DNA of 40,328 bases from Bacteroidaceae bacterium (GTDB lineage Bacteria; Bacteroidota; Bacteroidia; Bacteroidales; Bacteroidaceae): positions 1-40,328 of the forward strand of contig JAGCTG010000032.1 in NCBI GenBank assembly GCA_017963785.1, given 5' to 3'. The position numbers were made by a program, and so were the translations under genes. Below are positions 1-40,328 of this stretch, piece after piece (position 1 is the first letter of the stretch; every line of letters starts with the position of its first letter). The notes under the pieces are model-generated. The model did not search any database. It worked only from the letters and a program-made list of their open reading frames with translations, and was not told the DNA's origin.

Positions 1-160
1 CATATAACACCTTTTTGTATCGCTGAACCCACACAGACAGTAAACTTGTGCAGGTAAGACCGTACTTGCGAGTAATTTCTGCAACACTCGCATCTGTCTC
101 GCAATACTCGCGAACGATACGCAATCGTTCCTCCATTGAAAAATTAAAACTTCTTTTCAT
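1..160 (-). mobile_element. N-terminal fragment of an IS3-like transposase OrfA (helix-turn-helix), truncated by the window edge
   Basis: Hand translation of the reverse strand from the ATG at 160-158 gives MKRSFNFSMEERLRIVREYCETDASVAEITRKYGLTCTSLLSVWVQRYKKVLY. The ERLRIV...SVAEI..KYG....L..W pattern is typical of IS3/IS911 OrfA HTH proteins. The ORF runs off the left edge. Confidence 0.5.
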
Positions 161-314
161 AATTTATTAACATTTTTATGAAGAGAAAGTGTAAAGGTTT
201 TTCAGTATAAGACATTCGAGCGCGCGAGGCGCACCAGCCTTAATTATGTCTCCGCGCGTACCGAACCTTATTAAATATATTATGTGCAAGCGCGAGTATT
301 ATAATGGCAATAGA

Positions 315-348
315 AAAAGACTGAGGGTAAGGGTGCTCTCAGTCTTTT
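315..348 (-). terminator. Bidirectional rho-independent-type hairpin downstream of the island operon
   Basis: aaaagactgag (315-325) pairs perfectly with ctcagtctttt (338-348) around a 12-nt loop. A/T runs flank both sides, so a U-tract follows the stem on either strand. It lies about 105 nt downstream of the stop at 454. Confidence 0.6.
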
Positions 349-453
349 GGGTATTCTTTTTAGGAAGGGTTATTCTTTGTTGTAGTATAAGGGATATTGC
401 AGCCTGCAAAATGAGCTAGAGGCCGAAATTATAGAACCGGCCAATAAGAACAA

Positions 454-687
454 CTATTCTTCTTGCTCCTTCACTAGCAAATCCCAATACTTATTTGCCT
501 CTTCTTCAGAAGTATAATGCCCAGATTCGTCCCCAGTAAGCTTAACTCTAATACTGTATGTGCCGTCTTGTTTTTCGTGCATTTCGTATCGGTCGTTTTG
601 TTTAACAATACGAAATGATGCTTCAGTGCTGGGGTCTGGAAGTTCTGCACGCAAATTCTTTTTGAAATTGTCAGTGTTGTTTGCCAT
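454..687 (-). CDS. Small acidic cytoplasmic protein (77 aa), no recognisable family; last gene of the island operon
   Basis: ORF track. No signal peptide; acidic C-terminus (SEEEANKYWDLLVKEQEE). Co-directional with, and 74 nt downstream of, the preceding gene. Confidence 0.55.
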   Translation of the reverse strand: MANNTDNFKKNLRAELPDPSTEASFRIVKQNDRYEMHEKQDGTYSIRVKLTGDESGHYTSEEEANKYWDLLVKEQEE

Positions 688-761
688 AATCTTTATTTTA
701 AGTTATCACTATTTATTGTGAACAAAATTTTTCGTATTGAATAAGTATCGGAAGAATCGCG

Positions 762-2483
762 TTACTCGGAGAGGGCGAGGCGGAGACCAAATATGGAGGT
801 AATGTACGTACCTTCACTGACGTGGCGTTTAGAGGTGTGACATTCTGTGGCATAATTTGTCCAGCAGCCACCACGAACGATGCGGCAAACGCCGGATAGG
901 GGACCTGTAGGATTGGTTTGTGCATTAGTACTGTATTTTTCATACCAATCCTGACACCATTCCCATACATTGCCACTCATGTCGTATATTCCTAGTTCAT
1001 TGGGCTGCTTGGCTTTTACAACATGTGTTCCATAATCAGGACTTGATTTTTTCATGCCATATACTGCATTGCCGAAATACCATGCTACAGCGTTTATGTC
1101 GTTACTGCCAGCAAACCTATATCCACGACTCATATTACCGCCACGAGCAGCATACTCCCATTCCGCCTCGGTCGGAAGTCTGAATTGTTGTCCGGTTAGT
1201 TGGTTGAGCTTGCCGATGAACTTCTGGCAGTCCACCTTACTGACTTGTTCTACTGGTCGTTGCATCGAACCGACATTCTTCTTAGGAGCGAACTTAGAGG
1301 GATTCGTACCCATCACAGTCTTCCACAGCTCCTGCGTTACCTCTGTCTCGCCTATATAGAAGCTGCTCAATGTAACACTGTGAACAGGCCCCTCTTCGAT
1401 GTTACCATCCTCGCTGCCCATCTCAAAAGTGCCACCTTCGACAGCAATCATTGTAAAAGAAACACCATTGACGGTAAAAGTTAAATTGTTATCAATTTTA
1501 TTGCTTGTTGTGTTTATATTTATATTGGAAACCCCTGTAGACGATTCAATCATTGCTCCATCCACTTCGACAGTTTGGTCCTCTGCTAAATCTACAACTT
1601 TTGTAAGGTCGGTGTAGCCTGTCTTGCGGATAGTTATATTCCGTCTCCCTACCAGAACCTCTTGTAGGAACATAGGGGTGTCGCCAACTTTCTTTTCGTC
1701 AATGAGAATGTCGGCACCATCGGGTATGACGGAAATATTCAGACTGCCATAAATGGGGATTGGAGCATGAAGTTTTATCTTCTGATCTTCTGATATTGTA
1801 TATACCTCCGACTGCGTTTGATGGCTAGTCTTGCGAGTTTCTATCTGATAGGTGCCGTGCTCCAGAGTGCCAGTCCAACTGCCAAATCCTTTACGTTCTC
1901 CGTTAACCCATATTTCGGCATTGCCGTCCACGTTGAGCGTAACATTGGCCGAGTTGGAGGAGAGTGAGGCTTTAACAGTTGTCGTTTCACCATCTTTTAC
2001 TGTTACCGTTTGCTCAAAAGGCGAGTACAGTGGTTTTACTACGCGTATGCTGTGTTGTCCACTTGCTACCTTTCTAATGGTTAGCGGCACGATACCCTCT
2101 AGTTTGTTGTCAAGGAATACTGATGCTCCAGCTAGCTCTTTTGTTTCGGGAATCTCTATCGCTCCAAATGCAGGACGCATGGTAATGCTGATGACATGTT
2201 TGTTCTGAGGGTCATTAACGGTAATTTTTCCAATTTCGGAGTGATAGCCGTCCATATCCACACGATATTCGTAGGTGCCGAATTTCTTTCGTTTTATGGC
2301 CGTTCCGCCAACCACCTCCAGATTCTCCCCGTCAAGCATTATTATAGGATTTCCGTTGGGCTGAATCTGAAAGACCACATACTGCGATTTGTCATTGCCT
2401 GTCATGTCGTTATGCGCTTTAGACGGCATGGATAAGACAAACACAAATAATCCAAAGATTATATTTGAGAGAAAAAGGCGCAT
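762..2483 (-). CDS. Exported PEGA-repeat protein with one C-terminal FGE-sulfatase (SUMF1/GldK-like) fold domain
   Basis: Signal peptide: MRLFLSNIIFGLFVFVLSMPSKA. PEGA motif: SVIPDGADILIDEKKVGDTPMFLQEVLVGRRNITIRKTGY. FGE-fold motifs, about aa 335-572 (nt 765-1481): GGTFEMGS, FYIGETEVTQELW, RLPTEAEWEYAARGG, NELGIYDMSGNVWEWCQDWY, RGGCW, FGLRLAL. Confidence 0.85.
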   Translation of the reverse strand: MRLFLSNIIFGLFVFVLSMPSKAHNDMTGNDKSQYVVFQIQPNGNPIIMLDGENLEVVGGTAIKRKKFGTYEYRVDMDGYHSEIGKITVNDPQNKHVISITMRPAFGAIEIPETKELAGASVFLDNKLEGIVPLTIRKVASGQHSIRVVKPLYSPFEQTVTVKDGETTTVKASLSSNSANVTLNVDGNAEIWVNGERKGFGSWTGTLEHGTYQIETRKTSHQTQSEVYTISEDQKIKLHAPIPIYGSLNISVIPDGADILIDEKKVGDTPMFLQEVLVGRRNITIRKTGYTDLTKVVDLAEDQTVEVDGAMIESSTGVSNININTTSNKIDNNLTFTVNGVSFTMIAVEGGTFEMGSEDGNIEEGPVHSVTLSSFYIGETEVTQELWKTVMGTNPSKFAPKKNVGSMQRPVEQVSKVDCQKFIGKLNQLTGQQFRLPTEAEWEYAARGGNMSRGYRFAGSNDINAVAWYFGNAVYGMKKSSPDYGTHVVKAKQPNELGIYDMSGNVWEWCQDWYEKYSTNAQTNPTGPLSGVCRIVRGGCWTNYATECHTSKRHVSEGTYITSIFGLRLALSE

Positions 2484-2528
2484 ATTGTTGAATCTAGAAA
2501 AAAGTTTTTACAGAAGGAGCTTTATAAC

Positions 2529-3272
2529 TCATTCCAATTTAATGTATTCTTTTATTATAGGAATAAGTGCATCTGATGCCTCTGATGTAAACCGGGGAGA
2601 TTGGCAAAAGAACACAAAGTCGAAACTTGTAGGAGTTTGCCAGGACGAATAGTCTTCAACATGGTAAGGTATTTCTGGTTCTATCCAGTTTACCTTTTTG
2701 ACTAAATCGGGATAACGTATAAAATCATCTATTACTATTCCATCCTTAACCGTCGGAATCTGCAGCATTTCTCCGTTTTCGTTAAAATCTTTATGAAACA
2801 TGGGCGTTCTTGTTGAAATATGCCATCTTTTACTTTTGTCGGTAATAAAAAATACGCTATTTAGCTTTTGATATGCAAGCAACATACCTACCACATTTCC
2901 TTCTGACATATGGTCTTTAATAACGGTAATTCGTTCTTCAACCGGACAGGACATAAGGTTTATAATATTGCATACAAAACATTTTTTACCAGATGCACTT
3001 GGATGTAAATCATCATGTGCATCAACATGATATAAATTGATGTTATCAAATCCTTTTTCCACTATGACATTGAACAATTGGTCATGCGTTTTTGCACAAC
3101 AACCGATAATAGGGTTGGTTTTATTCAGTCCACATTTTTTCTCTAAGAAACTACGTACATCACGTTCTGCCCACGGCCAGAAGTCGTCGTCAGATAGTCT
3201 TTGCTTGTTGCCGTCATAGTCATAATAAACATCATTTTGGAAGAAATCTAAATCGAGGTCTAAAATGTTCAT
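2529..3272 (-). CDS. Cytoplasmic UPF0489-like protein (arginase/deacetylase-superfamily-like metal-site motif)
   Basis: No signal peptide. N-terminal MNILDLDLDFF and a later LYHVDAHDDLH resemble the UPF0489 family, which is thought to be related to arginases (DAHxD-type motif). Assigned from motifs only. Confidence 0.4.
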   Translation of the reverse strand: MNILDLDLDFFQNDVYYDYDGNKQRLSDDDFWPWAERDVRSFLEKKCGLNKTNPIIGCCAKTHDQLFNVIVEKGFDNINLYHVDAHDDLHPSASGKKCFVCNIINLMSCPVEERITVIKDHMSEGNVVGMLLAYQKLNSVFFITDKSKRWHISTRTPMFHKDFNENGEMLQIPTVKDGIVIDDFIRYPDLVKKVNWIEPEIPYHVEDYSSWQTPTSFDFVFFCQSPRFTSEASDALIPIIKEYIKLE

Positions 3273-3341
3273 ATGTTACTAATGTATCTTATGGGTTATT
3301 TGATGAGACCTGCTGATGCGGATGCACGGTGAAAGCAGTGT

Positions 3342-6176
3342 TTAATATGCTTTTTTTGAGAGTGCTAGACGGAATCCAAGTGTGCCGCCTTTAGGTATAT
3401 CTTTTTTTGAAGAAACCACAAAACAATCATACAAGTTAGAGTCATACGCACCGCCACGACATGCTCCATTTTCGCACATCTCCCATACATTGCCACTCAT
3501 GTCGTATATTCCTAGTTCATTGGCCTTTTTAGACGCTACTCTATGAGTCTCTCTGTCTTCCATTACATTTACATACCCACCCCCGGCGCGATTTGAATGA
3601 TAGCGTTTCATCACGCCACTATTGCTATAAAACCAAGCAACTTCATCAACACTGTTACTTCCGCTATGCATATAGCCTTGGGTTTTGTTTCCGCCTCGAG
3701 CAGCAAATTCCCATTCTTCTTCTGTTAAAAGACGGAATGATGCTCCTGTAATCTTGTTCAGTTTGGTGATGAATTCCCGGCAATCATTCCAACTAATACT
3801 TTCTACTGGAAGATAATAGACTCCCTGATTCAGACTCGAATCACGTTTGCTTCCCATAACTGCATCCCATAATTCTTGAGTAACTTCTGTTTCACCAACA
3901 AAGAAATCATTAACTTTTACCAGTTGTACGGAGCGAATCGTGTCCTCATTTTTCTTTTTCTTTTCTTTTTGCTCTGGCATCGCGCCCATTAAGAACTCTC
4001 CGCCTTCTACTGGTTTCATTTTAAAATATACATTGTTGGTAAAATAAGTGTCCTTTACTAAATAAGTGCAATCTTCTAAAGGGTCTTCTGGCATTGACAT
4101 AGCAAGACGTAATCCTAAATCAGGAACTTTTATATCGACATCGCAGCCTGACGACCCAAAAGGCTGACCTTCGTCTAGCGCAACTGGGCCTGTATTATTA
4201 TATGCCCCACCACGTCTAGAGGCAATGTATTTAGAGATTTGGAAATCAATGTTATAGCCTTTATCATACCAATTAAGGCACCATTCCCATACATTGCCAC
4301 TCATATCATATATACCTAACTCATTGGGGTATTTCGTGGCAACTGGTTGTGGTTTATGTGAAGAGTTCCAGCTAACCCAACATACAGAGTCTGGATAATT
4401 ACTACCACTACATTTATAGCCATGTGTTTTCTTTCCGCCGCGGGCAGCGTACTCCCACTCTGTTTCCGTAGGAAAACGAAATTTTCTCCCTGTAATTCGA
4501 TTTAACATGTAAATAAATTTTATGCAATCATTCCATGAAACAGAATGAACCGGCAAATTGTCTCCTGTGAATTTGCTGGGATTAGTGTCCATCACCGCTT
4601 TCCACAGGGCTTGTGTTACTTCGGTTTGCCCGATACAGAAACTTTTAACTGCAATATCTTCTTTTAGGTATCCACCTTCCACTTCAATCATTTTGAATGT
4701 AACGCCATTAACAGAAAACACATCCTCTAATTTTTGCAGAAAATTGAATGTGTTTGTTTTATCGGCAGTTACGTTGATTGTCTTCTCCAAATCTTTGTAT
4801 CCATTTGCCGTAATACGGATGGCGTGCTCTCCATAGCCAAGGTCATAAGTGGACGCTATCTTTCCTTTACTCTCTCCATCTATAAAGATAGTGGCATTGG
4901 GATTGTTACACTCAAATGTAACAGTCGTGCTTTGTGCAAGGGAACCTGACACCTCTACGGTCTGACCTTCTGTTAACTCCACTCTCCGCGTTAAGTCTCC
5001 ATAACCTGATTTGTGGACTGTAACAGTATGTGTTCCTATCAATACGTTGCTGAGAGTAAGCGGTGTTTCGCCTCTCTTCTCTCCATCTACAAAGACTTCG
5101 GCCATGGCGGGGAGCGTGCTGACTTCAAGACTGCCAAAAATTGGCGTAGGGGCTGGCAGCGAAATAACCACCTGCTCTTTGCTGACAGATAAGGACTTGT
5201 TGACATGTGAAGGACGGTGATTCTCGGCCTTCGTCTCAAATTCATATTCCCCTGTGCTTAGATTGCCACTCCAGCTGCCTTTGCCTTTCATTTCGCCATT
5301 AACCCATATTTCTGCATTATTGTCTACTGTAAGTTTTACATTGGCGAAATTAGCACTCAGTTCGGGAGATAATTCTGCCGTCTTATTATCTTCGATGGTT
5401 ATTTGTTGCTGCCAATTGCCATATAGGGACTTTACTATCCTGACGGTATGGGTGCCACTGGCCAGCTGGCCTGATTTGCATGGCACGGTGCCTATCTGCT
5501 TGTTGTCAATAAAGACGGTACCTCCGCGGTTGGACTCATTAGCCTTAATCTCTACCCATCCAAAGGCAGGAAGTAGCTTTACATCTACTACCACCTTGTT
5601 AGTAGGGTCACTCACGCTAACCTTACCCGAAGAAGAGTGGTAGTCCTTGGCTTGCACTGAATAAGTATAGTCGCCAAAAGGCACAAACTTGCGTGCAGAT
5701 CCTCCATTGTTGTTCCATATCTCGCCCTCGACCTCCACGATGGCATCTGCAGGTGTTACGTTAAACACGAGGTACTGTGACGTCTGCAGCTTCTTCGTGC
5801 CTTGTTTGGGTAATTCAGGAGCTGTTAATTTAACTCTATATACACACTTTCCTTCAATAGGAACAGTAAAGACTATTTCTCCAGGCAAATAATCTGCATG
5901 ACGGAAAGAAATCTTTTTAGTTCCTGCGGGTACATATACTTGATACTCGCCTGGCTTGTAGCCTGCTTTGCCTACGACCCATCCCTCGAACTGCATGCCT
6001 TGTACGGATGGCAGTACGACACGAATAAGAGCACACGGATTGCCATTAGCATCCAATCGAGGATTGGTGCGAGCGGCAAGATCGTTTTCCAAAAACTCAG
6101 TCTCTGACACCGCAATCTCTTGGCTATAAGCAAAGAGAGAGAGAAATAAAAATATTACAGAAAGTATTTTTCGCAT
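3342..6176 (-). CDS. Large exported protein with multiple PEGA-like repeats and two tandem FGE-sulfatase-fold domains
   Basis: Signal peptide: MRKILSVIFLFLSLFAYSQE. PEGA motif: STLPAMAEVFVDGEKRGETPLTLSNVLIGTHTVTVHKSGY. FGE-fold domain 1, about aa 487-694 (nt 4095-4718): FPTETEWEYAARGG, NELGIYDMSGNVWEWC. Domain 2, about aa 714-940 (nt 3357-4037): GGEFLMG, LLTEEEWEFAARGG, NELGIYDMSGNVWEMC. The module order parallels the 573-aa paralog. Confidence 0.85.
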   Translation of the reverse strand: MRKILSVIFLFLSLFAYSQEIAVSETEFLENDLAARTNPRLDANGNPCALIRVVLPSVQGMQFEGWVVGKAGYKPGEYQVYVPAGTKKISFRHADYLPGEIVFTVPIEGKCVYRVKLTAPELPKQGTKKLQTSQYLVFNVTPADAIVEVEGEIWNNNGGSARKFVPFGDYTYSVQAKDYHSSSGKVSVSDPTNKVVVDVKLLPAFGWVEIKANESNRGGTVFIDNKQIGTVPCKSGQLASGTHTVRIVKSLYGNWQQQITIEDNKTAELSPELSANFANVKLTVDNNAEIWVNGEMKGKGSWSGNLSTGEYEFETKAENHRPSHVNKSLSVSKEQVVISLPAPTPIFGSLEVSTLPAMAEVFVDGEKRGETPLTLSNVLIGTHTVTVHKSGYGDLTRRVELTEGQTVEVSGSLAQSTTVTFECNNPNATIFIDGESKGKIASTYDLGYGEHAIRITANGYKDLEKTINVTADKTNTFNFLQKLEDVFSVNGVTFKMIEVEGGYLKEDIAVKSFCIGQTEVTQALWKAVMDTNPSKFTGDNLPVHSVSWNDCIKFIYMLNRITGRKFRFPTETEWEYAARGGKKTHGYKCSGSNYPDSVCWVSWNSSHKPQPVATKYPNELGIYDMSGNVWEWCLNWYDKGYNIDFQISKYIASRRGGAYNNTGPVALDEGQPFGSSGCDVDIKVPDLGLRLAMSMPEDPLEDCTYLVKDTYFTNNVYFKMKPVEGGEFLMGAMPEQKEKKKKNEDTIRSVQLVKVNDFFVGETEVTQELWDAVMGSKRDSSLNQGVYYLPVESISWNDCREFITKLNKITGASFRLLTEEEWEFAARGGNKTQGYMHSGSNSVDEVAWFYSNSGVMKRYHSNRAGGGYVNVMEDRETHRVASKKANELGIYDMSGNVWEMCENGACRGGAYDSNLYDCFVVSSKKDIPKGGTLGFRLALSKKAY

Positions 6177-6191
6177 TAAAATACAAAGTCA

Positions 6192-7229
6192 TTAAATGTC
6201 AAAATCGCTTAGACTGAATATCTCGTCTTTGGGTATGCGTTGCGTTCCCTTACCATTAGAGTTATAGGCATCGGGCTGCCATGTACGCACATGTATCTGA
6301 GGATGCTCTTCGTCGCGGAAGTCCCATAAGAGGAAGACATAGCCGTCATCATGATAACGATCAGAAGTGTAGCCTTGATGAAGGGTCACTCCGTAAAAGT
6401 CTTTGTTGACAGGATGACGCATCACTTCAATCTCATCAAAGGTGACGCGAATCATCCTATTATTGGCAAAGACACGCTTGAGGTTAGTCAGGTACTCCTG
6501 CTTACTTTGTTTTTTATACACGATTTTGTCCGGTAGACGTATGCCATCGCCCGTTTTACGTTGAATCACTCTACCCGTGATAATGAGGGCATCGTCGCTG
6601 AACACTGCCTCGAGGAAATCAATGTCTTTTTGATTGTAGGATGTACGAAATTGCTCTACATAATCAAGTATAAGCTGACGACGACGCAGGTCGGTAATTT
6701 CCTTGTTATCACGGATGACATTCATGTAGAGGTTCATACTGATAGACAGGTAGAATGAAACAAGATTACCTTGTTTGTCGAAGCTAACAACTGCCTCCTG
6801 ATAATCTTCATCTTCTGCAATGTCGGAAGGATTAGTCGGCTTGAGCAATATCGGAATATTCCTAACTTGGTAACCGGTGCCGGTAGTCAGACAATGCTCA
6901 ACTATCTCAGTATCCATACTTACAAACGGAGAGTTTTCCCAGAGAGACGCAAGTGCACCTTGCACTGAAGAAGGAATGCCGAGAGCAGAATAGTTCATCT
7001 GTCGCTTTCCTTCATAGGCAGCATTTGCTTCAGTAAGGATAGTGGCAATAGTCTGCTCCATCTTTGTCTTGATTGCAACATTGTCAATGCCATCAGTCAG
7101 TTGTACTGTCACTCTATCTGCAGCTTTGACTGCAAATGATAGCATCATCATTGAGATGCTTAATAATGAAAGTTTGAGATATTTCATAGTTGTATGTTTA
7201 ATCTTTTGTCTTAATCCATATTGCTCCAC
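6192..7229 (-). CDS. Exported hypothetical protein; C-terminal half possibly NTF2/SnoaL-like
   Basis: ORF track. The start is more likely the internal ATG at 7187 (MKYLKLSLLSISMMMLSFAVKA is a signal peptide), which removes the 32-nt overlap with the upstream gene. The C-terminal DIDFLEAVFSDDALIITGR...VTFDEIEV...YGVTLHQ pattern weakly resembles NTF2-like folds. Confidence 0.6.
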   Translation of the reverse strand: MEQYGLRQKIKHTTMKYLKLSLLSISMMMLSFAVKAADRVTVQLTDGIDNVAIKTKMEQTIATILTEANAAYEGKRQMNYSALGIPSSVQGALASLWENSPFVSMDTEIVEHCLTTGTGYQVRNIPILLKPTNPSDIAEDEDYQEAVVSFDKQGNLVSFYLSISMNLYMNVIRDNKEITDLRRRQLILDYVEQFRTSYNQKDIDFLEAVFSDDALIITGRVIQRKTGDGIRLPDKIVYKKQSKQEYLTNLKRVFANNRMIRVTFDEIEVMRHPVNKDFYGVTLHQGYTSDRYHDDGYVFLLWDFRDEEHPQIHVRTWQPDAYNSNGKGTQRIPKDEIFSLSDFDI

Positions 7230-7992
7230 ATCCCTTGTAGTTGCTTATCAAATCGGGGGTGCCAGTCTTCAGGTTGATACAGGTTTCGCCTGCGACTTTC
7301 AAGCAGGCTGGTATTTCGCCTTGCTTATTGTGAATGAACACATACACAGCATCTGTTGTCGGCAGATTGGAATACTTACCAACCTGCGTGATTGTCCCGT
7401 TTTTTCTACCTAGGTTGACATATTCGTTTAGTGCCGTAAATGTCTCAACAGCCAACATCTCTTGTTCTTTTTGCGTCGGAGTATAGGCTGTAGAAATTAT
7501 ATCCTGTTTTTCCGTTTCCTCAACACTCTCATTCATAGGTGTTGTCACTATTTCATTAGAGGCAGTAGTGTCAGCGCTGGCTACAGGAATAGCATTAATT
7601 GCTACCGAGTCCGTGGTTTGCCCTGGTTGTCCAAAGTTAACGACCATCACTTCTTCTTGCTTATAATACGGGAGGATGTCGATCTTGTTTACATACGCGA
7701 AAACACGATAAAGCCTGCCGCGCTGCGTGCTTATCTGCGACAAAGACTCCTTAGACTTGGCTACATATCCTGCTATACTATCAACAGAGCACTCTTTTAG
7801 CCATTGTTCTATCTCTAACGCCAAAAGGTCTTTGGCATTGTTGGAGGCCTCTTCACTACTGACAGAGGATGTGCCAGTAGCATAGATAAAACTGATATTG
7901 CGCTTAATGTCATTGATTTGCTGTTGCTCATTCTGGGCAAAAGCAAATCCTACGCAAGTCATAAAGACTAAAGTCAAAAAATACCGAATCAT
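7198..7992 (-). CDS. Exported hypothetical protein (264 aa), no recognisable family
   Basis: Signal peptide: MIRYFLTLVFMTCVGFAFAQ. The start overlaps the upstream stop as ATGA (7989-7992), suggesting translational coupling. Confidence 0.6.
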   Translation of the reverse strand: MIRYFLTLVFMTCVGFAFAQNEQQQINDIKRNISFIYATGTSSVSSEEASNNAKDLLALEIEQWLKECSVDSIAGYVAKSKESLSQISTQRGRLYRVFAYVNKIDILPYYKQEEVMVVNFGQPGQTTDSVAINAIPVASADTTASNEIVTTPMNESVEETEKQDIISTAYTPTQKEQEMLAVETFTALNEYVNLGRKNGTITQVGKYSNLPTTDAVYVFIHNKQGEIPACLKVAGETCINLKTGTPDLISNYKGCGAIWIKTKD

Positions 7993-8972
7993 ATCTTCTT
8001 CTTTGGTTTTTTTATGTATTGTTGATACAAGTCTTTAACATTGTGTGTCGGGATATAGGCATTAAGTGTTGCCTTGAAAACTGAACGGGGATTAGAAACG
8101 AAGTTATCAGGGATTATGATGGAGAGCATATGATTGAATCCTAGGTCTTTACTCTGAGCTATCAGCAAAGCCTTTAGCCCGTCTTCACGCTCTTCTTCTA
8201 TGGCAAAATACACCTTCAGTTTCATCGCCTGACAATATGCTAACCACTGCCATAGCGGTATGCTATATTGCTTTTTGGCTAAGCCATAAAGATTCTGCTC
8301 GATATATAGAGTATAGCCTGCAATACAAGTACTGTCAAGACAACTCTGGAAGAGATTGGCAGCAGAACGCCACTTATCACTATCGTCAAAGATGGGCAAC
8401 AGACTATCAGTTTGCGACAGCCGATAGTATGTCGCATCATTAAAAGACTCTACGTAAAGGTATTGTACATTCTGATTCGTATAAATACTGTCGGGCTGTT
8501 CGTGCAAGTATTGTCTGTCAACAAGATAACAGTTGTACAGAGAAGATTCCGCAAGTGTAGTATTAAAGGTTTTTTCTATATCTACCTTGGGCTGCCCAAG
8601 CAGTAACTCGTACTGCATAGGAAAGGCAAGGTCAAGAACAACATTACCAAGAGTGTCAGACCATGAAACTTCATAGAACTTGTCCTCTGTCTTACTGATA
8701 GTAAATGTCATCTCCTGAGTTATATGTGTAGCAGAAGAAGCATTGCCTGTCACAAACAGAACTTTATCGTCACGTAGGCGTTGGTCGACAGCAATATGTT
8801 TCTTCTGGAGGCTATCAATCTCGAAAAGATACCTCTCTAGGAAATCATAGACAACAGAAGGGTATGCAGTTTTCATTTCCGGAGGAAACAGGACAAACTT
8901 CTGTGCCGAACAGATCTGTACAGCCAACGCCACACACAACAATAAGGACAATGCGATCTTCTTGCTCATCAA
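7989..8972 (-). CDS. Exported hypothetical protein (327 aa), no recognisable family
   Basis: Signal peptide: MMSKKIALSLLLCVALAVQICSAQ. Lies 33 nt downstream of the MORN gene on the same strand. Confidence 0.6.
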   Translation of the reverse strand: MMSKKIALSLLLCVALAVQICSAQKFVLFPPEMKTAYPSVVYDFLERYLFEIDSLQKKHIAVDQRLRDDKVLFVTGNASSATHITQEMTFTISKTEDKFYEVSWSDTLGNVVLDLAFPMQYELLLGQPKVDIEKTFNTTLAESSLYNCYLVDRQYLHEQPDSIYTNQNVQYLYVESFNDATYYRLSQTDSLLPIFDDSDKWRSAANLFQSCLDSTCIAGYTLYIEQNLYGLAKKQYSIPLWQWLAYCQAMKLKVYFAIEEEREDGLKALLIAQSKDLGFNHMLSIIIPDNFVSNPRSVFKATLNAYIPTHNVKDLYQQYIKKPKKKI

Positions 8973-9005
8973 ATATATTATATATAGATAAGGTATAGTC
9001 GCGTA

Positions 9006-9722
9006 CTACTTGGAATCGTAGCTACTTTCAGAACCTACGCCAAAGTTGAGGCTTTCCAATAGGTTTCCTGCAGAGTCATAATGTTTGCCATATACCACAA
9101 ATCCATTATAGAACTCGCCTATTACATAATCACCCGCATCAGCTGTACGTCCCTTCATGTCGTTACGATTAATCTGACGTGTAGTGGTATAGGTGAGCCG
9201 GCCTTGACCATGAGGATAGCCATCCTTAATTGCTCCGCTGTATTTACCGTAACTCAAACGTAGCGTCCCATTGCTCTGCGCAGGTGCTGGTGAAGGTACA
9301 GGAGCAGGTGCTGCATTCTTTACTATTACCTTAGTACGAGTATCCTTAATGGTATCGTGCACTACCACAGTATCTTTTTTCGCAGGAGTATCTGCTGCTT
9401 CTTTAATTAAGGTGCTGTCAACAGTAGTAGTATCAGAAGCTACCGCAAGTTCCTTCTTATCGGAAGAGCCGCTAAAAAGTTTTGTGCAGAGTAAGACAAT
9501 TGCTGCAACAGCCAGCAATGCGATAATTGTCCACAGTATTTTTTTGTTTCCTTTCTTGGGAGGAGGACATTTGCGCAACTCTTTTCCGCACTCGGAGCAA
9601 ACAAAGTCTCTTCGCATTGAGACTTGCTGCACTTCCTTGGTTTTACACTTTGGGCACTCATCATTCAGACAAATGCCGTATTGCATACGATTGCTGTCAG
9701 ACGGTCTAATATTTCTTGGCAT
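9006..9722 (-). CDS. Bitopic membrane protein: N-terminal zinc ribbon, one TM helix, Thr/Pro/Ala-rich linker, C-terminal MORN repeats
   Basis: CPKC...CSEC forms two CxxC pairs at aa 23-46. TM helix: ILWTIIALLAVAAIVLLCTKLF. MORN-like units: YSGAIKDGYPHGQGRLTY and YVIGEFYNGFVVYGKHYD. Confidence 0.7.
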   Translation of the reverse strand: MPRNIRPSDSNRMQYGICLNDECPKCKTKEVQQVSMRRDFVCSECGKELRKCPPPKKGNKKILWTIIALLAVAAIVLLCTKLFSGSSDKKELAVASDTTTVDSTLIKEAADTPAKKDTVVVHDTIKDTRTKVIVKNAAPAPVPSPAPAQSNGTLRLSYGKYSGAIKDGYPHGQGRLTYTTTRQINRNDMKGRTADAGDYVIGEFYNGFVVYGKHYDSAGNLLESLNFGVGSESSYDSK

Positions 9723-9758
9723 CTTTGTATTATTTTTCTATTTGACTAATATATTTTC

Positions 9759-12700
9759 TTACATTGAAGGAGGCATTGGCGGGGGCATGCTACCAGGTGT
9801 TGGAGGTGCTGGTGGTGTAACCGTAGGAGCAAACAGCCCCTGCAACTCAACAACTTGTGCTGCAGCAGTCCATGAAGCCATGCCCTGTTGCCACACCATA
9901 GTCTGTGGGGTTAACTGACCATTTGCCACAAACTGACGTAGTGTCGCGTAGTCATATGGTCCATATTGCTGGCCTCCAATATATAAAAACATTTGCACCT
10001 GCGGTTCTGCAGTTGGCATTGGCGGAGGCGTTGCTATTGTCGTCGTTTCTTTTATCTGTTGCTTTGATGGCGGAGGTGTTGCAGTCGTTGTCGTTTCTAC
10101 GCTCTTATTTGCTGCTTTGTCAACTACAAAAATACTTGGCAAGTCTTTTCCATCACCTTCTGTATGAAGAAGAATTGCATTTGTCACATCAGTTGCTCTG
10201 TTCCCTGTATGCAGGAAGTCCTCATACTTCTTCTTATATCCCTGCAGCCAATCTGCACATCGCATCGGGAAACAATAAGCTACCGTAATAATGGACAATT
10301 CATTGTCGCGCGGACTCTGAGTGTTAAATACTATATCGGTAATAGCTGTTCCCTGAGTAAAACTGCTCTTAAATGCTCTTTCTAGTTTTTCTGCAAATGC
10401 TTTCTGACTGTCGGTAGCAGGTTTAGGAATAGACACAAGCGTCACCTTCTTATTGATGCTAGCAGGATTAGACGGAGCCAATGGGCCTTCGTTGTTGCGA
10501 ACGTGAAGCTGTATCTGGTCATTGTTGAGCTTGAGGAACACCCCACTCTGCTGTGTAATCTTATATGCAAAGCTACGTATCTCTTCTTCTGTACTGAACT
10601 TCTGCTGAAGTTGGGTGAGGATATTCAATCCGAGTACTTTCTTATCAGCATCCGCCTGTTCATTATGCTTGGTGCGCACAATCTCACTGAGTTTTATGTC
10701 GAAAGCATCTCGAATCTGATCGATACTTATATCGGAAGCCAAACGTCCAAAATTAACGAACTCAGTTTGTGGCAAAATAGCAGTCCTTAACTGACTAGCG
10801 ATAGTGGGCATATCTGTCTTATCAAGTTTAAGCTCAACCTCAAAGGTCTGCATTGTTTCCTCTTCACTGACCTCAATGATTGGGCCTTTCATGTCTTCAA
10901 GGCCTTTGTTGACTTTCTTCTGCGCTGCAATAAGTTTTTCCGTTTCTTCAATAGCGGTGCTTATTACCTGACCAAAGGCACTAATGTCAATGTCCATATT
11001 TTGCAACTCGTTAAGGATCTTCGTTGCAAGTGATTTCGCAAATTGTAGGGCAACCATTCGAGTGCGCTCTGTATAGAAGTCGGCAAGATCGTTCTGGTGG
11101 CGACTATATATACGCTTTCCTACATTTGCGATACGCTTAATCAAGCTAAGATTGCTCCATTCTATAACATTATCTTTGCAATCCTGTTGTATAGCCGTTA
11201 CTGTTTCTGCATTCTTAATAATGGCATCGTCAATATGAGTGCGAATTTCTGTTATCTTCTCAAGAAGGAGAGCAGAAACCTTCTGGAGTTCCACAATAGA
11301 GATATCGCCGTCTTTCCATTTTTCAAAAAGCTCACGCTCTATAATTCCACGTATTTCTTTGGCCATATCGGGAATCGAATGTGATTTATCACGATAGAAC
11401 GCTTCAACTCCTACTCCACGGAATTGCTTTGCAAAATATTCCTCATTAAGAATAGCATCAAGTTCATTCAGTGGACATGCATCTTTGTTAAACGAAGGAT
11501 CATTAAGAGGATAACTTACTGCCTTATCGTGCCAATACTCTGAAAATGCAGGATGCTTCTTATCACTCTTCAGAATACGAGTATCGAGTGTAAGATGACG
11601 TTCGTCAAGCATCCAACGTTCCATGTTATTATCGTTGAGGTATGCCTCGCGATAATCTTTCTTGGCTTCTTCGTCAACATAACCCACTTCGTCACGCCAG
11701 TTATTATATTTGAATTGTAGTAGAACACTTTCACCTACAGTGTAAGTGATGTGTCGAAGAACGCGCAACTCTGGATACATAACACGCTTTACTCCGAAAG
11801 AATTAACCTTCTTAGTACGAGCCACAAGCTTTTGTGCGTTATCAATAATTGTATCATCGCCAAGTTCGTCATACTCCAAGGCGAAATCATCCATATTCTC
11901 ATAGGTGTAAGCGCGAATAATATCTGCATTCACCTGATCTTCAGAATTAATAAGGAAAGTCCTAGCATATACAAAATCACTAACGACCTTGGGTAATTCT
12001 TCGAAAGAATTCAAAGAATGGCCATTATCATTAACGTTGCTATATAGTGTTATACCATTGGCGACACCCTTTACACGGTCACTGAATACCTTTATCTCTG
12101 CTCCGTTTCCTGTTACATCGTGAGGATTAAAACGCCCTGCCTGTAGAGCATTTAGTTCACGAAGAGCAGCATAGCCGTTTTGATAGTAGCGCCCTTGATC
12201 CATATTAGCCTTGGGAAGATTCTGCTCTGGCATCATGGCGTATACACTAATTATTGCATCGGGATACAATTTGCGAGCTTGTACGATAGCATCGATTATG
12301 CTTCCGGAACCAGTACCACCGCAAAGCCCAGCAAAGATATGAATGTTCAAATCGCTGCCACCTTCCTTACCGGAAATCTTGATTATCCTAGCATAAGCAT
12401 TGCGCAAGGCATTAACATAGCCCACAGCATTAGCAGCAAACAAAAGACGACCAGCACGGCGCTTCTGCCCTGCTGCCTCACCTAAGTTGCCGATAGCAGT
12501 CTTAACAGCTCCTGCGTCTTTGATGATTCCTTTCACGCTAGGATAGTTATTGATATGGTCAAGCATATGACCAATATCTGTACTCTTTATATACAGGAAT
12601 TCGTCTTCCGTAAACGAGGCATCCTGACCCATAACGCGAAAATCTGGTCTTGGACGTCCGTCTTTTGGCATCATCTCTCGAGTAGAGTCGATGTATAAAA

Positions 12701-12842
12701 GAGCTACTGGTTGTTTGTTTCTGTCAGAAGACTCAGGAAATTCCTCAAACATTCGCATCTTGAACTCACGGAGGATCTTACCTCCAGTACCACCTAAACC
12801 AACAAGAATGTGATTTTGGCTACAAAAAGTCTTTGCCATCAT
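9759..12842 (-). CDS. Giant tubulin/FtsZ-superfamily GTPase (Tubulin_2 / FtsZ-like type) with proline-rich linkers and a C-terminal GYF_2 domain
   Basis: N-terminal glycine loop: ILVGLGGTGGK (aa 12-22). Tubulin signature: GGTGSG at aa 175-180 (nt 12303-12320, checked codon by codon). GEAAGQKRRAGRLLF precedes it. The C-terminal MFLYIGGQQYGPYDYATLRQFVANGQLTPQTMVWQQGMASWTAAAQVVELQGLF (aa 951-1004, nt 9831-9992) matches the GYF_2 consensus. That domain is flanked by ATPPP/PPMP tracts. Confidence 0.8.
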   Translation of the reverse strand: MMAKTFCSQNHILVGLGGTGGKILREFKMRMFEEFPESSDRNKQPVALLYIDSTREMMPKDGRPRPDFRVMGQDASFTEDEFLYIKSTDIGHMLDHINNYPSVKGIIKDAGAVKTAIGNLGEAAGQKRRAGRLLFAANAVGYVNALRNAYARIIKISGKEGGSDLNIHIFAGLCGGTGSGSIIDAIVQARKLYPDAIISVYAMMPEQNLPKANMDQGRYYQNGYAALRELNALQAGRFNPHDVTGNGAEIKVFSDRVKGVANGITLYSNVNDNGHSLNSFEELPKVVSDFVYARTFLINSEDQVNADIIRAYTYENMDDFALEYDELGDDTIIDNAQKLVARTKKVNSFGVKRVMYPELRVLRHITYTVGESVLLQFKYNNWRDEVGYVDEEAKKDYREAYLNDNNMERWMLDERHLTLDTRILKSDKKHPAFSEYWHDKAVSYPLNDPSFNKDACPLNELDAILNEEYFAKQFRGVGVEAFYRDKSHSIPDMAKEIRGIIERELFEKWKDGDISIVELQKVSALLLEKITEIRTHIDDAIIKNAETVTAIQQDCKDNVIEWSNLSLIKRIANVGKRIYSRHQNDLADFYTERTRMVALQFAKSLATKILNELQNMDIDISAFGQVISTAIEETEKLIAAQKKVNKGLEDMKGPIIEVSEEETMQTFEVELKLDKTDMPTIASQLRTAILPQTEFVNFGRLASDISIDQIRDAFDIKLSEIVRTKHNEQADADKKVLGLNILTQLQQKFSTEEEIRSFAYKITQQSGVFLKLNNDQIQLHVRNNEGPLAPSNPASINKKVTLVSIPKPATDSQKAFAEKLERAFKSSFTQGTAITDIVFNTQSPRDNELSIITVAYCFPMRCADWLQGYKKKYEDFLHTGNRATDVTNAILLHTEGDGKDLPSIFVVDKAANKSVETTTTATPPPSKQQIKETTTIATPPPMPTAEPQVQMFLYIGGQQYGPYDYATLRQFVANGQLTPQTMVWQQGMASWTAAAQVVELQGLFAPTVTPPAPPTPGSMPPPMPPSM

Positions 12843-12866
12843 ATTATAGTTATAAAATTATTGTAT

Positions 12867-12874
12867 CAAAGGTA
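12867..12874 (-). promoter_or_regulatory. Candidate Bacteroidetes -7 box (TACCTTTG) proximal to the tubulin-like gene
   Basis: The reverse complement of caaaggta matches TAnnTTTG and ends about 25 nt upstream of the ATG at 12842. The nearest TTTG (12901-12904) is 26 nt away, longer than the usual spacing of about 19-21 nt. Confidence 0.3.
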
Positions 12875-12957
12875 GTTAACAAATCATTCCCGCAATCCCC
12901 CAAACGAGTGTTGGTATTAGTGTGCACGAAAAAAGCGTAGGGATTTGTCCTTACTCA

Positions 12958-13126
12958 TCTTATTGCGGGTATCGCCAAACACCTTGTCAGAAATGAGTAT
13001 AACTTATCACCTACGCCGTATGCTCGAGCTACGGCGTAAGTGAAGCCGCATGCAACGTTGACATACATGCAAGGCGAACCGTATTCTATATCCTTCTGAC
13101 TTGAAATTGGCGATTTCGCAATAAAG
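12958..13126. repeat. Imperfect long inverted repeat (structured element) of about 170 nt in the mfd/island spacer
   Basis: Hand-paired helices are nested in order: 12960-12967 with 13117-13124 (8 bp), 12971-12978 with 13107-13114 (8 bp), 12986-12992 with 13094-13100 (7 bp), and 12995-13001 with 13087-13093 (6 of 7). An inner hairpin pairs 13007-13020 with 13030-13043 (9+4 bp, one mismatch; loop tgctcgagc). Confidence 0.55.
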
Positions 13127-13178
13127 GATAAAGCGCGGAACGCTTCTTCGGTCTCGGGATTTTTCCCCCAAGACGGTG

Positions 13179-13209
13179 CAAATATAATAAGAATTATTAT
13201 AATAGCAAG
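13179..13209 (-). promoter_or_regulatory. Candidate distal promoter for the island operon (-7 TATATTTG, -33-like CTTG)
   Basis: The reverse complement of caaatata (13179-13186) is TATATTTG, matching TAnnTTTG. CTTG (13206-13209) lies 19 nt upstream, which is canonical spacing. Use of this promoter would give a leader of about 330 nt containing the inverted-repeat element. Confidence 0.35.
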
Positions 13210-13334
13210 AAAATCGCCCTGATTTTCGTATAAAATGGAAAAGCGGGGCGAAGGTTTAAGGCCTTTCAGAATTTCTGAATACTCCGAATAGTAGGAAGAG
13301 TCAGAGGGGGATAAAATCGGGAATTTTTCCGCGT

Positions 13335-16300
13335 TTACTCCTGTGTGGCGATGTCGCGGAGGATGGTAATGAGGGTGTCGATGTCGGGGACGCGGTGGAC
13401 AGTCATGCGGCGGTGGCCGTTGTGCTCGGAGATTTTGCAGTCGGCGAAATGGGCGATGGCGTACTTCAACACTCTGCCGAAGAGGTCGCTCTGATAATAG
13501 GGACTATCGGCACGCCCCACAAAATAGAAGACGGCGCTTCCGCCCTTTGCTACAATACGCTCTATGCCGAGGCTACCCGCCAAAGCACGGGCACCAGGCA
13601 CCTTGAGCAGGTCTTCTACAGGCTGTGGCAAGGGACCGAAACGGTCAGACAAATTCTTTTTGAAATTTGAAATTTGAGAGTTGGACGTTTGGTTTGTGAG
13701 GGCATCGATTTCACGGTAGAGCTGAACACGCTCGCTGCTGCCTGGAATGTAATCGTCGGGGAGGTAGAGGGGGAGGTCAGTCTCGAATATAGTTGAAACT
13801 TGAACCTTGAAATTTGAGAGTTGAATATTTTCTCTCGACTCTTGACACGCTTCCTCATTTAACACACCTCCTCGGCCTTCAGCCACTCCCCCTAGCTTAG
13901 TGGGAGAATAAGAATCTTCGAGCTCGGGGAACTCGTCGGTCTTGAGTTCTTGGACGGCTTCGGTAAGGATTTTTTGGTAGGTCTCGTAACCGAGGTCGGC
14001 TATGAAACCGCTCTGCTCGGCACCGAGGAGGTTGCCAGCTCCGCGTATGTCGAGGTCTTGCATGGCTATCTGGAGCCCACTGCCGAGGTCACTATAGCTC
14101 TCGAGGGCTTCCAGTCGACGGCGACTCTCAACGGGGAGGGTTGCCAGAGGCTGGGTGAGGAGATAGCAGAAGGCCTTGCGGTTGGTGCGCCCCACGCGAC
14201 CACGCATCTGATGGAGGTCGGAAAGACCGAAGCGATGGGCATTATCGATGATAATAGTGTTGGCATTGGGTATGTCGATGCCATTCTCAACGATAGTGGT
14301 AGAGAGTAGCACGTCGTAGTCGCCTCGGATGAAGTCAGTGATGATGCGCTCCAGTTGCTCGGGGGGCATCTGCCCGTGGCCAATGGCCACACGGGCGTCA
14401 GGTACATACTTGGCGATGAGCTGCTGGATATGGGGCAGCGAGGCGATGCGGTTGCACACGAAGAACACCTGTCCCTGTCGGCTTAGCTCAAAGTTGATGG
14501 CGTCGGCTATGACTTCGTGGCTAAAGATGTGCACCTCTGTATGGATGGGATAGCGGTTGGCAGGAGGTGTGGTGAGCACGCTAAGGTCGCGAGCACCCAT
14601 CAGAGAGAACTGCAGGGTGCGCGGGATGGGCGTGGCAGTAAGGGTAAGGGTATCGACATTGACCTTGAGCTGACGAAGCTTCTCCTTGGTGGCAACGCCA
14701 AACTTCTGCTCTTCGTCGATGATAAGAAGGCCTAGGTCATGGAAACGGACTGTCTTGCCCAGCAGTTTGTGGGTGCCGATGACGATCTCTACTTTGCCGT
14801 CGGCGATGCGCTGAATGATGTCACTGGCTTTCTTAGGCGACTGGGCGCGGGTAAGGTACTCTATGGTGACGGGGAAGTTGCGCAGACGTTCGGTGAAGGT
14901 GAGGTAGTGCTGGTAGGCAAGTAGTGTGGTGGGCACAAGCACCGCCACTTGCTTGCCATCGGTGGCTGCCTTGAGGGCTGCACGCACGGCAAGCTCGGTC
15001 TTACCGAAGCCGACATCGCCGCAGACGAGGCGATCCATGGGGCGCGGACTCTCCATGTCGCGCTTTATCTCGGCGGTAACCTTCAGCTGGTCGGGAGTGT
15101 CTTCATAGATGAAGGAGGCCTCAAGCTCATGCTGCATATAGGTGTCGGGGCTGAAAGCAAAGCCTTGCTGACGGCGACGCTCGGAGTAGAGGCGGATAAG
15201 GTCGCGGGCGATATCCTTGATTTTGGTTTTGGTGCGTTCCTTGAGCTGGTTCCACGCACCGGTGCCGAGACGCGAGAGGGCGGGCGGCTCACTGTCGGAG
15301 GAGCGATACTTGCTGACTTTATTGAGAGAGTGGACGGATACATAGACGATGTCGCCGTTCTTGTATTGGAGTTTCATGCGCTCTTGCTCAGAGTTGCCGT
15401 CGGTAACGGTGACAAGGCCCATAAACTGACCCACACCGTGGTCAACGTGGATGACATAGTCGCCTGGCTCAAACTGTCGCATGTCGCGCAGAGAGTGGGC
15501 AAGTTTTCCGTTGGCGGCACTGGCAGCCTTAAGACGGTAGCGGTGGAAGCGGTCGAATATCTGGTGGTCTGTAAAGAAGCAAGCCTTAAGGGTGTCGTCG
15601 ACGAAGCCTGCGTGGAGGGTGAGTTGCACAGGGGTGAAGGTAACGGGGGCACCGGTCTCTTCAAAGATAGCAGCGAGACGCTGGTGCTGCTCGGGGTTGT
15701 CAGCAAGGATATAAAGGTGGTAACCACGCTGCTGATAGTCAGCAAGGGTGGTATTGATGATGTCGAAGTTCTTATGGAAGAAGGGCTGAGGCTGGATTGA
15801 AAATTGAGTATTGAGAATCGAACATTGAGCATTATTTGTAGCAGGGGAGCCTGAAAGGATAATGGAGGGGAAGCCGGCTATGTCGGTGGCAAAGTCGGAG
15901 GGGGAGAGGAGAATGGTTGTATTATTGAGCATTGAACTTTGAGCACTGAGCGTTGTGGCTTCGCGTTCAATGAGTGCCTGTGCACTGAAGCCCTCAGCAT
16001 AAATCTGGGCTATACGGTCGTGAATGAAGGAGGGGTTCTTCTGCACGAGAAGTGCGTTGGAAGGCAGGAACTGGAGGAAACTGACACGGCGATCGTCGGT
16101 GGCGGCAACGAGAGGCACGACAGTGACGGTGTCCACACGCTCCACAGAGAGCTGTGTCTCTACATCGAAGGTGCGAATGCTGTCGAGCTCGTCACCGAAG
16201 AAGTCGAGACGGTAAGGATGCTCGCTGGAGTAAGAGAAAATGTCGATGATGCTACCGCGGATGGCAAACTGGCCTGGCTCGTAGACGTAGTCAACATGCT

Positions 16301-16856
16301 GGAAGCCGAGGGTGAAAAGCTCACTCTCGAGTCCGGCAAAGTCATAGGTCTCCCCTACCCTAAAGGTCTTCATCTTAGCCTGCAGACTGGAGCGGGTGAC
16401 AACTTTGACCGAGAGGGCCTCGGGGTAAGTGACTATAAAAGTTGTTGAGTTCGAAAGTTGTGCATTTGTAAAGTTATCTTTCGAATTTTCGAGAACGGCA
16501 CTGAGTGTGTCGGTGCGCATTATCTCGTTGGCTGGATCTATCTGGGCATACTTGACCCCACGACGGTAGGGAGAAGGGAAGAAAAAAGATTGATAACTGA
16601 CTCTCGACTCTTGACTCTTCTGAAGGGAGATAAGGTCGTTGTAGAAGTAGGCAGCCTCATCGTGGTCGTGGAGGATAACTAGGATGGCACGCGACTCCGG
16701 TAGGTTGGCTGGTAGCCCGCTGAGCATGGCGGCAGCAGCAGAGCCCTGCAGGCCCTCGGCATAAAGGTATTCGCCAGGCTTGAGAGTCTGCACCTTCTTG
16801 GCCATGGCCTTGACCACGGGATGGTGCTCAAAGAGTTCGAGGGTTCGAGAGTTCAA
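13335..16856 (-). CDS. mfd: Transcription-repair coupling factor Mfd
   Basis: Motifs: Walker A GDVGFGKTE, DEEQKFG, TATPIPRTL, GRVGR, and a CarD-like region (GDYVIHVDHGVGQF). The start is uncertain: the frame opens with TTG at 16856 and no upstream ATG precedes the stop at 16869-16871. Carries six AT-rich periodic tracts in frame. Confidence 0.95.
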   Translation of the reverse strand: MNSRTLELFEHHPVVKAMAKKVQTLKPGEYLYAEGLQGSAAAAMLSGLPANLPESRAILVILHDHDEAAYFYNDLISLQKSQESRVSYQSFFFPSPYRRGVKYAQIDPANEIMRTDTLSAVLENSKDNFTNAQLSNSTTFIVTYPEALSVKVVTRSSLQAKMKTFRVGETYDFAGLESELFTLGFQHVDYVYEPGQFAIRGSIIDIFSYSSEHPYRLDFFGDELDSIRTFDVETQLSVERVDTVTVVPLVAATDDRRVSFLQFLPSNALLVQKNPSFIHDRIAQIYAEGFSAQALIEREATTLSAQSSMLNNTTILLSPSDFATDIAGFPSIILSGSPATNNAQCSILNTQFSIQPQPFFHKNFDIINTTLADYQQRGYHLYILADNPEQHQRLAAIFEETGAPVTFTPVQLTLHAGFVDDTLKACFFTDHQIFDRFHRYRLKAASAANGKLAHSLRDMRQFEPGDYVIHVDHGVGQFMGLVTVTDGNSEQERMKLQYKNGDIVYVSVHSLNKVSKYRSSDSEPPALSRLGTGAWNQLKERTKTKIKDIARDLIRLYSERRRQQGFAFSPDTYMQHELEASFIYEDTPDQLKVTAEIKRDMESPRPMDRLVCGDVGFGKTELAVRAALKAATDGKQVAVLVPTTLLAYQHYLTFTERLRNFPVTIEYLTRAQSPKKASDIIQRIADGKVEIVIGTHKLLGKTVRFHDLGLLIIDEEQKFGVATKEKLRQLKVNVDTLTLTATPIPRTLQFSLMGARDLSVLTTPPANRYPIHTEVHIFSHEVIADAINFELSRQGQVFFVCNRIASLPHIQQLIAKYVPDARVAIGHGQMPPEQLERIITDFIRGDYDVLLSTTIVENGIDIPNANTIIIDNAHRFGLSDLHQMRGRVGRTNRKAFCYLLTQPLATLPVESRRRLEALESYSDLGSGLQIAMQDLDIRGAGNLLGAEQSGFIADLGYETYQKILTEAVQELKTDEFPELEDSYSPTKLGGVAEGRGGVLNEEACQESRENIQLSNFKVQVSTIFETDLPLYLPDDYIPGSSERVQLYREIDALTNQTSNSQISNFKKNLSDRFGPLPQPVEDLLKVPGARALAGSLGIERIVAKGGSAVFYFVGRADSPYYQSDLFGRVLKYAIAHFADCKISEHNGHRRMTVHRVPDIDTLITILRDIATQE
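13659..13700. repeat. Degenerate heptamer tract inside mfd (tttgaaa tttgaaa tttgaga gttggac gtttggt ttgtgag)
   Basis: 7-nt register counted by hand. Encodes the ...TNQTSNSQISNFKK... segment of Mfd. Confidence 0.7.
13792..13847. repeat. Degenerate heptamer tract inside mfd, 8 units
   Basis: Units: gttgaaa cttgaac cttgaaa tttgaga gttgaat attttct ctcgact cttgaca. Encodes ...QESRENIQLSNFKVQVSTI... Confidence 0.7.
15796..15837. repeat. Heptamer tract inside mfd (attgaaa attgagt attgaga atcgaac attgagc attattt)
   Basis: 7-nt register counted by hand. Encodes ...NNAQCSILNTQFSIQ... Confidence 0.75.
15924..15958. repeat. Heptamer tract inside mfd (attgagc attgaac tttgagc actgagc gttgtgg)
   Basis: 7-nt register counted by hand. 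Same CATTGAR family as the tract at 40280-40328, but on the opposite strand. Confidence 0.7.
16441..16496. repeat. Octamer-periodic tract inside mfd
   Basis: Units: gttgttga gttcgaaa gttgtgca tttgtaaa gttatctt tcgaattt tcgagaac. Encodes ...NSKDNFTNAQLSNSTT... Confidence 0.6.
16592..16619. repeat. Heptamer tract inside mfd (gataact gactctc gactctt gactctt)
   Basis: Same GACTCTY family as 17737-17792. Encodes ...QKSQESRVSY... Confidence 0.65.
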
Positions 16857-16874
16857 AAGTGCGAGAGTTCAAAA
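16835..16874. repeat. Octamer tract spanning the mfd start codon and leader
   Basis: Units: gttcgagg gttcgaga gttcaaaa gtgcgaga gttcaaaa. The putative TTG start (16856) lies inside the tract. Confidence 0.7.
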
Positions 16875-16954
16875 GTTAGCTACAAACGCCATAAGACCAC
16901 CTGTATATGTGCGGGTGTTCCTATGGCGTTGGAATGCCTAGTGTGTAGGCAGTC

Positions 16955-17323
16955 TTATTTCTTGGCCGGAGCTGCGGGTGCCTCAGTAGCGGGTGCCTCA
17001 GCTGGAGTGGCTGTGGCAGGCTGTGCTGCGGGAGCGCTGGGGAGTGCGGGTGCAGTGGTCTGCACTGGGGCATTCTCCATGACGGAGCCTGCTACCTTCT
17101 GTGAAGGCACGAGATAGGCTGCAGCTACGCTGAGCACTACCATTGCGATGGCGAGGCCCCATGTGGCTTTCTCCACGAAGTCGGTGGTCTTGCGCACACC
17201 GCCCATGGTGTTGAGATTGGAGAAGCCTGCTGCCAGGCCGCCGCCCTTGGACTCCTGAATGAGCACGATTAGGCACATCAATACTGCTGCTAATACGATA
17301 AGTACAATTACTACGCTATACAT
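16955..17323 (-). CDS. secG: Preprotein translocase subunit SecG with an Ala/Pro/Thr-rich C-terminal tail
   Basis: Two TM helices flank the SecG hallmark LIQESKGGGLAAGF. The tail reads PALPSAPAAQPATATPAEAPATEAPAAPAKK. Confidence 0.8.
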   Translation of the reverse strand: MYSVVIVLIVLAAVLMCLIVLIQESKGGGLAAGFSNLNTMGGVRKTTDFVEKATWGLAIAMVVLSVAAAYLVPSQKVAGSVMENAPVQTTAPALPSAPAAQPATATPAEAPATEAPAAPAKK

Positions 17324-17330
17324 ATTATAA

Positions 17331-17358
17331 AGTTTATAGTTTAATGTTTAAAGTTTAA
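17331..17358. repeat. Heptamer tract in the secG leader (agtttat agtttaa tgtttaa agtttaa)
   Basis: Counted by hand. Begins 8 nt upstream of the secG ATG (17323). Confidence 0.65.
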
Positions 17359-17369
17359 TGTAAGAGTTG

Positions 17370-18212
17370 CTATTTTTTGTTGCGATTCAGACGTATGAGG
17401 AGCTCAAGGTATCTGATTTGCTCTGCAAAGTAAACACTTTTTTTTGGATTATCGGCACTAATTGTCTTGATAATTTCAAGTGCCTGCTCAAATTTGTGCT
17501 GTTTGATATATACTGCTGCCATTGCCTCAGTGAAATATTCCTCTTTGTCGTCGTCATCGTCAATGAGCTCGGCTGGCAGCTGGTCGTCGGCCTCGGCAAG
17601 GCTGCGGCGGATGCCGGAGACGGTGAATTCGTCATCGATTTTAGATTGACCATTGACCATTGACCATTGACCATTATCATACGCCTCCGCCCTAAAGGGC
17701 AGCCGCTCTATCTTAGAGAGGGAGTCTTTTTCTGCTGACTCCTGACTCTCGACTCTTGACTCCTGACTCTCGACTCCTGACTGTTGACTTTCGCTTTCTG
17801 CCTCTTCTTCTATATCCGGCAATTGCTCAAGAAAAGCAGAGTAGTCGGCCTGAAGGTCGCCCTTGTCTTCGGTGTCGGGCAGCTGCTTGAGGAAGGAGTC
17901 AATGAGAATCATCGTGCGGTCGCCATCGGCAGCAACGGTTTCGTCTTCCATCTTCTGCACGGGGATGTTGTAGTTCATGCCTTCCACCATCTCGAAGAGT
18001 ACAGCACGGTCGGCCACCATGAGGGCATACTGCCTGAGCATCTTGCTGAACTGCGGGTCGTGCACCTTATACATATTCTGCAGCAGGAGCAGATAGAGCG
18101 TCTGATGGAAGGGGTATTGCTTTATCGCCTCCTGCAACATTGGTATGGTATTGCGGTTGAGCAGGTCTGGATTGCGCACCAGGTCGATGGCTGTATATTC
18201 TTGTGAGGTCAT
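17370..18212 (-). CDS. Conserved-context hypothetical protein with an acidic repeat-bearing middle and a TPR-like C-terminus
   Basis: ORF track. Sits between the LptE-like gene and secG. The C-terminal AAVYIKQHKFEQALEIIKTIS...YFAEQIRYLELL looks TPR-like. The middle region is encoded by heptamer tracts. Confidence 0.6.
   Translation of the reverse strand: MTSQEYTAIDLVRNPDLLNRNTIPMLQEAIKQYPFHQTLYLLLLQNMYKVHDPQFSKMLRQYALMVADRAVLFEMVEGMNYNIPVQKMEDETVAADGDRTMILIDSFLKQLPDTEDKGDLQADYSAFLEQLPDIEEEAESESQQSGVESQESRVESQESAEKDSLSKIERLPFRAEAYDNGQWSMVNGQSKIDDEFTVSGIRRSLAEADDQLPAELIDDDDDKEEYFTEAMAAVYIKQHKFEQALEIIKTISADNPKKSVYFAEQIRYLELLIRLNRNKK
17644..17678. repeat. Heptamer tract (gattgac cattgac cattgac cattgac cattatc) inside the 280-aa gene
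   Basis: Three perfect cattgac units. Encodes DNGQWSMVNGQS. Confidence 0.8.
17737..17792. repeat. Heptamer tract, 8 units of gactcNN, inside the 280-aa gene
   Basis: Units: gactcct gactctc gactctt gactcct gactctc gactcct gactgtt gactttc. Gives the 7-aa protein periodicity SGVESQE/SRVESQE. Confidence 0.8.
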
Positions 18213-18215
18213 AGA

Positions 18216-18728
18216 TTACCAGTTGGCTACAGTAGCATTGAATATTTGGTCAACGATATCTTTTATCATCTGTGTTACGAGTTCCTCTTGCACAGCGGTG
18301 AGTTGCTGCGAGGCGTCATACTCGGCAGTGGCGGTAAATCGGCGTTCGAAGTCATCGGCGTGCTTGCGATTGTTTACGAAACGCACGTTGACTGTCATCT
18401 TGAGCTGTGTCTGATTGGAGAAGCCGTCGGCGGAGACTGCCTTGTTGAACTGACTGTACTCCACTATCTCACCGGCAAGCTGCAGGTCACCCTGTCGCTT
18501 GACTTGACGCAACTTGGTCTGGCGGGCATAGATATCGGAGAGCTCGTTGTTGAACATTGAGTGCATCGGTGCCCACACATAGGCAGAGCGCAAGGGGAAG
18601 TCGGAAATCTCGATAGTCTTGGTGGTGGTATAGTCTATCGAAGAGCCCGTGAACTTATAGCTCACGCTGCATGCCATAAGCAACGGCATGAGCAGGAGCA
18701 CCGCCTTATTTGATATCCTCAAAGCCAT
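18216..18728 (-). CDS. LptE-like LPS-assembly lipoprotein
   Basis: Lipoprotein signal: LLLMPLLMAC. Size and sequence resemble Bacteroidetes LptE-family proteins. Conserved position between the sigma-54 activator and secG. Overlaps the upstream gene by 23 nt. Confidence 0.55.
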   Translation of the reverse strand: MALRISNKAVLLLMPLLMACSVSYKFTGSSIDYTTTKTIEISDFPLRSAYVWAPMHSMFNNELSDIYARQTKLRQVKRQGDLQLAGEIVEYSQFNKAVSADGFSNQTQLKMTVNVRFVNNRKHADDFERRFTATAEYDASQQLTAVQEELVTQMIKDIVDQIFNATVANW

Positions 18729-19914
18729 ATTCCTTTATATATCTATAGAGCGAGCGCTCACTGATGTTGAGGTGCTCGGCTGTCTTCTTGCGCGAGCCGC
18801 GAAATCGGCGCAGGGTGTCGCGCAACAGGTCTTTCTTGACGTCCTCCATTGTCTCGTCAGCATCGGCGTCAACATACTCTATGTCGGTGGCATCGGGCTG
18901 CGGGGCATCAGGCTTGACGGAGTGTCCGGCCGTTGACGAGGGAAGCGAGAGGGGCGCCCTACCCCGCTCTGCCTTGGCTGGCATACCCAACTGGGTGCGA
19001 AGATCGGCAAGGTCGTGCGAGAGATTCTGCACCTCTTGTCCGAGTTGGGCTAAGTAGGTATAGATGACGGTGCGTTCGCTCTCAAAGCCGTGGTCATCGT
19101 TGACGGAGAGCATAGTGGCGCTGTCGTCATCGGGCAGATACTGGCGCAGGATGTCAAGCGTTATCTCTCGCTGAGGCGCGGTGATAGACATGCTCTCGGC
19201 AAGGTTGCGCAGCTGGCGTATGTTGCCAGGCCATGAGTATCGGCGCAGTGCTGCGGAGGCTTCCTCGTCGAGGCTTATAGGCTCCGTCATGTTATACTTG
19301 GTAGCGGTGTCGAGGGCAAACTTCTTGAACAGTAGATTGACATCACTGCCTCTGTCGCGTAGCGGCGGCACATTGACGCTCACCACATTAAGGCGATAGT
19401 AGAGGTCTTCGCGAAATCGTCCCTCACGCACAGCCTTGACCATATTGATATTGGTGGCAGCGATGAGTCGGACGTCGGTCTTCTTCACTTCGCTGGAGCC
19501 GACGGGGATATATTCACCTTTCTCCAACACACGCAGCAGCAATGCCTGAGTGGTAAGAGGCAACTCACCCACCTCGTCGAGAAACAGGGTGCCTCCATTG
19601 CAGACGGAGAAATAACCCTCGCGATCGTTGGTGGCATCGGTGTAAGCTCCTTTGACATGACCGAAGAGCTCTGAGTTGATAGTGCCTTCAGGAATGGAGC
19701 CGCAGTTGATGGCCATGAAGCGCTTACGATTGCGATGGCTGTGGTCATGCACGATTCGCGAGAATATGTCCTTGCCCACACCGTTCTCTCCGAGAATGAG
19801 CATGGTGAGGTCAGTGGGAGCCACAGTGAGGGCTATCTCCAAGGCTCTGTCAAGAGCCTCGCAGTTACCGATGATATCGTATTGACGCTTTATCTGCTGA
19901 AGGTTGGGTTTCAT
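18706..19914 (-). CDS. Sigma-54-dependent transcriptional activator (AAA+ domain plus C-terminal Fis-type HTH, no receiver domain)
   Basis: Motifs: Walker A GENGVGKD, GHVKGAYTDA (GAFTGA-like), LFLDEVGEL, and the C-terminal HTH TAEHLNISERSLYRYIKEYG. Confidence 0.9.
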   Translation of the reverse strand: MKPNLQQIKRQYDIIGNCEALDRALEIALTVAPTDLTMLILGENGVGKDIFSRIVHDHSHRNRKRFMAINCGSIPEGTINSELFGHVKGAYTDATNDREGYFSVCNGGTLFLDEVGELPLTTQALLLRVLEKGEYIPVGSSEVKKTDVRLIAATNINMVKAVREGRFREDLYYRLNVVSVNVPPLRDRGSDVNLLFKKFALDTATKYNMTEPISLDEEASAALRRYSWPGNIRQLRNLAESMSITAPQREITLDILRQYLPDDDSATMLSVNDDHGFESERTVIYTYLAQLGQEVQNLSHDLADLRTQLGMPAKAERGRAPLSLPSSTAGHSVKPDAPQPDATDIEYVDADADETMEDVKKDLLRDTLRRFRGSRKKTAEHLNISERSLYRYIKEYGFEDIK

Positions 19915-19932
19915 GAGTTAACTTTACAACTT

Positions 19933-22527
19933 TTAGAACGTGAGCTCCAACTTCACTCTCCAGCCCCACTTCTTGGTGTGTGGCAGGTAGAGGTAGTTGA
20001 GTCTGCGCACAGCCTGCACCTGCAGAATCTTGAAAATATTGTAAATACCGGCATATACCTCGACATACGGCTTCTTCTTCTCCATGAGGAAGGAGGAATA
20101 CTCATACTGCCCGTCGGAATTGAAATGGCCGGGAAAGTAATAGAGCTGGCTGTCGTCGGGATGGAGCGAGGGATTGTTCTTGTCGGTGAGGGTACCCCAC
20201 AGGGCATTGACTCCCATTACCTCGCGCCACTTCAGTTTGCGAAGCAGAGGTATGCGGTTGAATATCTTGCCGTTGATGTCCCAGTTGATCATCAGTGAGG
20301 CGTAGCGGTCGTTGAGGAACTCCATATTGTTGACCATGCAGAAGGTACCCTTGTGCACTACATATGAGAGGTTGGCAGCAGGCATGATAAGGAGCGGATA
20401 AGGCACCTTGTTCCATTGTGCGCCAGCCTTGAGATAGAAGTCCATCCTACCCCATGCTGACGGCAGCCATACACGCTTGTAGGCCGTGAACTCGGTGAAG
20501 TTGTAGGTGTGCTCGCCACCCAGCGTCTTAAGACCCAGGGTGTGAGACAGAGTGAATATGGGCGCCTCGTTGTTGACCAGGATACGGCGCTGCTTGGTGT
20601 TGACATACTTGGCTCCGGGGCTGTAGGTGGCACCCAGACGAATGTCGGTGGTGTTGAAGTAGCGTAAGTGGTCGTTTTTATCAGCCGACGGCATACGGCT
20701 GCCATTGAGCGGCTGGTAGAAGAGAGCTGCTACCCCTTCGTCACGCTCACGCTGCATCTGCAGGTCTATGCCGAATCCGTTGGCCCATTCACGCTGGTAT
20801 TTCATACCCACTTTAGTGTAGTACATCATCTGGTCTACCGTTGTCACCTTGAACGAAGTGAACACATTATCCTTGTCGGTAGGCACAAACTTATCGGACG
20901 GCGACATGACATCAGTCTGCGCGGTAATCGACAGATTGTTGAGCGGGAACTCGGTGGCAGAATATGCTCTCTTGTTGAATGCATAGCTCAGCTCGCCCAT
21001 ACCCTTGACGCGGTGGTCCTTGAATCCGTAGGCTACATAGCCTTTTGCAAAGAGGTGCGGATTAAGATTAGCGGTGGTCTGGGCTGAAGCACGCAGACGG
21101 AATCCGTCAACAAAGTTGTGACTGAAGATAGTGTTGACGGGGCCGATATCAATAAGCGACGGCTTCTTGGGGTCGTTGGATGTCTCAACATAATTCTCCA
21201 CGAAAGCCTTAAAGACAAACATCGCCACGTTGAAGTGCTTCATCTGCTGGAACTCCTTCACCATTTTCGGCATATCGGCCTCTGCCTTGGTTAGCGAGTC
21301 GGTACGCATGTCAGTCCAGAACTGGTCGTTTCTCAGCTCAGCATTAGGGTCGATAATCTCTGTGCCGCCGAAACGGAACTCCTTGTCAGGTATCGCCGAC
21401 AGGTTATAGTTGGTAAAGCTATTAGTAAGTTGCACCTGCATTCGTGCCATGTCCATGATGGCAGAGAGCTGCACTGTCATCTTGTTGCTCTCCAGCACCT
21501 GGTCGCCAGAGGGCAGATGCTTAAACTCCTGATTCACATTAAGCTGCTCCACGAAGTTCACGTCAGAGCTATGCGGGATGAGTAGCTTCGACTGCCTCAC
21601 CCTGTAGGTGGAGTCGGCCATGATAAAGAGGCTGCCACTGAAGCCAAAGTCCTGCGGGTTGTTGGGGGTGAAGGTTACCTCAATGCATTTGTCGTCGCCC
21701 ACATAGACGGTGTCCTGAATGAAGAAGCGATAGAAGCTGATGGCATTCTTGGATGAGATGGGCGAGATGAACTGATGGCGCAGCAGACGCACATTGTCGT
21801 CAAAGATATCTACGTCAGTGAAGCAGTCGGCCAGGATGCTGTTGAGTATCTCACCAGTGGTAAAGAACTTGTTCAGACCGTCTTCACGCTTACCAGTGAC
21901 GATAGTCTTCTCGGTGGCAGGACTCTTACGCCAAATCTGGCGCGAAGTGGTCTCCTGGAATGTGATAGGCAGTATGCGCTTACCTGTCTCGGAGCATATC
22001 TCCACATGGTTCTGCAGGAACGGCATCTTCTTAAGCAGACCCTCTTTCAGGCTCTTCTCGCTCACATCGTTGAAGGCGAAGGTCAGCTTCTTATAAAGGT
22101 TGTAGGAGAAGTAGTCATGCCTATGTATATCTGTCTGCTTCTTCGCTTTAATAACCTTCTTCATCAACTCCACGGCAGGGTTGTTTTTGCGTGAATACTT
22201 CTTACGCTTAGCCTTCACTACGGCAGTCTTCAGTTCCTGTGGCGACCACTTGAGCCTCACCTCCATCTCGAGGGCAGAGGTGATACGGAAAGTCTGCTTC
22301 TCATAGCCCATAAAGCTGACGATGAGAGTCTTGCCCTCATGCAGAGGCAAGGAAAAACGGCCTTTCTCATTGGTATTGGTGCCTACAGGCATGCCGTCGT
22401 AATACACATTGGCCCATGCTATCGGCTCTCCTGATTCGGAGTCAATAACACGGCCTGTGAGATTCTGCGCCAGCAGTGTGACCACACCGCCCATTAGCAG
22501 ATATATCAAAAGAATGAATCTTCTCAT
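19933..22527 (-). CDS. CarboxypepD_reg-like N-terminal domain protein of the DUF5686 type (predicted outer-membrane associated)
   Basis: A signal peptide is followed by LTGRVIDSESGEPIAWANVYYDGMPVGTNTNEKGRFSL, a carboxypeptidase-regulatory-like fold. The size of about 860 aa and the aromatic C-terminus (KLELTF) are typical of this Bacteroidetes family. Confidence 0.6.
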   Translation of the reverse strand: MRRFILLIYLLMGGVVTLLAQNLTGRVIDSESGEPIAWANVYYDGMPVGTNTNEKGRFSLPLHEGKTLIVSFMGYEKQTFRITSALEMEVRLKWSPQELKTAVVKAKRKKYSRKNNPAVELMKKVIKAKKQTDIHRHDYFSYNLYKKLTFAFNDVSEKSLKEGLLKKMPFLQNHVEICSETGKRILPITFQETTSRQIWRKSPATEKTIVTGKREDGLNKFFTTGEILNSILADCFTDVDIFDDNVRLLRHQFISPISSKNAISFYRFFIQDTVYVGDDKCIEVTFTPNNPQDFGFSGSLFIMADSTYRVRQSKLLIPHSSDVNFVEQLNVNQEFKHLPSGDQVLESNKMTVQLSAIMDMARMQVQLTNSFTNYNLSAIPDKEFRFGGTEIIDPNAELRNDQFWTDMRTDSLTKAEADMPKMVKEFQQMKHFNVAMFVFKAFVENYVETSNDPKKPSLIDIGPVNTIFSHNFVDGFRLRASAQTTANLNPHLFAKGYVAYGFKDHRVKGMGELSYAFNKRAYSATEFPLNNLSITAQTDVMSPSDKFVPTDKDNVFTSFKVTTVDQMMYYTKVGMKYQREWANGFGIDLQMQRERDEGVAALFYQPLNGSRMPSADKNDHLRYFNTTDIRLGATYSPGAKYVNTKQRRILVNNEAPIFTLSHTLGLKTLGGEHTYNFTEFTAYKRVWLPSAWGRMDFYLKAGAQWNKVPYPLLIMPAANLSYVVHKGTFCMVNNMEFLNDRYASLMINWDINGKIFNRIPLLRKLKWREVMGVNALWGTLTDKNNPSLHPDDSQLYYFPGHFNSDGQYEYSSFLMEKKKPYVEVYAGIYNIFKILQVQAVRRLNYLYLPHTKKWGWRVKLELTF

Positions 22528-22552
22528 CTATAGCATATACAATTAGCGGGTG

Positions 22553-22560
22553 CGAAGTTA
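22553..22560 (-). promoter_or_regulatory. Candidate -7 box variant TAACTTCG upstream of the 864-aa gene
   Basis: tgcgaagttac (22551-22561) lies about 25 nt upstream of the ATG at 22527. The identical 11-mer recurs at 27729-27739. Confidence 0.3.
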
Positions 22561-22606
22561 CAACATTTATCTCACATACGCGCACGAAAGACCGTTAAAA
22601 ACATTA

Positions 22607-22639
22607 AAGTCGCACTTTACACGATGCAAAATGCGACTT
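22607..22639 (-). terminator. Candidate dnaB terminator hairpin
   Basis: aagtcgca (22607-22614) pairs perfectly with tgcgactt (22632-22639). On the minus strand the stem is followed by taatgttttt. Confidence 0.4.
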
Positions 22640-22657
22640 CCACATTCAATATGGCAC

Positions 22658-24187
22658 TCAATATGGCACTGCTCCTCCCGGTTCTCCACCGAAGGGGTCA
22701 GAATCAATCTCCGGCGGTTCGAGTGGCTCCGCTCCTTGCGATGAGGGAGAGGCATTCTGGCTGGAGGCATGCTTGATGGTGCCACCGCCCGAGTATTCGT
22801 CCAGATTCATGAAGCGTGTCAGCTCAGGCTTGAATTTCAGGTGCACGATATCGAGCGAGCCATTGCGGTGCTTGGCAAAGATAAACTCCGCCTTGCCGCG
22901 ATAGTCCTGAGTGTTGTCGGCCGATTGGTAAATCTTGTAGTATTCGGGGCGATGGAGGAAGCATACGATGTCCGCATCCTGCTCTATGGCTCCCGATTCG
23001 CGTAGGTCGCTCAGTTGCGGTCGCTTAGCCTCCTCGCCCTCACGCTTTGTCACCTCGCGGTTTACCTGCGACAGAGCTATCACAGGCACGTCAAGGTCTT
23101 TGGCAAGTGCCTTGAGCGAACGGCTGATATGCGACACCTCCTCCTGGCGGTTGCCGAAGCGGATGCCTGAGCCGGAGGCCGTCATCAACTGCAGGTAGTC
23201 AATCATGATTATCTTAACATCATGTTCCTGCACCAGTCTCCGCGCTTTGGTGCGCAGTTCGTATATCGACAGCGACGAAGTGTCGTCAACATACAGTGGT
23301 GCGCCCTGAAACTCAGTTATCTTGGAGTCGAGCTGAGTCCATTCGTATGGCTGTAGGTCACCGCTGCGCAGTTTCTCCGCCTCTATCTCACACACATTGG
23401 AAATCATGCGCTTTATCAACTGGTCGTTGCTCATCTCCAGACTGAAGAACGCCATCGGTATCTTCTGACTCACCGCTATGTTGCGGGCCATGGAGAGAGC
23501 GAAGGCTGTCTTGCCCATTGCAGGACGCGCAGCAATGATGATGAGGTCAGACTTTTGCCACCCGCCGGTGATTTTGTCAATCTTATGAAACAGGGTAGGC
23601 ACACCGCTGAGTTTGCCTTTCAGCTTTGCAGCTTCCTCTATCGACTGATAGACACGCTTGACGATGGGGTCTATCTGTGTGTATTCCGTGCGCTGGCTTC
23701 TCTCGCTGATTTTGTAAAGGTTGTCCTGCGCAGAGTCGAGCAGCTGCTTCGAATCGATTGTCTCGTCGAAAGCTTTCGTCTGCACCTCGCTCGATGCCGT
23801 AATAAGCTGTCGTTTCACATATTTCTCAGCTATCACCTCAGCGTGGTATCTGATTCCGGCAGAACCAGTGGCCTCGCGGATAAGGTCTGCCAGATAAACC
23901 ATCTGACCCGCGTCCTTGAAGGTGCCTTTCTTCTCCAGCTGCGCCTTAACGGAGAGCACGTCAAACGGCTTGTCGCCTATAGCGAGGTCGCGGATGGCCT
24001 CGTAGATGAGTTGGTGCTTCTTATCGTAGAAGCTCTCGGGAGTGATTATCTCCGTTACCAAGTCGTAGCCAGCACGGTCCACCATCAGTGAGCCGAGCAC
24101 CGAGCGCTCCATCTCCAGTGCCTGCGGCGGGATATGGGTTAGCAGTTGTTCCGGGGCCGCAGCGCGGCTATTTGTTTTAGAAGGCAT
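22658..24187 (-). CDS. dnaB: Replicative DNA helicase DnaB
   Basis: Motifs: LGSLMVD N-terminal domain, Walker A ARPAMGKTAFAL, IDYLQLM, LSQVNRE, and RESGAIEQDAD. No intein. Confidence 0.95.
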   Translation of the reverse strand: MPSKTNSRAAAPEQLLTHIPPQALEMERSVLGSLMVDRAGYDLVTEIITPESFYDKKHQLIYEAIRDLAIGDKPFDVLSVKAQLEKKGTFKDAGQMVYLADLIREATGSAGIRYHAEVIAEKYVKRQLITASSEVQTKAFDETIDSKQLLDSAQDNLYKISERSQRTEYTQIDPIVKRVYQSIEEAAKLKGKLSGVPTLFHKIDKITGGWQKSDLIIIAARPAMGKTAFALSMARNIAVSQKIPMAFFSLEMSNDQLIKRMISNVCEIEAEKLRSGDLQPYEWTQLDSKITEFQGAPLYVDDTSSLSIYELRTKARRLVQEHDVKIIMIDYLQLMTASGSGIRFGNRQEEVSHISRSLKALAKDLDVPVIALSQVNREVTKREGEEAKRPQLSDLRESGAIEQDADIVCFLHRPEYYKIYQSADNTQDYRGKAEFIFAKHRNGSLDIVHLKFKPELTRFMNLDEYSGGGTIKHASSQNASPSSQGAEPLEPPEIDSDPFGGEPGGAVPY

Positions 24188-24322
24188 TTTATTTCTGATT
24201 TACGGTTTTCGCGGCTCGCCGCTCTGTCTTGTTTTAGAAATTATCGCTCCGCTCAATGTAAGTCGAAAGTACTTACTGAGGCTGGCTTATTGTCTTTAAC
24301 TTCTTTAACTTAAATTGTTTTG

Positions 24323-25672
24323 TTATTGGTTATAAAACTCCACCACAGCCTCTACGCCCTTGCGCAAGATGTCGAGTGGGATGTTTTCGTTGGGCGAATG
24401 GATGGCATTGCTCTCAAGGCCGAAGCCCATGAGCACTGTCTTGATACCCAGTATCTTCTCAAAGTCGCTGATGATAGGTATGCTGCCACCGCGCCTCACT
24501 GCCAGCGGCTTCTTGCCAAACGCTTTCTCGAAGCCCTTCTCGGCTGCCTTGTAGGCCGGCAGGTCGATAGGACACACATATCCCTCGCCGCCATGCATCG
24601 GCGTTATCTTCACCTGCACATAGTCGGGGGTGTGAGCCATAACGTGGTCAATGAACAGCTGCGATATCTTGGCGTGATCCTGGTTGGCCACCAGTCGGCA
24701 GCTCACCTTGGCGTAGGCCTTCGAGGGGAGCACCGTCTTGGCGCCCTCGCCGGTATAGCCGCCCCAGATGCCGCAGATGTCAAACGTCGGGCGGCAGCTA
24801 TTGCGCTCCAGCGTGGAGTAGCCTGTCTCTCCCTTGAGAGCCTTCACACCGATGGCAGCCTTGTATTTCTCTTCGTCAAAAGGTATCTGGGCAATCATCT
24901 CGCGCTCCTTCTGCGGCACGGGCAGCACATCGTCGTAGAATCCCGGTATGGTGATGCGGCCGTCCTCGTCCTGCATGTCGCTCATCATCTTACACAGCAC
25001 ATTGATGGGGTTGGCCACGGCTCCGCCGAAATGGCCGGAGTGCAGGTCGCGGTTGGGGCCTGTCACCTCCACCTCCCAGTATGCTAGGCCACGCAGTCCG
25101 GTGGTCAGCGACGGCAGGTCGGCACCCAGCATGCTCGTGTCGCTGACGAGTATCACGTCGGCCTTGAGCAGCTCTTTGTGCTCGTTGAGGAAACTGTTGA
25201 GGCTCGGGCTGCCTATCTCCTCTTCACCTTCGAGTATAAGCTTCACGTTGTGGCGCAGCAGTCCTTCCTTCACCACGTATTCAAACGCCTTGGCTTGGAT
25301 GAACGACTGTCCCTTGTCGTCGTCGGCACCGCGAGCCCAGATGTGGCCGTCCCTTATCTCGGGCTCGAAGGGGTCGCTCTTCCACAGCTCCAGCGGCTCC
25401 ACGGGCATCACATCGTAGTGGCCGTACACCAGTATCGTCTGCGCAGTGTCGCTCACGTGCTTCTCGCCATACACCAGTGGGTTACCCTCGCTGGCCATCA
25501 CCTCTGCCCTATCGGCACCGGCCTCCAGCAGCAGCTCTTTCCAGCGCTCGGCGCAGCGCACCATGTCAGCCTTATGCTCACTCTGCGAGCTTATACTCGG
25601 AATTCTTATCAGGCTAAACAGTTCGTCCAGCCACCGCCCCTCATTCGTGCGGATGTATTCTTTTATTTCCAT
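24323..25672 (-). CDS. M20-family metallo-dipeptidase
   Basis: Motifs: GHYDVMP, ARGADDDKGQ, and EGEEEIGS. About 450 aa, as expected for M20 dipeptidases. Confidence 0.85.
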   Translation of the reverse strand: MEIKEYIRTNEGRWLDELFSLIRIPSISSQSEHKADMVRCAERWKELLLEAGADRAEVMASEGNPLVYGEKHVSDTAQTILVYGHYDVMPVEPLELWKSDPFEPEIRDGHIWARGADDDKGQSFIQAKAFEYVVKEGLLRHNVKLILEGEEEIGSPSLNSFLNEHKELLKADVILVSDTSMLGADLPSLTTGLRGLAYWEVEVTGPNRDLHSGHFGGAVANPINVLCKMMSDMQDEDGRITIPGFYDDVLPVPQKEREMIAQIPFDEEKYKAAIGVKALKGETGYSTLERNSCRPTFDICGIWGGYTGEGAKTVLPSKAYAKVSCRLVANQDHAKISQLFIDHVMAHTPDYVQVKITPMHGGEGYVCPIDLPAYKAAEKGFEKAFGKKPLAVRRGGSIPIISDFEKILGIKTVLMGFGLESNAIHSPNENIPLDILRKGVEAVVEFYNQ

Positions 25673-25718
25673 GTGATTGGTGTTTAGGAGTTAATGGGAA
25701 GTAAACTCCCTGTTAATC

Positions 25719-27722
25719 TCACTTCCTGCTTCCTTTTATCATATAAATCACAATCATGCACATCATGCCCAGTGCCAGCAACTCGCTCAGCGGATTCATC
25801 CACCACGCTGCATAGTCAAACTGGATGCCGGCGAAGCGAAGCGCAGCACTCGCAACACCCATCAGCGCACCACCGGCAATAAAGCCGCTGGCAATCAGAG
25901 TGCCCTTCTCGCCGCGCTGGCGGTTGACCTCGGCGTCCTTGGAGCGCGTGGTAACAAACCAACTGATAGCGCCACCCACCAGCAACGGCAGGTTCAACTC
26001 AATAGGTATAAACATACCCAGCGCAAACGCCAGTGCCGGCACCTTGAACAGAGTGAGCACCACGGCTATCAATGCACCCACGCCGTAGAGCAGCCACGGG
26101 GCGCCCTCGCCACTCATCAGCGGTTCTATCACCGCCGCCATGGCGTTAGCCTGCGGGGCAGCCAGCTGACCAGAGGTGAAGCCGTATGTCTTGTTCAGAA
26201 TCATTATTACGCCAGCCACAGTCACCGCGCTTACCAGCGTGCCGAGAAACTTCCATGTCTCCTGCTTCTGGGGAGTAGAGCCGAGCCAATAGCCCGTCTT
26301 GAGGTCGGTGATGAAAGCACCCGCCGTGCTCAGCGCGGTGCATACCACGCCGCCCATGATGAGTGCAGCCACCATGCCGCCCGTGCCCTTCAGACCTACG
26401 CCCACCATCACCACCGATGCCACTATCAGCGTCATCAGCGTCATGCCGCTCACAGGGTTGGTGCCAACAATGGCAATCGCGTTGGCGGCCACCGTGGTGA
26501 AGAGGAAAGCAATGAGGGTGAGAATCAGTATCGCCGTGATGCTAAACAACCATACGCCGTCCATCACACCAAACTGGAAGAACAGGAATGTGACCACTAT
26601 CGTGGCAATCGCACCGATGGCCACTACCTTCATCGGGAGGTCCTTCTGGGTGCGCTCAGGCTGAACGGTGGCACTGGCTGCAGGTTCTCCCCCCGCCCGA
26701 GCAGGAGCCTTCTTCCCTACCATCTCGCGCCCTGCCAGTCCCACGGCGCCCTTGATGATGGGCCAGCTCTTGATGATACCAATTATGCCAGCCATCGCGA
26801 TGCCGCCGATGCCTATCGACTTGGCATACTTGAACAGCTGCTCGGGACTAGCTGCTACGGCAGCCACGCCGTCACCGATGTTCATGTCGGGCCATATCAG
26901 AGCAATAGCGGGCACTATCAGCCACCACACGGTCACCGAGCCTACGCAGATGATAAACGCATACTTCAGACCGATGATGTAGCCCATGCCCAGCACGGCA
27001 GCGCCCGTGTTCATCTTAAACACTAGCTTCGTCTTCTCTGCCAGCGTGTCGCCCCACATCAGGCAGCGCGACGTGAAGTTCTCGTTCCACAGCCCGAAGG
27101 TGGCCACTGCAAAGTCATACAGACCGCCCACCAGTCCGGCAAGCAGCAGCGGCTTGGCGCCCTGTCCGTCCTTCTCGCCCGAGATGAGCACCTGTGTGCT
27201 CGCCGTAGCCTCGGGGAAGGGATACTTGCCGTGCATGTCCTTGACGAAGTATTTACGGAAGGGGATGAGCAGCAGGATGCCCAGCACACCGCCCAGCAGA
27301 GAGGCCATGAACACCTCGAAGAAGTTGACGGCTATGTCGGGGTATTTCGACTGCAGTATGTAGAGCGCGGGCAGCGTGAAGATGGCACCTGCCACTATCA
27401 TGCCCGAGCAGGCACCGATGCTCTGTATCATCACGTTCTCGCCCAGGGCGCCCTTGCGTTTTGTGGCGCTGGAGAGGCCCACGGCGATGATGGCGATGGG
27501 GATGGCGGCCTCGAACACCTGGCCCACTTTGAGGCCAAGGTAAGCAGCGGCAGCACTGAACAGCACAGCCATCAGCAGACCCCAGGTCACGGACCAGCGC
27601 GTCACCTCCTTGGGGGTGGACTGTGCACTCATCAGAGGTTTATACACCTCACCCTCCTTCAGGGGGCGCATCGCATTTTCGGGAAGAGAGATATCGTTTT
27701 TCATGTTCCTACATTTTTTCAT
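25719..27722 (-). CDS. OPT-family oligopeptide transporter
   Basis: Polytopic membrane protein of about 660 aa with the typical OPT layout and Gly-rich helices. The start may instead be the ATG at 27704 (MKNDISL), because the promoter-like box at 27731-27738 is only 9 nt from 27722. Confidence 0.8.
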   Translation of the reverse strand: MKKCRNMKNDISLPENAMRPLKEGEVYKPLMSAQSTPKEVTRWSVTWGLLMAVLFSAAAAYLGLKVGQVFEAAIPIAIIAVGLSSATKRKGALGENVMIQSIGACSGMIVAGAIFTLPALYILQSKYPDIAVNFFEVFMASLLGGVLGILLLIPFRKYFVKDMHGKYPFPEATASTQVLISGEKDGQGAKPLLLAGLVGGLYDFAVATFGLWNENFTSRCLMWGDTLAEKTKLVFKMNTGAAVLGMGYIIGLKYAFIICVGSVTVWWLIVPAIALIWPDMNIGDGVAAVAASPEQLFKYAKSIGIGGIAMAGIIGIIKSWPIIKGAVGLAGREMVGKKAPARAGGEPAASATVQPERTQKDLPMKVVAIGAIATIVVTFLFFQFGVMDGVWLFSITAILILTLIAFLFTTVAANAIAIVGTNPVSGMTLMTLIVASVVMVGVGLKGTGGMVAALIMGGVVCTALSTAGAFITDLKTGYWLGSTPQKQETWKFLGTLVSAVTVAGVIMILNKTYGFTSGQLAAPQANAMAAVIEPLMSGEGAPWLLYGVGALIAVVLTLFKVPALAFALGMFIPIELNLPLLVGGAISWFVTTRSKDAEVNRQRGEKGTLIASGFIAGGALMGVASAALRFAGIQFDYAAWWMNPLSELLALGMMCMIVIYMIKGSRK

Positions 27723-27730
27723 TTACGTTG

Positions 27731-27738
27731 CGAAGTTA
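27731..27738 (-). promoter_or_regulatory. Candidate -7 box variant TAACTTCG upstream of the OPT transporter gene
   Basis: Same 11-mer tgcgaagttac as at 22551-22561. TTTG-like caaa elements lie at 27751-27758. Confidence 0.3.
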
Positions 27739-27845
27739 CCATTTTTTTTGCAAACAAAAAAGAAAAGTACAGACAAAAAAACATACCCTATAAAAAACCA
27801 AAGTTTTCGTTATATCTTCATTTTTTTGAACCGTTAAGCTTTTAC

Positions 27846-27880
27846 AAAAAAATGTTCCGCTATCCTAATGGAGCGGAACA
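27846..27880 (-). terminator. Rho-independent terminator of ssrA
   Basis: tgttccgc (27853-27860) pairs with gcggaaca (27873-27880). A 7-A run on the plus strand (27846-27852) gives a U-tract after the stem on the minus strand. The stem begins 9 nt past the tmRNA 3' end. Confidence 0.75.
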
Positions 27881-27888
27881 CTGTGGCG

Positions 27889-28289
27889 GGTGGACCAGGG
27901 GAGATTCGAACTCCCGTCCAAACAAGGAAGCCATGTGTTTTCTACATGCTTAGTCAGGCTGTGATTGTCTGTCCTGCAGCCGGAGCCCGACGGCCAACAG
28001 CGGGGCATATCCTCTGAAGAATTTCGCCCGAGGCGCGAGGCCGCCTCAAGCTATCCCCGATTTGCTGCGCCACTGAACCGGTACGCTTCGGAGAAAGAGC
28101 GACCGAGTGACGTCTCGTTCTGCGCCCTTGGCGCGGAATAAAGCAGTCCTACTGTACTTCAGACTAAGCTGCGAGAGCGTAGTTAGTTTCGCCAGATAAA
28201 TTTGTGAGTAGTTGCTTTTTAAGTGACTGCTACCAACGCACTGCATGCTTGCACACCTCTTGACCTCGCTGTCAAATCCAGTCTGGCCC
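27889..28289 (-). ncRNA. ssrA: tmRNA (SsrA), about 401 nt; tag GETNYALAA
   Basis: The 5' GGGCCAG pairs with the 3' CUGGUCC, including the G3:U identity pair. T-arm: GGGAGUUCGAAUCUCCC. The 5' region GACUGGAUUUGACAGCG resembles tmRNA consensus. Tag ORF: GGC GAA ACT AAC TAC GCT CTC GCA GCT TAG at 28164-28193. Confidence 0.92.
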
Positions 28290-28297
28290 AGGTATAT

Positions 28298-28325
28298 GTT
28301 CGAAAGTTCGAAGGTTCGAAAGTTA
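28298..28325. repeat. Octamer tract gttcgaaa gttcgaag gttcgaaa (gttaaccc) just upstream of ssrA
   Basis: Counted by hand. Lies between the GC hairpin (28327-28344) and the tmRNA 5' end. Confidence 0.7.
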
Positions 28326-28326
28326 A

Positions 28327-28344
28327 CCCCCCTTTGCAGGGGGG
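28327..28344 (-). other. GC hairpin (cccccc tttgca gggggg) between tRNA-Glu and ssrA
   Basis: Perfect 6-bp G:C stem with a 6-nt loop. Function is unclear; it could be a processing or termination element. Confidence 0.4.
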
Positions 28345-28353
28345 CTTTTGAGG

Positions 28354-28428
28354 TGGTAGCGCCTACGGGACTCGAACCCGTGTACCCGGCGTGAGAGGCC
28401 GGTATCCTAACCACTAGATGAAAGCGCC
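28354..28428 (-). tRNA. tRNA-Glu (anticodon CUC), CCA encoded
   Basis: Hand-folded cloverleaf: acceptor GGCGCUU/AGGCGCU (G1:U72 and U6:G67 wobbles), D-loop UAGUGGUUAG, anticodon stem CCGGC/GCCGG with loop CUCUCAC, T-arm ACGGG-UUCGAGU-CCCGU. Confidence 0.75.
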
Positions 28429-28435
28429 AAGGTTG

Positions 28436-28522
28436 CGGAAGCTAGGAGATTCGAACTCCTGGTACGGTTACCCGCACGGCAGTTTAGCAAACTGCTGGTT
28501 TAAGCCACTCACCCAAACTTCC
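28436..28522 (-). tRNA. tRNA-Ser (anticodon GCU) with long variable arm, CCA not encoded
   Basis: Acceptor GGAAGUU/AGCUUCC, anticodon stem GCAGU/ACUGC with loop UUGCUAA, long variable arm CGUGCGGGUAACCGUAC, T-loop GGAGUUCGAAUCUCC. Confidence 0.85.
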
Positions 28523-28557
28523 AGTCCGCATCTCCGATAGTTCTCGGTTTTGCGCGG

Positions 28558-28588
28558 CAAAGGTAATACTTTTTTCTTTACTGCCAAA
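28558..28588 (-). promoter_or_regulatory. Bacteroidetes-type promoter for the tRNA-Ser/tRNA-Glu(/ssrA) transcript
   Basis: -7 box TACCTTTG (reverse complement of 28558-28565) and -33 TTTG (reverse complement of 28585-28588) with a 19-nt spacer. About 35 nt upstream of the tRNA-Ser 5' end. Confidence 0.55.
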
Positions 28589-28610
28589 ATTTTTCAGATT
28601 TTTTTTTCCT

Positions 28611-29387
28611 TTACTTGCCAATTATGCCGAGGCGGGAGGTCTGGAGGAAGGTGACGATGGAGTCGATCTCGGGGCTGGCTTCTACCTGGGAGCGTACCTG
28701 GAGAATTCCGTCCTCAAGGGATGTCTTGCCATTGAAAACGAGGCGGTAAGCATTGGCTATCTGGAGCTGGATATCTTCGTTAATGCCAGCATTGGTAAGG
28801 ATGGTGGAGTTGACTCCGCCATACTCGATAGGGTTATGGGTAGCGATGATGAAGGGGGGCACATCGCGCGAGAAACGGCATCCGCTCTTGATCATGGCAC
28901 AACGGCCTACGCGGGCTCCGGGGTTGGCGATGACGTTGGAGGTGAGGATGGCATCGTCATGTATCTCCACGCGCCCGGCTATCTTGGTGCCATAGCCGAT
29001 GACGGTGTTGTTGAATATGTGTGCGTCGTGGGAGATATGTACGCCTTCCATGATGCAGTTGCCGTTGCCGATAACGGTGCGGTCGCCGCTATGGGTGGCG
29101 CGGTTGATGACTACGTTCTCTCGTATGATGTTATGGTTGCCGATGACGAGTTCAGTGGCTTCGCCTGTGTAGCTGAAGTCCTGGGGCACGGCTCCGAGCA
29201 CTGTACCTTGGTGGACGGTGTTGTCGGTTCCGAGGGTGGTGCCTGCCATGATGCTGACATAGGGGTAGATAACGCAGTTGTCGCCTATGACGGTGTTGGC
29301 CTCAATATAGGCGAAAGGGTATATGGTGACGTTGTTGCCTATCTTGGCAGTAGGGTCGATGTGGGCGAGTGGGGAAAGCATTGCCAT
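28611..29387 (-). CDS. lpxA: Acyl-ACP--UDP-N-acetylglucosamine O-acyltransferase LpxA
   Basis: Left-handed beta-helix hexapeptide repeats throughout, an LpxA-type C-terminal helical domain (...AYRLVF...), and 258 aa. Confidence 0.85.
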   Translation of the reverse strand: MAMLSPLAHIDPTAKIGNNVTIYPFAYIEANTVIGDNCVIYPYVSIMAGTTLGTDNTVHQGTVLGAVPQDFSYTGEATELVIGNHNIIRENVVINRATHSGDRTVIGNGNCIMEGVHISHDAHIFNNTVIGYGTKIAGRVEIHDDAILTSNVIANPGARVGRCAMIKSGCRFSRDVPPFIIATHNPIEYGGVNSTILTNAGINEDIQLQIANAYRLVFNGKTSLEDGILQVRSQVEASPEIDSIVTFLQTSRLGIIGK

Positions 29388-29406
29388 TTGAAATTTGATA
29401 TTTGAA
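29386..29406. repeat. Heptamer tract atttgaa atttgat atttgaa overlapping the lpxA start codon
   Basis: Counted by hand. The ATG (29387-29385) is part of the first unit. Confidence 0.6.
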
Positions 29407-29486
29407 TTTTATTTACTGACCACGAATCTAACAGATATTAGGAAAAAAACTTCGCCTCAGAGCTTCGCTCTCTCTGTTGACTTGGT

Positions 29487-30860
29487 TTACTGTCCTCCGC
29501 CGAGGGCGTAATATAGATTGACGACAGCTTGCATCTTGTTGAAGTCGTCGGCGACTTTGGTGAGCTGGCTGGAGAGGAGTGCCTGCTGTGCGCTGATGAC
29601 CTCGAGATAGGTGGCTCCATTGGTCATGAGGAGCTCAACTGCCTCTACATTGGCCTGGAGTGTGGCAGTGCGCTCTGCCTCTATCTCGGAGAGGCGTGCG
29701 GAGGTCTCGTACTGCTTGAGGGCGTTGCTGACCTCGCTGCCTGCATTGAGGATGGACTGCTGCCAGGCTATGTAGGCTTTCTCTTGGTCGGCCTTGGCGA
29801 CCTTGAGGCCTGCTACGAGCTGCCCGTGCTGGAAGATGGGCTGCACGAGTGAGCCGACAGCTTGCGCGAGGAGCTTGCCGGGATTGACAACACCGGCTCC
29901 TGCGGAGTTAGTCCATGCGGCGGTGCCGGTGATGGTGATATTAGGATAGAAGGCTGCACGGGCCTTGTTGACATTATAGAAGCAGCTGGCAAGCGCCATC
30001 TCCTTGGCGTGGACGTCGGGGCGGTTGGCAAGCAGCTGTATGCCGACGCCGGTGCTGAGGTTGGTGGGCAGCGACTGCTGCTCGAAGGTGGAGCGGTCAA
30101 TGTGCTGCGGTGCCTGTGCGAGCAAGAGGCTGAGTGAGTTCTCCACCTCGCGTATCTGACGCTCTATCTCAGGGATGGAGGCCTGCACAGCGAGGTAGTT
30201 GGCCTTGGCAGAGAGGACGGAGGCCTCGGTGTAACCATAGAGCTGCTTCATGTCCTGCATCTTCTCCCAGGTCTCCAGAGTAAGGCTCTCGGTTTGGCGC
30301 GTTATCTCTAGCTGTTTGTCAAGCATGAGGAGGGTGTAGTAGCAGTTGGCCACTCCAGCAATGATGCTGGTCTTGACGGCCCGCTGATAGTCGCGTGTCT
30401 GTATGAGGACGGCCTGCTGTGCCCGCTTGGCATTGGTGAGGGAGCCAAAGAGGTCGATAGTCCACGATGCCTGGATGGGCAGTGTGTAGGTCTGGACAGC
30501 TTTGTTGTTGTCCCACGACGAGAGGGTGCCGCTGGGGGCAAAGACGAACGAGGGCACGTAGGCAAGCTTGGCTACGGAGAGCATGGCCTCGGCCTGCTTG
30601 ACGGACAAGGCTGCAGTGAGGAGATCGCTATTGTTGGCGAGGGCACTGTCGATAAGCACCTGCAACTTGGGGTCGGTAAACACTTCACGCCACGGCGTAG
30701 AGGCCAGGGTGGTGGTGTCGTTAGCCACGAGGGTGTCGAGGTCGTTGCTGAGGTCGCGGTAGAGGCCCTGGGTGTTAACGTCGGGGCGCTTATACTTATT
30801 GTAGAGTCCGCAGCTCTGGAGGAGCCCCGCCAGGAGTATTATATAAAATAGGGATTTCAT
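29487..30860 (-). CDS. RND efflux outer-membrane factor (TolC/NodT-family lipoprotein)
   Basis: Lipobox LLQSCG. Two TolC-like repeats. Operon position downstream of the RND permease. Confidence 0.9.
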   Translation of the reverse strand: MKSLFYIILLAGLLQSCGLYNKYKRPDVNTQGLYRDLSNDLDTLVANDTTTLASTPWREVFTDPKLQVLIDSALANNSDLLTAALSVKQAEAMLSVAKLAYVPSFVFAPSGTLSSWDNNKAVQTYTLPIQASWTIDLFGSLTNAKRAQQAVLIQTRDYQRAVKTSIIAGVANCYYTLLMLDKQLEITRQTESLTLETWEKMQDMKQLYGYTEASVLSAKANYLAVQASIPEIERQIREVENSLSLLLAQAPQHIDRSTFEQQSLPTNLSTGVGIQLLANRPDVHAKEMALASCFYNVNKARAAFYPNITITGTAAWTNSAGAGVVNPGKLLAQAVGSLVQPIFQHGQLVAGLKVAKADQEKAYIAWQQSILNAGSEVSNALKQYETSARLSEIEAERTATLQANVEAVELLMTNGATYLEVISAQQALLSSQLTKVADDFNKMQAVVNLYYALGGGQ

Positions 30861-30914
30861 TGATTGTTTAATTGCTTAGGTGGCTTAGGTTTTCGTTCTC
30901 GTTTAACTTCTATA

Positions 30915-30935
30915 AACTATCAACTATCAACTTTC
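30915..30935. repeat. Heptamer tract aactatc aactatc aactttc overlapping the RND permease stop codon
   Basis: Counted by hand. The adjacent 9-mer pair tgcttaggt/ggcttaggt lies at 30873-30890. Confidence 0.55.
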
Positions 30936-33900
30936 TTAGGATTGGTGTATTGCTTGAGCTCAGTGTCGCCGGAGCCATCGACGAGGCCGATGAAGTGCAT
31001 GGGGCTAATCTTCTCCTGCAGCCACTGGAAGATGACAAACAGGCAGGGCACGATGAGCACCTGGAGTACCATGCCTATGAGCATGCCGCCCACGGCGGAG
31101 GCTCCGAGGGTGGAGTTGCCATTGGCTCCCACTCCGCTGGCGAACATCAGCGGCAGCAGACCGACTATCATGGCGAGGGAGGTCATGAGGATAGGACGCA
31201 GACGGGCCGATGCTCCGAGCACTGACGACCACCTGATGGCCATACCCGTCTGGCGACGCTCAAGGGCGAACTGCACGATAAGGATGGCATTCTTTGCCAA
31301 AAGGCCGATGAGCATGATGAGCGCTATCTGGGTGTAGATATCGTTGGAGTGACCGAAGATATTGGTAAACAGGAATGCTCCCGACAGACCGAACGGTATG
31401 GAGAGTATTACTGCCAGGGGCAGGATGTAGCTCTCATACTGCGCACTGAGGATGAGGTAGATAAACAGGAAGCAGAGCACGAAGATGAGCGTGGTGTTGT
31501 TTGACGCCTCGCTCTCAGAGCGGCTGAGTCCTGAGTATTCGTAGCCGTAGCCTGTAGGCAGTGTCTGCGCAGCCACTTCCTTCACTGCCTGCATGGCGTC
31601 GCCGGTGGAGTAGCCGTCGTTGGGCGCTGCGTTGATATTGATGGCGGTGAAGAGGTTGAAGCGGTTGATGTTAGACGGGCCGTACACTTTCTTCATATTG
31701 ATAAAGCTGCTGACAGGCGCCATCTGGCCATTGATGCGCATATAGATGCTGGAGAGTGAGTTCTCGTCGATGCGTGTCTCAGGTGAGGACTGCACCATGA
31801 CGCGGTAGAGCTTACCGTAGGCATTGAAGTTGCTGGCATAGAGTCCGCCGAAATAGCCCTGTAGCACGAGCAGCACATCGCGGGGCGTGGTGCCTGCCTT
31901 GGTACACTTGGCGGCATCGACCTCAAGCATATACTGCGGGTAGGACGAGTTGTAGGAAGTCATGGCGTACTGTATCTCGGGACGCTGGTTGAGGGCGCCG
32001 AGGAACTGCATAGTGATGCCAAAGAACTTATCGACGGAGCCACCGGTCTTGTCTTGCATCGAGAAGCTAAGACCGTTGGAGGCACCGTAGCCGGGAATCA
32101 TCGGGGGTTGGAATGCCATAATCTGGGCATCCTTGAGCGAGGCTGTCTGTGCAAAGAGTTTCTTTATTACCTCGGCGGAGGACTGACTCTTGTCCTTGCG
32201 CTGCTCAAAGTCTTTCAGTTTGATGATGAAAGTGGCCTGGTTGGAGCCCTGGCCTGCCATGAAGTTGAAGCCGATAACCTGAATGGAGGTCTGCACGGCG
32301 GGATTGGTCTCAAGCATCTTCTGCACTGTGTTGGCAATGCCCATGGTCTTGTCCTTGCCGGTGCCAGGCGCCATGGATATGGTGCAGAACACGGTGCCGG
32401 TGTCCTCATCAGGAACGAGACCGGTGCGGGTGGTCTGCAGGAGCACAACCATCACTACGATGGATGCTGCCACCACAGCGACGGTGATGACCTTAGCCTT
32501 GATGAAGAACTCCACGAGTGTGCGATACTTGGAGAGCATCTTGTCGTAAGCCGTATTGAACGCGGCATGAAATCTGTCAACAACGCTCATCTTCTTGTTG
32601 GGGTCGTGGGGCTTGAGGAATATGGCACAGAGAGCCGGCGACAAAGTGAGAGCGTTGACGGCAGAGATGATTATGGACACAGCCATCGTAACACCGAACT
32701 CACGATAGAAAGAGCCCGACGTGCCACCCACGAAGCTCACCGGCACGAACACAGCCGCCATCACGAGGGTGATGGAGATGATAGCACCGGATATCTCGCT
32801 CATTGCGTCGGTGGCAGCGAGGAGGGGCGACTTGTAGCCCTGATCTAGCTTGGCATGCACTGCCTCCACCACCACGATGGCGTCGTCAACCACGATGGCA
32901 ATGGCCAGAACCAATGCCGACAGTGTAAGCAGGTTGATACTGAAGCCAAACAGATTGAGGAAGAAGAATGTACCTACCAGCGACACAGGCACCGCAACCA
33001 TCGGGATAATAGTGGAGCGCAGGTCTTGCAGGAAGATATACACCACCAAAATCACCAGCAGGAAGGCGATGAGCAGAGTCTCAACCACCTCGCTGATGGA
33101 GGCATAGAGGAACTCCGTCACGTCCTGACCATATACAATCTGCATGCCCGGGGGGAATGACTGCTGGAGCGACTCAATCTCTTTCTTTACGTTCTTTACT
33201 ATCTCGTTTGCGTTAGAACCTGCCATCTGGGTGACCATCATCGTCACGGCAGGCTTGCCGTTGCAGAGGTTGTTGACAGTGTAGGACTGGGCGCCCAGCT
33301 CGACCTGAGCCACATCCTTTACGCAGAGGTTAGTGCCGTCGGGATTGGAATATATCACAAGGTTCTCAAACTCCTTCACGGTCTTGAGGCGACCAGTGTA
33401 GCGCAGGATATACTCAAACTGCGTGTCGCTGCTCTCGCCGAGCTTGCCGGGGGCTGCCTCGATATTCTGGGTGGCGAGCACGTTGGTGATATCGGCAGGC
33501 ACAAGGCTGTGTTCCTTCATCTTCACGGGGTCGAGCCAGATACGCATCGTGTAAGTCTTGGCGCCGAATCCCTCTACCGAGCCCACACCGCTGATACGCT
33601 GCAGCACCGGCGCGATGTTGATGAGGTTATAGTTGGTGAGGAATTTCTCGTCATACTGCCCCTTGTCGGATGTGAGGGCGTAAATGAGCACCTGGGAGGT
33701 CTGGCGCTTACGGGTGGTGACACCCACCTGCACCACCTCGGCAGGCAACAGGTTGGTGGCCTGACTCACACGGTTCTGCACATTCACCGCAGCCATGTCG
33801 GAGTCGGTGCCTTGCTTGAAATAGATAGTGATTGATGCGGAGCCGTCGTTGGTGGCAGACGAGGTCATGTAGGTCATGTCCTCCACACCGTTGATGCTCT

Positions 33901-34102
33901 CCTCCAGGGGAGCCACCACGGAGTTGAGCACCGTCTCGGCATCGGCACCGGCATAGGTGGCCCACACCATGATAGTAGGCGGCGCGATATTGGGATACTG
34001 CTCCACAGGCATTCCCGTGAGGCCTATCACACCCAGCACCACAAACAAGATACTAATCACTGTGGACAGTACCGGTCGCTTTATAAAGTTGTCTAACTTC
34101 AT
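30920..34102 (-). CDS. RND multidrug efflux permease (AcrB/HAE1 family)
   Basis: 1060 aa with 12-TM RND topology. N-terminus: FIKRPVLSTVISILFVVLG. Conserved VDDAIVVVE motif. Confidence 0.95.
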   Translation of the reverse strand: MKLDNFIKRPVLSTVISILFVVLGVIGLTGMPVEQYPNIAPPTIMVWATYAGADAETVLNSVVAPLEESINGVEDMTYMTSSATNDGSASITIYFKQGTDSDMAAVNVQNRVSQATNLLPAEVVQVGVTTRKRQTSQVLIYALTSDKGQYDEKFLTNYNLINIAPVLQRISGVGSVEGFGAKTYTMRIWLDPVKMKEHSLVPADITNVLATQNIEAAPGKLGESSDTQFEYILRYTGRLKTVKEFENLVIYSNPDGTNLCVKDVAQVELGAQSYTVNNLCNGKPAVTMMVTQMAGSNANEIVKNVKKEIESLQQSFPPGMQIVYGQDVTEFLYASISEVVETLLIAFLLVILVVYIFLQDLRSTIIPMVAVPVSLVGTFFFLNLFGFSINLLTLSALVLAIAIVVDDAIVVVEAVHAKLDQGYKSPLLAATDAMSEISGAIISITLVMAAVFVPVSFVGGTSGSFYREFGVTMAVSIIISAVNALTLSPALCAIFLKPHDPNKKMSVVDRFHAAFNTAYDKMLSKYRTLVEFFIKAKVITVAVVAASIVVMVVLLQTTRTGLVPDEDTGTVFCTISMAPGTGKDKTMGIANTVQKMLETNPAVQTSIQVIGFNFMAGQGSNQATFIIKLKDFEQRKDKSQSSAEVIKKLFAQTASLKDAQIMAFQPPMIPGYGASNGLSFSMQDKTGGSVDKFFGITMQFLGALNQRPEIQYAMTSYNSSYPQYMLEVDAAKCTKAGTTPRDVLLVLQGYFGGLYASNFNAYGKLYRVMVQSSPETRIDENSLSSIYMRINGQMAPVSSFINMKKVYGPSNINRFNLFTAININAAPNDGYSTGDAMQAVKEVAAQTLPTGYGYEYSGLSRSESEASNNTTLIFVLCFLFIYLILSAQYESYILPLAVILSIPFGLSGAFLFTNIFGHSNDIYTQIALIMLIGLLAKNAILIVQFALERRQTGMAIRWSSVLGASARLRPILMTSLAMIVGLLPLMFASGVGANGNSTLGASAVGGMLIGMVLQVLIVPCLFVIFQWLQEKISPMHFIGLVDGSGDTELKQYTNPKKVDS

Positions 34103-34109
34103 CAGAATT

Positions 34110-34141
34110 AACTTTTAGAACTTTCGAACTTTCGGACTCTT
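34110..34141. repeat. Octamer tract aactttta gaactttc gaactttc ggactctt filling the MFP/RND intergenic gap
   Basis: Counted by hand. The reverse complement belongs to the GTTCGAAA family. Confidence 0.7.
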
Positions 34142-35363
34142 AATGCTTACTCAAATCTGCGGCACCCATCTGGATGGACTGCTGCACTCGGGCGGCAGAC
34201 TCCTCCTCGGTGATAGGCTTAATCTCCATACCGTCCTGCAGACGGGTAACGCCCTCCACCACAATGCGGTCGCCAGCCTTAAGACCGGCGGTAACGATAT
34301 AGTTGGTGCCGTCGTTGACATCAGCCACCTGCACCACAGTATAGCTCACCTTGTTGTCCTTGCCCACGGTATACACAAACTTTTGGTCCTGCACCTCCAC
34401 GGTGGCGCTCTGTGGGATGACTATCACATCCTTGGCCACATAGGGCACCAATATCTTGCCAGAGCCGCCCGTCTTAAGCAGGTGCTGAGGGTTGGGAAAA
34501 TCGGCGCGTACAGCCACGGAGCCTGTCTTCTGGTCAATCACGCCACTAATGGTGCTCACCTTGCCTGGACGGTCATAGACCGAGCCATCGGCCAGCTGCA
34601 GTTGCACGGCAGGCATCGATGCCAATATGGTCTTGCTGTCGCCGGAGGTGCGAGTCATGTCAAGCATCTGCTGCTCGGTCATCGAGAAATATACATACAT
34701 CTCGTCGATGTTGGATACCGTGGTTAGCGGCTCCACACTCGACCCACTCACCAGTGCGCCGACACGGAAGGGGATGGACCCCACCACGCCGTTGGCAGGA
34801 CTCTTCACATAGCAGTACGACAGATTTTGGCGGGCAGCTGTCAGGGCAGCCTGCGCCGACACTACGCCAGCCTTGGCAGTGGCTACAGCGGCCTCAGCCT
34901 GCTTCATAGCATTGACAGCCGTCTGAAACTCGTAGTCGCCAATGATATTCTTCTGCTTCAGCTGCTGCTTGTTTTCATAGGTAAGCGTAGCAGTGGCGAG
35001 AGCAGCGTTAGCCTGATTGAGCGACGCGTTGGCCTGGTTGACAGAAGCGCTGGCCTGGTTGACAGCCTCGCGGTAGGTGACATCGTCAATCACAAACAGC
35101 GTCTGCCCTACCCTAACGTTGGCACCCTCGTCAACACAAACCCTCACGATGTTGCCCGACACACGGGGACGTATCTCCACATCCTGTTTGCCTTTGATGG
35201 TGGCGGGATAAGTATAGTTCAACTCCGGCGAGTCGGTAGTCACCGTCCTCACTGCAAACTCGTTCGACTGAGGCTGCTGGCCACCCTGCTTACCGCAGCT
35301 GACCAACATCATTGCGCTGACAAGCAACATCACAACCGAACCGGCACTAATAAGCTTTTTCAT
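34140..35363 (-). CDS. RND efflux periplasmic adaptor (membrane fusion protein, AcrA-like)
   Basis: Lipoprotein signal LVSCG. Alpha-hairpin coiled coil (NQASASVNQANASLNQANAAL) plus barrel-sandwich domains. First gene of the efflux operon. Confidence 0.9.
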   Translation of the reverse strand: MKKLISAGSVVMLLVSAMMLVSCGKQGGQQPQSNEFAVRTVTTDSPELNYTYPATIKGKQDVEIRPRVSGNIVRVCVDEGANVRVGQTLFVIDDVTYREAVNQASASVNQANASLNQANAALATATLTYENKQQLKQKNIIGDYEFQTAVNAMKQAEAAVATAKAGVVSAQAALTAARQNLSYCYVKSPANGVVGSIPFRVGALVSGSSVEPLTTVSNIDEMYVYFSMTEQQMLDMTRTSGDSKTILASMPAVQLQLADGSVYDRPGKVSTISGVIDQKTGSVAVRADFPNPQHLLKTGGSGKILVPYVAKDVIVIPQSATVEVQDQKFVYTVGKDNKVSYTVVQVADVNDGTNYIVTAGLKAGDRIVVEGVTRLQDGMEIKPITEEESAARVQQSIQMGAADLSKH

Positions 35364-35408
35364 TTTGATTGTAAGTTATTTTTTTATGTTATTATTTCAT
35401 TTGCGCCG

Positions 35409-35416
35409 CGAAATTA
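35409..35416 (-). promoter_or_regulatory. Candidate -7 box variant TAATTTCG upstream of the efflux operon
   Basis: The reverse complement of cgaaatta, about 45 nt upstream of the ATG at 35363. No well-spaced -33 element was seen. Confidence 0.25.
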
Positions 35417-35524
35417 CCAAAAATTTTCCAAATGGCATGTTCTATTCCCCTTACTTTATGCCCAAATACACCTTATATATAAAAAATTAAGTAACATTAA
35501 CATCTACCACTGCCTTTTTGCTTA

Positions 35525-35568
35525 CAAAAAACACGCGCCCCAAACTATCTGACAGTTCAGGGCGCGTG
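35525..35568 (-). terminator. Rho-independent terminator of the uracil permease/upp operon
   Basis: cacgcgccc (35532-35540) pairs perfectly with gggcgcgtg (35560-35568). A plus-strand A-run (35526-35531) gives a U-tract after the stem on the minus strand. Confidence 0.75.
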
Positions 35569-35588
35569 AATCTTATTTGCTTGATGTA

Positions 35589-35623
35589 TTACTTCTTACA
35601 TCTTACATCTCACATCATACATA
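35589..35623. repeat. Heptamer tract ttacttc ttacatc ttacatc tcacatc atacata directly 3' of the upp stop
   Basis: Counted by hand. Abuts the stop codon at 35624-35626. Confidence 0.65.
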
Positions 35624-36283
35624 TCAAATCTTATCTCCGTACATCAGATCGCCAGCATCGCCCAAGCCGGGCACAATGTAGCGACGTTCGTTGAGATCAG
35701 GGTCGATGGCTGCACAGTAGAGCTCCACCTCATCAGAGGGGAACAACCGCTGCAGGTAGTCGATGCCTTCCTGCGCCGCTATGACGCTAGCCATGATGAG
35801 GCGGCCGGGCTTGCCCTTGGTAAGGAATGCCTTGTAAGCCAGCGACATACTCTCGCCGGTGGCAAGCATGGGGTCAACGAGGATGAAGGTGCATCCGTCG
35901 AGAGCTGGCGCTGCTATATACTCGATATGCACGTCGATATTATGACACTCGCGGTCGGTGTAGTAGCGATAGGCTGACAGAAAGGCGTTGCCGGCCTTGT
36001 CAAAGATATCAAGGAAGCCTTGATGGAAGGGCAGCCCAGCGCGAAACACGGTGCCGATAACGATGTTGTCGATGGGTATGGACGCGGTAGCCGTGGCCAG
36101 AGGCGTCTGCACCTCTATCGTCTCGTAGCGCAGAGTCTTGCTTATCTCGTAAGCCATCACATGACCTATGCGCTGCACATTGCGACGAAAGCGCATGCGG
36201 TCGGTCTGCACCTGCACATCGCGCAGCTCAGAGATATATTGGTTGAGCACCGTGTTGTGGGCTCCAAGGTCATAGACTTTCAT
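35624..36283 (-). CDS. upp: Uracil phosphoribosyltransferase
   Basis: 219 aa with RMRFRRNVQRIG, the PRPP-binding loop ILVDPMLATGES, and the C-terminal YIVPGLGDAGD motif. Confidence 0.9.
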   Translation of the reverse strand: MKVYDLGAHNTVLNQYISELRDVQVQTDRMRFRRNVQRIGHVMAYEISKTLRYETIEVQTPLATATASIPIDNIVIGTVFRAGLPFHQGFLDIFDKAGNAFLSAYRYYTDRECHNIDVHIEYIAAPALDGCTFILVDPMLATGESMSLAYKAFLTKGKPGRLIMASVIAAQEGIDYLQRLFPSDEVELYCAAIDPDLNERRYIVPGLGDAGDLMYGDKI

Positions 36284-36285
36284 AG

Positions 36286-37569
36286 TTACTCATCTTTCGG
36301 GAATATAGCGTTGAGTATCACACCCACGATGGCTGCTATGGCAATACCGGAAAGGCGGACGGGGCCAAAGTCGATGCCGCCGTCGAGGCCGTAGGTGATA
36401 CCGGTGGCAAGCACCAGGATAAGAGCTACCACTACGAGGTTGTGAGACTTGCTGAGGTCTACCTTTGCCTCAATCATGTTGCGCACACCCACAGCTACTA
36501 TCATACCGTAAAGAAGGAGTGAGATACCACCGATTGTGGCGGCAGGCATCAGCTGGATAAGCATCGCAAACTTGGGGCAGAAAGCCAGCACGATTGCAAA
36601 TATGGCGGCAATGCGTATCACTCTGGGGTCAAACACACGGGTAATGTTGAGTACGCCAGTATTCTCGCCGTAAGTGGTGTTGGCAGGAGCACCGAAGAGG
36701 GCTGCCACGAAAGTAGCCACACCGTCGCCGGTGAGGGTGCGATGCAATCCTGGGTCAGCCAGATAGTCCTTGTTAACGGTGGAGGAGATGGCGCTGATGT
36801 CGCCGATATGCTCCATCACGGTGGCTATGGCTAGCGGCATGATGGCCACTATACTCGATATTAGCAGACCATAATCGGGATTATCGAACACTGCCAGCAC
36901 TGTGGTTTCGCGGGAGATAGGCAGACCTATCCAGGCTGCGTCGTTGAGAGCGCTGAAGTCAACATCACCCATGCAGGCTGCTGCCACATAGGAAACTATC
37001 ACACCCAGCAGGATGGGAATGATACTGAGTAGGCCACGACCCCAAATGGTAGCCACTACTACCACTGTCACAGCCAAGAGAGCAATAGTCCAGTCTGTGG
37101 TGCAACTCTTAAGGGCGGTGCCTGACAGACACAGACCTATGGCAATAACAATGGGGCCTATCACCACGGGTGGGAAGTAGCGGAGCACCTTCTTCAGTCC
37201 AAAGACCTTGATGAGCGCTGCCACGAGGAAGTATATCAACGCTGCTGCGCAGATGCCTATGCTGGCATAGTCGAGGGAGAGGGCCTGCGAGAGACCTTTG
37301 TCCATACCCATCTGGGTTACGGTGGCGTAACCGGCAAGGAATGCGAAGGAAGAACCGAGGAATGCAGGCACCTTCCACTTTGCGATAAAATGGAAAATAA
37401 GCGTTCCAATACCGGCGAAAAGCAAGGTAGTCGAAACGCTTAGTCCTGTAATCAGGGGGACGAGAACAGTTGCGCCAAACATGGCAAACATGTGCTGCAA
37501 GCCAAGCAGAGCCATGCGAGGTGTGCCCAGCGTACGGGCATCGTAGATAGCATTGTTGTTAGTAGCCAT
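36286..37569 (-). CDS. uraA: Uracil/xanthine permease (NCS2 family)
   Basis: 427-aa polytopic protein with the NCS2-type LGLQHMFAMFGATVLVP motif. Sits 2 nt upstream of upp. Confidence 0.8.
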   Translation of the reverse strand: MATNNNAIYDARTLGTPRMALLGLQHMFAMFGATVLVPLITGLSVSTTLLFAGIGTLIFHFIAKWKVPAFLGSSFAFLAGYATVTQMGMDKGLSQALSLDYASIGICAAALIYFLVAALIKVFGLKKVLRYFPPVVIGPIVIAIGLCLSGTALKSCTTDWTIALLAVTVVVVATIWGRGLLSIIPILLGVIVSYVAAACMGDVDFSALNDAAWIGLPISRETTVLAVFDNPDYGLLISSIVAIMPLAIATVMEHIGDISAISSTVNKDYLADPGLHRTLTGDGVATFVAALFGAPANTTYGENTGVLNITRVFDPRVIRIAAIFAIVLAFCPKFAMLIQLMPAATIGGISLLLYGMIVAVGVRNMIEAKVDLSKSHNLVVVALILVLATGITYGLDGGIDFGPVRLSGIAIAAIVGVILNAIFPKDE

Positions 37570-37607
37570 AGAAATAAAGTTTAAGGATTATTGTAAATGT
37601 TTAATAT

Positions 37608-39446
37608 TTAGAATTTCTTTCCGAATATGATGCTAAGGAACGTCAGTCCCAGTATCTTGACATCAAACCAGAGCGAGCGATGCTTGAGGTAGTAGAGGTC
37701 CAGCTCCAGTCGTCGCAGCATCTTCTCCATGGTGTCAGTGTAGCCGTTATATAGAGTGGCATAGGAGGTGACACCGGGACGTATCTGATAGAGGAATGCG
37801 TAGCGCGGGTCTTCCTTCATTATCTGGCTGATATAGTAGCTGCGCTCCGGGCGGTAGCCCACAAACGCTATGTCGCCTATGAACACATTCCACAACTGGG
37901 GCAACTCATCCAAATGATGCGCCCTGAGAAACTTACCCACCTTTGTAAGGCGCGGGTCGTTGTCGCCGTTGGCATGGCTCAGCGCAGGGCCCAGTGTCTC
38001 GGCATCCAGTCGCATGGAGCGGAACTTATATATATAAAATGGATGTCCGAACCTGCCCACCCTCTCCTGCTTGAAGATGGCGGGGCCACCGTCGTCAATC
38101 TTTATCAGTATGTAGCTCAGCAACATCAGCGGTGAGAACACGATGAGGCAGATGAAAGATATCACCAAATCCATGCCGCGCTTCACATGCCGCTCAAAGC
38201 CGTTCATGCCGTCGGGAATAAAGGCGATATTGTCCTCCAGCACCTTGTCGGGTGGCAGATTCATGTCGCCGTAGGTCTGCGCCTTGCGCTTTAGTGTCTC
38301 ATGCGGCAGGTTGGCATACCAAGAGTCCTCGCCGTAGGCTTTCTCCCACTCTCTGTAGAATCCTTTCCTTTGGTGCTCGTGGATGAAATAGTTGAGCACC
38401 AGGTGGATAGTAATCCACAGCGCCACATCAAGCAACAGCATGATGGTGGGATTCCAGTGAGAGAGCACCCCATAGGTGTTCATCACCACAAATATACCTA
38501 TCAGCCCCGCTATTGTCACGCCTATCATACGTCGCGGCATACCGGTACGCAACAGCTTGTGGTTAAACTGGTTGCGGTCGGGACGGTCCAGTGTACGGTT
38601 GTCCCTCACACGGCTACTGATTACACGGATGATATCGAGCATCGGCACAAAGAGCGCACCGAGACATATCATCAGCATACCCTCGGGCATACGCTCGCTG
38701 TGGCTCAGACCGATGGTGTGGTAGCTGACTATGTAGCCTAGCACATAGGCCCCCGAGTTGCCCATCAGCGTATTGCCCCAGTTGCTCGAGAAGAAAGACC
38801 TGAAACACATGGGGATGGCCACACCCAACGTGGCTGCGGCTACAAAGCTGATAAGGGTGGAGTCGTACCATATACTGAACAAGAGGAAGGTAAACACAAT
38901 GATAGTGCCTACCCCACTGCTCAGGCCATCAATACCGTCGAGCAGGCTGAACGCTTCAGTGATATAGCATACCAGCAGCACAGACAGCGGTATGCCTATG
39001 TAGGGCGACAACTCCTCTATGCCAAAGAGGCCATGCAGATTGTCTATCCACAGTCCCGTGGCAGGAAACATCATGGCTGCAAGGAGCAAGGTACCCACCT
39101 TCACCAATCCGCCGGTGCCGTGAAGATCGTCCTTCAAGCCAGTGATAAACAGTATAGAGCACCCCACGATGAGCTGCATGATACGCATCGATGCAGGCTC
39201 CACCCTGACACGCAACTCCGCTATCTGAAACAGATACGGCAGAGAGATGCTCGTACACAGGGCTATCAGTATAATGGGAAAGAAAGCTATTCCACCTATC
39301 ATCACACCATTATTCAAGTTGTCGGCACTGTCAGGCAAGAAATTCTTCTTCTTCGAGGCCGTCAGCCGAAGATTGGGAATGATAAGCAGTCCCAATACAA
39401 ACGAGATAAAGAATGGTGTTATCTTAAGCAGAATAGAAAAATCCAT
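37608..39446 (-). CDS. Fusion of a GT4-family (MraY/WecA-like) polyprenyl-phosphate sugar-1-P transferase with a PglC/WbaP-type bacterial sugar transferase domain
   Basis: N-terminal half: KDDLHG, LLDGIDGL, MGNSGAY, and PDRNQFNHKLL (WecA-like motifs with several substitutions). C-terminal 210 aa or so: KRGMDLVISFICLIVFSPLMLL re-entrant helix, IFKQERVG, YKFRSM, DELPQLWNV, and VGYRPE. Confidence 0.75.
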   Translation of the reverse strand: MDFSILLKITPFFISFVLGLLIIPNLRLTASKKKNFLPDSADNLNNGVMIGGIAFFPIILIALCTSISLPYLFQIAELRVRVEPASMRIMQLIVGCSILFITGLKDDLHGTGGLVKVGTLLLAAMMFPATGLWIDNLHGLFGIEELSPYIGIPLSVLLVCYITEAFSLLDGIDGLSSGVGTIIVFTFLLFSIWYDSTLISFVAAATLGVAIPMCFRSFFSSNWGNTLMGNSGAYVLGYIVSYHTIGLSHSERMPEGMLMICLGALFVPMLDIIRVISSRVRDNRTLDRPDRNQFNHKLLRTGMPRRMIGVTIAGLIGIFVVMNTYGVLSHWNPTIMLLLDVALWITIHLVLNYFIHEHQRKGFYREWEKAYGEDSWYANLPHETLKRKAQTYGDMNLPPDKVLEDNIAFIPDGMNGFERHVKRGMDLVISFICLIVFSPLMLLSYILIKIDDGGPAIFKQERVGRFGHPFYIYKFRSMRLDAETLGPALSHANGDNDPRLTKVGKFLRAHHLDELPQLWNVFIGDIAFVGYRPERSYYISQIMKEDPRYAFLYQIRPGVTSYATLYNGYTDTMEKMLRRLELDLYYLKHRSLWFDVKILGLTFLSIIFGKKF

Positions 39447-39453
39447 ATATTGC

Positions 39454-39481
39454 AGTTTACGGTTTACCGTTTACAGTTTAC
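39454..39481. repeat. Heptamer tract agtttac ggtttac cgtttac agtttac in the leader of the fused transferase gene
   Basis: Counted by hand. Begins 8 nt upstream of the ATG at 39446. Confidence 0.7.
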
Positions 39482-39491
39482 TTATTAATTG

Positions 39492-40277
39492 TCAACGCTC
39501 TGCGTGTACGAGTCGCAGCTTGCCCTGCATCGTGGCCCAGATCTTGGGCAGCAATCGGCGCAGCACGATGAGCCCCGACTGTGAATAGCCGTTTTCTTGC
39601 AAGGCACGCTTGATGCCAAGATTGCCGCGTATGATATTGCGCAGACTGCCGGTGCTCTCACCACCCATGCGCATGTTTACGAAGTAACGGTGAATATAGC
39701 GATTGCTCAGTCCCGCCACCTCGATGAAGCGCAGCATCAAGTCGAAGTCCGCCGACACAGGGAAACTCGTGTTGAATACACCGAGGCGCTCATAGCACTC
39801 GCGGCGGGCATAGAATGTGGGGTGAGCCGGATGCCATCCGCGCAAGAAAGCGCCCTTCTTATACTGCGAGCCTTTCCAAACACGCACCACATGCGTTATG
39901 TCGTCTGCCTTCACAAACTTCAGGTCGCCATACACACAGTCCACAGGCTGGTCTTCCATTGCGCGGTTCACCTCCTCAAGCACATGTTCGTCATAGTAGA
40001 AGTCATCAGAGTTCAGAAAGCCTATAACGTCGCCGGTAGCCATGCGGATACCCTTGTTCATCGCGTCATACACTCCACTGTCCTTCTCGCTTATCCAGCG
40101 CATGCAACCGCCAAACTGCGGCTCATACTCCTTGATGATGTCGAGCGAGTTGTCAGAGCTGGCTCCGTCAACCACAATATACTCAATATCCTTATGAGTC
40201 TGCGCCAGCACACTGCGAAAAGTATCCTCCACTGTGCCTCCGCTATTATATGTAGTCGTTATAATCGAAATCTTCAT
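39492..40277 (-). CDS. Family 2 glycosyltransferase
   Basis: ISIITTTYNSGGTVEDTFRSVLAQT...IVVDGASSD...FLNSDD carries typical GT2 DXD-type motifs. Confidence 0.85.
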   Translation of the reverse strand: MKISIITTTYNSGGTVEDTFRSVLAQTHKDIEYIVVDGASSDNSLDIIKEYEPQFGGCMRWISEKDSGVYDAMNKGIRMATGDVIGFLNSDDFYYDEHVLEEVNRAMEDQPVDCVYGDLKFVKADDITHVVRVWKGSQYKKGAFLRGWHPAHPTFYARRECYERLGVFNTSFPVSADFDLMLRFIEVAGLSNRYIHRYFVNMRMGGESTGSLRNIIRGNLGIKRALQENGYSQSGLIVLRRLLPKIWATMQGKLRLVHAER

Positions 40278-40279
40278 AA

Positions 40280-40328
40280 CTCAATGTTCAATGTTCAATG
40301 CTCAATGCTCAATGCTCAATGTTCAATG
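40280..40328. repeat. Seven tandem heptamers (ctcaatg/ttcaatg) immediately upstream of the GT2 gene, running off the window
   Basis: Units: ctcaatg ttcaatg ttcaatg ctcaatg ctcaatg ctcaatg ttcaatg, starting 3 nt from the ATG (40277). The minus strand reads CATTGAR. Confidence 0.85.

Follow-up and report, generated by a model that had tools for sequence, protein, structure and literature searches.

A tubulin-like GTPase gene cluster with a fixed core and replaceable exported cargo in Bacteroidales

Described relatives of the locus

The FtsZl1 family (Pfam Tubulin_2, PF13809) comprises divergent tubulin/FtsZ GTPases with a long helical C-terminal extension, which are encoded in addition to the normal FtsZ in operons that also specify membrane-associated or exported proteins (Makarova and Koonin 2010, Biol Direct 5:33; PMC2875224). 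The family is functionally uncharacterised (PMC2875224, PMC9871819), as the preliminary description of the present locus had stated. The operons described include genes for vWA proteins, Ser/Thr kinases, novel P-loop GTPases and OmpA-like proteins, and the only true Bacteroides example, in B. caccae, neighbours a 535-aa protein and a cysteine protease (PMC2875224). The locus studied here, in a 40,328-nt window (the whole stretch of DNA that was analysed), shares the GTPase with its helical extension and the linked membrane-associated and exported products. However, none of the vWA, kinase, P-loop GTPase or OmpA-like parts occurs in the window, and the B. caccae neighbours differ from those found here; conversely, the FtsZl1 operons as described lack the GYF fusion of g1, the zinc ribbon (ZnR)-transmembrane (TM)-MORN protein g2, the exported proteins g3-g5, the 3-TM protein g0 and the cargo with the g6N domain.

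The GAP1-N2 tubulin systems (Kaur, Burroughs, Iyer and Aravind 2020, eLife 9:e52696) likewise include a tubulin-like protein with a helical extension, ZnR-TM proteins, which there carry extracytoplasmic PEGA, NTF2 or beta-sandwich domains, as well as FGS, Sel1 and GYF domains, variable linked genes and a predicted membrane-proximal conflict role. In that work, tubulin, ZnR, PEGA, NTF2, Sel1, FGS and GYF parts are placed in membrane-proximal conflict systems, the GAP1-N2 systems are defined by GAP1, DO-type GTPase, FNIII-repeat and vWA components, and the tubulin theme is reported only in Firmicutes and Actinobacteria (PMC7159879). In contrast, the window has a Bacteroidales host and no P-loop GTPase, vWA or FNIII component, and it encodes its variable parts as exported proteins in their own right, which have an N-terminal domain in common.

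Other resemblances concern single parts or overall design. GltJ of the Myxococcus Agl-Glt gliding machine combines a cytoplasmic ZnR, a GYF domain that binds a Pro-rich partner and a TM anchor (Attia et al. 2024, Sci Adv 10:eadn2789; PMC11135422), and couples a GTPase and a cytoskeleton to a trans-envelope complex, as the present module may do. However, a single membrane protein, GltJ, carries both the ZnR and the GYF domain in that machine, which employs the Ras-like GTPase MglA and an MreB cytoskeleton; in the present locus, the ZnR belongs to g2 and the GYF domain to g1. TvpA and other DGR-diversified FGS (C-type-lectin-fold) binders are exported variable proteins in which, as in g8, the first catalytic Cys is absent; their diversity arises by mutagenic retrohoming, whereas the loci analysed here swap whole cargo genes. 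GldJ, GldK and PorK share with the window the FGE-sulfatase fold in an exported Bacteroidota protein, but the window shows no lipoprotein signal and no GldL, GldM or GldN neighbours. Finally, MreB-RodZ and FtsZ-ZipA/FtsA follow the same design, a cytoplasmic filament-family NTPase tied to partners in the periplasm by a small single-pass adaptor whose binding domain is cytoplasmic, but have no sequence relationship to the window proteins and are essential, chromosomal and vertically inherited, in contrast to the accessory, mobile system with variable cargo described here.

The cluster and its conserved core

Nine ORFs, all on the minus strand, form a single compact co-directional cluster at 454-12842. 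The intergenic gaps from g1 to g9 are 36, 36, -4, 10, 15, 69, 45 and 74 nt, assuming ATG starts for g3 (8969) and g5 (7187); the gap of -4 is an ATGA at 7992-7989, where the g4 start overlaps the g3 stop. A hairpin at 315-348 (a 15-bp palindrome with A and T runs on either side, not assigned to a strand) lies 105 nt beyond g9 and is likely a bidirectional terminator closing the operon. The number, orientation and spacing of the ORFs and the terminator had all been noted in the preliminary description, and our analysis agrees.

The promoter-like region recognised earlier also proved to contain a Bacteroidetes-type -7 box, TATATTTG, at 13190-13183, which is conserved in the closest relative (L020). 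This promoter is followed by a leader of ~340 nt (12843-13190 with the promoter, minus strand) that is 85% identical to that of L020, versus ~72% in the adjoining coding DNA, and is structured (minimum free energy -108 kcal/mol, z -5.3), with no ORF and no Rfam match. The leader takes the place of g0, a 3-TM protein with a basic tail that in 23 loci is encoded immediately ahead of g1; it was found in no loci but the two without g0. The window is one of these, so that, should g0 be the effector, the copy studied here may not be complete.

The GC content of the cluster is 42%, versus 54% for the genome, and the left border of this low-GC island lies at ~13186. The cluster sits between mfd and a flanking fragment of an IS3-type transposase gene, the OrfA start (HTH_Tnp_1, E 1.7e-6; 2-160, minus strand), which is cut by the window edge. 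It is a horizontally acquired cluster found in gut Bacteroidales.

Across ~40 related loci, the core gene order is fixed as g1-g2-g3-g4-g5, usually with g0 ahead. These five genes are collinear in 22 of the 22 genome and metagenome loci with enough flanking sequence, at 46-85% identity in g1, and the same collinearity is seen in L028-L030 and L036-L044. This order is beyond chance, recurring in each related locus that has enough sequence. The g4 gene is found in nearly all loci that are complete through g5, and is missing only from a tblastn pass on three Muribaculum-type loci. Thus, the conserved unit is not the nine-gene set originally proposed but g1-g5 together with g0, which is missing here. 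Nevertheless, the association of a tubulin-like GTPase, a bitopic ZnR/TM/MORN-like protein and exported proteins in one cluster is supported, and nearly all of the earlier domain calls stand (those for g1, g6 and g8 by Pfam). So does the predicted localisation: g1, g7 and g9 are free of hydrophobic segments and would be cytoplasmic, g2 would be bitopic, and g3, g4, g5, g6 and g8 have signal-peptide-like N-terminal segments.

The product of g1 (9759-12842, minus strand; 1027 aa) is clearly, judging by its sequence, a very divergent tubulin/FtsZ-like GTPase and a member of FtsZl1, with Pfam matches to Tubulin_2 (E 6e-50; 171 bits versus a cut-off of 27) and, at residues 952-1000, to GYF_2 (E 1e-17). 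The top PDB matches in a fold search are all CetZ, TubZ or tubulin, over ~300-340 columns, in agreement with the earlier assignment. The GTPase domain (residues ~10-373) contains a T1-like GLGGTGGK and the T4 signature GLCGGTGSGS; C-terminal to it lie a long helical region that is conserved (~400-650), then an alpha/beta region and, before and after GYF_2, a Pro-rich linker and a Pro-rich tail, respectively. Conservation spans the whole length of the protein, although the AF2 model has only a moderate pLDDT (65), with residues 298-365 disordered. At least 1507 homologues were detected at E<=1e-5, and the best 120 of these nearly all have the Tubulin_2+GYF_2 architecture. The T6-H7 elements have not been found in FtsZl1 (Makarova and Koonin; PMC2875224). 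GTP binding, hydrolysis and polymerisation are predicted activities of g1. The tail of g1 matches the NCBIfam model for GltJ weakly (26 bits versus a cut-off of 450), and membership in that family was rejected.

The g2 product (9006-9722, minus strand; 238 aa) carries a cytoplasmic four-Cys zinc ribbon and a juxtamembrane CPPPKK; a single TM segment (residues 62-80) comes after a basic stretch, and a low-complexity linker connects this segment to the MORN-like domain in the periplasm. Pfam matches both the zinc ribbon and MORN weakly (E ~1e-3, under the cut-off), but an alignment of 16 orthologues shows no variation at C18, C23, C42 and C45 or in the MORN-like G/Y pattern. In the loci compared, g2 always follows g1. 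The features of the two proteins co-vary: all three GYF-less g1 are paired with a g2 without the PPP motif, and 17 of the 21 GYF-bearing g1 with a PPP-motif g2, a pattern based on no more than about two or three independent losses. Experiments on GltJ-AglZ provide a precedent for the binding of a Pro-rich partner by a bacterial GYF domain within a trans-envelope machine (PMC11135422), and a ZnR-TM protein also follows a distant g1 homologue in Paraburkholderia. Together, these three lines of evidence support a link between g1 and g2.

The remaining core proteins are exported. Homologues of g3 (7989-8972, minus strand; 326-327 aa) number 386, all unannotated; the AF2 model of g3 has a pLDDT of 87, but a fold search yielded nothing significant (the best match being NTF2-like, E 0.06) and a PDB profile search no match. 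In the g4 protein (7198-7992, minus strand; 264 aa), two small parts are conserved and the low-complexity linker between them is variable. The core ends with g5 (6192-7187, minus strand; 331 aa when read from the ATG, the mechanical ORF start being a GTG at 7229), which encodes the most conserved of the exported core proteins, with 46 invariant alignment columns and a C-terminal Cds6_C NTF2-like domain (E 2.5e-6).

Cargo and passenger genes

The DNA homology between the window and L020 ends exactly at the g5 stop codon, which indicates that cargo has been swapped between close relatives. The region after g5 is occupied by replaceable cargo, namely, exported proteins with a common N-terminal domain, g6N, encoded by one to four genes per locus. 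In the window, g6 (3342-6176, minus strand; 944 aa) is the sole cargo of this kind and consists of a signal peptide, g6N (residues ~19-128, positions 5793-6122), three PEGA and two TvpA-like FGE/FGS domains. The g6N domain, of ~105 aa, is previously undescribed and putatively of a docking type. A g6N search (1893 representative clusters, E<=1e-3) placed the domain nearly always at residues ~20-125, immediately behind the signal peptide, and its fusion partners include PEGA, TvpA-like FGE/FGS, Sel1/TPR, WG_beta_rep, LRR and Bflower_2, among others. The Pfam content of 98 g6N clusters is PEGA in 41, Sel1 in 20, WG in 11 and FGE in 9, along with TPR, LRR and one caspase. A search with g6N only retrieved 14 loci, and the core lies immediately upstream in all 11 with usable upstream DNA. 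In one clade, however, a conserved exported pair (~520 and ~245 aa) replaces the g6N cargo after g5. Overall, the comparison of loci shows a fixed core, (g0)-g1-g2-g3-g4-g5, combined with replaceable g6N cargo.

The exported g8 protein (762-2483, minus strand; 573 aa) is a paralogue of g6 without g6N, with two PEGA domains and one TvpA-like FGE/FGS domain; the earlier claim of two paralogous PEGA and FGE-fold proteins is thus upheld by Pfam for g6 and g8. The best PDB match of the g8 FGE domain is TvpA (2y3c, E 8e-37), as against E 2e-12 for PorK/GldK, and another residue stands in place of the first catalytic Cys of FGE. The NCBIfam models of GldK and GldJ score 96-103 and 41-55 bits, versus cut-offs of 350 and 458. 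The structural analogy with GldJ and GldK/PorK drawn in the preliminary description is therefore weak, and sequence comparison suggests that the FGE domains are TvpA-like binders. Neither a reverse transcriptase nor a template/variable repeat pair is present in the window.

The two other genes are probably passengers and not conserved partners. The g7 protein (2529-3272, minus strand; 247 aa, cytoplasmic) had been labelled UPF0489-like: tblastn aligns it with plasmid genes annotated 'UPF0489 family protein' (27% identity, 97% coverage, E 6e-15 to 9e-17), but it has no match to Pfam UPF0489 even at E<=1. These plasmid homologues lie near recombinases, Fic and Tn3. Absent from all other related loci and a singleton cluster, g7 is probably an independent accessory gene in a variable region. 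The acidic g9 protein (454-687, minus strand; 77 aa, pI 4.9), previously counted as a system member, is conserved only in L020. Hence, of the neighbourhood associations that the preliminary description had put up for checking, ZnR-TM-MORN stands beside the tubulin-like gene in all loci examined, whereas PEGA/FGE is one of many interchangeable cargo types and the UPF0489-like gene does not recur.

Possible functions of the module

We tentatively favour a reading in which the locus is a mobile two-compartment membrane-proximal module, a Bacteroidales-specific variant of FtsZl1 (Tubulin_2) systems, that serves conflict or envelope surveillance and not housekeeping. The low GC content, the integrases, the defence neighbours and the parts list of Kaur et al. 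(PMC7159879) support this reading. A tyrosine integrase adjoins g0 in four loci, and SIR2, PDC-S31 and pAgo (L029), TIR (L011), AbiH (L030), RES (L023) and RelE (L020) genes border the cargo region or fall within it, such that the conflict role mooted in the preliminary description gains some support. However, defence genes account, as a raw count, for ~6 of 124 flank proteins, and many loci lie amid ordinary housekeeping genes. Also against this reading, neither a toxin nor a nuclease nor any other effector can be recognised in the core, and phage defence would not usually be expected to rely on sensing in the periplasm.

We infer all protein-protein contacts in the module. On the inner membrane, g3, g4, g5 and the MORN-like domain of g2 would form a periplasmic platform onto which g6N docks the cargo, the latter serving as interchangeable receptors for agents that enter or damage the envelope, with phage parts, periplasm-acting toxins and peptidoglycan or glycan fragments as candidate ligands. 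The signal would cross the membrane via g2, whose zinc ribbon and juxtamembrane CPPP could recruit g1 through the GYF domain. The output would be nucleotide-dependent self-assembly of g1 at the membrane, where its Pro-rich tails and GYF domain may cross-link g1 molecules; in most loci, g1 would work with the basic-tailed g0.

A cytoskeletal-family GTPase combined with a bitopic adaptor and with periplasmic proteins would also fit a cytoplasmic g1 scaffold that, by the logic of MreB-RodZ and FtsZ-ZipA, positions a peptidoglycan-associated periplasmic assembly via g2, which would serve to remodel the wall or membrane locally, to form vesicles or to keep the envelope robust. Membrane remodelling was the original proposal for FtsZl1 (Makarova and Koonin 2010, PMC2875224), PEGA and Sel1 are regarded as peptidoglycan-associating (PMC7159879), and the lack of a toxin-like effector, the absence of PADLOC matches and the housekeeping surroundings of several loci are in line with such a role. 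We nevertheless consider it rather unlikely: the cluster is island-like, integrase-linked and patchy in distribution, cargo is rapidly swapped at a fixed breakpoint with several divergent paralogues per locus and interleaved defence genes, and the cargo consists of receptor-type modules (TvpA-like FGS, LRR, Sel1, WG repeats), not of wall-synthesis enzymes. Less probable still is that g6N is a sorting tag by which the core retains, assembles or exports binders, such as adhesins or glycan binders for colonisation, with the GTPase powering or gating the process. The constant position of g6N on very diverse passengers, its tight linkage to the core and the surface or host-interaction domains on some passengers (BspA-type LRR, BACON, WG repeats and, as a faint match, Lcl_C) are compatible with display. 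However, the core encodes no outer-membrane protein, secretin, ATPase or channel, the cargo carries ordinary type I signal peptides with no T9SS C-terminal domain or lipobox except CHU_C in 1 of 98, and a cytoplasmic GTPase cannot directly drive periplasmic export.

FGE-fold proteins act structurally in type IX secretion and gliding, and PorK structures are available in the PDB. Accordingly, the nine genes, co-directional, closely spaced and sharing one terminator, could be viewed as an envelope-spanning machine with PEGA/FGE proteins as fixed structural parts analogous to GldJ, GldK and PorK, and with g7 and g9 as integral components. This view is largely contradicted by the synteny data and seems to us very improbable: g6-g9 are not conserved with the core, g7 being unique to the window and g9 shared only with L020; PEGA/FGE is merely one cargo type among many; the FGE domains are far below the GldK and GldJ cut-offs and much closer to TvpA than to PorK; and the outer-membrane component implied by the earlier term 'envelope-spanning' was not found.

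The preliminary description had judged the gene set to be without a described counterpart, and this is borne out: it matches no known defence system, with 0 matches of PADLOC models to the nine proteins.

The cluster is an acquired island with a conserved core

The nine open reading frames of the cluster (g1 to g9) follow one another in the same orientation on the minus strand, spanning 454-12842. When g3 and g5 are taken to start at ATG, the intergenic gaps are 36, 36, −4, 10, 15, 69, 45 and 74 nt, the negative value corresponding to an ATGA overlap at 7992-7989 (minus strand), and a 15-bp palindromic hairpin with A and T runs on its flanks is located at 315-348. The co-directional genes, gaps, hairpin and nearly all domain calls of the preliminary description were confirmed, and simple hydropathy agrees with its assignment of three products to the cytoplasm, one to the inner membrane and five to export. 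The GC content shifts sharply, from about 42% in bases 1-13000 (the low-GC side extends to 13186) to about 54% in 13187-40328. The genes 5' of the cluster are mfd, secG, lptE and dnaB, and at the opposite end, at the window edge, an IS3-type transposase fragment starts. Given the GC shift and the position between mfd and the transposase fragment, the cluster is an acquired island. Elsewhere in the window, a tmRNA gene (tag GETNYALAA) adjoins tRNA-Glu(CTC) and tRNA-Ser(GCT) at 27888-28522 on the minus strand; this is an ordinary housekeeping locus, unrelated to the cluster.

Related loci were gathered by a genome scan, look-ups of contigs encoding homologues and a metagenome scan, and their gene content was established by tblastn and iterative HMM searches on the locus ORFs. 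The order g1-g2-g3-g4-g5 is kept in 22 of 22 loci of the first set and in all later loci with enough sequence, from Prevotella, Alloprevotella, Paludibacter, Muribaculum and Bacteroidaceae MAGs, with g1 identity down to 46%. In 23 loci, a further gene, g0, whose product of about 200 aa has three TM segments and a tail rich in Arg and Ser, is found about 20 nt 5' of g1. It is missing from both the window and its closest relative, locus L020, the g1 proteins of which are 85% identical, and a search for a g0 remnant 5' of g1 in the window found none. Cluster look-ups showed that the database members of these families are all annotated as 'hypothetical protein'. One locus (JAMPGZ010000026.1), labelled as a Lachnospiraceae MAG, is essentially the same, flanks included, as two Muribaculum loci (L009 and L012), and because of this match the contig is probably mis-binned.

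A non-coding leader of about 340 nt is found at 12843-13190 on the minus strand, after a Bacteroidetes-type −7 box. The leader is 85% identical to L020 2146-2484, whereas the flanking coding DNA is only about 72% identical. It folds strongly (MFE −108 kcal/mol, z −5.3), contains no ORF and has no Rfam match, and includes a short hairpin with a T-run at 13146-13130. Only the cluster studied here and L020, both lacking g0, contain this leader, which may act as an attenuator or as a small RNA.

The tubulin-like GTPase and its predicted membrane adaptor

The g1 protein belongs to the FtsZl1 (Tubulin_2) family by profile score, by nucleotide-binding signatures and fold, and by the presence of a C-terminal helical extension. 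Against Tubulin_2 (PF13809) it scores 171 bits (cut-off 27, E 5.8e-50) over profile positions 1-354 of 356, and it contains a Pfam GYF_2 domain (E 1e-17). The T1-like motif GLGGTGGK (residues 15-22) and the T4 motif GLCGGTGSGS (172-181) are invariant in 32 homologues. In the AF2 model, which is of moderate confidence (pLDDT 65), the tubulin-like domain occupies residues 10-300 and the helical extension approximately 400-650, with helices 457-649, two of them very long, at pLDDT ~90; the significant PDB fold matches, over 300-340 columns, are all to CetZ, TubZ, tubulins or FtsZ. An H7-like helix (216-234) is followed by an invariant D242, the assignment of which as the T7-type residue is uncertain; T6-H7 could not be identified in FtsZl1 (PMC2875224). 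No Walker A motif was found in any of the nine cluster proteins. We infer nucleotide-driven assembly of g1. The family includes at least 1507 homologues and, among the 120 best listed, nearly all combine Tubulin_2 with GYF_2. One related locus, L014, encodes a second g1 copy of 578 aa (10169-11905), about 2.5 kb downstream of the complete system; in this copy, an internal deletion has removed the helical middle, so that the tubulin domain continues directly into the C-terminal part with GYF.

The Pfam matches of g2 to a zinc ribbon and MORN are sub-threshold, and the zinc ribbon/TM/MORN architecture that was originally proposed for this protein is backed by the alignment of 16 orthologues, in which four cysteines are invariant, a TM segment is followed by a linker that varies, and the C-terminal domain is conserved and MORN-like. 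Immediately before the TM segment, g2 carries a conserved CPPP[KR] motif, and the GYF domain, with Pro-rich stretches on either side, is located at the C-terminal end of g1. All three g1 proteins without GYF (L005, L013 and L028) are paired with a g2 without the CPPP motif, and 17 of the 21 GYF-bearing g1 proteins are paired with a motif-bearing g2. This pattern in the sequences, which reflects few independent events, is suggestive of a contact between the GYF domain of g1 and the juxtamembrane CPPP motif of g2. GltJ provides a demonstrated bacterial precedent, in which a GYF domain binds a Pro-rich partner as part of a trans-envelope machine (PMC11135422).

A full-length distant homologue of g1 (27% identity over 86% of g1) is encoded on a Paraburkholderia chromid (NZ_CP155075.1; locus L027, 7527-14426), in a stretch that is unannotated in the record. 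Downstream of it are genes for a ZnR-TM-TPR-like protein and for a lipoprotein whose C-terminal domain is similar. Therefore, g1 is paired with a ZnR-TM protein beyond Bacteroidales as well. About 1 kb 5' of this homologue, there is a gene for a lipoprotein that looks caspase-like by eye (SSHG ... DTCYSG).

Among the exported core proteins, g3 yields a confident AF2 model (pLDDT 87), for which comparison with PDB and viral structures gave no significant fold match and only a weak NTF2-like resemblance, and g5 carries an NTF2-like Cds6_C domain (Pfam). Profile-profile comparison detected no relationship among g3, g4 and g5, and PDB profile searches with these three proteins, g7 and the g6N domain found nothing.

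Exchangeable cargo and the g6N domain

The genes 3' of g5 vary between loci. Most of them start with a signal peptide followed by a common domain of about 105 aa, g6N (residues 19-128 of g6), which has neither a Pfam nor a PDB match; each locus carries one to four such genes, in which g6N is fused to PEGA repeats, PEGA+FGE, WG_beta_rep, Sel1/TPR, beta-flower or uncharacterised regions. A HMMER search run exhaustively over 1.84 billion representatives retrieved 1893 g6N clusters (defined at 50% identity) at E<=1e-3, with the domain almost always at residues ~20-125. Among 98 of these clusters, the Pfam families were PEGA (41), Sel1 (20), WG (11) and FGE (9), along with TPR and LRR, and one case each of caspase, TonB_C, OMP barrel and CHU_C. 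In an independent check, a metagenome search with g6N only gave 14 loci, and the tubulin core is directly upstream in all 11 with usable upstream DNA, the other three contigs being too short to judge.

At the DNA level, the window and L020 are homologous from 13186 as far as the g5 stop codon; beyond it, homology resumes only in fragments of an FGE gene and in g9, which implies that the cargo is exchanged at a fixed breakpoint. The g9 gene (77 aa) is shared with L020 only, and g7 is present in no other locus examined. The view that the nine genes constitute a fixed machine, as initially put forward, is largely contradicted, and we now consider it highly improbable. In one clade (L001, L003-L005, L011, L013 and L014), g5 is followed by a conserved exported pair that is not g6N cargo: a protein of ~520 aa with weak coiled-coil- or TPR-like matches and a partner of ~245 aa with a weak Gly-zipper-like match. 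No hidden g6N was detectable in the ~520-aa proteins.

According to Pfam, g6 contains three PEGA and two FGE-sulfatase domains, and its paralogue g8, which lacks g6N, contains two PEGA domains and one FGE. The closest match of the g8 FGE domain is the Treponema variable protein TvpA (E 8e-37), compared to 1e-20 for true FGEs and 2e-12 for PorK. In the FGE alignment, the two cysteines after the RGGS motif are the catalytic pair; g8 has GGCWTNYATEC where the FGE structure 6muj has GGSYLCHDSYC, with the first cysteine replaced by asparagine, as in TvpA, and with this replacement g8 was rejected as a catalytic formylglycine-generating enzyme. Where the FGE domains of g8 (961-1006) and g6 (3481-3520) encode the ELGIYDMSGNVWEW motif, a stretch of 40-46 nt reaches 98-100% identity, far above the remainder of the two paralogues, a pattern that may be due to gene conversion. 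Diversification by a DGR was dismissed, with no TR/VR pair and no RT-like ORF found in the window. For g7, there was no Pfam UPF0489 match at E<=1; it aligns over its full length, at 27% identity (E 6e-15 to 9e-17), with plasmid genes that carry a UPF0489 annotation and adjoin recombinases, Fic and Tn3.

Relation to known systems and possible function

FtsZl1 was described in operons with vWA, Ser/Thr kinase, P-loop GTPase and OmpA-like partners, with a proposed role in membrane remodelling (Makarova & Koonin 2010, PMC2875224), whereas none of these partners was found in g2-g9 with Pfam or NCBIfam. Related tubulin neighbourhoods have been reinterpreted as membrane-proximal conflict systems, built around GAP1 and DO-GTPases, with the tubulin theme reported only in Firmicutes and Actinobacteria (Kaur et al. 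2020, PMC7159879). The common elements are tubulin with a helical extension, ZnR-TM proteins, and PEGA, NTF2, Sel1, FGS and GYF domains. However, the GAP1-N2 systems combine GAP1, DO-type GTPases with N-terminal ZnRs, FNIII-repeat and vWA proteins, and the present operon has no P-loop, vWA or FNIII match (GAP1 is outside the profiles used).

Among the envelope machines, GldK/PorK and GldJ were rejected on NCBIfam scores (96 and 103 bits versus 350 for GldK, 41 and 55 versus 458 for GldJ). The GldK and GldJ proteins of type IX secretion and gliding have a lipoprotein signal and GldL/M/N neighbours, in contrast to the proteins analyzed here, which have no lipobox cysteine at the cleavage site and no such neighbours. 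Likewise, g1 is not a GltJ: it scores 26.4 bits against a cut-off of 450, through the GYF and Pro-rich part only, below the NCBIfam equivalog level, and GltJ carries ZnR, GYF, TM and a periplasmic domain on one chain. PADLOC-DB 2.0 gave no family at E<=0.001 for the nine proteins, and PADLOC, NCBIfam and Pfam together yielded domain-level matches only, with no known system. A literature search for a tubulin/GYF/PEGA or tubulin-based defence system returned only GltJ and the two comparative studies of 2010 and 2020; in line with the original remark, no described system with this gene set came up in the literature or the profile searches.

In four loci, the same tyrosine integrase family is encoded directly upstream of g0 (L037 1170-2378, L029 4256-5452, and L038 and L041), which suggests that the system travels on an integrative element; the search for a phage- or plasmid-borne version gave remote matches only, and this possibility was set aside. 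Several loci contain known or candidate defence genes, next to the cargo or within it. The L029 locus (766-19509) has the order SIR2, integrase, system, PDC-S31, long pAgo; there is a TIR protein at L011 18-896, an AbiH-like gene (L030 15041-15850) with a cargo gene on either side, a RES-domain gene (L023 16599-17504) that separates g5 from the cargo, and a RelE gene in L020. Approximately 6 defence-type proteins were identified among 124 flanking proteins in a PADLOC scan, and as a raw count this association is suggestive rather than established. Housekeeping genes surround other loci.

Whereas the synteny, the cargo domain and the island character are established by the comparisons, the protein contacts and the biological role of the cluster are what we infer. 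We tentatively favour, at somewhat less than even chances, a mobile conflict or envelope-surveillance module in which a conserved core that spans from the cytoplasm to the periplasm is combined with plug-in periplasmic binders. The chief alternative, a cytoskeleton-guided envelope scaffold with no part in conflict, appears rather unlikely; if it is true, the system would be a mobile cytoskeleton-guided envelope module. Ranked after the scaffold, and improbable in our assessment, is a role in sorting or display of the g6N cargo.

Within the conflict or surveillance reading, the cluster could represent a hitherto unrecognised class of cytoplasm-to-periplasm surveillance systems, common in gut Bacteroidales, a proposal that is possible if doubtful. 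Under this scheme, swappable periplasmic receptors would dock on the conserved platform via g6N, a captured ligand would send a signal through the zinc-ribbon adaptor to the tubulin-superfamily GTPase, and membrane assembly of the GTPase would be the immune output.

Within the tubulin/FtsZ superfamily, FtsZl1 is the branch that has diverged furthest and, to our knowledge, no experimental function has been assigned to it since its definition in 2010. Its function can now be approached through a concrete system that lends itself to testing in abundant gut bacteria, with a fixed set of five or six partners and a specific predicted GYF-CPPP contact. In addition, g6N is a new, widespread N-terminal domain by which a large, polymorphic family of binding proteins in the periplasm can be recognised. 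If the surveillance reading is true, it would provide the first assigned function for the FtsZl1 branch and the first bacterial tubulin-based immune effector or signal transducer. If the system indeed acts in conflict, it would be a mechanistically new Bacteroidales defence, with periplasmic sensing and cytoskeletal output, and would bear on phage-host and interbacterial dynamics in the gut.

Follow-up and report, generated by a model that had tools for sequence, protein, structure and literature searches.

What is a tubulin-like GTPase doing with a GYF_2 domain at its far end? The question is raised by a 1027-aa protein encoded within the 40,328 nucleotides of Bacteroidaceae DNA analyzed here (GCA_017963785.1 JAGCTG010000032.1:1-40328; this whole stretch is ‘the window’). 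More narrowly, it can be asked to which family such a protein belongs, with what it may associate, and whether its tail joins copies of the protein to one another or instead docks a partner, the initial annotation having raised both possibilities.

As to family, the Pfam Tubulin_2 profile (PF13809) matches aa 12-373 (E 5.8e-50; 171 bits vs. a cut-off of 27), spanning model positions 1-354 of 356, and the GYF_2 profile (PF14237) matches aa 952-1000 (E 9.9e-18; 64.1 bits vs. 25.8), covering model positions 2-50 of 50. As judged by these profile scores, both matches are far beyond chance. The classical Tubulin profile (PF00091), by comparison, is sub-threshold in the Pfam scan, i.e., 23 bits vs. 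33, and then over aa 164-208 only. Database relatives number more than 1500 matches, with the best 120 of these being 62-85% identical, equal in length, and possessing both domains. The body of the protein (aa 9-906) indeed is alignable end to end with proteins of about 1000 aa, down to 26% identity. As described by Makarova & Koonin (2010), FtsZl1 proteins consist of an FtsZ-like GTPase domain, an extended coiled coil, and a mostly helical C-terminal domain. The AlphaFold (AF2) model of the 1027-aa protein (pLDDT 89.7, pTM 0.80) displays elements agreeing with that architecture, that is, an FtsZ-like domain at the N-terminus, long helices, and a C-terminal globular domain, over about 1000 aa. 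By sequence comparison and predicted structure, the protein belongs, within the tubulin/FtsZ superfamily, to the FtsZl1 branch (Tubulin_2 in Pfam), which is among the deepest and most divergent there. The initial assignment to the tubulin superfamily therefore is borne out by Pfam profile as well as by predicted fold. To our knowledge, no member of this family, known since 2010, has been studied by experiment.

The size that the initial annotation had reported is upheld by the open reading frame, but is no oddity, as about 1000 aa along with a long helical body is typical of FtsZl1/Tubulin_2 proteins. The roughly 600-aa helical region that it had described is seen over the stalk (aa ~386-650), but not over aa ~651-911, which in the AF2 model is mixed alpha/beta. 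Together, stalk and alpha/beta domain (aa 386-911) are common to the whole of the ~1000-aa subfamily, with the alpha/beta domain (aa 651-911) carrying the near-invariant motifs FPxR (R861) and LHxEGDGxxLPxLF (H893, E895, P902). A comparison of aa 376-912 with the PDB gave no significant match (best E 0.3, in aa 651-911). By hydropathy scan the protein is without both TM segment and signal peptide, and it therefore is cytoplasmic. The features of the locus are collected in Table 1.

Table 1. Predicted features of the tubulin-like gene and of the genes downstream, with coordinates counted from the first nucleotide of the window.
Feature	Coordinates	Strand	Basis or remark
FtsZl1/Tubulin_2-family gene with GYF_2 tail, 1027 aa	9759..12842	(-)	ORF, ATG start, Pfam
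Complete two-domain tubulin/FtsZ fold, aa 1-385	11688..12842	(-)	Foldseek on AF2 model, Tubulin_2 profile
T1 loop GLGGTGGK, aa 15-22	12777..12800	(-)	G15-G21 90-97% conserved
T4 tubulin signature GLCGGTGSG, aa 172-180	12303..12329	(-)	94-99% conserved
Candidate T7 loop YENMDDFALE, aa 314-323	11874..11903	(-)	Position inferred: after H7-like helix 283-313 (AF2)
Stalk of very long helices (479-510, 516-563, 574-640), aa 386-650	10893..11687	(-)	AF2 secondary structure
Conserved alpha/beta globular domain, aa 651-911	10110..10892	(-)	Alignments, AF2
Disordered proline-rich linker 1 (TPPPS..., TPPPMP), aa 912-950	9993..10109	(-)	pLDDT <50 at aa 912-944
GYF_2 domain, aa 951-1005	9828..9992	(-)	Pfam, AF2
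Disordered proline-rich C-terminal tail, aa 1006-1027 + stop codon	9759..9827	(-)	pLDDT <50
Partner 1, Zn-ribbon/single-TM protein, 238 aa	9006..9722	(-)	Pfam, TM scan
Partner 2, exported, signal peptide, no known domain, 327 aa	7989..8972	(-)	Pfam, hydropathy
Partner 3, exported, no known domain, 264 aa	7198..7992	(-)	ORF, Pfam, hydropathy, synteny
Partner 4, exported, ~331 aa from ATG at 7187	6192..7187	(-)	Marginal NTF2-like (Cds6_C) match
Variable downstream cargo region	762..6176	(-)	Pfam, NCBIfam
Cargo: 944-aa exported PEGAx3 + FGE-sulfatase x2 protein	3342-6176	(-)	
Cargo: 247-aa orphan cytoplasmic protein	2529-3272	(-)	
Cargo: 573-aa exported PEGA + FGE-sulfatase protein	762-2483	(-)	

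In common with published FtsZl1 proteins are the GGTGSG GTPase domain, the long helical region, the C-terminal globular domain, a size near 1000 aa, and the presence of normal division machinery alongside; the GYF_2 tail with its polyproline linkers is new relative to the published description of the family. With CetZ, TubZ/RepX, BtubA/B, and tubulin the protein shares T1, T3, T4, and T5 motifs, but identity is only 10-14%, and it differs from these in possessing large T2-T3 inserts, in lacking an FtsZ_C or Tubulin_C domain, and in its extra 520-aa stalk-and-globular body without PDB counterpart.

With what might such a protein associate? The gene for partner 1 starts 36 nt past the end of the tubulin-like gene and specifies a cytoplasmic Zn-ribbon, a CPPP next to the membrane (nt 9558-9569), a single TM helix, and a MORN-like extracytoplasmic domain. 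Every related locus reaching that far, including those of relatives at 24-28% identity from other phyla, has a homologue as the next gene downstream, and a Zn-ribbon/TM (ZnR-TM) gene is immediately downstream in L021, L022, and L028 and on one Paraburkholderia megaplasmid. As seen in gene order, the pairing of tubulin-like gene with adaptor is conserved across phyla, the adaptor's extracytoplasmic domain being variable. Because the adaptor neighbors the gene whatever the tail, the main contact between the two proteins probably is made by the conserved body rather than by the GYF_2 domain.

Beyond the adaptor, the order tubulin-like gene, ZnR-TM, p327, p264, p345 is kept in every Bacteroidales locus of sufficient length, and also in one locus whose tubulin-like protein is 41% identical (L019). 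Partner 2 has a syntenic homologue in all loci extending to its position, and the start of partner 3 overlaps the partner 2 gene by 4 nt. Partner 4, whose Cds6_C match scores 28.2 bits vs. a cut-off of 27, is the best conserved of the partners (62-67% identity in L001/L005; E 2.8e-57 to the L019 homologue). The variable exported cargo is of a ligand-binding type, here PEGA + FGE-sulfatase/C-type-lectin fold, and the cargo slot in other loci holds LRR, Sel1/TPR, WG-repeat, or further exported proteins. Considered as T9SS/gliding proteins, the FGE-sulfatase cargo proteins score 96-103 against the GldK/PorK model (TIGR03525; cut-off 350) and 41-55 against that for GldJ (TIGR03524; cut-off 458), sharing the FGE-sulfatase domain alone, and both identifications are rejected. 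Upstream, a 3-TM gene is present in seven other loci and absent from the window, so the copy found here may be incomplete. Nearly all of the cassette's partners are exported, which is unusual among known defense systems.

The vWA, P-loop GTPase, OmpA, and Ser/Thr kinase genes of published FtsZl1 operons were not found by Pfam among the eight cassette genes, although OmpA is present in one distant relative (L021); such partners are a matter of context and do not define the family. In their place are the ZnR-TM adaptor along with three exported proteins and the PEGA/FGE-sulfatase cargo. Makarova & Koonin's tables of 2010 have just one true Bacteroidales member, B. caccae BACCAC_02057, of 913 aa, the neighborhood of which differs from the cassette described here. 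GC content is 42.5% over the cluster vs. 53.8% in the flank, with like drops in two further loci (L005 and L027), and insertion sites vary among genomes as does the downstream cargo. The tubulin-like gene, by composition and comparison of loci, heads a tightly packed, co-directional, low-GC, apparently mobile cassette.

The explanation that we put forward for the whole, with a confidence that is about evenly balanced, is of a cytoplasmic FtsZl1 GTP-dependent assembly tethered to a module that crosses the envelope, its GYF tail providing polyproline docking. The 1027-aa protein would bind GTP and assemble by tubulin-like longitudinal contacts, with either E315 or E323 as the conserved acidic residue at T7, and the Zn-ribbon adaptor would hold it at the inner membrane. 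Borne on a flexible linker, the GYF_2 tail would be an added docking device that captures a proline-rich peptide, the likeliest target being the adaptor's juxtamembrane CPPP, with the protein's own PPPMP tracts then serving as competing or multivalent ligands. The cassette would couple cell-envelope events to GTP-dependent cytoplasmic assembly, the sensors being exported, diversifying lectin/repeat proteins.

Such machinery could serve conflict or instead housekeeping. Under the latter reading, which is that first proposed for FtsZl1, a tubulin-like filament would organize or power a trans-envelope complex, with roles in membrane remodeling, vesicle formation, or the placement of surface proteins or adhesins, and with Agl-Glt and GldJ/GldK-type lipoprotein rings as analogues. 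Makarova & Koonin (2010) inferred membrane remodeling by FtsZl1 from its membrane-associated neighbors, and that inference speaks for an envelope machine here, as do the exported or membrane nature of nearly all partners, the weak similarity of the cargo FGE-sulfatase domains to GldK/PorK and GldJ, and the likeness to GltJ/AglZ in bringing together Zn-ribbon, GYF, proline-rich sequence, and a long coiled coil. The GldK, GldJ, and GltJ scores nevertheless fall far under the family cut-offs, and a cassette that is patchy, compositionally foreign, and varied in both insertion site and cargo is a poor fit for a core function. Some loci, furthermore, contain TIR, trypsin, or nSTAND genes: The L019/L020 cluster ends in Trypsin_2 and TIR_2 genes, next to a BT4734/VapE primase, and in L014 the cluster is directly bordered by TIR and nSTAND1 genes. 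Against a conflict role, no more than 2 of some 15 independent loci have TIR or trypsin genes. A housekeeping machine seems to us unlikely all the same, and a conflict or surveillance role, directed at phage or competitor, is favored over it.

Similarities to known conflict systems may be drawn with the GAP1-N2 systems, in which a tubulin domain is fused to a C-terminal coiled-coil/helical domain (Kaur et al. 2020, PMC7159879). Such systems are marked by a GAP1 protein with one or two TRAFAC GTPases, these bearing N-terminal Zn-ribbons, and by an FNIII-repeat component. Both there and here are found Zn-ribbons, TM segments, extracytoplasmic PEGA/NTF2, FGS (FGE-sulfatase) effectors, and now and then GYF, trypsin, or TIR as partners. 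The cassette differs in having its GYF domain fused to the tubulin-like protein itself, and Pfam domains for TRAFAC GTPase, vWA, and FNIII were not found in it (GAP1 itself is without a model in the libraries searched). The GAP1-N2 systems on record (PMC7159879) are those of Firmicutes, Actinobacteria, Planctomycetes, and related groups, with none from Bacteroidales. The eight cassette proteins gave no meaningful match to the PADLOC-DB 2.0 defense models, with two sub-threshold matches on the Zn-ribbon protein (E 0.002-0.006) set aside as noise.

What, then, of the tail? The initial annotation had described a textbook GYF_2 domain with proline-rich tracts to both sides, and Pfam and AF2 agree: The domain is predicted folded (pLDDT about 90; beta-beta-alpha-beta elements), both linkers are predicted disordered, PPP occurs at aa 923-925, 939-941, and 1020-1022, and the protein ends in ...PPAPPTPGSMPPPMPPSM. 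Across 122 GYF-tailed homologues, proline content averages 26% over the 40 aa before the GYF domain and 47% over the tail following it, a PPP-like motif is present in 117 of the 122, and the conserved C-terminus is PMPPTL/M. The GYF domain itself is found in 119 of the 120 closest homologues but, among 150 representatives of clusters made at 50% identity, in only 6. The tail is by these comparisons confined to the closest Bacteroidales clade, and so appears as a module that can be exchanged while the rest of the operon stays as it is.

One reading of that tail is that GYF_2 binds the proline tracts of neighboring copies, resulting in head-to-tail or lateral cross-linking, bundling, or condensation, with partner docking being secondary. 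Consistent with this, proline tracts flank the domain on both sides in nearly all of the 122 GYF-tailed homologues, both predicted linkers are disordered and hence accessible, and one representative (P0123) carries a tandem pair of GYF domains, suggesting multivalency. A bacterial GYF domain, moreover, is able to bind proline-rich sequence: That of Myxococcus GltJ binds a proline-rich sequence of AglZ with micromolar affinity, via beta-sheet (PMC11135422), so that the earlier statement of there being no established bacterial GYF ligand is out of date. Proline-rich linkers, on the other hand, could be mere flexible spacers, and the GYF flanks are poor in proline in two homologues (L006 and L007). 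Sister orthologues at 53% identity (L008, L009, L016) have the same operon but a helical tail without proline tracts, and GYF cross-linking therefore is not essential to the machine. Self-association as the tail's principal function is, on balance, unlikely, and the evidence fits docking of a partner at least as well.

As to which partner that would be, the adaptors of 11 out of 15 loci with a GYF tail contain CPPP or CLPP, vs. 0 of 4 loci without GYF, counts which are phylogenetically confounded, and the co-occurrence fails in Muribaculum-type GYF-tailed loci (L010-L012, L015). Docking onto the adaptor would parallel the GltJ-AglZ interaction, with both systems combining GYF, proline-rich sequence, Zn-ribbon, TM, long coiled coil, and GTPase (Attia et al. 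2024, PMC11135422). Of bacterial GYF proteins, 44% have an adjacent Zn-ribbon (PMC11135422). The distribution of parts differs, as GYF and proline tracts here are on the GTPase/coiled-coil protein and the Zn-ribbon is on a separate TM protein; the GTPase here is tubulin-like rather than, as in Agl-Glt, the Ras-like MglA. The sole NCBIfam match of the 1027-aa protein is to GltJ (NF033761), over the GYF region only, and with 26.4 bits against a cut-off of 450 the protein is not a GltJ orthologue. Glt/Agl genes were looked for in the window and none were found.

The explanation put forward also includes a GTPase that assembles. Of the two refuting outcomes that the initial annotation had named, a P-loop or other non-tubulin fold and missing nucleotide contacts, neither applies, the predicted fold being that of tubulin and the loops that contact the nucleotide being in place. 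Of aa 1-385, the AF2 model makes a nucleotide-binding domain, core helix H7, and a small C-terminal domain, and Foldseek, with this predicted structure as query, places it as tubulin-like: CetZ (3zid) at E 7.5e-7, with 348/360 columns aligned, and BtubB, TubZ, and beta-tubulin over 365-390 columns with probability 1.00, best PDB matches being 3zid, 5o09, 4ei7, 2xkb, and many tubulins. The motifs GLGGTGGK (aa 15-22) and GGTGSG (aa 175-180; nt 12303-12320) are just where they had been placed, and the two, GLGGTGG (aa 15-21) and GGTGSG, are 92-99% conserved. When profiles are searched, T4 lines up with the signature of tubulin and FtsZ. As scored over 142 relatives (23-86% identity to the 1027-aa protein), also conserved are T2 (D52), T3 (G125 Q126 R128 R129 G131 R132), T5 (P205 E206), N222 (100%), S6/T6 (N269/N271), and H7 (D289). 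Loops T1-T6 thereby are, in this alignment, nearly invariant.

T7 is less straightforward, as sequence profiles match the protein to tubulin over H3-S5 only, short of the T7 region. Within the candidate loop, conservation among the 142 relatives is 94% for E315, 84% for N316, and 94% for E323, and we infer that the acidic pair E315 and E323 sits where T7 should be; an alternative site at aa 298-302 falls within a clade-specific insertion. A non-polymerizing pseudo-GTPase or nucleotide-gated scaffold, in which GTP would be bound only to switch the protein or to support its structure, and in which the protein would serve, as monomer or dimer, as an adaptor acting via stalk and tail, is in keeping with the failure of Makarova & Koonin to find T6-H7-T7 or a canonical C-terminal domain (they allowed for no filaments), with the small size of the predicted C-terminal domain within aa 314-385, and with the 10-residue insertion at H7/T7 in the query clade, but is improbable given Foldseek coverage of nearly full CetZ/tubulin length, C-terminal domains included, and given that the nearly invariant T1-T6 loops and 94% conserved post-H7 acidic pair form the pattern of a catalytic inter-subunit loop rather than of a dead enzyme.

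Carried further, the anchored-assembly reading would make the FtsZl1 polymer a cytoplasmic element, acting as switch or threshold, in a horizontally mobile trans-envelope immune surveillance system of gut Bacteroidales. Exported, diversifying lectin-fold/LRR/Sel1 proteins would sense an outside ligand, e.g., phage or competitor, and would signal through the Zn-ribbon/TM adaptor to a GYF-docked, GTP-dependent assembly that carries out or gates the response, in some variants by way of TIR/trypsin effectors. So complete a scheme is speculative and improbable.

These findings make the FtsZl1 family more tractable. Predicted structure suggests that the family keeps the whole of the two-domain tubulin fold, and the conserved acidic pair at the T7 position, missed by the 2010 sequence analysis, gives concrete residues, E315 and E323. 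The downstream Zn-ribbon/TM adaptor, conserved from Bacteroidales to Paraburkholderia, is a first candidate binding partner as well as membrane link. The GYF-tailed variant, in turn, occurs in abundant gut genera, i.e., Prevotella, Alloprevotella, and Muribaculaceae. If the cassette is a conflict system, then this would be a cytoskeletal-type polymer serving immunity signaling across the envelope.

The tubulin-like protein, as judged from its sequence, is a member of the FtsZl1/Tubulin_2 family. FtsZl1 was defined by Makarova and Koonin in 2010 for proteins of ~1000 aa with an extended coiled coil and a mostly helical C-terminal domain (PMC2875224), and the 'FtsZ-like' proteins of those authors are, per a later study, Pfam Tubulin_2 (PMC9871819). 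The ORF and its motifs were found, by translation, exactly where the initial annotation had placed them, and both of its domains were found by Pfam (see the table). That annotation had also singled out the protein's large size and ~600-aa extension, both of which are present but neither of which is unusual. That is, exhaustive HMMER searching with aa 1-930 (E up to 0.001) returned 1173 clusters at 50% identity, among them ~1000-aa proteins matching query aa 9-906 end to end at identities as low as 26%, and size and extension thus are the family norm. Database matches exceed 1500, with the best 120 being of ~1020 aa, 62-85% identical and in possession of both domains, though none of these 120 bears an informative name. 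As neither a TM segment nor a signal peptide was seen upon hydropathy/TM scanning, the protein is judged to be cytoplasmic. It is not of the plasmid-partition TubZ or phage PhuZ type, the plasmid collection having yielded a single distant copy, on a megaplasmid, and the phage collection none.

Features of the tubulin-like protein (aa numbering; conservation across 142 relatives) and of its surroundings (nt numbering)
Feature	Position	Strand	Description
Tubulin-like ORF	9759-12842	-	Intact, ATG start, 1027 aa
GLGGTGGK	aa 15-22	-	Motif in translation
GGTGSG	aa 175-180, nt 12303-12320	-	Motif in translation
PPP tracts	aa 923-925, 939-941, 1020-1022	-	Motifs
C-terminus, ...PPAPPTPGSMPPPMPPSM	aa end 1027	-	Translation
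Tubulin_2 (PF13809)	aa 12-373	-	Pfam, E 5.8e-50
GYF_2 (PF14237)	aa 952-1000	-	Pfam, E 9.9e-18
Classical Tubulin (PF00091)	aa 164-208 only	-	Pfam, sub-threshold
T1	N10, H11, G15-G21		89-97%
T2	Y50, D52		92%, 98%
T3-like	G125; Q126, R128, R129, G131, R132		76%; 92-99%
T4	G172-G180		94-99% at 8/9 positions
T5	P205, E206		96%, 75%
H5	Y219, N222, Y224		94%, 100%, 95%
S6/T6	S268, N269, N271, E/D272, G274		50-89%
H7	P284, D289, F290		85%, 62%, 63%
FPxR + LHxEGDGxxLPxLF	aa 858-904, nt ~10131-10271		End of conserved body
Adaptor	9006-9722	-	238 aa; cytoplasmic Zn-ribbon, juxtamembrane CPPP, one TM helix, MORN-like outer domain (Pfam + TM scan)
p327	7989-8972	-	327 aa, signal peptide, no known domain (Pfam + TM scan)
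p264	7198-7992	-	264 aa, signal peptide, no known domain (Pfam + TM scan)
p345	6192-7187	-	~331 aa, signal peptide, marginal NTF2-like match (Pfam)
PEGA/FGE-sulfatase protein	3342-6176	-	944 aa, exported, PEGAx3 + FGE-sulfatase x2 (domain search)
p247	2529-3272	-	247 aa, orphan cytoplasmic protein (domain search + locus comparison)
PEGA/FGE-sulfatase protein	762-2483	-	573 aa, exported, PEGA + FGE-sulfatase (domain search)
Segment shared by three FGE-sulfatase domains	936-1004, 3456-3524, 4260-4328		Encodes PNELGIYDMSGNVWEW
tmRNA, tRNA genes	27889-28522	-	tmRNA (tag GETNYALAA), then tRNA-Glu(CTC), tRNA-Ser(GCT); unrelated to cassette

A full-length AlphaFold2 model, built from a 73-sequence alignment, has a mean pLDDT of 89.7 and a pTM of 0.80, with disorder limited to the two proline-rich tracts (aa 912-944 and 1008-1027) and with the GYF domain (aa 951-1005) folded. 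The top Foldseek matches of this model to the PDB are exclusively tubulin-superfamily proteins, including CetZ (3zid; 348 columns aligned over a 360-residue chain, E 7.5e-7) as well as BtubB, TubZ/RepX and many beta- and gamma-tubulins (probability 1.00, 365-390 columns). Since these alignments take in almost all of each target chain, roughly aa 1-385 are predicted to hold a complete tubulin fold with both of its domains. The non-tubulin fold that the initial annotation had allowed for thus is not what the model indicates, nor are nucleotide-contact residues missing, the loops being conserved across 142 relatives of 23-86% identity. Particularly, T1 through T5 are largely 89-99% conserved and S6/T6 50-89%, and E315 or E323 is the putative T7 acidic residue. 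The T3-like residues may be compared with the GAGANPEVGR of FtsZ.

The T7 region was not identifiable from sequence in the 2010 FtsZl1 study (PMC2875224). Here, too, phmmer and a family profile against the PDB aligned only H3-S4-T4-H4-S5, as did hhalign against FtsZ and alpha/beta-tubulin sequences, for which global mode was meaningless. With sequence methods reaching only H3 to S5, T7 assignment instead is based on predicted secondary structure together with conservation. Residues 296-305 are an insertion limited to the query's clade, and upon its removal helices 283-297 and 303-313 become a single helix of ~21 residues, as long as the H7 of tubulin or FtsZ. Immediately past this H7-like helix are E315 (94% conserved), N316 (84%) and E323 (94%), resembling the N-x-D-x-x-E/D of T7/H8 in these two proteins. 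This segment is the putative T7 region.

The body, modelled on its own as aa 376-912 (pLDDT 86), is predicted to comprise a stalk, whose helices are very long (reaching ~70 residues), and a conserved alpha/beta domain, and it has no significant counterpart in the PDB by fold search (best E 0.3). Recurring low-probability matches, none of them below E 0.3, were discounted, both the generic long-helix ones (ClyA-type pore toxins, SMC-like coiled coils, F-BAR) and those of the alpha/beta subdomain to FtsZ/tubulin C-domain and YjgF/RidA folds. The alpha/beta domain carries two nearly invariant motifs, FPxR (R861) and LHxEGDGxxLPxLF (H893, E895, P902). R861 is invariant and the other three residues are conserved at 90% or more, placing these motifs among the best-conserved family positions outside of the GTP loops.

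Eight co-directional genes, from 12842 to 762, are separated by gaps of 15-69 nt or overlap. The order tubulin-like, adaptor, p327, p264, p345 recurs in all related loci of sufficient extent, such loci from reference genomes all being Bacteroidales MAGs (Prevotella, Alloprevotella, Paludibacter, Muribaculum, Bacteroidaceae). The p345 ORF as called (6192-7229, minus strand) begins with a GTG 14 codons ahead of the ATG at 7187. The start more probably lies at this ATG, which opens a typical signal peptide, MKYLKLSLLSISMMMLSFAVKA, and does away with an overlap of 32 nt between p345 and the gene before it. PDB sequence searches with p345, p327, p264 and p247 gave no usable match. Beyond the three exported proteins is a slot that varies among loci, holding PEGA/FGE-sulfatase, WG-repeat or Sel1/TPR proteins, a giant LRR/EF-hand protein, or a pair of conserved proteins (520 + 230 aa). 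In the window p247 sits between two exported PEGA/FGE-sulfatase genes, in a ~35% GC stretch, and it has no signal peptide, no family match and no counterpart in related loci. Its N-terminus, MNILDLDLDFF..., is reminiscent of UPF0489-type proteins. Two paralogues of the FGE-sulfatase repeat share ~45 identical nt at the PNELGIYDMSGNVWEW segment, their 69-nt copies otherwise being only 72% identical, for which gene conversion or strong constraint are possible explanations. A DGR is not supported, as the repeats are the conserved core of paralogous domains, mismatches are not A-biased, and there is no RT in the window.

In seven loci (L001, L007, L008, L011, L014, L016, L019) the gene just upstream encodes a 3-TM protein (~200 aa) whose C-terminal tail is Arg-rich. 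In the window, 12843-13334 holds only 490 nt of non-coding DNA with no tblastn trace of this gene, and the cassette may here have lost its 5' end.

Of all partnerships found, the dyad of tubulin-like protein and adaptor is the most general. Relatives of only 24-28% identity (L021, L022, L028 and a Paraburkholderia megaplasmid) have a Zn-ribbon + TM homologue directly downstream, with outer domains that differ, i.e., MORN, Big_2 or He_PIG. The GYF_2 tail is, by sequence comparison, a swappable module specific to one clade. Of the 120 closest homologues 119 have GYF, versus only 6/150 representatives at 50% identity, all six from the nearest clade (identity of at least 46%) and one with two GYF domains in tandem. 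The remaining family members end at ~900 aa or bear an unrelated ~110-aa helical domain, and this helical tail is also that of orthologues at 53% identity in the same operon (L008, L009 and L016; Prevotella, Alloprevotella and Bacteroidaceae MAGs).

Among 122 GYF-tailed homologues, the 40 aa preceding GYF average 26% Pro, the tail following it (median 22 aa) averages 47% Pro, and a PPP-like motif lies C-terminal to GYF in 117, PMPPTL/M being the commonest ending. The proline flanks thus are a conserved feature. The initial annotation had considered the ligand of bacterial GYF_2 domains not to be established, which is out of date: in Myxococcus, a proline-rich sequence of AglZ is a micromolar ligand of the GltJ GYF domain, which contacts it via a beta-sheet, and ~44% of bacterial GYF proteins have an adjoining Zn-ribbon (PMC11135422). 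By analogy, polyproline binding by the GYF of the tubulin-like protein becomes more plausible. The protein's sole NCBIfam match is to the GltJ model, of which it covers only the GYF part, with a score well short of the equivalog threshold.

Candidate GYF peptides are RKCPPPKKGNKK of the adaptor and the tubulin-like protein's own TPPPMPTAE and SMPPPMPPSM. CPPP (or CLPP) just ahead of the adaptor TM helix is seen in 11/15 GYF-tailed loci versus 0/4 loci lacking GYF (naive Fisher ~0.02, by hand, with loci mutually related). That kinship weakens the case for GYF-CPPP docking, as do the adaptors of Muribaculum-type GYF-tailed loci, which are without CPPP, and the adaptor's conservation as neighbour regardless of tail type. 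GYF-CPPP docking may reasonably, albeit on weak support, be taken to supplement a main contact that would be made through the conserved body.

The cassette (42.5% GC versus 53.8% for the rest of the window) looks horizontally acquired. GC breaks sharply at ~13,250, just downstream of mfd, being low over 1-13300 and higher over 13300-40328, with the window beginning inside the low-GC block such that only one boundary is visible. Comparable drops are seen in L005 and L027, and flanking genes differ from genome to genome.

Published FtsZl1 operons typically possess vWA, P-loop GTPase, OmpA and kinase genes, none of which are in this cassette, and B. caccae, the sole genuine Bacteroidales member listed in 2010, shows a dissimilar neighbourhood. 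No account of this architecture or operon was found in literature on Tubulin_2/GYF/Bacteroidales or tubulin-type defence. Kaur et al. (2020) placed tubulin + coiled-coil proteins in GTPase-centred conflict systems, along with Zn-ribbons, PEGA, NTF2 and FGS (FGE-sulfatase), to which GYF, trypsin or TIR are at times added. Among versions of the cassette, the one most like a defence system is L019 (41% identity), which keeps the gene order, ends with Trypsin_2 and TIR_2 genes and adjoins a BT4734/VapE-type primase. L019 (6724-21508), like L020, encodes Tubulin_2 proteins of 512 and 1030 aa with the same adaptor/exported core. In L014, genes for a TIR/SIR2-like protein and an nSTAND1 NTPase (1189 aa) abut the cluster immediately upstream; its 18-9162 also encodes two large exported or TPR proteins, a setting resembling a defence island. 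Counting against a defence role are the lack of meaningful matches to PADLOC models, TIR or trypsin genes in only 2/~15 independent loci, and the export of most partners; PADLOC, PHROGs and NCBIfam searches of the cassette named no system.

The tubulin-like protein would assemble in a GTP-dependent manner, using E315 or E323, and would be anchored at the membrane through the adaptor, with its GYF tail perhaps serving as a polyproline docking device and with the cassette as a whole possibly functioning in trans-envelope surveillance or conflict. Its main interest lies in the specific entry points that it provides to a deep, as yet unstudied tubulin-superfamily branch.
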